Virus record (IMG/VR): IMGVR_UViG_3300045988_162788
Coordinates: 1-32,255 of that record
Origin: a virus
DNA: 32,255 nucleotides
Direction: 5' to 3' (one strand)
Shown here piece after piece: positions 1 to 32,255 of the stretch. Within the stretch, counting starts at the first letter, position 1. Each line of letters starts with the position of its first letter. Below the pieces are notes generated by a model. The model was not told the origin of the DNA, ran no database searches, and worked only from the letters and a program-made list of their open reading frames with translations. The position numbers and the translations under genes were made by a program.

Positions 1-55
1 ATAAAGAGATGTTCACTATTGTGCTTTCTTCCCCTGTAATTTCAAGGGTTAGGTG
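1..55. repeat. Terminal direct repeat, copy 1 (identical to 32201..32255)
   Basis: The sequence ataaagagatgttcactattgtgctttcttcccctgtaatttcaagggttaggtg occurs exactly at both window ends. Confidence 0.95.
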
Positions 56-70
56 GTGTTATAGGTAGCT

Positions 71-86
71 AGGTCACTATTTACTC
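71..86 (+). repeat. 16-bp direct repeat aggtcactatttactc (candidate integrase arm-type site)
   Basis: An exact copy lies at 32039..32054, and a related tcactatt core lies at 13..20. The copies bracket the AT-rich int-proximal non-coding region once the circle is closed. Confidence 0.55.
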
Positions 87-106
87 ACTACTTTGGGCAC
101 AAAAAA

Positions 107-150
107 TAAGCCCCTTCAGCACCTGATTTCTCAGGTACTGAAGGGGCTTA
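107..150 (-). terminator. Rho-independent terminator closing the minus-strand transcription unit
   Basis: A perfect 13-bp stem (taagccccttcag / ctgaaggggctta) encloses an inner 6-bp stem (acctga / tcaggt). On the minus strand it is followed by TTTTTT (plus-strand aaaaaa at 101..106). It lies 10 nt after the stop of CDS 160..630. Confidence 0.8.
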
Positions 151-159
151 TCAGCTAGT

Positions 160-630
160 CTACTTTTCCGGTGCGGCGGGCGCAGAAGGCTTGTCGAGCA
201 GATACTTGCTGAGCTGCTCGCTAGCCGTCGGGTTGTAGTGGTCGCCGTTCGGGTTAGCCGGCGCGGCAGGGGCAGGCATGATGTTCACGGCCTGCGCGCC
301 GCCCTGCCGGTACAGCCTGCACCACTGCTTCAACGGTGTCGCGCTTGCAATACCGAAACGCACCATTGCCTCAGGCTTACTCATCCCACCATCAACCACG
401 GCCTTCGCTGCGGCGACCTTGGTCTCATAGTCGTATTTGGTGTGCTTTACTCCCATGGCAAGAAGCCCGTTCCTCCCGTTTACGCGGTACATCTTTTGCC
501 ACTCTCTCACAGTTGCGGCGGACACACCAAGCTTTCTGGCGGTTAGACCATAGCCGAATCCTTTCTCAAACATTTGTGCTGCTTGCTCCCGGAGCAAACG
601 GTTATGTCTCATTCCCTGATTTATAGGCAT
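160..630 (-). CDS. Stand-alone double helix-turn-helix protein (IS3 OrfA-like HTH), moron candidate
   Basis: 156 aa, with SD AGGAGG 6 nt upstream of the ATG. It has two HTH-like units (LTARKLGVSAATVREWQKMY and MSKPEAMVRFGIASATPLKQWCRLY). No catalytic transposase ORF is nearby. It uses AGA/ATA codons unlike its neighbours and has its own terminator. Confidence 0.75.
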   Translation of the reverse strand: MPINQGMRHNRLLREQAAQMFEKGFGYGLTARKLGVSAATVREWQKMYRVNGRNGLLAMGVKHTKYDYETKVAAAKAVVDGGMSKPEAMVRFGIASATPLKQWCRLYRQGGAQAVNIMPAPAAPANPNGDHYNPTASEQLSKYLLDKPSAPAAPEK

Positions 631-635
631 GAAAA

Positions 636-684
636 GCCTCCTGTTTCTTGGACTTTAATTTTTGTTGTCCAGGAAACGGGAGGC
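636..684 (-). promoter_or_regulatory. 18-bp-stem hairpin between holin and the HTH gene; the 3' arm contains the HTH gene's SD
   Basis: The arms are gcctcctgtttcttggac (636..653) and gtccaggaaacgggaggc (667..684), with a 13-nt AT-rich loop. On minus-strand RNA 16 of 18 positions pair, and the stem is followed by CUUUUC and then the AUG. Confidence 0.5.
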
Positions 685-718
685 AGTTCACAGGAGCGGT
701 GAGGGGCTACTTTTATGC

Positions 719-1153
719 CTACTTACCTAGAGCATAAGCCGGGTTACTGTACTCAGTGCCAGCGGTATCTACCAGCTCATAACCAGGTGGCACCTCATCA
801 GCAACTGAAGTATCGCTGGTAGACTCCAGATCTGATACAGGCCCGGGAATAGCCGGCATCTTCTGTGCAACGGGGGAAAGCCGCCCATGATTACCATACT
901 GAGCCATGGCCAGCACCGACCCCAGATAAGCCTCAGTCTCAGCCTTCTTACTGGGAGCAGCCCAGCCACCGAGGATAGCTAGTACCGCTGAGCATACGAC
1001 GCCTAGGGCCAGGGCACCGTTGGTGGTGAGGTTCGGTAGGGCAAGCTCATGGATGATGGTGGCTACTGCACCACCGAGGGCAGTGCCGCCGGCGGCGAAG
1101 GCGGTGGTGGAGCCTACAACGCGGCGGCGGGTGGAATTATCAAGCACTTTCAT
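719..1153 (-). CDS. Putative holin
   Basis: 144 aa with two hydrophobic helices (TAFAAGGTALGGAVATIIH and ALALGVVCSAVLAILGGWA) and a hydrophilic C-terminal tail. It starts 14 nt after the endolysin stop. Confidence 0.6.
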   Translation of the reverse strand: MKVLDNSTRRRVVGSTTAFAAGGTALGGAVATIIHELALPNLTTNGALALGVVCSAVLAILGGWAAPSKKAETEAYLGSVLAMAQYGNHGRLSPVAQKMPAIPGPVSDLESTSDTSVADEVPPGYELVDTAGTEYSNPAYALGK

Positions 1154-1167
1154 GGTTGATTCCTTTC

Positions 1168-2073
1168 TTACCAGCGGAAGAGTCCGCGCTTATCAGATTC
1201 AAACTCGGCCTTGCGTGCCTGAGCCTGCTTGGCTTCGTCGTAGCCGAAAATCTGACGGATCTTATGCCCGAAAGTGCCATCGGTGATGACGCCGGGAATG
1301 CCCAGACGGTAGAGGTTGAAGAGGTGCCGGGTCATGCGCAGGGCGCTGTAGGTGTCGCGGTTGTTATCCTGAAGCATCTCAATAAGAGTGCGGTTGCCCC
1401 ATTCAGGGCACTTAGTGTGGAAGAGGACGTTTTCGAGGTCAGCCTTAGTAGCCATTTCAAACCAATCTGTTGAGTTAGAGGTGAGTGAGGGGACAGGGGA
1501 AGCAACGGTGCCGCCGCCGTAGTAGTGGCGCACCTTCGCCATGAAAGCGTCCCAGGGGAAGCCAGGGCCAACGTCCCAGTGGTCGCTCATGCGGTAAACC
1601 CGCGATGCCTGACCATGATCGATGATGCCCTTGGCGCCTGCTGCAATCTGAGCGTCGGTAATCTTCACCGGGGGGATATTGGTGCGGAGGCAAATATCAG
1701 CCACCAGACGGGCAGAGTTTTCTAGCAGCGCGGCACTGTAGGGGTCAGACCACTGGGCGGCGCTCTGGTCGGCGCGGCCTGCCTGCTCAATCTGGATGCC
1801 GTCCTCGTTGGTTCCCGGTGCCGCCCAGGCCATATCTTTCTCAGGGACACCCTGCACGATCGAGTTATTGTCGACGATGTAGTGCGCTGCGGCCTGGGCT
1901 GAGGAATTGGTAAACCAATCCCCGGCGATATTCTCAGCGACCAGAGCATGCTCGGCGGTCTCCATAGTGTGGAGCACGATGAGGCGGACGTAGCGGCCGT
2001 TGGTCACGGTTCGGTTAGGCGATAGTGCTGTGCTGGTGGCCAGGGTGCTATCGGGCTTGAAAGTTGTGGCCAT
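1168..2073 (-). CDS. Endolysin, N-acetylmuramoyl-L-alanine amidase (amidase_2/PGRP type) with a C-terminal putative wall-binding domain
   Basis: 301 aa. The N-terminal ~190 aa show amidase_2-like motifs (LIVLHTMET, AAHYIVD, HWDVGPGFPW). SD AAAGGAGG precedes the ATG. Position next to the holin supports the call. Confidence 0.85.
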   Translation of the reverse strand: MATTFKPDSTLATSTALSPNRTVTNGRYVRLIVLHTMETAEHALVAENIAGDWFTNSSAQAAAHYIVDNNSIVQGVPEKDMAWAAPGTNEDGIQIEQAGRADQSAAQWSDPYSAALLENSARLVADICLRTNIPPVKITDAQIAAGAKGIIDHGQASRVYRMSDHWDVGPGFPWDAFMAKVRHYYGGGTVASPVPSLTSNSTDWFEMATKADLENVLFHTKCPEWGNRTLIEMLQDNNRDTYSALRMTRHLFNLYRLGIPGVITDGTFGHKIRQIFGYDEAKQAQARKAEFESDKRGLFRW

Positions 2074-2096
2074 AGTGCCTCCTTTCTTAAATAGAC

Positions 2097-2125
2097 GCGC
2101 CCCTCAGCCGATGAGCCAAGGGGCG
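2097..2125. terminator. Hairpin H1 of a three-hairpin cluster upstream of the endolysin gene
   Basis: The stem gcgcccct / aggggcg is flanked by atattttt on the plus strand, and by an A/T-rich tract on the minus strand. Confidence 0.45.
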
Positions 2126-2145
2126 ATATTTTTGGGTAAAGAAAA

Positions 2146-2168
2146 AGACCTCCAGACTCAGGGGGTCT
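2146..2168 (-). terminator. Hairpin H2, terminator-like
   Basis: Minus-strand RNA reads AGACCCCC-UGAGUCU-GGAGGUCU followed by UUUUCUUU. On the plus strand the mismatch becomes a G-U pair and cagttttc follows. Confidence 0.55.
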
Positions 2169-2220
2169 CAGTTTTCTTGCGGTGGGTTTTAAGCTCACGC
2201 TCCACCTCAGCTAGGCAGAA

Positions 2221-2260
2221 AGGTGCGGGTGTCTCTAGCAGATTTAGAGACCCCGCACCT
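2221..2260 (-). terminator. Hairpin H3, terminator-like, immediately after the double stop of CDS 2267..2710
   Basis: A 15-16-bp stem (aggtgcgggtgtctct / agagaccccgcacct) has a 9-nt loop. It is followed by UUUCU on the minus strand and by a T-rich tract on the plus strand. Confidence 0.6.
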
Positions 2261-2266
2261 TCCTTA

Positions 2267-2710
2267 TTACTTATCCTTTTTGCCGTCCTTGCCAAGCTTC
2301 GATGTCCAAAGCTCGGCAGCTACCCATTCCGCCACCTCAGACGGCAACGGCGGCGGCGGAGGCGGCGACCCTGACTCAATATGGTTCGAGAGGCGCGTGA
2401 TGTGGGCGATCGCCACGCTCATCGCGAGGCGAGCACGGTCAGTTGCCGCATGTGCCCGCTCCTCCCTCTCGCGAGCCTCGCTCTCACGTGTCCGAACCTC
2501 AGCCTCTAGTGAGGTGCGTGCCTCAGCCTCCTTGCGGAGGCTGGACTCCAGGTCAGCGATACGGCGCTCCAAAGAATCAATCAGCATCCTGTTCGACTCG
2601 TGCCTCGCCGCCGCGCGGCCGTTGAGAAAAGTCATCCCCGCAGGAATCAAGGTGCCCATCAAGACACCCCCAAGGGTCCACACCTCCTGGGGGAAATCCC
2701 CAAAGGTCAC
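2267..2710 (-). CDS. Membrane-anchored coiled-coil protein with a poly-proline tract (function unknown)
   Basis: 147 aa with an ATGA overlap to the upstream gene. It has an N-terminal TM segment (WTLGGVLMGTLIPAGMTFL), a Glu/Arg-rich helix and a PPPPPP tract. Confidence 0.7.
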   Translation of the reverse strand: MTFGDFPQEVWTLGGVLMGTLIPAGMTFLNGRAAARHESNRMLIDSLERRIADLESSLRKEAEARTSLEAEVRTRESEAREREERAHAATDRARLAMSVAIAHITRLSNHIESGSPPPPPPLPSEVAEWVAAELWTSKLGKDGKKDK

Positions 2711-3975
2711 GAAGATGCCACCTCCTGTGCGTCACGGTCACGACGCCACGCGGCCCCGCCCTCACGCGGGGTGAAATCAACGTCAGGGCGGCCCCAGTCA
2801 CGAGGCGCCCATTCGGTACGGTCCCATGGGAAATCGCGCACGCTGAAGGCATTCAGAAGACTGCTCTCAACCGCGACCGTGCTGACACGGTCAGCGAGGA
2901 TTCGAGTCTTCTTGATATCCCACGGATCAACACCTGTGAATGCCTTCTCCGTCTGACCGTCTTCAAAATTGAAAGCATGGCAGAACGCATTAGTGTCGGT
3001 GCCGACTAGACCGTATTTCTTCGCCGCAACAATCAGCAGACGTGTCAGCGGGTTATACGGCAACCCCGTCTTCGGGTTGAACCAGGGATTGACGTCTGCT
3101 GCCAGGCGCCCCCACTGCCCATGCACAGGCGAGGACGGCGCCTCACTTGCAGGCGACTTACCATCCGTCATCTGCGCCGGCCACGACGGCGGATTACCCG
3201 CCGACACAGCGCCAAAGGTAAACGCCAACGCGTGATTAATTTGGCCGCACCGGACCTCGTCGATGCCCACGAAACCTAAAGTGTTGTGCATGCGTGCGAC
3301 GGCTGAGGAACCTAGCTGCAGCTGGGTTGCCCAGTTCTCCTCGGCGAGCTTCTTAAAACCCGGGGACATGACGGAAAAGCCGCCTGATGTAGCGGTCCAG
3401 CCGTCGCCATCGGCTTTACGGTTCACCATGAAATACTCGCGAATGATGCCAGTATGAACATCCCAGATTGCCAGGCCTCGGTCACCGATTCGTGCCGGCT
3501 CCGCAAAGCTCGGCATCGGGATCATACCGCTGAGGATATTCTGCGCAGCCCACGGGGTGAGACCCACACCGCGCGTCGCCTCCATCCGCTGAAAATGACA
3601 GTCAGGATGGGACGAATCCACAAGATACGCCGGGATTGGAGAGGTGCCATCAATCGATGTATTCGTGCCTGTCTTCACACGGGGGTCCCCGCGGAACTTG
3701 CCAGTGCCGTCTCGACCGAATGGGTCTGGGTTGTTCCGGTCCATCCATGCAGCCATTTCGGAGGAATTCTCAGCCAGAGGCATCTGAGAGATGTCCCTCT
3801 GCCATATAGTGCCTGCACCGGCGTAGTTGGCAACGTCCATCAGCCCAGGGAATACCACCTCTGGGTGCTGACGAGCTCCGATGGGCTCCCATTCGCTCGT
3901 CTCGGCGTTGAATGCCTTGAACGCGAGTGCGTGGCGGCGCCCGTCAGGATATCGCCCAAATACGTAGGCTGTCAT
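2707..3975 (-). CDS. Hypothetical distal-tail-module protein (possible receptor-binding or glycan-active protein)
   Basis: 422 aa with a TAATG overlap to the fibre gene. I can name no motif; the call is based on position only. Confidence 0.7.
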   Translation of the reverse strand: MTAYVFGRYPDGRRHALAFKAFNAETSEWEPIGARQHPEVVFPGLMDVANYAGAGTIWQRDISQMPLAENSSEMAAWMDRNNPDPFGRDGTGKFRGDPRVKTGTNTSIDGTSPIPAYLVDSSHPDCHFQRMEATRGVGLTPWAAQNILSGMIPMPSFAEPARIGDRGLAIWDVHTGIIREYFMVNRKADGDGWTATSGGFSVMSPGFKKLAEENWATQLQLGSSAVARMHNTLGFVGIDEVRCGQINHALAFTFGAVSAGNPPSWPAQMTDGKSPASEAPSSPVHGQWGRLAADVNPWFNPKTGLPYNPLTRLLIVAAKKYGLVGTDTNAFCHAFNFEDGQTEKAFTGVDPWDIKKTRILADRVSTVAVESSLLNAFSVRDFPWDRTEWAPRDWGRPDVDFTPREGGAAWRRDRDAQEVASS

Positions 3976-5420
3976 TAGGGTACTCGCGCTCCTTCAACCT
4001 GCGCGCCGGGTGCCATGAAGATACGGTAGCCTCCGAGCTCGACGCTATTGTTGGAGGTACGGATGCCAAGCACGCGACCCCAATGCTTATCCTCATTATT
4101 TGCCCACTTATGGGTTGCCCGAGCGCCCGAAGGGGCGGTGATAGTGCAACTCAGATTGAGGAATTCGAACTTCCAGGTTCCAATGCTGGTGCCTGCGTTG
4201 ATGAGGAGCCCGGTGTCTACCCCCTCAGACTTAGACATCATCGTAGCGCTTCGGCCAGGCTCTGCCAGACCGACCGAATAGTTGCGTGCCCACGGGGCAA
4301 AAGCATGGTCTTGGAACCACTCTAGGCTGAGCGTGGCACCCGGCTTCTCAACCTTCGCCACGTCGACCTCCACAGTCGCGTTAGGAGAACCAACCGTGAT
4401 GAACAGCTCAGACTCAGCGTTACCCTTTCCGCTCGGCTTCAGGGTCAGGGCATCGGTGACGACCCAGCCGCGAGGCACCGTCTCGCCGTTGACTTCTACG
4501 AGGCCAGTTCCAGGCTGCGCATACACACTCTCCACGTCAGCGGAGCCACCGAAGCCATTATTGGGTTTCAGACCGATGTTCTTCTTGGATGCAGGCCAGG
4601 TGGCACGCTCATTCTCAGGCACCGCCGGCACCAGTGCGGTGCCAGCCGTGCGCTTAGACGGGTCCTCACTGATGACGAGCTCACGACCCTGCAGAGAGCC
4701 GAAAACTACAGGAAACTCGAGCTTGCTGCTGCTGAACACGTAGCCGGGCTCAGGGGTCGCTTCGAGCATGATTTCTCGACGATCCTCGCCGGGAATCACA
4801 TGGTCACCAGGCGCCGCCTCCACCCCGTCAATCTTCCAGGTCACGCCGGTCTGCTTCGGGGTGGGAATCGCGATTAGGCGGCGCTCAGGGATGACATCTG
4901 GAAACTTCGGCACGATCGGGGTCGGGGCGTTCAGATTAGACACATCCGCGTGGATAAGCGGGACTCCAAACATCTCCTTCTTTGTGGCTTCAGCATCCTT
5001 CGGGTTGAACGAGAGCCACCAGCCCTGTGCTCGAGCCTGCAGCTCGGGGGTCCACTGCGCCTTGATTTCCATCGGCACGTCAGTAGTAGTGCCGTCGCTC
5101 ATCACGACGGTAGCGCCCGTACCTGATGCGGAAGGCTCGACGCGCTTAATGCTCACACCGTCACGACCAGGGGCACCGTCAGTACCATCTCGGCCCGGCT
5201 GTCCGTCCACACCGTCACGGACAGTACGCCACGCCAGCTGAGTCCCGTCACCATTCGCACGCGCCAGCACCTCCCCATTCGCGCCACCCGCAGGAATCTT
5301 CTCCAGCGGGGCGAGCGCCTGGTCAATCTGCTGCTGAACACCCTCAGCAGGCTTACCCTGCAGGTGCCCATTCTCATCAGCAATTACCAGACGGTCGAAT
5401 ACGACCTTGTCTTCTGCCAT
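3975..5420 (-). CDS. Tail fibre / minor tail protein with a collagen-like segment
   Basis: 481 aa from the ATG at 5420, preceded by SD GGAGAAGGAG. It contains seven consecutive Gly-X-Y triplets (GVDGQPGRDGTDGAPGRDGVS). Confidence 0.75.
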   Translation of the reverse strand: MAEDKVVFDRLVIADENGHLQGKPAEGVQQQIDQALAPLEKIPAGGANGEVLARANGDGTQLAWRTVRDGVDGQPGRDGTDGAPGRDGVSIKRVEPSASGTGATVVMSDGTTTDVPMEIKAQWTPELQARAQGWWLSFNPKDAEATKKEMFGVPLIHADVSNLNAPTPIVPKFPDVIPERRLIAIPTPKQTGVTWKIDGVEAAPGDHVIPGEDRREIMLEATPEPGYVFSSSKLEFPVVFGSLQGRELVISEDPSKRTAGTALVPAVPENERATWPASKKNIGLKPNNGFGGSADVESVYAQPGTGLVEVNGETVPRGWVVTDALTLKPSGKGNAESELFITVGSPNATVEVDVAKVEKPGATLSLEWFQDHAFAPWARNYSVGLAEPGRSATMMSKSEGVDTGLLINAGTSIGTWKFEFLNLSCTITAPSGARATHKWANNEDKHWGRVLGIRTSNNSVELGGYRIFMAPGAQVEGARVP

Positions 5421-5421
5421 G

Positions 5422-5907
5422 CTAGTTCTTCTCCTTCTCCACAATTCGGGCAAGACCATTGCCCAGGTCTTCTGCTACCCATTCCTTCTCCACACTAGGA
5501 GTAGCGGGACCCGGTGCCGCCGGGACCTTCACACCAGGTGCACCGGTCATCTCTGCCAGATTCACGACCTGTCCCGGCTGAACATCCAGCGTGAGCAAAT
5601 CCAGAATCACTTGACGTCCGCTCTCGCCAATCGCCGAGACCTTCACGCTGTAGCGGGCAGGACCCAGCAACTGGACCCCCCTCTCGCCACCGCGCGGATG
5701 TGAGCGCAGCTCACCGTTCACCAAAAACCCCCTGACAGCGCAGGGGGTGAAAATCGTGGTTTCATCATGAGCCACACAGGACGGAGTGAACAGTACAACA
5801 CCAGAGGTCACTAGCGCAGGCAAACCGGATAACGCCTGGTGTGTCGCAAAGTTTGCGTGTACGGTGGCGTACCTTGCAGAAGGTTCTGCCACAGGGATAT
5901 CGGGCAT
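5422..5907 (-). CDS. Minor tail protein (hypothetical)
   Basis: 161 aa, tightly packed between the Tal-like gene and the fibre gene. No motif recognised. Confidence 0.6.
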   Translation of the reverse strand: MPDIPVAEPSARYATVHANFATHQALSGLPALVTSGVVLFTPSCVAHDETTIFTPCAVRGFLVNGELRSHPRGGERGVQLLGPARYSVKVSAIGESGRQVILDLLTLDVQPGQVVNLAEMTGAPGVKVPAAPGPATPSVEKEWVAEDLGNGLARIVEKEKN

Positions 5908-5929
5908 TTTACTCCTTAATTAACGGGTC

Positions 5930-8122
5930 CTACTGGACGTGTTCTTCCGTAGGACGCTCAGCAGGCCGCAGAGGCGCTTCCTCACCACGGGAGAGAGCCA
6001 TAACCTTCTTCGCTTCCAGATCGTATGCGACGTTCGGGACTCGACCGTCCCACGACTCACGAGAGCCAGTAATGATGCATTCGGCAACCCATCGCCCAGC
6101 GTTAAGCGTGATGGTGTCACCAACCTGCTTCCGAGGGTCCCACAGCATCGAAATCGCATCGAAAGTGATGCGCTCTGTGCCAATTTCCTGAGCCAGAGCT
6201 TCAGCGACCTTCCGCGCGTCCTTCTCCGTGACATACCATCCGGCATCGAGCGTGAACACTCCAGCTCCCCCCTTACGGGAATACGCCGTGAGGTGCTTCT
6301 TCTCCCACGTCACGACCCAATTCGCACGGAGCATCGGCATCGGACGACCCCACGCCCACTGGCTTAGCGTACCCACGCCAAGTGACGGCGCCACCAATGA
6401 GTAGGTCTTGCTGTTTCCACCTTTGACGGTCTCAACGCGGTGCGTGAGCTTCACGCCGCGCTGCCCCAGCTTCTCCAGCTTGCCGGAGATGGTCTCATGC
6501 TGCGGCGCACCACCAGTCCACCGCCAACCGGGAGGCTGCTCGTTGTTCTCAAACGAGATAGCCCACCAGGAACCGATGAGCTTGTTGAACTCGTCCCAGT
6601 CGAAAATATTGTCTTTCGCCTTCACAATCGGGCGGTAGTTTGTGTCAAGACCAATGACGTCGACGTTGTCCTCCCAATTAATGAACTGAATATTGTCGCT
6701 GTTCTGCGTAAGTGGAGTAGACGACGAAGCGTCGTAAGCAACTGCTGCGGCGCCGGTGAAGCTTTTCCCGCCGCGACCTGCCGCCCATGCCCCATCATCA
6801 GCCGAAGGCACAAGATGATTCACACGGACTAGCGAACGCACACCATCACGAGCCGTCTGCCACGAACCCGCAAAGACATGCTCAGAGACAGCATCAGTCA
6901 CAACCGACGGAGAGGATGCCAGGCGGTCACGCGCCGCCATCACCAGAGTGCCCTCTTCGTCCACCCACACCGTCGACAATGTAGCGTTGCACCATGCGGT
7001 GACAACCTCTGCAGCTTCCGTATTCTCAAACCCCCTCGTGGCGGAGAGCGGGTCAGTAGCAATTGCAGATGCCAGGATTTTCGGAGGGGTCTCCCGCACC
7101 ATCTTTGCCACATGGGTGCGGGAGTAATCGCCAATAATCGGCTCATGCTGAGACACGTGCAAGCCGAGAGTGTTTGAGCAGGAGGCTGTCTCCAGCTCTG
7201 CATCACCACGCAGGCGGCGGTCAAACTTCTGGCTGTTGACAGTATCTGTCCACACGGTGATTGAATCCCACGCGATCGCGACTGCGAGCAGCTGATGCTT
7301 CTGGGGGGACGGCACCTTGACCTGCCCAATCAGCTGACCACCCTGAGAGAGTGTCAGCGTGGACGCGGCTCGGGACCAGACCAACATCACCTCATCCTCT
7401 CCGCGGAGCTTTACCGAGATTGACGCGTCACGATTTGGGGCAGCTCGAGACACTGCCAGGATATCTTCATCATGACGGTCAAAGCCCTTGGCTGAGGCAT
7501 AAACGGTATTAGTCGAGGTAAGAAACCCTGGTGCCGTTTCACTCACAGAGCCTGCTGATACAAATTCCCCAACGCCTGCGCCTAGCCCGAACGCGCCAGG
7601 CGCATAAATGAGGGTCGTCGCATGAGGCGGAGGCAGAACACCAAACCCCGCCTGCTCGAGTGCCTGATACGCCGTCCAGCCACCAGTCGTCTGAGACTTG
7701 TACAGCACAGCCGGCTCAATCGTCACAGGCGTCTGCAGCGCTGTCGACAGGCCGTCACTAATAGCCGTCTCCACCTCATCAGTAGTCAGAGAGTACGTCG
7801 ATGCGCCCAAAAAGCCGGTGAATCGAGGGAATGTCACGCCGTTAACCTCGGCGACAATCTTCACTGAGGCGCCATGCCTCGGAACCCAGCGGGTCTCCCC
7901 CACCGGCGCAAAAGGAGCTGCAGTAGTAGCAGTGCCCGCAGCCCATTTAATCCTGCCAGTGCGAGAAAAAACGCCGTCACCAGCCGCAATCAGCGATTCA
8001 GGCAGTCCACCACTCGTGTGGCCCTCCCACTCCGCAGAAATATGTTCGCGCTCGACACCATCCACAAAAATGCGGAGGCGCGCGTCAATCACCGCGCCAG
8101 GAGCATAAGTGCCTGGTAGCAT
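5930..8122 (-). CDS. Tail-associated (Tal-like) protein
   Basis: 730 aa from the ATG at 8122, with a TGATG overlap to Dit and SD GAGGAGG. Size and position directly after Dit are typical of siphovirus Tal. Confidence 0.65.
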   Translation of the reverse strand: MLPGTYAPGAVIDARLRIFVDGVEREHISAEWEGHTSGGLPESLIAAGDGVFSRTGRIKWAAGTATTAAPFAPVGETRWVPRHGASVKIVAEVNGVTFPRFTGFLGASTYSLTTDEVETAISDGLSTALQTPVTIEPAVLYKSQTTGGWTAYQALEQAGFGVLPPPHATTLIYAPGAFGLGAGVGEFVSAGSVSETAPGFLTSTNTVYASAKGFDRHDEDILAVSRAAPNRDASISVKLRGEDEVMLVWSRAASTLTLSQGGQLIGQVKVPSPQKHQLLAVAIAWDSITVWTDTVNSQKFDRRLRGDAELETASCSNTLGLHVSQHEPIIGDYSRTHVAKMVRETPPKILASAIATDPLSATRGFENTEAAEVVTAWCNATLSTVWVDEEGTLVMAARDRLASSPSVVTDAVSEHVFAGSWQTARDGVRSLVRVNHLVPSADDGAWAAGRGGKSFTGAAAVAYDASSSTPLTQNSDNIQFINWEDNVDVIGLDTNYRPIVKAKDNIFDWDEFNKLIGSWWAISFENNEQPPGWRWTGGAPQHETISGKLEKLGQRGVKLTHRVETVKGGNSKTYSLVAPSLGVGTLSQWAWGRPMPMLRANWVVTWEKKHLTAYSRKGGAGVFTLDAGWYVTEKDARKVAEALAQEIGTERITFDAISMLWDPRKQVGDTITLNAGRWVAECIITGSRESWDGRVPNVAYDLEAKKVMALSRGEEAPLRPAERPTEEHVQ

Positions 8123-8892
8123 CACCCCACCTCCTCAATCTTCGCGCTTACGGACCGCCACACCGCGCCACTTGCGTGATGCACATCCTCAATGGTCGTC
8201 TCGACGTCGCCAATCACGACCGAGGTGGCTCCCATACCGACATCCCACGGCGGCGCATCTTTTGTCCACGTCGCCGAAAGTCGAGAGAACTGCCCGCCCA
8301 TCGCCAGCGTCAACGTCGCATACGCCGCCGTAGCCGGCGGCACGGGGACACTCACGACAAGGCGCTGAACGTTAGCGCCACGTGCCACGGCAGTAGCCGT
8401 TGCCCCCACCGCAGTCCCAGCGGCAGTGAACATCTGAACACCCAGAATCGCGCCGTCCCCAGCCGCTTCCACCGTGGCAGTAAACGGTTTGCCCGGCATC
8501 ACCGGGACACGGTCAGCCGCCACCGTGCGAGGTGACCCGCCCAGAGACGACACTGCTAACGAGCCGTCAGAGGTCACCATCGGCCCGCGGTTACTAATCC
8601 CAACCATGAGAGACTGCGCCGGGGTCAAGATATTGGTTAATGCCGCAGCTTCGCTCACCCACATCAGGGGCTCAGTCGGTGCCGCATGCGCCAGCTGAGT
8701 CAGCGCTCGTGTGTCCTCCTGCGTCCCTTTCACCTCAACGCTCCAGCTGCGGCGAGGAGTAGGGGACGCTAGGAACGCCCACCGCTTCCCCGCCGCCTGC
8801 TGAAACGCAAAACGTGCAGGAGTGCTCTCGCTCAGCGACACCTTCCATAGCACCTCAGATAGCGCACCTAGCGTGCCAATCCAACCCGACAT
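8122..8892 (-). CDS. Distal tail protein (Dit-like)
   Basis: 256 aa with a TAATG overlap to the tape measure stop. This is the canonical position after TMP. Confidence 0.65.
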   Translation of the reverse strand: MSGWIGTLGALSEVLWKVSLSESTPARFAFQQAAGKRWAFLASPTPRRSWSVEVKGTQEDTRALTQLAHAAPTEPLMWVSEAAALTNILTPAQSLMVGISNRGPMVTSDGSLAVSSLGGSPRTVAADRVPVMPGKPFTATVEAAGDGAILGVQMFTAAGTAVGATATAVARGANVQRLVVSVPVPPATAAYATLTLAMGGQFSRLSATWTKDAPPWDVGMGATSVVIGDVETTIEDVHHASGAVWRSVSAKIEEVG

Positions 8893-11723
8893 TAAAACAT
8901 CCTCTCAGCCCGACGCTGCATCATCAGGAAGTCGCGCGGACCCACAGCCTGCAGCTGAGACAGCGCCTCTGCGATCTGCACCAGCGCCTCATCCGACGTG
9001 CTCACGCCGCCACCAGCAGTAGTTACACCAGCAGACGCAACGGGGACGATAGAGGCAGTAGATGCCGCCACAGACGCGATAGCCGGCACTTCGGGAGGTG
9101 CCACCAAATCACGCATGCTCGACTGCGCCGCAGCCTCCATCGCAGAGATACCCTGCACAAAGCCCTCGCCGGTGAATACACCGATCTGCCGGAAGACGCG
9201 AGACGGGGAATGAATGCCGAGCAGCTGCTTCGCGCCATCAATAGCGCCACGCACAGGACCCAGCACAGCATCAATCAGCCTCTGACCAAGACCTGCAACG
9301 CCGTTGATGAAACCAACCATGAGATTGTGTCCCAGCGTCCACATGTTCCGCCCCAAATTCGAGAGCGAATTAATCACGCCACGACCCAAATTCCCGAAGA
9401 ACCCGACCGCACGCGAAATGCCACTAGAAATCGCGTTGCCTACAGCACCCATGGCATCACCAACAATGCCGCCAAGGCGAGAGAACGCGCCAGAGACTGC
9501 GTTCCAGACAGCCTGTGCACCCGTGGAGACAAACCTGACTACTGCGTTCCAGCCAGCGCTGACTGCCTGGGCAATGTTGCCGATGGTGGAGCTAATCGAT
9601 GCGAACAGCTTGCCGATTGAGGTGACAATCCAGTTCACCGCCGCACCGACAGCCTGCGTACCAATTTGCCATGCCGCACCAAATGAGGCCAATGCCTTAT
9701 CCGTCATGTCAGCCATCCATTGGAAAATGGCAGTAATCATCTGAATTACGCTAACGATTTCACTGCCAATCTCCACAAACACAGGACCAAGCGCCTGAAT
9801 CAACGGAGTCACAAAATTCAGCGTCTTCACCAGCTGCTCAGCGAACAGCACCACCAACGGCACCAACGCCTGCACAACCTGCACAATCACAGGAGCCAGC
9901 GCCTGGAACACCGCCATCAGAGCAGGAATCAGCGCCTGCACCACCGGCATCAGCGCCACAGCAACCTGCGTGAACACAGGGGCAAGCTGCTGAATCACCG
10001 GAACAAGCATCTGCCCCAGACTCTGCGCCAGCGGAACCACCATCTGCAGCATCACCTGTAGCATCGGTGCGACCGCCTGCAACGCGGCACCAAAAACAGT
10101 GCCCAGAGTCTGAGCAATCGCCCCGACCGCCTCGCCTAGCGCACCAAAGACGGGAGCCATCGCTTCCAAGCCGGGAGCGAGAGCATCCATCGCAGCTTTG
10201 ATACCAACGAACATGATCTTGATGCCGGCACCAACCGCAGGGTTCTGCATAATCTTGCCGATAGCCTCACCCAGACGCCCAACAGCCGCCGCACCATTCT
10301 CCATGGCAGAGCCGAGCGACGGGGCAAGCGCCGCTAGACCCTTGCCAATCGCCGCGATGCCAGGACCGAGGTTAGCCGCCGCCCTCTGTGCAGATTCGAA
10401 AAACGCAACCAGGGCAGTCTGCCCCTCAACAGATTTCAGAGCGCCAGCAATGCCATGCAGCCCGTCAGCGAGAGCCTTCAGAGAGGAGCCGCCCGCCGAC
10501 AGCGCCGCAGTACCGATAGCGCCGATAACCCCGGCAACGCCACTAAGGACCCTCATCAGGTCACCTGCAACGGTGACAGCGTTCTGAATTGCGGTCACGG
10601 CGTCAGCAGACGCCGACCATTCAGCAAACGCGGTAGCAGCACGAGTGAAGCTCTCAGCCATCGCTGGAAGGTACGAACCACCAATGCTGCCAAGGCGGAC
10701 AATTGCCTCAGCAAAACCAGATGCGCCCTGAGAAGCGATACTAATCGATTCGCGAAGCGGCGCGAACAATACGGTCAGACCGCCGATAGCAGTAATGCCG
10801 TCAGATGTTCCTCGAAAGAAATTACCCCAAAAAGCGCCTGAAACCTCGCCTAGCCGCTGGTACTCGGCAAAAAACGGCACGATACCAGAGGTGTACAGCT
10901 CCGCGAGCCCAGCCTTCGCAACACCCCAAAAAGCTTCATTGTGGTTAGCGCGTGCATCCACGAACATGTCACGGATTCCGCCAAACTTGCCGGACAGTTG
11001 GTCTAGGTAGATGAGGATGTTCTGCAGACCATCAGCTGACGAAGCCAGGCCAGTGGCAAAGCCCGCAAAGATGCCAGGCAATGCCAACGCCGCCGGACCA
11101 ATCGACACCAGCGACGCACCAACCGCGGCAATATTCTGTGCCGCAACAATACCGACAGACGACATTGATGCCAGCGCAGCGCTAGTCGCCGCAATGCGAG
11201 GAGTAAGGCGGTCAAGATTCGACGCGAACTCACGCACATTCGACACCGCGTCACCAAGAACACGCCCACCCGAGAGCGCAGCCAACGCAGATGCCGCCGT
11301 AGCAGCCGCAGACGAGTTGATAACCGGGCTAATCACCGCCACGCGCGGACGAGCCAACGCCCCCAGCTTCGCCGCCGCAGCACCCGTGTCAGCATCAGCG
11401 TTAACCGTGCACTTCCGAGCCTCCTCCAGCTTCCTCAACGCACGCTGCGCCTGCTCCACATCAGCGTCAGCAGAGACCTTCGTAACCTTCTCAGCAGAGA
11501 GGTTATCCAGCTGATGCAAAGCCTTCTGGATGTTCACGTCCACTGACACGGTGGCTGTCAGCCCGTTCAGTGCGTGCTGGAGGCGGCCCATAGCCTTCCG
11601 GTCCAGTACCGGCACCACGGTGACCTTCGCCGTGGTCGACTTCTCGATTCGGTCCAGTGACCGCTTCAAATCTCCACGGAACCTGGACGTGTTCGGGTAG
11701 ACGCGGATACCGACCTTAGCCAT
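8892..11723 (-). CDS. Tape measure protein
   Basis: 943 aa and the longest gene. It is Ala/Gly/Val-rich with repeated hydrophobic segments (QALAPVIVQVVQALVPLV and similar). It directly follows the G/GT chaperones, with SD AGGAGGG. Confidence 0.9.
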   Translation of the reverse strand: MAKVGIRVYPNTSRFRGDLKRSLDRIEKSTTAKVTVVPVLDRKAMGRLQHALNGLTATVSVDVNIQKALHQLDNLSAEKVTKVSADADVEQAQRALRKLEEARKCTVNADADTGAAAAKLGALARPRVAVISPVINSSAAATAASALAALSGGRVLGDAVSNVREFASNLDRLTPRIAATSAALASMSSVGIVAAQNIAAVGASLVSIGPAALALPGIFAGFATGLASSADGLQNILIYLDQLSGKFGGIRDMFVDARANHNEAFWGVAKAGLAELYTSGIVPFFAEYQRLGEVSGAFWGNFFRGTSDGITAIGGLTVLFAPLRESISIASQGASGFAEAIVRLGSIGGSYLPAMAESFTRAATAFAEWSASADAVTAIQNAVTVAGDLMRVLSGVAGVIGAIGTAALSAGGSSLKALADGLHGIAGALKSVEGQTALVAFFESAQRAAANLGPGIAAIGKGLAALAPSLGSAMENGAAAVGRLGEAIGKIMQNPAVGAGIKIMFVGIKAAMDALAPGLEAMAPVFGALGEAVGAIAQTLGTVFGAALQAVAPMLQVMLQMVVPLAQSLGQMLVPVIQQLAPVFTQVAVALMPVVQALIPALMAVFQALAPVIVQVVQALVPLVVLFAEQLVKTLNFVTPLIQALGPVFVEIGSEIVSVIQMITAIFQWMADMTDKALASFGAAWQIGTQAVGAAVNWIVTSIGKLFASISSTIGNIAQAVSAGWNAVVRFVSTGAQAVWNAVSGAFSRLGGIVGDAMGAVGNAISSGISRAVGFFGNLGRGVINSLSNLGRNMWTLGHNLMVGFINGVAGLGQRLIDAVLGPVRGAIDGAKQLLGIHSPSRVFRQIGVFTGEGFVQGISAMEAAAQSSMRDLVAPPEVPAIASVAASTASIVPVASAGVTTAGGGVSTSDEALVQIAEALSQLQAVGPRDFLMMQRRAERMF

Positions 11724-12421
11724 TTACCCTCCTAGAATCGCCTTGATGCCGGAAAAATCAATGCCGCCAGGACCCACCCTGACGGCATGTGACGTTTTCT
11801 TTTTCTTCGGCTGCGGGACCTCAACCTGCTCCGACTTGCTCAGCTTGCTGCCCTTCGCAATCGCGCGGGTGATGTTCACCAGCCCAGCTGACAGGAACTC
11901 CTGGGTACCCCAGCCCACCAGGTCAGGGTTGACCAGGAGCTCCGCCCGCCACAGACTCGTCGGGTCGTGCTTCAGCTTCTCAACGGCCGCCATCGCTACT
12001 CGCAGTGCGCGCGCTGAGTTAATCGCCTCCACGTCGACACCCAGGAGCTGTAGCTCCAGGTCAAGCGCCGGGTACTTTACTGCTGATTCGAGGAGGGCTG
12101 AGATTTTCCCGACGCCTGCATATACGCACCGACGAGCGTCACGAGAACATCGAGCTGCTTGTCGCGTGCCCAATCCTCCCACGCATCCGAGTCCACTGCG
12201 TAATGCTCGGAGACATAATCGAGCAGGTCGGCAATGCCGTCCATCGCCTCCAGCGAATCCTCACCGTGTTTCTCCGACAGCTGTCGAATCACGTTCAGGC
12301 GGCCAGCGAGACGGGTGCGCTGACCAGTCTTCAGCTCCCACGGAGCGATAAGCAGCTCATGGCCATCCAGCTCAGTGAACTCAGGCAGATCAACTACAGG
12401 CTCTGCAACCTTCTTAGGCAT
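11724..12421 (-). CDS. Tail assembly chaperone, -1 frameshift fusion product (GT-type)
   Basis: After a -1 slip at G GGA AAA, the reading continues as GKISALLESAVKYPALDLELQ. This matches ORF 11724..12182, which ends at TAA immediately before the TMP ATG. Confidence 0.7.
12077..12421 (-). CDS. Tail assembly chaperone (G-type, unshifted product)
   Basis: 114 aa from the ATG at 12421, lying between the MTP and TMP genes. It carries the slippery heptamer near its 3' end. Confidence 0.8.
   Translation of the reverse strand: MPKKVAEPVVDLPEFTELDGHELLIAPWELKTGQRTRLAGRLNVIRQLSEKHGEDSLEAMDGIADLLDYVSEHYAVDSDAWEDWARDKQLDVLVTLVGAYMQASGKSQPSSNQQ
12104..12110 (-). promoter_or_regulatory. -1 programmed ribosomal frameshift slippery heptamer G GGA AAA
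   Basis: On the minus strand TCG GGA AAA TCT is in the zero frame of the G gene. The X XXY YYZ pattern is the same type as lambda G/GT. Confidence 0.75.
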
Positions 12422-12447
12422 ATGGTGTCCTCTCAATCAGATCAGGG

Positions 12448-13014
12448 TTAGGCAGTGACAGCGCGGGGCTCGAAAATCTCGACAGTGTCTCCATTCCGAT
12501 CGGTCAGAATACCAAAGTCGAGGTCCGTCGATGCAAACTTGCTAATGCCGAACTCAGGGTACTTACCACCGATGTCAGTGTTCGGGAAACGAAGAGCTGC
12601 GACAGTCTTGCCATCCTCGAACACAGCCATGATGGCCTTATTTGCGGTTAGCGTCTTAGCCTTCACCTTGTACGACTTCTTGATTGAGTCATAAGTGCCG
12701 CCAGCGAAAGCAAGGTCAAACACGGTACGGTCAACGCTAAGGGCCTTGATGGTGCCGGTGAGAGTCACATCAGCTCGCTTCGAGCGAACCTTGACACGGT
12801 CCGCAGTGCGCAAAAATTCGATGTCACCGCCGTCAATATCAGTCTTAATCGGCTCTTCCTCGTCAGTGTCGCCAATCCACATCCAGGAGCCGTAGGTGCT
12901 GGGAGTGCCGAACTTAAACTTGGTCAGGTCGGGCGCTTCGGTATCCGGCGGAGCGACAAAGATATGAGTGAAGGAAGTGTAAAAAAGCTTCGAATCTTCA
13001 AGAACGTTGGCCAA
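12448..13014 (-). CDS. Major tail protein
   Basis: 188 aa if started at TTG 13014, where AGGAGG lies 9 nt upstream. The ORF-track ATG at 13056 overlaps the upstream gene and has no SD. It sits immediately before the chaperones. Confidence 0.7.
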   Translation of the reverse strand: MANVLEDSKLFYTSFTHIFVAPPDTEAPDLTKFKFGTPSTYGSWMWIGDTDEEEPIKTDIDGGDIEFLRTADRVKVRSKRADVTLTGTIKALSVDRTVFDLAFAGGTYDSIKKSYKVKAKTLTANKAIMAVFEDGKTVAALRFPNTDIGGKYPEFGISKFASTDLDFGILTDRNGDTVEIFEPRAVTA

Positions 13015-13027
13015 GGGTGGCCACCTC

Positions 13028-13444
13028 CTAAATCGTTGATGGGCCTCGTGCAACAATGCGCACGGTAGCTCTAGTTTCGGTTACATGGGCAGAGTGGAGA
13101 GTATGGCTGCCGGCGAGGATAGGCTCAGCCTCGACCCAGCACCGCGCCACGTAGCTGCCCTCTACTATCGGGCCAAGAGAGTGCGCTTTTTCGAGTAGCT
13201 GGACTGCTTCAGCGCATAGCCGCATCGACTCGGCGCGAGACGGCGCGTAAACATGAACGTTCAGAGCCGCATCGACGGCATGCCCCATCCTGGGGGAGCC
13301 AGTAGCCGGTACCGCAGAGACAACCTCCCAGATACATGCCGGCAGCTTGCCGAGCGTCTGGGAGGTCGCCCCGCCAGAGACAGCTACACCCGGTAGCGCG
13401 GAGAGAATTTTCTGCACGATGGCCGAGATATCAATGGGCTTCAT
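13028..13444 (-). CDS. Tail terminator / tail-to-head joining protein
   Basis: 138 aa. It is the last of four small connector genes before the MTP, with a 4-nt overlap to the upstream gene. Confidence 0.55.
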   Translation of the reverse strand: MKPIDISAIVQKILSALPGVAVSGGATSQTLGKLPACIWEVVSAVPATGSPRMGHAVDAALNVHVYAPSRAESMRLCAEAVQLLEKAHSLGPIVEGSYVARCWVEAEPILAGSHTLHSAHVTETRATVRIVARGPSTI

Positions 13445-13752
13445 CGACGGTCCTTAAACGCGTGGGCAACCTTGCCAAAAACATGGTGCCCAGGGGTGCG
13501 ATTACCGTTCGGACTGGTGAACCCAAACTCAATCGGCACCGCCGCCTCATCCAGAGAGGTAATGATCCTGTCGTGGACGCCGCGAGGGGTGATATGTGTG
13601 GTCATCACGATTGATGCTGCGAATGTGCCTGTGTCCTTGGGAGCCGCAGTCTTTACTGCCGCTTGGATTTCACGGGCGGCGGCGGCGAACTCAGGGGTGC
13701 GCGATGCCTGCCGCGCCACCTCCAGCTCGATATCAGATTCGACCCATGACAT
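13441..13752 (-). CDS. HK97 gp10-family neck/tail-completion protein
   Basis: 103 aa from the ATG at 13752, with GGAGGAG 9 nt upstream. It contains the DTGTFAASI motif typical of the gp10 family. The longer ORF-track start lies inside the upstream gene. Confidence 0.7.
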   Translation of the reverse strand: MSWVESDIELEVARQASRTPEFAAAAREIQAAVKTAAPKDTGTFAASIVMTTHITPRGVHDRIITSLDEAAVPIEFGFTSPNGNRTPGHHVFGKVAHAFKDRR

Positions 13753-14125
13753 TGGCGTCATCTCCTCCCTTGCCGGGTGTGTACGCCACCGCGAACACCT
13801 TGACGTGCCCTGTGGTGGTGGACATCCGAGAGATCTGCGGCTCGCCGCGTTGCTCGAATCTCTGCCCGTCAATCTCGATGAGAGATTCTGAGGTGCCTGG
13901 CCACGGCGTGCCGCCATGCTCCCCCGGCCAGTATTTGATCCGGTAAACAGTGGTTGGGGTGAGCCCGCCAGGCAGGTCGAGAATCTCGTTCGCACTGGAC
14001 GGCTGGACATTACATTGGACAGGCACACATGTCCCCTGTGTCTCCACGACGTCACCATACGCATCAGCACTGCTGATGCGGGGGTAGACGGTCACGGTAT
14101 GGAGACCTTTACGGATCCGACTCAT
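13733..14125 (-). CDS. Head closure / head-tail joining protein
   Basis: 130 aa, in the position after the gp6-like adaptor. Its beta-rich sequence is typical of SPP1 gp16/HK97 gp9-type proteins. Confidence 0.65.
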   Translation of the reverse strand: MSRIRKGLHTVTVYPRISSADAYGDVVETQGTCVPVQCNVQPSSANEILDLPGGLTPTTVYRIKYWPGEHGGTPWPGTSESLIEIDGQRFEQRGEPQISRMSTTTGHVKVFAVAYTPGKGGDDANVMGRI

Positions 14126-14140
14126 GACACTCGTTCCTTC

Positions 14141-14629
14141 CTAAAGGTACCGGCGGCATGAGATTGAATCCTGCGCTGGCCACCCATATTGAAACTGCCA
14201 CGATCCCGTAGCTATGTGCCCGCTGTACCGCGCCGCAGCATAGCCATCAGTCGCCGGCGCAACAGTTCGGAACCGGCCGGTGCCAGTCGCCTGCGCTAGG
14301 TTCTTCCAGTCCTTCTCCAGAATGTCCAGCAAACCGCTCGCGACCAGGTAATTCAACTGGTACGAGTAGCCGTCTTCAGTTTCGCTCCGGTAGATTCCGC
14401 CGTCATCAGCGCGAAGCACGCGCGCGACCGCCTCAGCTTCGATATTTCTAACAAGGTCGAAGACAACCTCGTCCAGGGTCAGCTCGTCGAGCCTGCGATA
14501 GCGCACACGGATGAGATTCTCTGCCTTCTCCAGCAAGGAGGAGACATGAGACTCCTCGTCGCCCCGAAAATCGCGGCGGAGAGCGCTCTTCACATCCTCC
14601 ACAGATGCGATAGTCAGCCTCTCACTCAT
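14141..14629 (-). CDS. Head-tail adaptor (gp6-like connector)
   Basis: 162 aa and the first gene after the MCP. The N-terminal pattern LTIASVEDVKSALRRDF..EE..V..LLEKAE is typical of gp6-like connectors. Confidence 0.7.
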   Translation of the reverse strand: MSERLTIASVEDVKSALRRDFRGDEESHVSSLLEKAENLIRVRYRRLDELTLDEVVFDLVRNIEAEAVARVLRADDGGIYRSETEDGYSYQLNYLVASGLLDILEKDWKNLAQATGTGRFRTVAPATDGYAAARYSGHIATGSWQFQYGWPAQDSISCRRYL

Positions 14630-14655
14630 ATCTCCTCCTTAACCTCAGCAGTTGA

Positions 14656-15597
14656 TTACTTGTCAGCGACCTTGTCTTCAAATGCCACGAAGCCGCTCTT
14701 ATCGGTAAATACCCAGCCGAACTGCGCCTCAACCAACATCGCTTCCATGTTCTGCTGCCACAGGTGAACCGTGGTGCCGTTATCAACAATGGTCGACTGG
14801 TCGGTGTATCGGAGCGCCAGCTTGTCGACAAAGCCATACTGCAGAGTGCTCCAGTCCCCGGCGAAGCCCTTGACCTTCGTATCAGGGGCGGCGCCGACCT
14901 TGCCAGAAACTGAGCGAGAGTAGGCAACGGGGAGGCCCATCACGTTGCCTAGTCCTGCCTTCAGGTCAATCGCATCGTTGTAGAGAGGTCGACCGGTCGT
15001 GTCAGTTGCGGTGTAGAGGCGAGAACGGAGCTCCGGGGTTGCCGCGATGCCGTCCACTTCGAAGTCAAAATCAGAGTTCAGGTTCACCAGGTCGGTACCT
15101 GCCATCAGCTCGCTGAAGACGCCGCCCTTATCCTTCGAAGCGCCGCCCAATTCAATGCGGTTAGTAGTCTGGTTCACAAACTCTACGCCAGCAATTTCCT
15201 GACCAGTGAGGGCGCTCTTACCATGGAGCACAGCAAGGTCAAACGCGCGGGTAATCGCGGCCGCTGCCTGCTGCTCAAGCACCTTCAAGTAGCCGGACTG
15301 ATCAGCCTCGCGAGCTTCCTTCGACCAATACATGACAGCGGCAACCTTAATAGGCTTGATCGACTTGGTCGTCAGACCCATGCTAGTCACAGGCTTCAGC
15401 TGGCCCTCTCCAACCACGCCAGCCTGCGGCTGGGAAGTCTGAACGGAAATGCTAGTGCCAGTAATCGGCATCGGTACCGACTTCGCCAGCTTCTGCACCA
15501 CAGATGCTTCGTTTGCACGAGCAATGATCTGACGTGCGTACGACTGCGGCAGGATGCCGCCGCGCTTAAAAACGTCAAGAGTAGCGGTTGCACTCAT
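14656..15597 (-). CDS. Major capsid protein (HK97-fold type)
   Basis: 313 aa, preceded by the scaffold gene and by a strong SD (GGAGGAATAAAGAATG). Size and sequence character match a phage capsid family protein. Confidence 0.85.
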   Translation of the reverse strand: MSATATLDVFKRGGILPQSYARQIIARANEASVVQKLAKSVPMPITGTSISVQTSQPQAGVVGEGQLKPVTSMGLTTKSIKPIKVAAVMYWSKEAREADQSGYLKVLEQQAAAAITRAFDLAVLHGKSALTGQEIAGVEFVNQTTNRIELGGASKDKGGVFSELMAGTDLVNLNSDFDFEVDGIAATPELRSRLYTATDTTGRPLYNDAIDLKAGLGNVMGLPVAYSRSVSGKVGAAPDTKVKGFAGDWSTLQYGFVDKLALRYTDQSTIVDNGTTVHLWQQNMEAMLVEAQFGWVFTDKSGFVAFEDKVADK

Positions 15598-15625
15598 TCT
15601 TTATTCCTCCAATTAGGTATAGATA

Positions 15626-15652
15626 AAGCCCCTCTTGAGGTAAGAGGGGCTT
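15626..15652 (-). promoter_or_regulatory. Perfect 11-bp-stem hairpin between the scaffold and capsid genes
   Basis: The arms are aagcccctctt and aagaggggctt with loop gaggt. No strong U-tract follows. Confidence 0.5.
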
Positions 15653-15659
15653 GTAGGCT

Positions 15660-16226
15660 TTATCGACCGAAGATGTATTCTGCGGTCTCTTCATAAACGT
15701 CACGTGCCGGCGCCGCATGCTGTGCGGGGTTCGGCGCCATGCCTCGGCTCTTCGGTGCCGCTGCAAGGATCGCCTCGGTCTTCTCATTCGCAGCATCACT
15801 AATGAGCTTCTGTAGCGTTGCGAGGTTCTTCTCGATTTCCTCACTGGACCCACCCGGCACGAAGGGCGCGAAGTCTTGGGGCAGGCCTACTGCGGCGAGC
15901 GCCTTGACGCGCGCCAGCTCAGCCTGCAGGGACGCAATCTGAGTGGCAGAATCATCCTGTGCCTCAGACGAGGTTTCAGCCTCGACGGACTCAGCTTCGG
16001 GTTCCTGCTCGGGCACTTCAGTAGCAGTAGGTTCAGGAGACTCTGCCTGCTTAGCCTTCACGGCAGCCAGCTCAGCCTTCAGGTTCTGAACCAGCTTCCA
16101 TGCACGCTCAGGGTCAAAGGTCTCACCGTCACGCTCCCACGGGGGAACGGTAGACGACTCCTCCTGCGACGCGGGGACCTCTTCAACTTCGGTTGCCTCA
16201 TTCAGAGGCGATTCAGCAGTGGACAT
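15660..16226 (-). CDS. Scaffolding protein
   Basis: 188 aa, highly acidic and Ala/Glu-rich with predicted coiled coil. It lies immediately upstream of the MCP gene. Confidence 0.75.
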   Translation of the reverse strand: MSTAESPLNEATEVEEVPASQEESSTVPPWERDGETFDPERAWKLVQNLKAELAAVKAKQAESPEPTATEVPEQEPEAESVEAETSSEAQDDSATQIASLQAELARVKALAAVGLPQDFAPFVPGGSSEEIEKNLATLQKLISDAANEKTEAILAAAPKSRGMAPNPAQHAAPARDVYEETAEYIFGR

Positions 16227-17203
16227 TATTCCTCCTTCGACGGACCTACCGCCTTCTCTACAGCGACCGCCCTATCGAGCAACGTCGCGACTTTCACTGG
16301 TTTGTAGTTCTCAGGATCAGCACGGAGTTTAGAATCCTCCGCCGCCATCACCCGCTGATAAAAGTCCTGCAACCGCTGCTGCTCATCCCGCCCTGCCCAG
16401 TTATCGGGGTCAAAAACGGGAACCACGATACAGTCACAGTGCTCATGAAACGCGCGCGGGTTTTTCTTCCGCAGCTCCGTCCTTGCACGGCGCGAGAGAA
16501 ACCCGCCTTCACGGGATTTCTTACCCGCTTCAGCCGCCACCAACTGCGCCGCATCAGCGGTACTGTAGACAGCGCCGCGAGCGGCAAGCATAATGCAGAA
16601 TCCGCATGACCAACGCCCCTGCAGAACACGCGCCCACCCGACTGGGCGAAGGCGAGGAGACGGGCGCTCAGCCTCAGCATCATCTGCTTCTGCTTCAGCC
16701 CTCCGCACCGCCTCATCAGCTGAATCATTCACAGCCGCCAGAGCCTCCTCGAAGCCCTCCAACGTGACCGACCCGCGCTCATGACGCTCACGCTCATCCT
16801 CAGACGCAAACTCGTCAAACTCAGCATCCAGGACAGACCGCATCACCTGCCTGCGGCCTGCCATCACCACGTGACGCCGTGCTGCAGCAGTTAACTGCTC
16901 TGGTGTTGCTCCGTAATTCTCTCGAAAGAGCTTCCTGACTGCCTGAACCTCATACGGCTCAGGTTCGGGATGATACGCGAGCGCACCAAACGGCGCCGCG
17001 GCCGTGTCCAAATAATCGTTGGCAGCTTCGACCGCCTGGAGGCGGTGACGCTGAATAATACGATGTGCCGCAGGAACCAACCTCTCAGCTGATGCCCGGT
17101 CTGACAGATCAAACGCGGACAGCAGGTCAGTGAAGGCGCTAACAAACGCGCTGCCAATTGAGGCAAGTGCGTCCACATACGCCTGTGTGACGTCATCCAG
17201 CAT
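16226..17203 (-). CDS. MuF-like minor head (head morphogenesis) protein
   Basis: 325 aa, following the portal gene. It carries the C-terminal CGFC...HEHCDC pattern, which resembles the C..C / HpnCrC signature of the Mu F / SPP1 gp7 family. Confidence 0.65.
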   Translation of the reverse strand: MLDDVTQAYVDALASIGSAFVSAFTDLLSAFDLSDRASAERLVPAAHRIIQRHRLQAVEAANDYLDTAAAPFGALAYHPEPEPYEVQAVRKLFRENYGATPEQLTAAARRHVVMAGRRQVMRSVLDAEFDEFASEDERERHERGSVTLEGFEEALAAVNDSADEAVRRAEAEADDAEAERPSPRLRPVGWARVLQGRWSCGFCIMLAARGAVYSTADAAQLVAAEAGKKSREGGFLSRRARTELRKKNPRAFHEHCDCIVVPVFDPDNWAGRDEQQRLQDFYQRVMAAEDSKLRADPENYKPVKVATLLDRAVAVEKAVGPSKEE

Positions 17204-17211
17204 GCCGCCTC

Positions 17212-18474
17212 CTACCCCTCAGCGACGGGGTCACCGAGGGAGACAGCAAGCCGCTGGTCTAGCGCGCGGTCACGCTTCAACTGCTCCGGCGACAGACCCA
17301 TGAACTCACGCACCGTCTCAGATGAGACAACGCCTTGAGCCTGAGCCTGCAACATCAATGCGTTACGGGAGCTCAGCGAGATAACCGCTGGGTCACGCCA
17401 GCGCGCTTCGAGGGTTTCGAGCCCCTCGGTATCCACGCCAGCGACTGCTAGGACGCACCGCGCCAAATCCTCGACCGCATCACCAAAAATCGACTGCTTC
17501 AGCTCCGCCTTCGTGATGAGGCGGTCCTTCGCGCTTCGCATCGCCTCCGCGCTTGCCGGGTTCGACTCCGTGGAGACACCCAGCATGAACGGGGGGATGC
17601 CAGTCTGCGAGGACACTTGCTGTGCGTAGACTTTGAACGTGTTCAGTAGCTGGGTCAGGTCAGCACCCGGCACCGAGCCGGTCTGCGACCCGCTCGGACC
17701 AACCAAGAAACGCCCGAAATAGGCTTCCAAGCGGTTCCGCCGCGGGTTCCCGTCCTCGTCTACAAACATTTCCTCGACGCCATCGCCGAACAAAAACCTG
17801 ACAGGCATGGACAGGAGCTCCTGAGCCACCTGCAGATTCGTCAGCGTTCGCGCCGCCGCATCACACAACTTGTGGATCTCTTCAATCTCACTCCGCCCCT
17901 CTTCACCAAGGCGAATCTGGTTCACAAAGGGAATCACGGGGATACCATCGAAGCCGTGCTCATCAATGCTGGTAAGCACCTCGAATCCGTCGCGGATGGA
18001 GAAGAATCTAGTCACGCCGGGCTCATAAACCGCCTTGTACGTATCCAAACCATCACGGTAAGTCTGCACCGCCTGGACCAGGCGGCCTGTAGCGTCTCTC
18101 CGCAGTTCAAACTCATCACCAGCGTGCACGGAAATGTGCGGGATAGATGGGTTAGAGCCACCGCCAACGACCATGAATGCCGCGCCAGAGACTAGAGCCT
18201 CCGTCAGCGCCAGCGTCAGCTTCGTTCGGAAATTATTCGCCTGCAGGATGCGGTTCAGCTGTTCAGGAGCCTCATCCTGACCGCCATTTCGCGAAATCGA
18301 GAAACCATCAAGAACCAAAGACTCGACCAGCACGTCCACTGCCAACTTCGGCCAGCCCACCTGCATTTCGAGAATGCGGACGTCAGGAGGCAAGGACACG
18401 CCGATAGCGTCCAACCTCGCTTCGCCGTTATAGTAGTTCTCCCATTTGCGGGGGTTCTTTACAACACGGCCCAT
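17212..18474 (-). CDS. Portal protein
   Basis: 420 aa, directly after terL with a 16-nt overlap. Size and sequence character match SPP1 gp6-type portals. Confidence 0.85.
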   Translation of the reverse strand: MGRVVKNPRKWENYYNGEARLDAIGVSLPPDVRILEMQVGWPKLAVDVLVESLVLDGFSISRNGGQDEAPEQLNRILQANNFRTKLTLALTEALVSGAAFMVVGGGSNPSIPHISVHAGDEFELRRDATGRLVQAVQTYRDGLDTYKAVYEPGVTRFFSIRDGFEVLTSIDEHGFDGIPVIPFVNQIRLGEEGRSEIEEIHKLCDAAARTLTNLQVAQELLSMPVRFLFGDGVEEMFVDEDGNPRRNRLEAYFGRFLVGPSGSQTGSVPGADLTQLLNTFKVYAQQVSSQTGIPPFMLGVSTESNPASAEAMRSAKDRLITKAELKQSIFGDAVEDLARCVLAVAGVDTEGLETLEARWRDPAVISLSSRNALMLQAQAQGVVSSETVREFMGLSPEQLKRDRALDQRLAVSLGDPVAEG

Positions 18475-19910
18475 TGACTACCTCCCTTCTTGTCCTTCTC
18501 AGTCAGCCCATGGAGCGCCAAAGTGCACGCCACCAAAGGAGAAATATCTTGGCTTCGATCATCACGCGTCCAGCTCCATAGCTCACTACCACCTTTAGAA
18601 CGTCGGCAAGCCTGCACAGAATCATCCAACTCCTCCTGACCGGTATGTCTCACCTGAGCGCGACCCAGCGCCTCATAAAACGCGCCGCATGCCTGCTGAT
18701 ACGTGCGATGGTCAAGACCTCGCATCATCCGTTTAGTCTTCGGTGACGATGAGATTACGTCCGTGGTCTGTGACCCCGCCGTGTACACCATCGCCATAGG
18801 TTTCCACTTCCGTTTCAGCTCTTCTAGACGCTGCGGAACCCAATCGGTTCCCACGCGCCTGTCGATAACCTCGATATGGATGTTCCCGTCAGCCCGACGA
18901 GAAGCCAAGGAAATCGTCGCCACATCACGCAAGGGCGTCACGTCAACGCCAAAGGCCATCTCCACACCAGCGCGGGACTTCTTGTCGAGACATTGAGCCC
19001 AGAAATCAGCAGGGATAGCCGACGCCGAGCCAACCTTCGACCAAATCCCGAGCCTCTCGCGCTTAAAGTGCTCGTCACTCATCGCCAACCGCTCCGAAGC
19101 GACATAATCGGGACTGATTCGGTACCCCAAAGCCGGGTTAGCCAAAGCCCAATTCCTCGGGTCAGCCGGATCAGCCTCAGATGGCACTGACCACTCATAA
19201 AACGCCAGCTTCTCCTCTTTCTCAGGGCTAAGCGCACGGTCTCGAAGCCCCTTCAAGACCTCAGAATCAGGCATACCCGCAGAACTCGTGTACCAGATCT
19301 GCGGGGACTCATGAAGAGACTTCGAAGCCAGCGTCGGCAACATAGATGCCTGCGCCGACCTCGACAAATCGAACGCCTCGTCAAAAACAACCAAGTCCGC
19401 GGTGAAGCCACGCGCGGAGCCGCTACTACGAGCCGCAAAAAGGATGCGATTACCATTCGCCGCCGTGAAAGACATGCCCGCATTGCCGGTTTTAATGCCA
19501 GGAATCTTCCCGTGGGGGTCACCGTTGTACCCCTGCATGTACTCAACCAATTCACTATTGCGAATCAAAGACTCAAGTCTCTGATGATGTTCGGCAGCAG
19601 TCTTGAAATGGTGCGCCGAATGCAGCGTGACTTTCTCACCAAACAAAAACATTGCCGCCAGCTCACGAGCTTCAAGGATGGAACCCTTGCCATTCTGTCG
19701 AGGAACGATAAGCCCAACTTCAAAGGCCTGCCAGCGCCCATCTGGACGCTCAGCCAGCGAACCACGGAGCACATATTCCTGCCAGGGGTCAAGGATAAGA
19801 CCTGCCATCTTTGCCACAGCAACCGCTTCATCACCTGCAGAGCTGACGTGGAGTGGTGTCACGTCTATGCGAGGAGTCTGAGACCCCATCAGCTGAGTCG
19901 TCTCAGCCAC
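18459..19910 (-). CDS. Terminase large subunit
   Basis: 483 aa with a P-loop-like VPRQNGKGS, a Walker B-like LVVFDEAF, and a C-terminal nuclease-type region. Confidence 0.9.
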   Translation of the reverse strand: MAETTQLMGSQTPRIDVTPLHVSSAGDEAVAVAKMAGLILDPWQEYVLRGSLAERPDGRWQAFEVGLIVPRQNGKGSILEARELAAMFLFGEKVTLHSAHHFKTAAEHHQRLESLIRNSELVEYMQGYNGDPHGKIPGIKTGNAGMSFTAANGNRILFAARSSGSARGFTADLVVFDEAFDLSRSAQASMLPTLASKSLHESPQIWYTSSAGMPDSEVLKGLRDRALSPEKEEKLAFYEWSVPSEADPADPRNWALANPALGYRISPDYVASERLAMSDEHFKRERLGIWSKVGSASAIPADFWAQCLDKKSRAGVEMAFGVDVTPLRDVATISLASRRADGNIHIEVIDRRVGTDWVPQRLEELKRKWKPMAMVYTAGSQTTDVISSSPKTKRMMRGLDHRTYQQACGAFYEALGRAQVRHTGQEELDDSVQACRRSKGGSELWSWTRDDRSQDISPLVACTLALHGLTEKDKKGGSQWAVL

Positions 19911-19924
19911 AGAGCCTCACCTCC

Positions 19925-20425
19925 TTATCCGGCGGCTTGCGCCTCCTCGATACGACGCCGGCGAAGAGCCGCCAACTCGTCAAGCGCGCTCATCTTCGGT
20001 TTCACAGCCTCACTCAGCTTCGCGATATCAGCCGCAGCCTCACGCTCAGCATTCAGCAGAGCCGCCACATCACGAGGCCCAGCAACAATCAGAGCCGCGC
20101 GAGCCTTGTAGAGGCGCCACCGCGCGGACTCCAACGGGTCCTCATGCGTCGGCACAGCCACATCACGGGTCGCGCCGTAGGCGACCATCTGCTCAACGAC
20201 CACGGAGCCAGCTTGTCCAACGGCTCGGACAACAGGCGCAGAATCAGGAGCACCATTCACGGGTTCCGGCGGCCGCTCCGCAGCCTTACGATCACGCGCC
20301 GCCTTCGACGCGGCACGCTCCGCAGCCTTACATTCCGGGCAAGGAGGCTCACCCCGGCGACGGTGACGCTTCGCCGCCGCCGTAGTCCCACACGGGGCAA
20401 GCTTGCGGCTCTTTTTCTCAGCCAT
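19925..20425 (-). CDS. Terminase small subunit
   Basis: 166 aa, immediately upstream of terL. It has the N-terminal CGT...RH..RGE..C..C DNA-binding motif common in actinophage small terminases. Confidence 0.7.
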   Translation of the reverse strand: MAEKKSRKLAPCGTTAAAKRHRRRGEPPCPECKAAERAASKAARDRKAAERPPEPVNGAPDSAPVVRAVGQAGSVVVEQMVAYGATRDVAVPTHEDPLESARWRLYKARAALIVAGPRDVAALLNAEREAAADIAKLSEAVKPKMSALDELAALRRRRIEEAQAAG

Positions 20426-20601
20426 AAATCCCCCTCTCTCATGGGAATTTTTGGGTTATGAGCCCCGTGGGGGGATGTCACTATGACCGAAGGGGGAAAC
20501 TTGACCCCATAGGGGGTAACCCCCCGGGGTACGTTTCCCAATCCGTCATCATCTGAAAACCAAATCCGTTTCGTAGTCATTGAACAAAAAGCTGTTTGGA
20601 T
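20426..20601. other. Candidate cos / packaging-recognition region
   Basis: This is the 176-bp non-coding gap between HNH and terS. It contains three self-complementary C-run/G-run elements: ccccgtgggggg (20463..20474), ccccataggggg (20505..20516) and ccccccgggg (20520..20529). Confidence 0.4.
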
Positions 20602-20892
20602 TCACCATGCTTGCGTGGTCTTTGGCGCTCGTACTTGGTGTGCGAGTCGTTTGCGTCCGCGTCGGCTGTTGCATCGTCGGTGTGCTGGTGCGAGGTCGCC
20701 GAGCAGATTGCCGCCGTTGGCGAGTGCGTCGAGGTGGTCGGCGGTGAAGGCCAGCGGGTGAGTGTAGGGCAGGCTCATATCGATTGGTTTGCCGCAGAGG
20801 TGGCAGGGCCAGCCGTTGTCGTTGGTTGCTTTGCGGAGTGCTGCGGCTTTGGCGCGGTAGGTGCGGTCACTGTATTTTGTCGCAGTCGTCAC
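20602..20892 (-). CDS. HNH endonuclease (packaging-associated)
   Basis: 96 aa with a GTG start. It shows CHLCGKPI...TADHLDALANGG...APAHRRCN, a His-Me finger pattern, and is adjacent to terS. Confidence 0.85.
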   Translation of the reverse strand: MTTATKYSDRTYRAKAAALRKATNDNGWPCHLCGKPIDMSLPYTHPLAFTADHLDALANGGNLLGDLAPAHRRCNSRRGRKRLAHQVRAPKTTQAW

Positions 20893-21076
20893 AGTCGCAC
20901 CTGCTTCCGATGATGGCGCGTAGTCGAGCCTTGCTGATGGTGAGGGAGAAGTAGCTCTCGTTTTCGAAGATTGCTTGTCCCCAGCTGATGTCGACGTCCC
21001 ATTCTGTGGGGAATCGCTTTTGGAGTGTCTTGAAGATTTGTTCTTCTTCTTCGTCGGTGAAGCTTCTGCGGCACAT
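20867..21076 (-). CDS. Hypothetical small protein (paralogue of 21087..21251)
   Basis: 69 aa, with SD GGGAGGA before the ATG. It has an N-terminal TDEE.E motif at residues 7-12 and a C-terminal CDCDDCD. Confidence 0.6.
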   Translation of the reverse strand: MCRRSFTDEEEEQIFKTLQKRFPTEWDVDISWGQAIFENESYFSLTISKARLRAIIGSRCDCDDCDKIQ

Positions 21077-21086
21077 GGTGTCCTCC

Positions 21087-21251
21087 CTAGATAACGGGGG
21101 GTGTAGATGAGGTTACTGTCACGACAATAACGACTTGTTTGTCGTCAAAAATCTGTTGCTCAAAGATTATTTCGCTGGCACCTGGGTAACAATCTGAAAT
21201 CAGTGCCAGCACCTTCTCACGTTCTTCGTCCGTGAGGCGTCGTGTGTGCAT
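21087..21251 (-). CDS. Hypothetical small protein
   Basis: 54 aa from the ATG at 21251, with SD GAGGAA 5-6 nt upstream. This is the internal start of ORF 21087..21275. It shares the TDEE.E motif with the next gene. Confidence 0.6.
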   Translation of the reverse strand: MHTRRLTDEEREKVLALISDCYPGASEIIFEQQIFDDKQVVIVVTVTSSTPPVI

Positions 21252-21261
21252 TGCGTTTCCT

Positions 21262-21429
21262 CTAGGTCGTGGCAAGGCATAGCGTTACAAGGGCTGTTGC
21301 GAAACTCATCACTCCTGCAAGGATTGTGGTGAAGAATCGTGACGCCGTTATTTTGAACGTCAGTGCGGAAGCAGTAACTGTCAGGTTTGTGCCGATTGTG
21401 GCGGCAAAGAAGGCGATTAGTATCTGCAT
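21262..21429 (-). CDS. Small hydrophobic protein (55 aa), first gene of the late operon; absent from the ORF track
   Basis: The sequence reads AAAGAGGTGAAAATG, then MQILIAFFAATIGTNLTVTASALTFKITASRFFTTILAGVMSFATALVTLCLATT, then TAG. The stop is embedded in the SD of the next gene. Confidence 0.55.
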   Translation of the reverse strand: MQILIAFFAATIGTNLTVTASALTFKITASRFFTTILAGVMSFATALVTLCLATT

Positions 21430-21449
21430 TTTCACCTCTTTGGGAACAA

Positions 21450-21484
21450 AAAGCCCCCGACACCTGACGGTTACCGGGGGCTTT
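21450..21484 (-). terminator. Rho-independent terminator between the early operon / candidate late promoter and the late genes
   Basis: Minus-strand RNA reads AAAGCCCCCG, then a 15-nt loop, then CGGGGGCUUU followed by UUGUU. The SD of the first late gene begins about 5 nt after the U-rich tract. Confidence 0.75.
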
Positions 21485-21500
21485 GGGCACAGCTGTGCCC
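21485..21500. promoter_or_regulatory. Perfect 16-bp palindrome GGGCACAGCTGTGCCC in the predicted late leader
   Basis: The palindrome is perfect. It lies between the candidate -10 element and the terminator stem, so it could be a protein-binding site or a 6-bp RNA stem with an AGCU loop. Confidence 0.5.
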
Positions 21501-21508
21501 GATAACTT

Positions 21509-22111
21509 TTATTTTACGAAAATTTCCGCAGCTTGCAAGTGGGCGAGCCGCTTGATTGCTTCATACCCTGTCTCAGTCCAGCCGCAGGCTCCGCAGCACG
21601 TCATGACTCGGGTCGAGGGCTGTTCCTCTGGGCGGACGATGATAGCGAGCGCGTCGTCTACTTTTGTGGTGCCGTCGGTGAGTTGGCGGGTGTTGGTTGC
21701 TTTCTTGCATCGGGGGCAGGGGGTGTTGTGGAGGTGGACGGTGGTGTGGTTGAGGGTTCGGATGCGTCGTGTCCATTCTGTGGCGTAGATGGTTGCGACG
21801 GTTCGGTTTTCGTTGGTTGCCCATTCTCGGACGGCTTGTTTGAGCGTGGGGTTGGGGGTGGTGGTGTGTGGGGTGGTGCGGTTGCGGATGTCGTGTTCAA
21901 GTTCGATTGCGTCGAGGTTGCAGATTGCGCCGGTGTTTTTGTTTTTGCCGCTGCGGCCTGTTCCGTTTCTGTCGGTGACTGCGATGCGGAGTTGGTCGAG
22001 GAGTGGCATTTCTTGGATGACGGTGGGGGTGCCGTCGTCGAGTTTGCGGATGCGTGGGGTGCCGTCGCAGAGGGCGGTGATCATGCTTTCGAGTGTTGGG
22101 TTGGGGTGCAT
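21509..22111 (-). CDS. Cys4 (zinc-ribbon-like) protein, last early gene; candidate late-gene regulator
   Basis: 200 aa with SD GGAG. It has CPRC (132-135) and CCGAC (172-176). I recognise no homology; the regulatory role is inferred from position only. Confidence 0.6.
   Translation of the reverse strand: MHPNPTLESMITALCDGTPRIRKLDDGTPTVIQEMPLLDQLRIAVTDRNGTGRSGKNKNTGAICNLDAIELEHDIRNRTTPHTTTPNPTLKQAVREWATNENRTVATIYATEWTRRIRTLNHTTVHLHNTPCPRCKKATNTRQLTDGTTKVDDALAIIVRPEEQPSTRVMTCCGACGWTETGYEAIKRLAHLQAAEIFVK
21511..21538 (-). promoter_or_regulatory. Candidate late promoter (TTGCAA - 16 nt - TAAAAT)
   Basis: On the minus strand the -35 TTGCAA is at 21538..21533 and the -10 TAAAAT at 21516..21511. 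Both lie within the last codons of CDS 21509..22111. Confidence 0.55.
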
Positions 22112-22181
22112 GGGTTGCTCCTGTGCGTTTGTTGGGTGGCGCGGCGGCTGGTGTGGCCGCCGTGCCGTGGTGTGTGGTGTG

Positions 22182-22412
22182 TTAGTTGATGGGTTTGTAG
22201 GTGTAGTTGGGGAGGGTGGGGTGTTTGGTGGTTAGCTCATTGGATTTGTAGTGGAGGGTGTAGTGTTCCCAGTTGGTGGGGAGGAGGGAGCGGAAGAGGC
22301 GTTCGATTTCGTTGCGGCGGTCTCCTGGGGTGTTGGGGTCGTAGTCGATGGTGGCGCACATGATGGGGTGGTCGGGTGCGGTGTTGGTGTAGATGGCGAG
22401 GCGTTCTAGCAT
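22182..22412 (-). CDS. Hypothetical protein
   Basis: 76 aa from the ATG at 22412, with an ATGCTAG overlap to the Bro-N gene stop. This is the last part of the otherwise spurious 266-aa ORF 22182..22982. Confidence 0.55.
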   Translation of the reverse strand: MLERLAIYTNTAPDHPIMCATIDYDPNTPGDRRNEIERLFRSLLPTNWEHYTLHYKSNELTTKHPTLPNYTYKPIN

Positions 22413-23083
22413 TGTTCGGTTCCTTCCTTGGTGAGGTTTTCGGTTTTCCATTCGAGGTATCGCGCGAGGCGTTCGAGGTCGAGCGCGTGTTTGACGGTGT
22501 TTTCGTCTGCTGCGGGGTTTGCGAGGATTCCTTCGCAGAGGGTGTGTACGTGTGAGGTGACGTAGCGGGCTTGGTCTGCGAGGTTGGTGTTGATGTCCTT
22601 TCGGGTGGGAGTGTTGTGGGGTTGGGGGGTGAGGAGGTCGTCGATGCCGGGGACGGTGTTTGCAGAATCGGCGAGCGCGGGCGCTGCGGCGAGCGCATGA
22701 CCGCCTGCTGTGCCTGCGGTGCGGGGCTGGTAGGTGGTGGGGACGGGGCCGGCGAGGAGTTCGTGTTCGTGTTGCTTGATCCAGGCGGCGGTGTTGAGGC
22801 GTTCGGTTTTGTTGTGCTTGAGGCGTGCGTACTTGATGCGGCGGGCGAGCGCGTTGGTGGGGGCGTAGAGGAGTTTGTTTTTGCCGTTGGAGGCGTATTC
22901 GATTCGGTTGTTGTCGGGGATTTGGGATTGGAGGGAGTTGCCCTTGTAGCCGGCGGCGCGGGCGATGTCGAGGATGCACCACCAGACGCGGGTGGGGTTG
23001 TGGAGTGCGTCGTGCTGGACGGCGAAGCGGATGGTGTAGCCGTTGTGGGTGGTGGTGCCGGGGAGGTAGGTGTTGGTGTTCAT
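22406..23083 (-). CDS. Bro-N domain protein (antirepressor-like)
   Basis: 225 aa from the ATG at 23083, with SD AAGGAG. The N-terminal GYTIRFAVQHD...RVWWCILDIARAAGYKGNS resembles the Bro-N / KilA-N-type DNA-binding domain. Confidence 0.7.
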   Translation of the reverse strand: MNTNTYLPGTTTHNGYTIRFAVQHDALHNPTRVWWCILDIARAAGYKGNSLQSQIPDNNRIEYASNGKNKLLYAPTNALARRIKYARLKHNKTERLNTAAWIKQHEHELLAGPVPTTYQPRTAGTAGGHALAAAPALADSANTVPGIDDLLTPQPHNTPTRKDINTNLADQARYVTSHVHTLCEGILANPAADENTVKHALDLERLARYLEWKTENLTKEGTEQC

Positions 23084-23094
23084 GGTGTTTCTCC

Positions 23095-23532
23095 TTAGTG
23101 GGTGGTGGGCTCGATGATGATGCGCACGCCAGGGTTGGGGTGGAGCTTGTCGGTGTAGTTCTTGGTGGCGATGAGGTGGGTGCATCGTGCGTCGTCGTCG
23201 ATGATGTCGGCGGCGGTGAGGGAGTCGAGGACGGCTCGGGTTAGTTTGTCGACGTCGGGTTTGACGGCGTGGATACCTTTGCCGTTGGGGTCTCGGTATC
23301 GGGGACGTTGGGGCGGGGAGAACCTGAAATCGAGGTAGATGGTGAAGGGGCCGGGGACGCGGCGGCCTGCTGCTTGGGCGGCGAGCGCGGTTTGCAGGGT
23401 GTTGCGCCAGGGTTTGAGTCTTTTGTTGGCTTCGATGAGGCGAGCGCGGGTGCCGTGTCTGATTGCTGTTTTGGAGCCTTGGGGAATCGGTGTTCCTACG
23501 ATGAAGAAGGTAAGCGGCTCTGGTTTGGTCAT
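23095..23532 (-). CDS. rusA: RusA-family Holliday junction resolvase
   Basis: 145 aa. It shows FFIVGTPIPQGSK, a KPW motif, and KPDVDKLTRAVLDSLT...IDDDARC, typical of RusA. Confidence 0.9.
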   Translation of the reverse strand: MTKPEPLTFFIVGTPIPQGSKTAIRHGTRARLIEANKRLKPWRNTLQTALAAQAAGRRVPGPFTIYLDFRFSPPQRPRYRDPNGKGIHAVKPDVDKLTRAVLDSLTAADIIDDDARCTHLIATKNYTDKLHPNPGVRIIIEPTTH

Positions 23533-23542
23533 TGGGTTGTCC

Positions 23543-23896
23543 TTAGTGGAAGAAGCTGCTGACGAAGGTGGCGAGGATGATGATGAGGAAGAACGCGGCG
23601 GTGAGCCAGATCTGGGTGTTGCGTAGCTTGTCGCTGAGGTCGGCGATGCGTTGGTCTTGCCAGTTGGCTCGGCGGTTGGCTTCCTTGAGAGTTTCGGTAT
23701 GTGTCTTGAGTTCTTCGGTGTGTTCCTTGAGGCGGGCGGCGGTTGCTTCGGTTGAGGTGTCGTAGGCGGTTTCGAGGGTGGTGAGTCGTGCTGACAGGGT
23801 GGGGCTGTTTTTGACTTCGGTGACGGCCTGGGTGAGGGCTTCTCCTGCGAGGCGCTTGATGTCGTTGTAGCTGGTGGGCTGGCTGTTGGTGGTCAT
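23543..23896 (-). CDS. Tail-anchored coiled-coil membrane protein
   Basis: 117 aa: a helical N-terminal part plus a C-terminal TM (NTQIWLTAAFFLIIILATFVSSFF). Confidence 0.65.
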   Translation of the reverse strand: MTTNSQPTSYNDIKRLAGEALTQAVTEVKNSPTLSARLTTLETAYDTSTEATAARLKEHTEELKTHTETLKEANRRANWQDQRIADLSDKLRNTQIWLTAAFFLIIILATFVSSFFH

Positions 23897-23920
23897 TGTG
23901 ACTCCTAAAGTGTTGGGTGT

Positions 23921-24463
23921 TTAGAACGGGGGCTGGTCGGTGGTGTACGGGGTGGGGTATGCCGGTGCTTGCTGGTATCCCTGCGGCGAGCGCGGTGCCG
24001 GCGTCTGTGCAGCCGGTGCCTGCGGTGCGGGGTGCTGCTGGTATCCGTTGGTGGGCTGTGCTTGGTATCCGTGGGGCGGGTACTGGGTGGGTACTGCGGG
24101 GCGCGGTGCCGGGCGGCCGGTGGATCCGATGGGTTTGGGGTTGGTGGGTACGATGCCGACGACGGATGCGATGAAGCGGAGCTGGTTGCCTTCGGTGCCG
24201 TCGGTGCGGGTGTAGGTTCGCATTTCTTCGATTCCTCGGATGATGACTCGTGCTCCCTTGGTGAGGTTTTCGGCGATGGTTTCGGCGTTCTTGTAGGCGG
24301 CGACGCGGCGCCAGGTGGTGTTGATGGTCTCGTAGGTGCCGTTGTCGAGTTTGCGGACGCGGTTGTCTGCGACGGAGAAGTTGCAGACGGTGCCGCCGCC
24401 GGGCAGGTTGTGCAGTTCGATGGTTTCGCCGACGTTGCCGACGATGGTCAGTTCGTTAGACAT
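23921..24463 (-). CDS. ssb: Single-stranded DNA-binding protein
   Basis: 180 aa. It has an OB-fold N-terminus (LTIVGNVG...WRRVAAYKNAETIAENLTKGARV), a Gly/Pro/Gln-rich linker and an acidic tip, DQPPF. Confidence 0.9.
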   Translation of the reverse strand: MSNELTIVGNVGETIELHNLPGGGTVCNFSVADNRVRKLDNGTYETINTTWRRVAAYKNAETIAENLTKGARVIIRGIEEMRTYTRTDGTEGNQLRFIASVVGIVPTNPKPIGSTGRPAPRPAVPTQYPPHGYQAQPTNGYQQHPAPQAPAAQTPAPRSPQGYQQAPAYPTPYTTDQPPF

Positions 24464-24956
24464 GGGTGAGGTCCTTTCCGATGGTGTTTGCGATTGCGTG
24501 GACGTTTGCGGCGTTAGCGTTGGTGAGTGCCTTCAGCTGTGGGCGGGGGTATGGGGGTAGGGGCTGGGCGGTTCCTCGGTGGTGTGGGTCGAGGGATTCC
24601 AAAATTCGGTTGTAGCGGTTGATGAGGGCGGTAATGTTGACCCAGTCAGTCTCGCTGTAGACGTCTTCCTTTTCTTCGTTGATGAGTGCCATGAGGCGGG
24701 TGAGGGTGCGCTTCTTGTGGGCGAGCGCGGCATCCTTTTCCTTGAGGCGTTCCCAGGCTTTGGCGATGTCGGGGATTTGCGGTGCCCCGTAGAGGCGGGT
24801 GGCGTAGAGCTCTTTGATGAGGTCGGTGCTGCGTTCTGCGGGGATTTCTCCGACGAAGATGCCTGCGGCGGCTTCCTGCATGGGGTCGAGGGACTCAATG
24901 CGGGTATCCGTGGCGATGAGCAGTAGCCAGAATTGTCGGAATTCGTCGAGTGTCAT
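24456..24956 (-). CDS. Hypothetical protein (replication-module position)
   Basis: 166 aa, between the initiator and SSB, with an 8-nt overlap to ssb. No motif recognised. Confidence 0.65.
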   Translation of the reverse strand: MTLDEFRQFWLLLIATDTRIESLDPMQEAAAGIFVGEIPAERSTDLIKELYATRLYGAPQIPDIAKAWERLKEKDAALAHKKRTLTRLMALINEEKEDVYSETDWVNITALINRYNRILESLDPHHRGTAQPLPPYPRPQLKALTNANAANVHAIANTIGKDLTHV

Positions 24957-24965
24957 GGGGTGCTC

Positions 24966-25880
24966 CTAGGTGAGGGCGTAGTAGTTGGTGGGTGGTAGTT
25001 GTTGATGAGGGGGGTAGGGTGTGTTGGGGTTGAGGGCGTTGACTGTGCCTGCTGCTCGGCGGGCGAAGCTGCCGGCGGCAGGTTTGACCTGGTATGAGTC
25101 GGGTTCGTCGAGCCAGTCGTCTTGGTTGAGCCAGGTAGCGGCGTGCTTGATGTGTTCCTCTGCGCGGCCGAGCTTGATGACGTATTCGCGGTAGCCGGCG
25201 GCGGCGGTGTTGAGTTGCTCTTCCGTGCCGCCGCGTTTCTTCGCTTTTTCCCAGGCTTTGAATGCGGCGGCTTTTCCTCGGTTGGAGGGGTAGATCTTCC
25301 AGAACTCTTCGAAGTTTGGCGGGTATTCGCCGAGCGGCCGCTTTTTGGGCTTTGCAGGCTTGGGGGCGGGCTCTGTCTCGGTCAGCTCGAAGAGCTGATC
25401 ATGAGTGTTATCTTCCCTTGGTTCTCTTCCTTGGTTCTCTTCTATTGTTAGTGTGCGGATTTCCGCATAGGGGGTATGCGGATTTTCACATAGGGGGTGT
25501 GCGGATTTCCGCATAGGGGGTGTGCGGATTCCTGCATAGGGGTGTGCGGATTCCGGCATAGGGGGTGCAGGCTCCGTCATGGGGAGCGAAGTCGGCGGCG
25601 GGACAGGCTCAGACAAGTGGAGAAGGTACCGATTTGAACCCTGCCCTCCACCCTCGAGCTCCCGGTTAATCCGCGTGATTATTCCCTTCTCTTCGAGGAT
25701 TCCTAGCACCTCCCATACGCTCCGGTAATAAATCCCCGTCATCTCACCGATACGTCGCGCCGACGGAAAGCACATACCCGTAGTCGCGTTCATGCAATCA
25801 GCGAGTGCCATCAGCACCACCTTTTCACGCGGGGTGAGTCCGGTGACTTTCCACGCGGCTATGAGGTGCCCGTAGCTCAT
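24966..25880 (-). CDS. Replication initiator (lambda O-like organisation: N-terminal wHTH, iteron-encoded linker, C-terminal domain)
   Basis: 304 aa. It has an N-terminal winged-helix-like LTPREKVVLMALADC...ARRIGEMTGIYYRSVWEVLGILEEKGII. Five iterons lie inside the coding sequence. It also has the C-terminal FEEFWKIYP...KAWEKA motif seen in phage replication proteins. Confidence 0.7.
   Translation of the reverse strand: MSYGHLIAAWKVTGLTPREKVVLMALADCMNATTGMCFPSARRIGEMTGIYYRSVWEVLGILEEKGIITRINRELEGGGQGSNRYLLHLSEPVPPPTSLPMTEPAPPMPESAHPYAGIRTPPMRKSAHPLCENPHTPYAEIRTLTIEENQGREPREDNTHDQLFELTETEPAPKPAKPKKRPLGEYPPNFEEFWKIYPSNRGKAAAFKAWEKAKKRGGTEEQLNTAAAGYREYVIKLGRAEEHIKHAATWLNQDDWLDEPDSYQVKPAAGSFARRAAGTVNALNPNTPYPPHQQLPPTNYYALT
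25416..25441. repeat. 13-bp tandem duplication ccttggttctctt x2 in the lower-GC flank of the iterons
   Basis: The exact direct repeat lies at 25416..25428 and 25429..25441, adjacent to the T-rich stretch tctattgtta. It is a candidate unwinding element. Confidence 0.55.
25451..25564. repeat. Five tandem 22-23-bp iterons (putative origin of replication)
   Basis: The units begin at 25451, 25474, 25497, 25520 and 25542, with consensus gtgTGCGGAttTCCGCAtagggg. Each contains an internal inverted repeat. Confidence 0.8.
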
Positions 25881-26182
25881 GTCAGCACTCCGATTCGTTC
25901 GATGTTAAGTTCGCACCGCCATTCCGATGCGGAGGGGACGATTTTGAGGAAGGTGACCAGCCCTGCGTTGCGCAGCTCTTTGCAGAGTTTGTTGGCGGTG
26001 GGCTGGGAGATGCCCAGGTGTTGGGCGAGGCTGGCGGGGGAAAGGTCGCTGTGCCCGTTGGTGTCTGAATGGAGGGTGATCCAGTAGAGGGCGCGGCGGT
26101 GGGTTTCGCTCATGCGGCAGTTCGTGGCTTGGTCGAGCCAGGTGGCTTCTGCAAGGGGGCCGAGGATATCTGCGTCAAGCAT
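25877..26182 (-). CDS. Winged-helix (MarR-like) DNA-binding protein
   Basis: 101 aa from the ATG at 26182, with GGAG 7 nt upstream. It contains LSPASLAQHLGISQPTANKLCKELRNAGLV and has an ATGA overlap with the initiator gene. Confidence 0.65.
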   Translation of the reverse strand: MLDADILGPLAEATWLDQATNCRMSETHRRALYWITLHSDTNGHSDLSPASLAQHLGISQPTANKLCKELRNAGLVTFLKIVPSASEWRCELNIERIGVLT

Positions 26183-26390
26183 GTTCAAGCTCCATTCGGC
26201 AGGAGGGGCAGGGCGCGCATACGCCGGGTAGTTTCGCCGGTGTGCGCTGCGGGGTGCGGTCGTAGGTGATGAAGTATCCGGACAGGTCAATGTCGACGGT
26301 CTTGCCGCAGAGAGCGGCGGCGCGGTGTTTGCCGTAGGCGGCGGCCTGGACAAGGGCGGCATGCTCGACGGTGTGCATGACGTGCCGCAT
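26175..26390 (-). CDS. Hypothetical small Cys-rich protein
   Basis: 71 aa with a C-terminal CAPCPSC. It overlaps the next start by 8 nt. Confidence 0.5.
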   Translation of the reverse strand: MRHVMHTVEHAALVQAAAYGKHRAAALCGKTVDIDLSGYFITYDRTPQRTPAKLPGVCAPCPSCRMELEHA

Positions 26391-26407
26391 GGTGACTCCT
26401 AGGGTGG

Positions 26408-26926
26408 TTAGTGTTTCTTGGTGAGGCGAGCGCGGCGGGCGCTCAGCCAGGCTTGGAGGTTGTGGAGGTTCTCGATGTCTCGGGGGCTGTCGAGGGTGTC
26501 CTCGGGGACTGGGTCGCTGGTGGGTGCGGGGCGGTAGATGAGCTCTGCAGGTGCCTTGGTGGAGCCTTGCATTTCCTGTGCCTCGGCGTCTCGGCGTTCT
26601 CTCTTACGTTTCCGTCGGTTGCAGATTTTGCACCCGTCGGTGTACGCGTTGATGTCGCCGCCGCATCCGCTGCAGATTTTCCGCGGGCCGGGGATGCCTC
26701 TCGGGTCTCCCATCCTGAGCCAGTAGTCGTGACGGTGGGCGCAGCTGCGGCACCGCTGGTTCCTCGTCAGCCATGGCTCGCCGCACATCCGGCAGGTTTC
26801 CGGATCCGGTGGACGCAACGCCCGCTTATCGCCGGCACGCCGCCATGCATTGTGGCGGTTGGAGCAAATCCTGCATCCACGAGTCCGCTCTTCGACAGGT
26901 GCCCCGCAGCTAGTACAGGTACTCAT
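26408..26926 (-). CDS. Protein with three tandem zinc-ribbon repeats and a basic segment
   Basis: 172 aa with SD AAGGAAAGGA. The repeats are CTSCG-x8-CRIC-x2-RH, CRMCG-x8-CRSC-x2-RH and CSGCG-x8-CKIC-x2-RK. Confidence 0.7.
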   Translation of the reverse strand: MSTCTSCGAPVEERTRGCRICSNRHNAWRRAGDKRALRPPDPETCRMCGEPWLTRNQRCRSCAHRHDYWLRMGDPRGIPGPRKICSGCGGDINAYTDGCKICNRRKRKRERRDAEAQEMQGSTKAPAELIYRPAPTSDPVPEDTLDSPRDIENLHNLQAWLSARRARLTKKH

Positions 26927-27119
26927 CGCGATTCCTTTCCTTCATGTCGTTCACCCAAGAACCCAGCAGAATGGCGGGCGCTGCGGGGATCAACGAGGCG
27001 ACGAGCAGTACGCCGCGGATCCCGATATCTTCCTGAGCGCTCGCGATACCGGCGATGGTGACGGTTGCGATGACAAGCGCCCAGATGAGGAGTTTGGTGT
27101 TTCTGATGGTGCGTTCCAT
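26910..27119 (-). CDS. Small membrane protein (2 TM)
   Basis: 69 aa with SD AAGGAA. Its hydrophobic segments are LLIWALVIATVTIAGIASA and GVLLVASLIPAAPAILLGSWV. Confidence 0.6.
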   Translation of the reverse strand: MERTIRNTKLLIWALVIATVTIAGIASAQEDIGIRGVLLVASLIPAAPAILLGSWVNDMKERNRDEYLY

Positions 27120-27129
27120 TGGTGTTTCC

Positions 27130-27639
27130 TTACGGGACGATGAGGAGAGCGAAGATGGTGAGTGCTGCGGAAAGCCAGATGATGGTGTTGACCCATGCGA
27201 GCTGGATGAGTCGCTTGTTGGTTTCGTTGAGCTCGTCGCGTAGGAGGTCGGTTTTCTGCTGGAGGGCGTCAGCGCGACCGTTCACCTTGTTTACGTAGGC
27301 GGTGAGCTGGGCGATTGCCTCCATGTGTTCCTTGCTGGTGTGTTGGAGGAAGGCGACGGCGCACTCAACTTCGGCCTGCTTGCGTTCATTCCTGGCGACG
27401 CGTTGCATGGCGTGGGCGACATTCTGTCGGGTGTAGTCGTTCTGTTCTTCGAGGCGGTCGTGCCAGACGATAAGCCTGGTGTTGAGGTAACAGGTTGTGT
27501 TATGCAGCTCGGCGGCGGCGATGTCGATTCTGGCGATGTCGTCGATGATGCCTTCGTGGTTGTCGATGATTGTCTGGATGGCGGTCTGGCGGTGCCGGCG
27601 GCCTGCTGCGCGGTCGCGCTTGGTCTTGGTGGCTGTCAT
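27130..27639 (-). CDS. Tail-anchored coiled-coil membrane protein (paralogous anchor to 23543..23896)
   Basis: 169 aa: a helical body plus a C-terminal TM (NTIIWLSAALTIFALLIV). Confidence 0.7.
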   Translation of the reverse strand: MTATKTKRDRAAGRRHRQTAIQTIIDNHEGIIDDIARIDIAAAELHNTTCYLNTRLIVWHDRLEEQNDYTRQNVAHAMQRVARNERKQAEVECAVAFLQHTSKEHMEAIAQLTAYVNKVNGRADALQQKTDLLRDELNETNKRLIQLAWVNTIIWLSAALTIFALLIVP

Positions 27640-27654
27640 GGCGTGTTGTCCTTC

Positions 27655-27683
27655 CTGACTGGTGTGGGGTGGGCGGTTAGGAT
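27655..27683 (+). promoter_or_regulatory. Candidate promoter of the nested plus-strand gene (CTGACT - 17 nt - TAGGAT)
   Basis: The -10 TAGGAT ends 7 nt before the ATG at 27691, a geometry typical of leaderless actinobacterial mRNAs. Alternatively, the GGA within it could act as a weak SD. Confidence 0.45.
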
Positions 27684-27690
27684 TGTTGGT

Positions 27691-28212
27691 ATGGATTTCT
27701 CAACTCTTTTTTCTGGCGGTTCAGCGATTGCGGCTATCGTCTCTGTCTTTTTCGCGATTGTTTCCTGGTACCAGTCCCTTGGCTCGAAGAAAGCGAAGGC
27801 TAAGGCTGAGGAGGCTCACAAGGCGGCGTTAGAGATGCGTGATGCCGCGGTTCGTGCTGCTGAGGCTGCGGAGGAGCATGCCCGGCAGATGGAGCAAATC
27901 GTTGCTGAACAGCAGAAGCAGTCCGAGTCTCAGGGCAAGATTGAGTCTCACCTGTGGAGGCCCACATTTGAGCTGACTCCGGATAGAGGTGGCACCTACC
28001 TGCTGCGCAACGTCACTGGTGAATCTGTTGAGGTTCTTGAGGTGGCGAATCTCGATGAGTTCGTCCGCTGTGACCAGGTTCAGCAGGTGTTCCGCCCTGG
28101 AGAGTCGCTACGCATCTTCATGTTTGGTGCTTCCGGTAAGCCGTTGCCGTCGAACCTAGAGCTACGAATCCGTGGGGTCGATGAGGTCGTCCCCGTCCCG
28201 ATTCGCCGATAG
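27691..28212 (+). CDS. Membrane-anchored protein encoded antisense to the early operon (moron; candidate superinfection-exclusion/defence protein)
   Basis: 173 aa from the ATG at 27691. It has an N-terminal TM (GGSAIAAIVSVFFAIVSWY), an Ala/Glu helix and a beta-rich C-terminal ~85 aa. It is the only plus-strand gene between 160 and 29968. Confidence 0.7.
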   Translation: MDFSTLFSGGSAIAAIVSVFFAIVSWYQSLGSKKAKAKAEEAHKAALEMRDAAVRAAEAAEEHARQMEQIVAEQQKQSESQGKIESHLWRPTFELTPDRGGTYLLRNVTGESVEVLEVANLDEFVRCDQVQQVFRPGESLRIFMFGASGKPLPSNLELRIRGVDEVVPVPIRR

Positions 28213-28353
28213 CTCACGTTCCTTTTCTTCCTTCTTCTCTTCCCAGGAATCTTTGAGCGTCCTGAAGCAGAAGAATCCGGAGACGATAGCGCCGGCAACG
28301 CTGATGAAGAAGCAGACAGCATTGAATACGAGGTTGAACTGGTCGGGTTCCAT
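28162..28353 (-). CDS. Small membrane protein
   Basis: 63 aa with TM NLVFNAVCFFISVAGAIVSGFFCF and a charged tail. Its 3' end overlaps the convergent gene 27691..28212 by 51 nt. Confidence 0.5.
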   Translation of the reverse strand: MEPDQFNLVFNAVCFFISVAGAIVSGFFCFRTLKDSWEEKKEEKERELSANRDGDDLIDPTDS

Positions 28354-28375
28354 TAATGTTTTCCTTCCTGGGTGG

Positions 28376-28921
28376 TTAGAGGGCCATGAGCTGGTTCTGG
28401 CTGTGCCGCATGAGGTGTTCAGCCATGCGGAGGATGCAGGCGTCGACGACGTCCTGTGAGAAGGTGAGGCCTGCTTCGTCCTTGATTTGGTCGGTGGCGA
28501 AGTGCTCGTGGAGTGTGATGCCGCAACCGGTGGGGCAGGGCATGTGGATGTTCATCCGGTGCTTGAACAGGGGGTTCTCGACTAGTTCGAGGCGCTTGTG
28601 GGTGGGGTGGGTTCGTCTGCGTGCCCACCAGAGGTTGGCGGTTTGGATTGCGAGTTTTGCTTGTTCAGTGAGCTTGTCCCATGCGGCGGGGTGAGCATCT
28701 TTGATGTGGGCGGGGGCGGCTTCGGCTGCGGAGATGTAGGGGCTCTTGTTGGCGGGTAGCTTGGCGTAGGCTGTCTCGCAGATTTCGCACCATGCCGCCG
28801 GTGTGGTTTGGCGTGTTTTGAGGCGGGAGTCGTGGCGGCTGATGATGGGCATTCGTACCCACCAGATGCCTTGTGCGTATTTGGTGGCTAGTTTGTGTGC
28901 CACGTCATTGGCGGTTTTCAT
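28376..28921 (-). CDS. Hypothetical protein
   Basis: 181 aa with SD AAGGAG. It has Cys/His clusters (CEIC, HMPCPTGC...HEH). No family recognised. Confidence 0.65.
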   Translation of the reverse strand: MKTANDVAHKLATKYAQGIWWVRMPIISRHDSRLKTRQTTPAAWCEICETAYAKLPANKSPYISAAEAAPAHIKDAHPAAWDKLTEQAKLAIQTANLWWARRRTHPTHKRLELVENPLFKHRMNIHMPCPTGCGITLHEHFATDQIKDEAGLTFSQDVVDACILRMAEHLMRHSQNQLMAL

Positions 28922-28952
28922 GGTTAGTGCTCCTTATTCGTTGGTGGTGTGG

Positions 28953-29204
28953 TTATCCCTGCTTCAACTGGTCGAGTAACTTACGAATCCGCTCCTCCCT
29001 CTTCTTTTCTGCCTCTTCCTCCTCCTCTGGGGAGAGGGGTAGGAGGAGCCCTCGGATGGTGAATTCTTTGACGTCGATTCTGGAGTCGTAGGTGATAGCC
29101 ACTTCGACATTTCCGAGGTGCATGCCCGCTGCTATCTTCCGGACGATGTCGATGTTTCTCTCTCCGATTTCTCGGAGAAATTCGCCCTCATCGTGTAAGT
29201 CCAT
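28953..29204 (-). CDS. Hypothetical small protein with an EEEEE tract
   Basis: 83 aa with SD AAGGAA. The local sequence is of lower GC. Confidence 0.6.
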   Translation of the reverse strand: MDLHDEGEFLREIGERNIDIVRKIAAGMHLGNVEVAITYDSRIDVKEFTIRGLLLPLSPEEEEEAEKKREERIRKLLDQLKQG

Positions 29205-29215
29205 CGCTGGGTTCC

Positions 29216-29440
29216 TTATCCGTTGTTGGTGTCGTCGTGGGAGCTGGCGTGGAGCCTGGATTCTTCGAAGAGCTCTTTAAGTGCATCTTGGATGAATAGG
29301 GAGCTGAGTGATTCAACGTCTTTGGTTTTTTCCTCCCCGCAGGTGACGCATTTGAGCTTGAGGACCACGCCTACGACCTTCATGTTTCGGGTGAGGGGTA
29401 GGACGGTGATGGTGAAGGGGGAACCTTTGTGTTCTTTCAT
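29216..29440 (-). CDS. Hypothetical small protein
   Basis: 74 aa, preceded by SD TAAGGAAACACCA and then the ATG. It contains CVTC. Confidence 0.6.
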   Translation of the reverse strand: MKEHKGSPFTITVLPLTRNMKVVGVVLKLKCVTCGEEKTKDVESLSSLFIQDALKELFEESRLHASSHDDTNNG

Positions 29441-29450
29441 TGGTGTTTCC

Positions 29451-29672
29451 TTAGTTGTTGGTGTGGGTGACGGGTAGCTGGCTCAGCCAGGCGGTGACGG
29501 CTTTGCTGGTGTAGTAGACGCGGCCTCCGCGCTGTCCAGCACTGGTTCGGATGAACTCTGGGCCTGTGCGTGCCGTTCGCCAATCGGCGAGGGTGGCGGC
29601 GGAAACGCCGAGAGCTTCGGCGAGTTCATCGGGCGACCAGATGGTCAGTCCCTCGTGTGGGATGGTTAGCAT
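29451..29672 (-). CDS. Excisionase-family / MerR-like HTH DNA-binding protein
   Basis: 73 aa. The sequence ELAEALGVSAATLADWRTARTGPEF...VYYTSKAVTAWL matches the HTH_17/Xis-type pattern. Confidence 0.65.
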   Translation of the reverse strand: MLTIPHEGLTIWSPDELAEALGVSAATLADWRTARTGPEFIRTSAGQRGGRVYYTSKAVTAWLSQLPVTHTNN

Positions 29673-29728
29673 TTTTACGTCCTTTACATGTGTATAAATC
29701 CCATACTAGGGACAAGGGGGTAAAAAAA

Positions 29729-29968
29729 TTAAGCGGTGGTTAGTTCGGGAATGTGTTCCTCGAAAAACCAGCCAGGGCTCACTTTGAGTACTGCTGCCAA
29801 GTTCCAGAGCTCGGTGGCTCGGATTGGCGAGTTGTGGTTTTCAAGGGCTGAGAGTCGAGCTCGGCTAATGCCTGCTTTAGATGCCACCTCTGTTCGGGTG
29901 AGTTTGGTCTTGGCGAGTGCGAGCGAGAGATTTTCCGCTAGGATTTCGCCAATCTGTCGGGTGCTCAT
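29729..29968 (-). CDS. Cro-like XRE-family HTH regulator
   Basis: 79 aa from the ATG at 29968, with AAGGAGG 6 nt upstream. It contains LTRTEVASKAGISRARLSALENHNSPIRATELWNLAAVLKV and is divergent from the cI-like gene. Confidence 0.8.
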   Translation of the reverse strand: MSTRQIGEILAENLSLALAKTKLTRTEVASKAGISRARLSALENHNSPIRATELWNLAAVLKVSPGWFFEEHIPELTTA

Positions 29969-29997
29969 GGCCACCCTCCTTTCCTGGTGTTGTAATT

Positions 29998-30027
29998 AGT
30001 TTATGTCTCTGGTTTGGGACAAGTCAA
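29998..30027 (-). promoter_or_regulatory. Candidate early (cro-side) promoter TTGACT - 18 nt - TAAACT
   Basis: On the minus strand the -35 TTGACT is at 30027..30022 and the -10 TAAACT at 30003..29998. This leaves a 29-nt leader containing the SD. Confidence 0.5.
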
Positions 30028-30036
30028 GCGAAAATC
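30021..30036. repeat. 16-bp operator-like element aagtcaagcgaaaatc overlapping the cro-side -35
   Basis: An exact inverted copy lies at 32118..32133. Confidence 0.5.
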
Positions 30037-30047
30037 TGAAATTTTTT

Positions 30048-30063
30048 AAAAATCTAGATTTTT
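30048..30063. promoter_or_regulatory. Perfect 16-bp palindrome aaaaatctagattttt (candidate operator)
   Basis: It lies in the 121-bp divergent intergenic region. A third AAAATCT half-site is at 30031..30037. Confidence 0.5.
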
Positions 30064-30089
30064 TTCTTGTTTTTATATACACTGAGTGC

Positions 30090-30518
30090 ATGAAGCAAGA
30101 ACGTAAAACCACCGCAGGCCGCCGTAGTACTGGCCCCGCAAACCGCTTTAGCCAACTGCTGAACGAGGAACTGCGCGCCGCGCAATCACGCCGCCGGCTG
30201 ACTCTGCGGGCGCTAGAGGAATTGTCAGGGGTTAGCCGCAATCGCCTTTCCCTGACTTTGAACCTCGATTCGTCCCCGCTCAATACGAACGAGTTTGAAC
30301 TCATCTGTAGGGCGCTTGATCTGAGTCCTGCTGAGGTATGTTTCCGCGCAGAAGCGGCATTGCAGAAAGAACTGGCGGCAGAAACCTCTTCAGCGTCTGA
30401 TAAGGAACTGGCTGCGCAGATTTTGGCACGTGCCGAAGCTGCAAGGCAGGCCGGATATGCTCTAGCCGCACACCCCGCAGATAAGGTCATTACCGACGAC
30501 GGCAACTGGACAGCATAA
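30090..30518 (+). CDS. CI-like XRE-family repressor
   Basis: 142 aa from the ATG at 30090. It contains LTLRALEELSGVSRNRLSLTLN...NEFELICRALDLSPAEV. It has no SD, and an AT-rich TATATAC lies 10-16 nt upstream. Confidence 0.8.
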   Translation: MKQERKTTAGRRSTGPANRFSQLLNEELRAAQSRRRLTLRALEELSGVSRNRLSLTLNLDSSPLNTNEFELICRALDLSPAEVCFRAEAALQKELAAETSSASDKELAAQILARAEAARQAGYALAAHPADKVITDDGNWTA

Positions 30519-30573
30519 GACAACCCGCGGGCGCGAAGAAAGGGATAGCGCACCCGGCAATTCACTGAACTTC

Positions 30574-30975
30574 ATGAACCAAATTCCATATAACCCCGAA
30601 ACGCATGCGAGCCAGCTTGGTATCCGCATCATTGACGCCTGCCTACCTGCAGGCACACTAGCGCTCTGGGACGAGACAACAAGGACGATTCTCGCAAGCC
30701 CAGGACTACTACACCGCCAGCGCCGATGCGTCATCGCACACGAACTGGCACACGCCGTCAACGGCGACACTCACGCCCCCATCGACGACGTTGCCGCGCG
30801 CAAACGCGAGCGCAGGGCAGACCTGACCGCTGCCGGCTGGTTGCTTGATCCTGTTGCGGTGCGGACGGCGTTGGCTGTGTCACCCGATTCTTTGAACGCT
30901 GCGGCGGCTGATTTAGATGTGACCCCGAGGATTCTCTCTGCGTGGTTGGAGGGGAGGAAAGGAGAAAGATGGTGA
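30574..30975 (+). CDS. ImmA/IrrE-family metallopeptidase (anti-repressor protease)
   Basis: 133 aa with the HEXXH motif (AHELAH) followed by ...RERRAD..AA.LL, typical of the DUF955/ImmA family. It lies immediately downstream of the repressor. Confidence 0.8.
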   Translation: MNQIPYNPETHASQLGIRIIDACLPAGTLALWDETTRTILASPGLLHRQRRCVIAHELAHAVNGDTHAPIDDVAARKRERRADLTAAGWLLDPVAVRTALAVSPDSLNAAAADLDVTPRILSAWLEGRKGERW

Positions 30976-32039
30976 GGGACCCGTTGCCTATTGGGTCGCA
31001 TGGTGTGATTACTGTGCGTCGGCTGAGGGCGAAGACGTGGCGTGCGCGCACGTATTTTCGTGATGAGCGTGGGGTGCGTCGTGATGTGACGGCGCAGGCG
31101 GCGACTCGTGCGGCGGCTGAGACGAAGCTGAAGCTTAAGTTGGGGAGCTTGCCGGCGGCTGGTCAGTCGGTGAACGCGAGCATGACGATTCGTGAGGCGG
31201 CTGAGCGTTGGCTGGGTGGTTTGGATAGTTCGTTGTCGAAGAATACGGTCCGGAACTATCGGTTGTTGGCGGGTGCGGTGAGTCGTGATTTGGGGTCTCT
31301 GCAGTTGCGTGAAGCGACGGCTGGTGGGTTGGATTCGTATTTGGGGTCTGTTTCTGCCCCGTCTGCGCGTCATAATCGGCGTCTGGTGCTTCGCATGATT
31401 TTTGATGAGGCGGTGCGTCTGGGCGCGGTGCCGTATAACCCTGTGCTGTCGACGAGGTCGGTGAAGGGGTCGAAGAAGACGGTGCAGGCTTTGAGTCTGG
31501 AGCAGGTTCAGCAGCTCCGGTCGCTGGTCTCTGGTGATTTGGCTGATTTGGTGGATGTTCTGCTGGGTACGGGGTGCCGCTGGGGTGAGGGTGCAGGCCT
31601 GCGCTGGGAGGACGTTGATCTGGACGCTGGCACGGTGACCGTGAACGGCACCCTGATTCATGGTGCCGGATGGCAGGCGGATACGAAGACTCATCAGTCA
31701 AGAACCCTGCAGGTGCCGGCGTTCGTGGTGAAGGTGCTGCAGAAGCGGCGAGCGCAGGCGGCGACTGATGCGGTGTTTGTGTTTGAGTTCAGGGGCGCGC
31801 CGCTGAAGTATAACTCGAGTCGTGCTCAGTTGAAGAAAGCTTTGGCTGGGTCTGGGTTGGAGTGGGTGACGTGGCATGTGCTCCGTAAGACGACGGCGAC
31901 GCATCTGGATCAGGTGTTGGGTTTGTCGGAGGCGTCGGTGCAGTTGGGGCATGCGTCGGAGGCTATGACGCGGGCGGCGTATGTGGCGCGGTCGAGTTCT
32001 GCGGCGTTTGCTGAGGCGTTGGAGGGGTTGGTGGCGTGA
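30969..32039 (+). CDS. int: Tyrosine integrase
   Basis: 356 aa from the ATG at 30969, with SD AGGAAAGGAG and an ATGGTGA overlap with immA. Catalytic-type motifs are TGCRWGE, WHVLRKTTATHL and LGHASEAMTRAAYV. Confidence 0.9.
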   Translation: MVRDPLPIGSHGVITVRRLRAKTWRARTYFRDERGVRRDVTAQAATRAAAETKLKLKLGSLPAAGQSVNASMTIREAAERWLGGLDSSLSKNTVRNYRLLAGAVSRDLGSLQLREATAGGLDSYLGSVSAPSARHNRRLVLRMIFDEAVRLGAVPYNPVLSTRSVKGSKKTVQALSLEQVQQLRSLVSGDLADLVDVLLGTGCRWGEGAGLRWEDVDLDAGTVTVNGTLIHGAGWQADTKTHQSRTLQVPAFVVKVLQKRRAQAATDAVFVFEFRGAPLKYNSSRAQLKKALAGSGLEWVTWHVLRKTTATHLDQVLGLSEASVQLGHASEAMTRAAYVARSSSAAFAEALEGLVA

Positions 32040-32054
32040 GGTCACTATTTACTC
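32039..32054 (+). repeat. 16-bp direct repeat aggtcactatttactc (candidate integrase arm-type site)
   Basis: Exact copy of 71..86. It overlaps the int stop codon. Confidence 0.55.
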
Positions 32055-32117
32055 CCTATTTTGTGTACCCGTTTTCTCCGATATGGGCGGCGCTTCTTAC
32101 TGGTATATGCGGTGGTT

Positions 32118-32133
32118 GATTTTCGCTTGACTT
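32118..32133. repeat. Inverted copy of the 16-bp operator-like element (gattttcgcttgactt)
   Basis: This is the exact reverse complement of 30021..30036. It lies in the non-coding region between int and the putative attP. Confidence 0.5.
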
Positions 32134-32200
32134 CGTGTTTTTCCGTGATTTAGCCGGTTAGATACCTGTTTATGCCAGTCTCATTTTTGGGCGCTGGATT

Positions 32201-32255
32201 ATAAAGAGATGTTCACTATTGTGCTTTCTTCCCCTGTAATTTCAAGGGTTAGGTG
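32201..32255. repeat. Terminal direct repeat, copy 2 (identical to 1..55)
   Basis: Exact 55-bp identity with 1..55. This is consistent with an assembly overlap of a circular molecule. Confidence 0.95.

Follow-up and report, generated by a model that had tools for sequence, protein, structure and literature searches.

The question raised by this phage genome is why its genes fall into two classes of third-position usage, and why one class gives way to the other where it does. The window, i.e., the whole stretch of 32,255 nucleotides analysed, comes from a temperate phage, the host genus being Rothia. The preliminary description, which listed three causes and chose none, had divided the genes into C/A-ending and G/T-ending sets, and this bimodality was confirmed with K3, the third-position (G+T-A-C) fraction computed per gene, in which the keto bases (G, T) are opposed to the amino bases (C, A): the per-gene histogram forms two clusters, with few genes between -0.2 and 0. 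The early/replication arm (20602-29974, minus strand), with 21 genes from HNH to cro, including by Pfam DUF7341, RusA, SSB, an HTH_36 replication initiator and an Xis-like HTH, has a C/A-rich sense strand, with 59-95% of codons ending in C or A and K3 from -0.19 to -0.89; the earlier wording "almost only" C/A was overstated for several genes, among them the replication initiator (63%) and 26910-27119 (59%). The G/T class was borne out by the tyrosine integrase gene int (30942-32039, plus strand, Pfam Phage_integrase), which has extreme G/T wobble (K3 +0.77), and by the mildly G/T plus-strand gene 27691-28212 (+0.33), whereas the late (structural) arm from terS to the tail genes (2267-20425, minus strand) is only mildly G/T in its sense strand (+0.05 to +0.51, 19 genes) and similar to the host average. 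The late lean is greatest beside cos, in terS (+0.51) and in terL (+0.41), the latter being homologous to actinophage terminases.

The difference persists when amino-acid content is controlled. At four-fold sites the A/C/G/T fractions are.21/.61/.11/.06 in early genes,.12/.27/.33/.28 in late genes (early versus late, chi-square p = 3.8e-177) and.02/.08/.62/.27 in int, the last being near the complement of the early composition, on the opposite strand; C ends.90,.58 and.25 of NNY codons, and A ends.57,.18 and.06 of NNR codons, in early genes, late genes and int, respectively. The Leu choice between TTG and CTC, a first-position difference, also follows the bias, which extends to codon positions 1 and 2, affects the amino-acid content of the proteins, and continues through the C/A-rich intergenic spacers within the early operon (22112-22181: A.30, C.50, G.20, T 0). 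The skews along the window reach GC +0.46 and AT -0.50 at 21.5-25 kb, and the GC3 skew is about -0.7. Since two-fold codons, the first position of Leu, spacers and amino acids are all affected, and the usage of host ribosomal genes differs, the bias is nucleotide-level and not tRNA adaptation; the two codon classes are two faces of one strand asymmetry, amino versus keto.

The compositional switch is located in the HNH/terS gap (20426-20601), a probable cos region with 25% of each base, and its abruptness, already claimed in the preliminary description, is seen in codon-by-codon wobble strings. The cumulative GC skew is lowest (-3.68) at 19.5-20.5 kb, that is, at cos, and the GC skew is positive from cos round the circle to about 2.5 kb; the sign flips again roughly opposite cos, at about 2 kb. 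Rightwards from cos, through the early genes and int, the plus strand is keto-rich at silent sites, and leftwards the minus strand is mildly so; on either side, the strand that begins (5') at cos is the keto-rich one. The early-arm skew of the window peaks beside cos (gradient rho.48, p.027), a gradient of the same sign in 8/8 relatives and strong in G006, and the late-arm gradient from cos is weak and not significant; the strength of the asymmetry differs about six-fold between the arms. The only origin-like element, sitting within the early arm, is a set of five 23-bp iterons (25451-25567; TRF score 178) that lies in the gene for the replication initiator and may be a lambda-type origin. Comparison of flanking-gene skews gave no sign change there, and the bias does not follow simple replication-fork polarity from the iterons.

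Both regimes are maintained at present. In five related prophages, the polarised singletons at four-fold sites gave, for early-arm transversions, C>A 39 and A>C 23, with the complementary G>T at 0/82 sites and T>G at 1/31 sites; for the late arm, G>T 10 and T>G 10, with C>A at 0/190 and A>C at 0/48 sites. Transition rates were G>A.122 versus C>T.042 in the early arm and C>T.142 versus G>A.039 in the late arm. The two arms thus have mirrored spectra, and the mirroring extends to transversions that leave the C/A or G/T class of a site unchanged; selection on the C/A versus G/T axis alone would not separate such within-class changes. The equilibria predicted from the observed rates (early C.55/A.17, late G.33/T.33) reproduce both styles, which is why both are taken as currently upheld. 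On early-arm tip branches, amino-to-keto changes exceed keto-to-amino ones (69 versus 25, p 6e-6), which suggests either fixation bias, i.e., selection, or skew decay during prophage residence.

Several segments depart from this layout. The cI-like repressor gene (30090-30518, plus strand), previously placed in the C/A class, is neutral (K3 -0.01), while in immA (30574-30975, plus strand, Peptidase_M78) the earlier assignment of the 5' part is upheld for the first ~87 codons only (K3 -0.42), the style breaking near 30835 into a G/T type (+0.52) that runs on into int. Neutral cI and a 5' immA that is C/A in its own sense are found in relatives too, and since both lie on the plus strand they must count as exceptions to the strand rule. 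The int homologues of related phages are G/T-type or neutral, those of one clade being neutral despite an adjoining C/A-type early arm; among int homologues overall an extreme C/A style also occurs. In the lysis cassette (719-2073, minus strand, Pfam Amidase_2), a region poorly conserved in the prophage of host genome G001, the endolysin gene is C-rich (K3 -0.13) and the holin-like gene begins as C-type and becomes G/T-type near codon 65 (about 958). Gene 27691-28212, with no Pfam match and with substitutions by codon position of 36/27/49, which weakly support its frame, belongs to a cassette at 27.69-28.37 kb that is present in L119 and L122 and missing in many relatives, whose flanks adjoin each other; this patchy presence makes the gene part of a moron-type insertion. 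Relatives about 90% identical retain the sharp in-gene style breaks, and exchange among relatives affects the cassettes for immunity, int, lysis and the moron. Mosaic joints are supported as the explanation of the breaks in immA and the holin gene, of neutral cI and of the moron cassette.

The same switch at cos was present in all Rothia relatives examined. The early modules of the window and the G001 prophage have no DNA similarity but a style in common, other Rothia genomes have it too, in the regions upstream of terL homologues that are 32-61% identical, as a C/A sense style it recurs upstream of terL across Rothia prophage lineages whose terL identities span 32-82%, and the early arms examined have one sign throughout. 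Relatives from Streptomyces and Nocardioides lack the switch, as do two viral contigs related more distantly. The host genes themselves vary along the C/A versus G/T axis, and those of a sister genome of equal GC do not: K4, the (G+T-A-C) fraction at four-fold sites, has an SD of.28 in G001 versus a sampling SD of.075, with correlated GC and TA four-fold skews (r.72), and in the sister genome an SD of.10 and r -.01. The host axis tracks same-strand neighbours (r.48) more than opposite-strand ones (r -.13), and a replichore-scale version of the asymmetry was not seen in the host chromosome. The polA gene has the C/A style in the R. mucilaginosa group and the G/T style in G002; elsewhere it is neutral. 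In both G003 and G002 it is nevertheless co-directional with replication.

A strand-level mutational cause is favoured because int mirrors the early genes and the spectra of the arms are mirror images. Among the causes listed in the preliminary description strand-specific mutational bias is accordingly the best supported, although the pattern does not follow non-template-strand deamination. A strand-asymmetric mutational process anchored at cos, perhaps reinforced by selection for unstructured early mRNA, is put forward tentatively, its probability being judged somewhat below even. As to the physical process and the strand exposed, we infer strand-asymmetric, single-strand-type DNA damage or repair, visible as C to T and G/T exchanges on whichever strand is exposed. 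It would arise while the phage replicates, recombines or packages its DNA, in a cycle that begins at or near cos; the candidates are replication from the cos ends, whether by strand displacement or dependent on recombination, and an origin at cos that has escaped recognition. Its strength would apparently be far greater towards HNH and the early genes, and the bias may be augmented by selection that keeps early mRNA unstructured and poor in G and U. The local departures (cI with 5' immA, 3' immA with int, the moron and the lysis cassette) would be recombination joints with DNA of another style. Against this process stand the absence of a sign change at the sole origin-like element, within the early arm; the plus-strand exceptions cI and 5' immA; the neutral, not mirrored, int homologues of one clade; the inequality of the arms, which no simple symmetric model predicts; the early tip-branch flux, the same-strand pattern of host neighbours and the non-significant late gradient; and a problem of polarity, since the strand left single-stranded by canonical 5' resection would be the other one.

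It is possible, though rather doubtful, that selection acts instead on the sense strand at the RNA level, keeping early and regulatory transcripts C/A-rich and G- and U-poor, the proposed benefits being weak folding for fast coupled translation, Rho-dependent lysogen silencing and few U/G-specific endoribonuclease sites. The early mRNA has indeed little self-pairing, as had been suggested: its sense RNA folds at -0.215 kcal/mol/nt, in comparison with -0.285 when the early proteins are recoded with host usage, -0.348 for late genes at equal GC, and -0.34 to -0.35 for the early-arm antisense RNA. The recurrence of the C/A sense style upstream of terL, the C/A-type start of the oppositely oriented immA and the likeness of same-strand host neighbours fit such selection; the tip-branch excess is classically expected where weak selection maintains a bias in the face of mutation, and the A/C exchanges, about 40% of early four-fold changes, fit filtered transitions. 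However, the C/A style includes HNH, and it is cos, rather than the promoter-like site at 21538-21511, that marks the switch; early G>T and T>G are nearly absent where they should be neutral or favoured, and the late arm mirrors this; cI is neutral; and the style of host polA differs between species, unlike gene-specific selection. The int and late styles would need separate causes, and for int, whose RNA gains no folding benefit (-0.360 native versus -0.362 recoded), a second, coincidentally complementary one, so the earlier suggestion of selection for unstructured early mRNA agrees with the folding data and the tip-branch excess but cannot explain int. Less probable is a heritable, self-perpetuating compositional polarity of DNA segments and mobile elements of the Rothia lineage, produced by an undescribed host-specific process, in which recombination would carry the sign along and the early and late regions would be separate gene pools, each locked in one polarity. 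The spread of K4 and the correlated skews in the host but not in its sister genome, the varying polA, the int homologues of all three styles and the persistent in-gene breaks are in line with it; yet the NucS, UDG and EndoV content of Rothia does not differ from that of controls, the single sign of every early arm examined is unexpected if the sign is arbitrary, and its symmetric version, avoidance of self-pairing RNA, fails, as G/U-rich RNA folds as strongly as recoded controls.

Two further readings are considered very improbable. A pure mosaic relic, with arms from ancestors of unlike composition and a contrast now decaying, could draw on the joints of differing style inside genes and on the swapped cassettes, and mosaic ancestry as raised in the preliminary description does account for the sharp local boundaries; it fails for the early/late contrast, given that recent-branch substitution rates predict two different equilibria, that early modules lacking DNA similarity have the same style, and that the contrast is found upstream of terL homologues in other Rothia genomes. 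Slightly less credible still is translational bias, with classes read by different tRNA sets or adapted to host optimal codons. By Watson-Crick pairing, C endings match anticodons with G34 and A endings those with U34, and a strong NNC preference is common to early genes and host ribosomal genes. However, host ribosomal and elongation factor genes, with C/T endings and NNR codons ending in G, have NNR-A of.10-.16 and four-fold T of.30-.33, against.57 and.06 in early genes, so that in the host comparison neither phage class fits; the phage has no tRNA genes, and the biased spacers, codon positions 1 and 2 and amino-acid content also speak against class-specific translation.

The asymmetry resembles several known systems in part. 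In replication-associated skew of bacterial chromosomes and phages the leading strand is G+T-rich and the cumulative minimum lies at the origin; here, too, GC and TA skews co-vary, the sign flips at cos and again roughly opposite, at about 2 kb, and the effect is partly independent of gene orientation (int). Unlike replication skew, the GC3 skew is far above the usual, the arms are very unequal, the flip is at cos and not at the iterons, cI and 5' immA deviate, and the host chromosome lacks a replichore-scale version. The heavy/light asymmetry of vertebrate mitochondrial DNA stems from strand-displacement replication, with damage to the strand left single-stranded, and is similar in its A/C-rich sense strands, very G-poor at silent sites, in a skew graded from a start point and in a C to T excess on one strand. 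The phage differs in being double-stranded and tailed with HNH-terminase cos packaging, in not being known to replicate by strand displacement, and in a weak A>G versus T>C asymmetry with prominent G/T-type transversions. Phi29 and adenovirus, genomes of end-initiated strand displacement whose skew switches between two halves, likewise have the G/T-rich strand with its 5' end at the terminus and domains meeting in the interior, but this phage encodes no terminal protein or protein-primed polymerase and has cos-type ends beside terminase and HNH. Transcription-associated asymmetry (C to T on the non-template strand) is matched by the late genes and int, with their keto-rich sense strand and sense-strand C>T excess, whereas in early genes the keto-rich strand is the template, to a far greater degree. 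Codon usage is reported to differ between the early and the late genes of phages (PMC5683454; for lambda, PMC5737525), and these reports appear to read the differences as adaptation of translation or expression. Synonymous usage by temporal gene class is common to those phages and this one; the axis here is the C/A versus G/T strand axis, non-coding DNA is included, and the switch falls at cos and not at a transcription-unit boundary.

The bias also bears on open reading frames. The A-poverty of the plus strand had been held to produce many long spurious frames in the early arm, but the stop-poor strand is the T-poor minus strand (16 versus 33 stops per 1000 codons on the plus strand), and plus-strand frames of at least 100 aa are no denser there than in the late arm (about 1.2 versus about 1.5 per kb).

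The 32,255-bp genome is complete and lies on a single contig; no tRNA genes were found in it, and no near relatives of either arm were returned by megablast among the deposited phage records. It encodes a large terminase of actinophage type, for which genes 80-95% identical occur in genomes of Rothia mucilaginosa and Rothia sp. as well as in oral viral contigs, and because of the matches in Rothia genomes the host of the phage is predicted to be Rothia. The gene names used in the preliminary description were backed by Pfam for the HNH, RusA, SSB and HTH_36 replication initiator genes, as well as for the cro-type and cI-type HTH regulators, the Xis-like HTH_17 protein, ImmA (Peptidase_M78), the tyrosine integrase and the amidase endolysin. 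The only origin-like element is a group of five 23-bp iterons (25451-25567) inside the initiator gene.

The two wobble classes proposed from the sequence are real, with the per-gene third-position composition splitting into two clusters. Codons ending in C or A make up 59-95% in the 21 minus-strand genes from HNH to cro (20602-29974, the early arm), 25-47% in 19 late genes (from terS to the tail genes, 2267-20425, minus strand) and 12% in int (30942-32039, plus strand). The early/late contrast persists with amino acids controlled: in the early genes.90 of NNY codons end in C and.57 of NNR codons in A, with four-fold A/C/G/T of.21/.61/.11/.06, versus.58,.18 and.12/.27/.33/.28 in the late genes (chi-square at four-fold sites, p = 3.8e-177). 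The four-fold composition of int,.02/.08/.62/.27, is a near-complement of that of the early genes, from which it is still distinguished by chi-square (p =.013), and for leucine CTC leads in the early genes (.70) but TTG in int (.50). At the HNH/terS gap (20426-20601), the probable packaging site cos, the switch is as abrupt as was claimed, being visible codon by codon and coinciding with the minimum of cumulative GC skew.

Several details have to be corrected. The gene cI (30090-30518, plus strand), previously counted as C/A-type, is neutral in its wobble use, with a third-position (G+T-A-C) fraction, K3, of -0.01. In immA (30574-30975, plus strand) the C/A character is confined to about the first 87 codons (K3 -0.42). 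The G/T preference of the late genes has the direction described but is a mild lean that resembles the host average. The long spurious plus-strand ORFs ascribed to poverty in A had been placed on the wrong strand: in the early arm there are 33 stops per 1000 codons on the plus strand versus 16 on the minus strand, and the density of plus-strand ORFs of 100 aa or longer is not above that of the late arm. It is the T-poor minus strand (20602-29974 and 30771-32045) that carries 14-16 stops per 1000 codons, and as a result of this depletion long false ORFs open up in its other frames and across from int, such as those at 22182-22982 (266 aa) and 30771-31694 (307 aa, opposite int), both on the minus strand.

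The asymmetry is a bias at the level of nucleotides and not a codon or tRNA effect. The short spacers within the early operon are likewise C/A-rich and nearly free of T (spacer 22112-22181: A.30, C.50, G.20, T 0), and codon positions 1 and 2 are also shifted. In the ribosomal-protein and elongation-factor genes of the host the four-fold sites favour C and T, and NNR codons end in G; A ends.10-.16 of their NNR codons versus.57 in the early genes, and four-fold T is.30-.33 versus.06. Translational or tRNA adaptation to the host was rejected because the host optimum differs and the spacers and the first two codon positions are biased too, so that class-specific translation, one of the causes offered at the outset, finds no support.

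The expectation of weakly self-pairing early mRNA was borne out, the folding energy being -0.215 kcal/mol/nt versus -0.348 for late genes of the same GC. The early proteins recoded with host-average codons give -0.285 versus the native -0.215 kcal/mol/nt, while no reduction is found in the late genes (-0.348 native versus -0.345 recoded) or in int (-0.360 versus -0.362). The reduced early folding is, however, an automatic product of the skew and no proof of selection. When folding is computed for single-stranded DNA, each strand of the early arm is about 20% weaker than the late arm, which is again a consequence of the skew and not evidence of selection. A symmetric avoidance of RNA self-pairing, with two complementary stable states, was rejected, for neither int nor the early-arm antisense folds more weakly than controls; G/U-rich RNA folds normally because of G-U pairs. 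A promoter-like site, recognised by its consensus match, lies beyond int at 32218-32245 on the minus strand (TTGAAA, 16 nt, CACAAT), aiming leftwards into the int antisense; RNA from this candidate would be rich in C and A and would fold very weakly (-0.188 kcal/mol/nt).

The polarity flips at cos and not at the promoter-like site 21538-21511, nor at the iterons, whose flanking genes are both C/A-rich in sense (K3 -0.60 and -0.58). A replication-fork skew with a sign change at an iteron origin was thus discarded. The plus-strand skew is positive over the stretch that runs from cos round the circle to about 2.5 kb and negative over the remainder, so that on either side of cos the 5' end of the keto-rich (G/T) strand lies at cos. 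In the early arm the skew tends to be strongest beside cos (rho.48, p.027), and the gradient keeps its sign in each of the eight relatives compared, reaching significance only in one (G006); in the late arm it is not significant (rho -.16). The strength of the two arms differs roughly six-fold. Both int (K3 +0.77) and gene 27691-28212 (+0.33; plus strand) follow the strand, unlike cI (-0.01) and the 5' part of immA (-0.42). Such a polarity might arise from a bidirectional origin at cos, from strand displacement starting at nicked or free cos ends, or from recombination initiated at ends. In lambda, end-processing enzymes reach only the end that is not bound by terminase, and a similar single accessible end would fit the stronger effect on the HNH side.

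The flip is shared by relatives. Among the viral contigs, every relative that has a terL identity of about 82% and includes upstream sequence flips upstream of terS, and in other Rothia genomes C/A-rich sense strands lie upstream of terL homologues of 61%, 59%, 33% and 32% identity, weakly so in the 33% case; the region upstream of a 28% homologue is without a clear signal. The flip is absent in the Streptomyces and Nocardioides relatives and in two more distant viral-contig relatives. Small opposite-strand gene calls inside the early arms of the relatives were left out of the evidence, as crude callers picked antisense ORFs in skewed regions.

Current substitution was read from polarised singleton changes at four-fold sites in an alignment of five related prophages, the window itself not being a source, and the counts are small. 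In the early arm 39 C>A and 23 A>C changes were recorded, versus 0 of the complementary G>T at 82 sites and 1 T>G at 31 sites, with G>A at.122 versus C>T at.042; in the late arm there were 10 G>T and 10 T>G, versus no C>A at 190 sites and no A>C at 48 sites, with C>T at.142 versus G>A at.039. The spectra of the two arms are thus mirror images: on these small counts the C>T asymmetry is about three-fold in each arm with mirrored polarity and the G/T transversions are strongly asymmetric, while the asymmetry of A>G versus T>C is weak (.113 versus.194 early,.083 versus.081 late). The rates predict two equilibria (A/C/G/T.17/.55/.16/.11 early and.14/.21/.33/.33 late), so that both regimes are being kept up now, in one genome. 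Changes within the amino (C/A) or the keto class should be neutral to selection on that axis; their strong asymmetry points to a mutational input that differs between the strands and affects the plus strand of the early arm but the minus strand of the late arm. On the tip branches of the early arm, amino-to-keto changes outnumber the reverse by 69 to 25 (p 6e-6), versus 36:36 in the late arm; this fits either weak selection holding the skew against mutation or a decay of the skew during prophage residence.

The asymmetry is real, strong and actively maintained, and is a variant of known compositional skews. As its mechanism, a mutational asymmetry anchored at cos is favoured tentatively and with less than even confidence; the mutational input deduced from the within-class changes speaks for it, while cI and the 5' part of immA, whose own sense strands are neutral to C/A-rich here and in relatives too, are the main exception to a pure strand model. 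The same two genes are the main support for selection linked to the sense strand, which we consider rather unlikely; the early tip imbalance would fit it in part, and the reduced folding of early RNA adds no proof. An additive model with a strand and a sense term fails, by arithmetic on the K3 values, to fit the early arm, the late arm, cI/immA and int jointly. Transcription-associated asymmetry, by deamination of the non-template strand, holds for the late genes but is reversed in the early ones (sense C.61, A.21). The gene cI is expected to be transcribed in lysogens of temperate phages; it is not G/T-rich, and antisense transcription exposing the plus strand in lysogens was rejected on this ground. 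Mosaic ancestry, also suggested in the preliminary description and taken here with amelioration, does not account for the early/late contrast: a prophage in the Rothia sp. genome G001 matches the window at 80-90% identity in the late genes and the int/immA region and has no DNA similarity to it across 21.1-27.1 kb, and yet its early genes are equally C/A-rich, while the tip rates give two equilibria. Differences between early and late codon usage in phages are reported in general terms in PMC5683454 and PMC5737525, and the literature searches returned no account of such a pattern in Rothia or Rothia phages.

The host chromosome shares the axis, which embeds the phage pattern in a phenomenon of the host lineage. 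In a 460-kb sample of G001 (contig C7, 100001-560000), called with a crude gene caller that gave about 2 wrong calls in 32 when checked on the phage, the (G+T-A-C) fraction at four-fold sites, K4, ranges from -0.72 to +0.74 between genes, with an SD of.28 versus a sampling SD of.075 and an operon-level spread. GC and TA skews at four-fold sites are correlated there (r.72), and the style of neighbours correlates on the same strand (r.48) and not on opposite strands (r -.13). A sister genome of equal GC has an SD of.10 and no correlation of GC and TA skews, and another Rothia species lies in between. Housekeeping genes of G001 occur in both tails, polA and trp genes being C/A-type and leuA, carB, coaBC and era G/T-type. 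Among polA loci in 30 relatives the style varies with the species: the gene is C/A-type in the R. mucilaginosa group (K4 -0.39 to -0.62) and G/T-type in G002 (+0.25), other species are neutral, and a further Rothia group has values of about -0.1 to -0.2. Host replication direction was rejected as the cause, as polA is co-directional in the complete genomes G003 and G002 and yet of opposite styles, and no replichore-scale skew was seen in 20-kb host samples. Repair genes did not differ between Rothia and controls, NucS and UDG being present and EndoV absent in both. A heritable polarity specific to the host, to which the shared axis would lend itself, appears improbable as the mechanism in the phage. 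A broader reading is possible but doubtful: R. mucilaginosa-group Rothia and their phages would possess a process peculiar to the lineage, by which silent sites acquire a strong and heritable strand polarity of C/A versus G/T, operon by operon or module by module. This polarity would depend neither on the direction of chromosomal replication nor on translational selection, and in the phages it would be anchored at cos with the early sense strand always C/A-rich.

Should that lineage-specific process be true, it would be a regime of strand-asymmetric mutation, repair or selection previously undescribed in bacteria, seen as phage codon classes and as a wide spread of host gene styles that a sister genome of equal GC does not show; the host-wide styles (K4 -0.7 to +0.7, changing between species for a given gene) would form a new case of mutation bias and codon usage. 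If the cause is mutational, the polarity and gradient would be a record of single-strandedness along a cos phage, of the strand concerned, its place and its duration, giving a sequence-only readout of the replication and recombination mode for phages of an uncultured-phage-poor oral genus. If it is selective, selection can mould entire early operons so that their RNA is poor in G and U, unstructured and sensitive to Rho, which bears on prophage silence and a quick start. In either case annotation is affected, since the stop-poor, T-poor strand gives rise to long false ORFs, and neither gene finders nor codon-based host predictors will read such genomes correctly.

Locally, the idea of mosaic ancestry is right. 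Style breaks occur in immA near codon 88 (about 30835, plus strand) and in a holin-like gene (719-1153) near codon 65 (about 958), and both are probably recombination joints. The cassette 27690-28375, with gene 27691-28212 (plus strand) and a small gene at 28162-28353 (minus strand), is present in two of the compared loci (L119 and L122) and missing, with adjacent flanks, from most relatives, and is thus a moron-type insertion. The int homologues fall into three clades, of extreme G/T, G/T and neutral style. These exceptions are most plausibly explained by recombination that joined DNA of unlike style, and mosaicism is thus retained for such boundaries.

Some minor observations concern the host genes and more distant phages. 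In 260 host genes of G001 contig C7 the 3' half averages 0.11 more keto-rich than the 5' half at four-fold sites. In another Rothia genome, G011 (contig C1, 300001-411685), opposite-strand neighbours are anticorrelated in style (r -0.60, n=20; r -0.13 in G001), which suggests a polarity at the level of the DNA strand in that species, unlike G001. Distant integrase homologues on four viral contigs of 66-68% GC (L129, L131, L132 and L135) are of extreme C/A type, with four-fold C of.68-.74 and T of.00-.04, so that extreme wobble skews are not limited to Rothia phages; three of these four contigs share a metagenome data set with several Rothia contigs.

Follow-up and report, generated by a model that had tools for sequence, protein, structure and literature searches.

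A promoter, TGT motif and terminator-like hairpin ahead of the late genes of a temperate Rothia siphophage form a conserved module with a candidate role in late transcription control

The early and late genes of a temperate siphophage of Rothia mucilaginosa, circularly assembled at 32.2 kb (the 32,255 nucleotides analysed are referred to here as the window), are separated by a compact arrangement of a promoter, a short TGT motif and a terminator-like hairpin, and this architecture is real, conserved and linked to late transcription. The conclusion draws on the features of the window itself, on their recurrence in distantly related phages and on the coincidence of the same module with a late transcription start mapped by RNA-seq in Gordonia phage Kita. 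The mechanism that fits best is antitermination of the Q type by a protein unrelated to known Q proteins, a reading that we regard as plausible, if somewhat short of probable. The preliminary description of this DNA, made from the sequence alone, had proposed a promoter-terminator-late operon geometry with a Cys4 protein gene upstream, and this has been borne out as a module that recurs in actinobacterial phages; each sequence element that it had listed on the minus strand is present at the coordinates given below and in Table 1.

Table 1. Coordinates of the module and of neighbouring features in the window
Feature	Position	Strand	Remarks
Early promoter-like site TTGACT-18-TAAACT	29998..30027	-	directly upstream of cro-like gene; contrast to late site
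Gene of 200-aa DUF7341/DUF7340 protein with predicted C-terminal Cys4 zinc ribbon	21509..22111	-	Pfam, translation
-35-like hexamer TTGCAA	21533..21538	-	in last codons of ORF 21509..22111
-10-like hexamer TAAAAT	21511..21516	-	overlaps stop codon
Perfect 16-nt palindrome GGGCACAGCTGTGCCC	21485..21500	-	small hairpin of 6 bp with 4-nt loop possible
Conserved promoter-proximal motif TGTGCCCAAAGC	21480..21491	-	about +13..+24 of the predicted transcript
Intrinsic-terminator-like hairpin	21445..21484	-	10-bp stem, 7 G-C pairs, 15-nt loop
Gene of 55-aa hydrophobic protein with SD AAAGAGGTG (21441..21433)	21262..21441	-	first gene past the gate
HNH endonuclease gene	20602..20892	-	Pfam HNH and PHROG 338, E = 1e-18
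Non-coding gap of 176 nt with G/C-run repeats	20426..20601	-	HNH-TerS interval
Candidate small terminase gene (TerS)	19925..20425	-	by position only
Large terminase gene (TerL)	18459..19910	-	PHROG 9, E = 1e-76
Strongest terminator of the window	151..106	-	end of late block
Second motif copy TGTGCCCAAAG	101..91	-	directly past strongest terminator (151..106)

Genome organization around the module

A DNA search with positions 20800-22800 of the window against 50,697 phage records returned no match, and a tRNA search of the window found none. The open reading frame (ORF) 21509..22111, which ends in a TAA stop codon at 21511..21509, is the final gene of the early (replication/recombination) block, and the stretch between it and the next gene is termed the gate here. 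What lies 3′ of the gate is a late block of co-directional packaging, virion and lysis genes, with the lysis genes at the far end of the operon. Its first gene has the ATG at 21429 behind an SD that is preceded by CCC, and the 55-aa product has a counterpart in L015 (38% identity over 37 aa, E = 2e-5). The HNH gene belongs to the block separating the gate from the terminase genes (18459..20425), with which the morphogenesis genes begin. In phages Llama, Birdsong and Kita the HNH gene is found at the extreme right end, adjoining cos, and by analogy with these the 176-nt gap between the HNH and small terminase genes is the candidate cos region of the window; the gate hairpins were rejected as the cos site, this gap being likelier.

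The preliminary description had also held that there was no room for another promoter, which is wrong: in addition to the 176-nt gap, the late region has non-coding gaps of 62 nt (15598..15659) and 193 nt (2074..2266, ahead of the lysin gene), and other promoters are possible in all three. On the opposite strand, a gene-finder call (ORF 21329..21505, plus strand) runs across the gate hairpins and is probably spurious.

Candidate late promoter

The two hexamers of the late promoter are separated by a spacer of 16 nt and would place the start of transcription near 21503-21505, the site being a candidate for a promoter of the host primary-sigma type (TTGCAA-16-TAAAAT). It is included in the result of an independent promoter scan of the window, a scan which alone is not significant (6 sites vs 4.8 expected). 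Strict promoter-like sites on the minus strand number only four in 32 kb, one of them being this site and another lying before the cro-like gene (Table 1). Both hexamers are invariant in nine close relatives in which the flanking codons vary; L014, L018, Kukla and Nitzel have TTGCAA in the corresponding position, and the distant relatives have TAnnnT, or the extended form TGnTAnnnT, at or just past the stop codon. Promoter PR′ of phage lambda has no requirement for an activator, and the good, conserved -35 hexamer of the present site fits a promoter of this kind.

Palindrome and TGT motif

The palindrome begins 10 nt past the -10 hexamer and is single in the window even with three mismatches allowed. 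It was considered as an operator of the phage repressor and rejected, there being no second copy or half-site cluster near the immunity region. Overlapping its 3′ half and the foot of the terminator stem is the motif TGTGCCCAAAGC, which is TGT-pyrimidine-A-rich. The identical 12-mer is found behind the homologue of the DUF7341/DUF7340 gene in Mycobacterium phage Llama and in Gordonia phages Phistory and Faith5x5, and variants of it (TGTCYCTGAAAC, TGTGTCWAAATC, TGTCTTCA and others) are present in 15 of 16 loci, 16-21 nt past the -10 hexamer. An unbiased k-mer count ranks GTGCCC and TGCCCAA at the top (TGCCCAA: 6 of 13 loci, background 0.023). The orientation of the motif is the same at all loci, and its structural context varies among phages, where it may be in a stem, in a loop or unpaired. 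In the relatives, the motif starts with TAGTGT, AAGTGT or CAGTGT, in which A2 and T6 of a -10 hexamer are kept; the window reads CAGCTGT, and TAnnnT is absent from the stretch that separates its -10 hexamer from the hairpin.

Co-variation of the motif with the protein clades was rejected, as the homologues of Llama and Che9d are 62% identical and have different variants. Since the motif is common to loci with different upstream families and its variants do not follow protein relatedness, it may be read by the polymerase or by a host factor instead of by this protein. The idea that the motif activates, from upstream, a promoter lying beyond it was also rejected, as nothing but the hairpin and the SD separates it from the ATG. 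The second copy of the motif (Table 1) is close to the last gene of the window (160..630), for which no relatives were found among the viral contigs.

Terminator-like hairpin

In the gate hairpin the stem arm AAAGCCCCCG (21484..21475) pairs with CGGGGGCTTT (21459..21450), which is followed by TTGTT; the T run after the hairpin is TTTTTGTT, and its first three T close the stem. A G+C-rich hairpin and then UUUUUGUU make this an intrinsic terminator as judged by sequence, and with about -23 kcal/mol for hairpin and T-tract it ranks among the top three terminator-like sites on this strand of the window, the 121-nt gate region folding at z = -3.2. The stem is kept in close relatives, with one change of G-U to G-C. 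As regards the conservation of palindrome and terminator, which the preliminary description had left to be checked, palindrome and stem hold in the close relatives, but the T-tract is replaced by TTTGCTGTCC in four of these (L006-L009) and is absent in several distant ones, L013, L014, L022, Phistory and Faith5x5 having strong hairpins with no canonical T-tract. Such hairpins suggest that termination may not be the conserved role of the structure.

No part of the window reaches the gathering score of an Rfam 15 family, and the gate region yields sub-threshold leader and terminator look-alikes only (E of at least 0.17). RNA-based antitermination, which had been named as an alternative and would be put-like, is unsupported: Rfam gives no match, and the RNA fold around the motif is not conserved.

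The DUF7341/DUF7340 protein

The product of ORF 21509..22111 is indeed a protein of 200 aa with the CPRC...CCGAC segment that had been ascribed to it, as translation confirms. It matches PF24030 over residues 7-107 (35.3 bits, cut-off 27; E = 1.8e-8), and among its aligned relatives DUF7341 is matched by all ten and DUF7340 by nine, the homologues of Llama, Phistory and Birdsong matching both at E = 1e-24 to 1e-44. Residues C132, C135, C173 and C176 are invariant in 11 homologues; in an alignment of 21 sequences this holds for three of the cysteines, C173 being conserved to at least 90%. An AlphaFold2 model (pLDDT 78) has a beta-rich ribbon at the C-terminal CxxC...CxxC, and sequence and model together predict the Cys4 segment to be a zinc ribbon. 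A word-indexed protein search gave close relatives only, to which an exhaustive search added eight distant ones, and a variant that is without the first ~80 residues exists (P0003).

The preliminary description had expected no similarity to known Q proteins, and profile and fold searches (Pfam, PDB profiles, Foldseek) agree with this, none giving a match to a Q family or to a solved structure. In Pfam at E <= 1, no Q, RinA, ArpU, LtrC or Ogr family is among the matches and generic zinc-ribbon matches are weak (E of at least 0.003, single members only), the PDB profile search has nothing below E = 0.28, and Foldseek against PDB gives a best E of 0.06 with TM <= 0.16 and no Q structure listed. 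PHROGs has no match at E <= 0.01, NCBIfam nothing useful, and neither an enzyme nor a packaging domain was detected in the protein. A fold search of BFVD returned family members only, one of which carries the annotation 'ribbon-helix-helix'. A literature search found no paper naming DUF7341 or the TGT motif in a phage context.

Conservation of the module in other phages

Judged from sequence, promoter, 16-21 nt, TGT motif, hairpin/terminator and first right-end gene form a conserved module and not a one-off. It lies behind homologues of 17-35% identity in Mycobacterium (cluster F), Gordonia, Arthrobacter and oral phages; it occurs in many actinobacterial phages, with hundreds of Mycobacterium, Gordonia and Arthrobacter phages among them. 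The distant homologues have the elements in the same order, ending with the SD, and the promoter precedes the terminator in every locus where both are visible. They also share the synteny of SSB, RusA, small genes, the DUF7341 gene, a gap, small genes, HNH and terminase. Under the strict promoter criterion there are nine matches in 88 kb (13 loci), five of them at -80..+60 of the homologue stop vs 0.19 expected, and a terminator-like site is found within 330 nt past the stop codon in 14 of 19 loci, the background expectation being 0.36 sites per 330 nt.

In close relatives hexamers, palindrome and stem are invariant while the neighbouring codons change, and a mosaic breakpoint directly past the stem indicates that gene and site travel together, a linkage that persists across mosaic breakpoints and four host genera. 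L021 is without an intergenic module, its homologue overlapping the large terminase gene. The module is also found behind at least two other protein families in the same slot, which brings to at least three the families that precede this kind of module; the slot-sharing proteins are all of 190-275 aa, and in most of them part of the chain is Cys-rich or a zinc ribbon. The zinc ribbon of DUF7341 can be aligned with Kita gp75 (E = 6e-4), and the BritBrat-type proteins are Cys-rich, GAL1 gp75 being without such a motif. The idea that the BritBrat-type proteins are remote DUF7341 homologues was set aside; hhalign gives E = 0.06 between the two. In Kita, Ramsey and Nitzel, the gene that directly follows the module encodes a MerR-like or RHH regulator. 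Small ORFs have been called across the module in other phages too, as Llama gp102 and as the 5′ end of Kita gene 76; these and the plus-strand ORF of the window are probably not genes or are mis-started.

Late transcription in phage Kita

RNA-seq of Gordonia phage Kita has mapped the beginning of late transcription to a position ahead of the right cos end, from which the late transcripts run through cos into the virion genes (PMC6426606). In this phage the module is found at 2627-2740 of L036, at the start of gene 76 and behind a 224-aa zinc-ribbon protein, and the RNA-seq late start coincides with its position, a result that is equally compatible with promoter activation. A 2022 review of mycobacteriophages (Hatfull) describes late promoters as characterised in only a few cases and their regulation as in need of study (PMC9262239), and the late start in actinobacteriophages is a few genes before HNH and cos (PMC9262239, PMC6426606). 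No promoter sequence, motif, terminator or regulator is described at the late start in either publication.

Proposed mechanism and alternatives

Under Q-like antitermination the module would be the late-transcription control of the temperate Rothia siphophage, with its promoter embedded in the last codons of the DUF7341/DUF7340 gene. Transcripts would start near 21504, carry TGTGCCCAAAGC partly folded into the small hairpin and, some 55 nt further on, meet the intrinsic terminator that closely precedes the ribosome-binding site of the first late gene. In the lysogen and in early infection, the transcripts of the early operon and those of the late promoter would both stop at this terminator. 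The product of the upstream gene, having accumulated, would then act on RNA polymerase at the promoter-proximal element, and the modified polymerase would read through the gate terminator and later terminator-like sites by processive antitermination. Internal terminator-like sites are present in the late block at 2125..2098, 5748..5727 and 11788..11761, and a processively modified polymerase would ignore them. By its position behind SSB, RusA and small genes, the 200-aa protein fills the 'Q slot' of lambdoid phages. A wider proposal, more tentative and on the doubtful side, is that DUF7341/DUF7340 and the families of Kita gp75 and BritBrat gp96 (zinc-ribbon/HTH) are an unrecognised class of promoter-proximal processive antiterminators for the actinobacterial RNA polymerase, with a fold unrelated to known antiterminators, which would be loaded at a TGTGCC-type element ~10-25 nt into the late transcript and would be the general late switch in a large share of the siphophages of Mycobacterium, Gordonia, Arthrobacter and Rothia.

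It appears unlikely that the DUF7341 protein instead binds DNA and activates the late promoter, similar in function to RinA, ArpU and LtrC of Gram-positive phages or Ogr/Delta of P2/P4, the hairpin being mainly an early-operon terminator or 3′ stabiliser that only attenuates late transcripts. Activator-dependent promoters are usually without a good -35 element, whereas TTGCAA is good and conserved; the conserved motif is downstream of the -10 hexamer, which is unusual for an activator site; RinA, ArpU, LtrC and Ogr have no match to the protein in Pfam or PHROGs; and with the promoter upstream of the terminator at each locus where both are seen, the terminator would still stand in the way of activated transcripts. 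Activation does find agreement in the zinc ribbon with a conserved DNA motif nearby, in a T-tract that is dispensable in some relatives, in Kita late transcripts 'starting' at the module (PMC6426606), and in the position of the gene directly upstream of the packaging genes, which is typical of late activators (PMC3753634, PMC3152322). Control could also belong to a host factor, to the polymerase itself or to a small HTH/RHH protein that several phages encode directly downstream; the DUF7341 gene would then simply close the early operon, its product serving DNA metabolism or packaging in some unrelated way. This would accommodate the same motif and module behind at least three protein families, the motif variants that do not track the protein clades, the MerR-like/RHH regulator first after the module in Kita, Ramsey and Nitzel, the SSB, RusA and nuclease neighbours of DUF7341 and the L021 homologue that adjoins the large terminase gene. 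We nevertheless consider it rather improbable, given that gene and site are linked across mosaic breakpoints and four host genera, that the proteins sharing the slot are of similar size (190-275 aa) and, GAL1 gp75 apart, mostly Cys-rich or zinc-ribbon proteins, and that no enzyme or packaging domain was detected in the DUF7341 protein.

There is very little probability that a stand-alone RNA of ~55 nt, with TGTGCCCAAAGC as its functional core, is the product of the module, the late genes being expressed by leak-through or from other promoters. A promoter with an immediate terminator does define a small transcript, the motif is conserved in sequence and constant in orientation, and its second copy (101..91) is beside another terminator; however, Rfam gives no match, the motif is set in different structures in different phages, the transcript would range in length from ~50 to 130 nt, and the Kita late transcripts continue through cos (PMC6426606). 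That an ordinary end-of-operon terminator has been joined by a chance promoter-like match in coding sequence, with no dedicated switch, is scarcely credible: the promoter-like count of the window is no higher than that of shuffled sequence, but the three elements recur in position in unrelated DNA, far above background, and the module coincides with the Kita late start.

Comparison with known systems

The lambdoid Q region (Q gene-PR′-qut-tR′) resembles the module in that a gene for a ~200-aa protein is last after the recombination/resolvase (nin-like) region, a consensus-like promoter is directly behind this gene and is followed within a few tens of nt by a terminator, a single long co-directional late block follows, and the slot is held by several families without clear mutual homology. 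Q-lambda, which binds zinc, Q21 and Q82 are non-homologous families. The module differs in that its protein resembles no Q in sequence or in fold, that the window has no evident sigma-dependent pause element and no -10-like repeat downstream of the start, that the hosts are Actinobacteria and that the lysis genes are at the far and not the near end of the operon; and each Q type has its own site, whereas TGTGCCCAAAGC is common to phages with different upstream proteins.

Ogr of P2 and Delta of P4 are proteins of ~70-170 aa which act at an upstream site of activator-dependent promoters. Like these, the protein of the window is predicted to be a Cys4 zinc-binding phage protein tied to late transcription, although it has no Pfam match to them at E <= 1 and the motif here is downstream of the -10 hexamer. 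The put RNA of HK022 is a cis-acting antiterminator RNA of two stem-loops located directly 3′ of the promoter and upstream of terminators. Two stem-loops are also found directly downstream of the promoter in the window, but the second of these is the terminator itself, no fold is conserved across the relatives or matched in Rfam, and a conserved protein gene is always adjacent. With RinA, ArpU and LtrC the protein shares a gene position directly upstream of the small terminase/packaging region and a presumed role in turning on the morphogenesis and lysis operon (PMC3753634, PMC3152322); these proteins activate a promoter upstream of terS, whereas the promoter here looks self-sufficient and is followed by a terminator, and the protein is without a match to their families in Pfam/PHROGs. 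In comparison with the late start of actinobacteriophages (PMC9262239; Kita, PMC6426606), the place in the genome is identical and the Kita start is on the module.

Implications for actinobacterial phages

The switching of late genes in actinobacteriophages is an acknowledged gap (PMC9262239), and what is new here is a concrete promoter-motif-terminator module on which this question can be addressed, together with a small set of candidate regulator families, all of which are annotated as hypothetical or generic DNA-binding proteins. Module and candidates are present in tractable phages, both of M. smegmatis (Llama, Che9d, Ramsey) and of G. terrae (Kita, Phistory). For genome annotation, several small ORF calls that cross the module are probably false or have a wrong start, and late promoters that are very active are potentially useful as expression tools. 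If antitermination is true, this would be the first Q-type system in Actinobacteria, operated by a new protein fold, and its target would be RNA polymerase, which is a drug target.

Genome organization

Bases 1-52 of the window are identical to 32204-32255, so that the assembly is circular and the genome complete at about 32.2 kb. It derives from a human oral metagenome, and Rothia mucilaginosa carries a prophage which is 92% identical at the gene for the 200-aa protein (21509..22111). The genes are arranged as in a temperate siphophage (see the Table). The phage's attP lies presumably in the stretch separating the late terminator from the integrase gene. A direct repeat, GAGTAAATAGTGACCT, at 71-86 and 32039-32054 (minus strand) flanks the junction region beside the integrase gene, and its copies could be arm-type sites of the integrase. 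The non-coding gap of 176 nt between the HNH gene and the candidate TerS gene (20426-20601) holds several C-/G-run inverted repeats (CCCCGGGGGGTTACCCCCTATGGGG, CCCCCTTCGG and CCCCCCACGGGGC) and is a candidate cos or terminase-binding region.

Composition by strand flips sharply at the module in front of the late genes (21000-30000 vs. 1-21000), the coding (minus) strand of the early region being strongly enriched in C and A and depleted of G and T. Plus-strand GC skew rises to +0.46 and AT skew falls to -0.48 at 22-23 kb, with the late region mildly opposite; a similar pattern is seen by eye in the distant relative D_HF5_3. The late block closes, beyond the holin, with a gene (160-630, minus) that is probably a moron, as it has its own SD and its 156-aa product resembles a transposase-type helix-turn-helix protein with no relatives in the viral contig collection. 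The products of 21087-21275 and 20867-21076 (minus), located after the module, look paralogous (RRLTDEEREKVLALISDCYP and RSFTDEEEEQIFKTLQKRFP, respectively).

Table. Features of the window, TGT motif variants and the corresponding elements of phage Kita (locus L036, KU963257)
Feature	Genome or locus	Position	Strand	Remarks
Integrase, ImmA-like gene, repressor	window		plus	
Cro-like gene, replication genes, SSB, RusA, two unknown genes, 200-aa gene, hairpins	window		minus	order up to hairpins
Three small genes, HNH, 176-nt gap, candidate TerS, TerL, portal ... tail, lysin, holin	window		minus	order after hairpins
-35-like TTGCAA	window	21538..21533	minus	in last codons of ORF 21509..22111
-10-like TAAAAT	window	21516..21511	minus	16-nt spacer after TTGCAA; in last codons of same ORF
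Perfect palindrome GGGCACAGCTGTGCCC	window	21500..21485	minus	
10-bp stem, then TTGTT	window	21484..21475 with 21459..21450	minus	
SD AAAGAGGTG and ATG	window	21429 (ATG)	minus	
TGT motif TGTGCCCAAAGC	window, Llama, Phistory, Faith5x5			
TGT motif TGTCYCTGAAAC	Nitzel, Birdsong			
TGT motif TGTGTCWAAATC	L016, L020			
TGT motif TGTCTTCA	Che9d, Kukla			
-35-like ATGACA	Kita	2627-2632		18-nt spacer after
-10-like TGT-CACACT	Kita	2648-2656		
Motif TGTGTCCACAAC	Kita	2674-2685		17 nt beyond TGT-CACACT
Hairpin, then TTTCGTCATT	Kita	2686-2713		
GGAGG, then ATG	Kita	2738 (ATG)		

The module preceding the late genes

The hexamers, palindrome, stem, SD and start codon of the preliminary description, as well as its 200-aa ORF with CPRC...CCGAC, were all located by sequence reading and translation. 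A promoter scan independently listed TTGCAA-16-TAAAAT, one of only four strict promoter-like sites on the minus strand, another of which is directly upstream of the cro-like gene. The 121-nt module region folds with z = -3.2, and a scan of that strand places the hairpin with its T-tract (about -23 kcal/mol) among the top three terminator-like sites by strength. The strongest in the window (151..106) is located at the late block's end, and directly after its T-tract is a second exact copy of TGTGCCCAAAG (101..91, minus), about 0.015 copies of an 11-mer being expected in the window by chance. The contention that there is no room for another promoter fails, since non-coding gaps occur at 20426..20601, 15598..15659 (62 nt) and 2074..2266 (193 nt).

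Eight viral contigs, whose proteins are 93-97% identical to that of the window, preserve both hexamers, the palindrome and the stem, while codons between and beside the hexamers vary (AAEIFVK vs. AGESLVK); a single stem position differs, with G-C in place of G-U. Among four of these contigs (L006-L009) the DNA past the stem is unrelated, the T-tract is replaced by TTTGCTGTCC, the HNH gene comes directly next and all three small genes are absent. The gene and site thus act as a single mosaic unit, and a strong T-tract is not retained in every case.

Distant homologues share a constant synteny of SSB, RusA/RuvC-like resolvase, small genes, homologue, gap (40-500 nt), small genes, HNH and cos/terminase. 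Anchored on the -10-like hexamer, the order of elements recurs in otherwise unrelated DNA; the promoter and hairpin geometry noted behind the upstream gene is not confined to the window. The -35 element is TTGCAA in the window, L014, L018, Kukla and Nitzel, with TTGACC as an alternative, and an extended -10 (TGnTAnnnT) takes its place in L013, L016, L020, Phistory, Faith5x5 and Birdsong. The TGT motif follows the -10-like hexamer by 16-21 nt, a regularity which is partly a product of picking some anchors by eye. A hairpin comes next, accompanied at 11 of 16 loci by a T-tract, and then the SD and following gene. Five of the nine strict promoter matches in 88 kb fall within -80 to +60 of the stop codon (0.19 expected), and for 14 of 19 loci a terminator-like site lies at most 330 nt after it (0.36 sites per 330 nt expected). 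An unbiased k-mer count gave GTGCCC, TGCCCAA and TGTGCCC as the most widely shared words, TGCCCAA being present in 6 of 13 loci (background, 0.023 per region).

In Morgana and L013, TTTT(C)GTGCCC is found directly after or within a hairpin, like the 101..91 copy of the window. Just downstream of the Phistory module is a non-coding leader of about 100 nt (L025 3303-3420, CTTCCCGCTACCGGGATGGTGCGGAGCGTGACCGCGCCGGCTCACAACGCCAGTGAC...), also found in Birdsong, GAL1, BritBrat, Lton, ODay and others, mostly in unannotated DNA. About 25 Gordonia phages with little else in common over the 959-nt query (homologue gene and module) carry it at 80-97% identity, and it may be a structured RNA. In Kukla, the 511-nt unannotated gap after gp83 has a putative tRNA T-arm signature, GGTTCGATTCC (L023 ~3376-3423).

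The 200-aa protein and others in its position

The 200-aa protein matches Pfam DUF7341 above the curated threshold, and its relatives additionally match DUF7340, the zinc-ribbon part. An exhaustive HMMER search gave only eight distant representatives. A tBLASTn search with the family member Phistory gp100 found homologues in 212 annotated phage records, including Mycobacterium cluster F phages (e.g., Llama gp101, Che9d gp104) and Gordonia phages (e.g., Phistory itself), and a different member as query identified Arthrobacter phage Kukla gp83. Nearly all are annotated as 'hypothetical protein'. All four cysteines are fully conserved in the first alignment; in one of 21 sequences three of them remain so, and C173 reaches at least 90% conservation. 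The AlphaFold2 model (pLDDT 78) had no significant match in the PDB and matched only family members in BFVD, while a PDB profile search returned nothing. This places the protein outside any Q family, the RinA/ArpU/LtrC families and Ogr/Delta, as had been anticipated for Q. P0003 (177 aa, from a 32,969-nt ENA contig) is a natural variant that joins the upstream 76-aa gene, in frame, to residues ~84-200 of the DUF7341 protein, so that most of the N-terminal domain is missing. A deletion or faulty assembly could account for it.

Late promoters of mycobacteriophages are largely uncharacterised, with late transcription sometimes beginning upstream of the right cos end (PMC9262239). Judged by its sequence, the late start of Kita is the same module as that of the window. 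Upstream of it is gp75 (224 aa), with a C-terminal PCPNSDC...CDACG zinc ribbon, no match in Pfam and an alignment to the DUF7341 profile over the ribbon only (E = 6e-4, probability 29%). Members of its family occupy the same position in 251 phage records, other cluster F mycobacteriophages among them, and in Ramsey the same kind of module lies behind such a gene. A third group precedes the module in BritBrat (gp96), Lton (gp68) and ODay (gp113), these being Cys-rich proteins of about 242 aa with a C-terminal HTH that are at most possibly related to DUF7341 (E = 0.06); GAL1 gp75 likewise precedes it. ORFs spanning the module (window 21329-21505, plus; Llama gp102, L024 5640-5744; the 5′ part of Kita gene 76, L036 2627-2737) are probably non-genes or have starts placed too far upstream. 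Kita gene 76 has an ATG with a GGAGG SD after the hairpin, and the HTH domain begins at residue 51 of its annotated product.

Control of late transcription

The module is both real and conserved, and in a single phage, Kita, it coincides with the late start as mapped by RNA-seq (PMC6426606).

At lambda PR′-tR′, polymerase passes the terminator with the help of a factor whose gene lies just upstream. This logic fits here, since the promoter precedes the terminator at every locus where both are recognisable and, with its conserved TTG-type -35 element, looks self-sufficient. By analogy, Q-like antitermination, in which polymerase would read through the terminator thanks to the factor encoded just upstream, is the best-fitting mechanism, tentatively held at a little under even confidence. 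The slot with its interchangeable protein families recalls Q-lambda, Q21 and Q82.

Against antitermination are the several lineages without a T-tract, L021, where the homologue adjoins the large terminase gene, the window itself, in which no sigma-dependent pause element is evident, and the TGT motif, which is common to loci with different families of upstream protein without varying in step with them, so that its reader may be polymerase or a host factor. Promoter activation is unlikely, and control by another regulator, the 200-aa protein having an unrelated role, is considered equally so. A stand-alone small RNA is very improbable, and chance together with an ordinary terminator, set against the recurrence of promoter, motif and terminator over expectation, is the least probable reading.

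Lambdoid phages already have systems of this kind, in which a regulator gene adjoins a promoter-proximal terminator; the novelty lies in the protein families involved, in the conserved TGT motif and in the host group. How actinobacteriophages switch on their late genes can now be addressed directly by experiment in M. smegmatis and G. terrae, and public RNA-seq data (GSE121959) could already tell the models apart.
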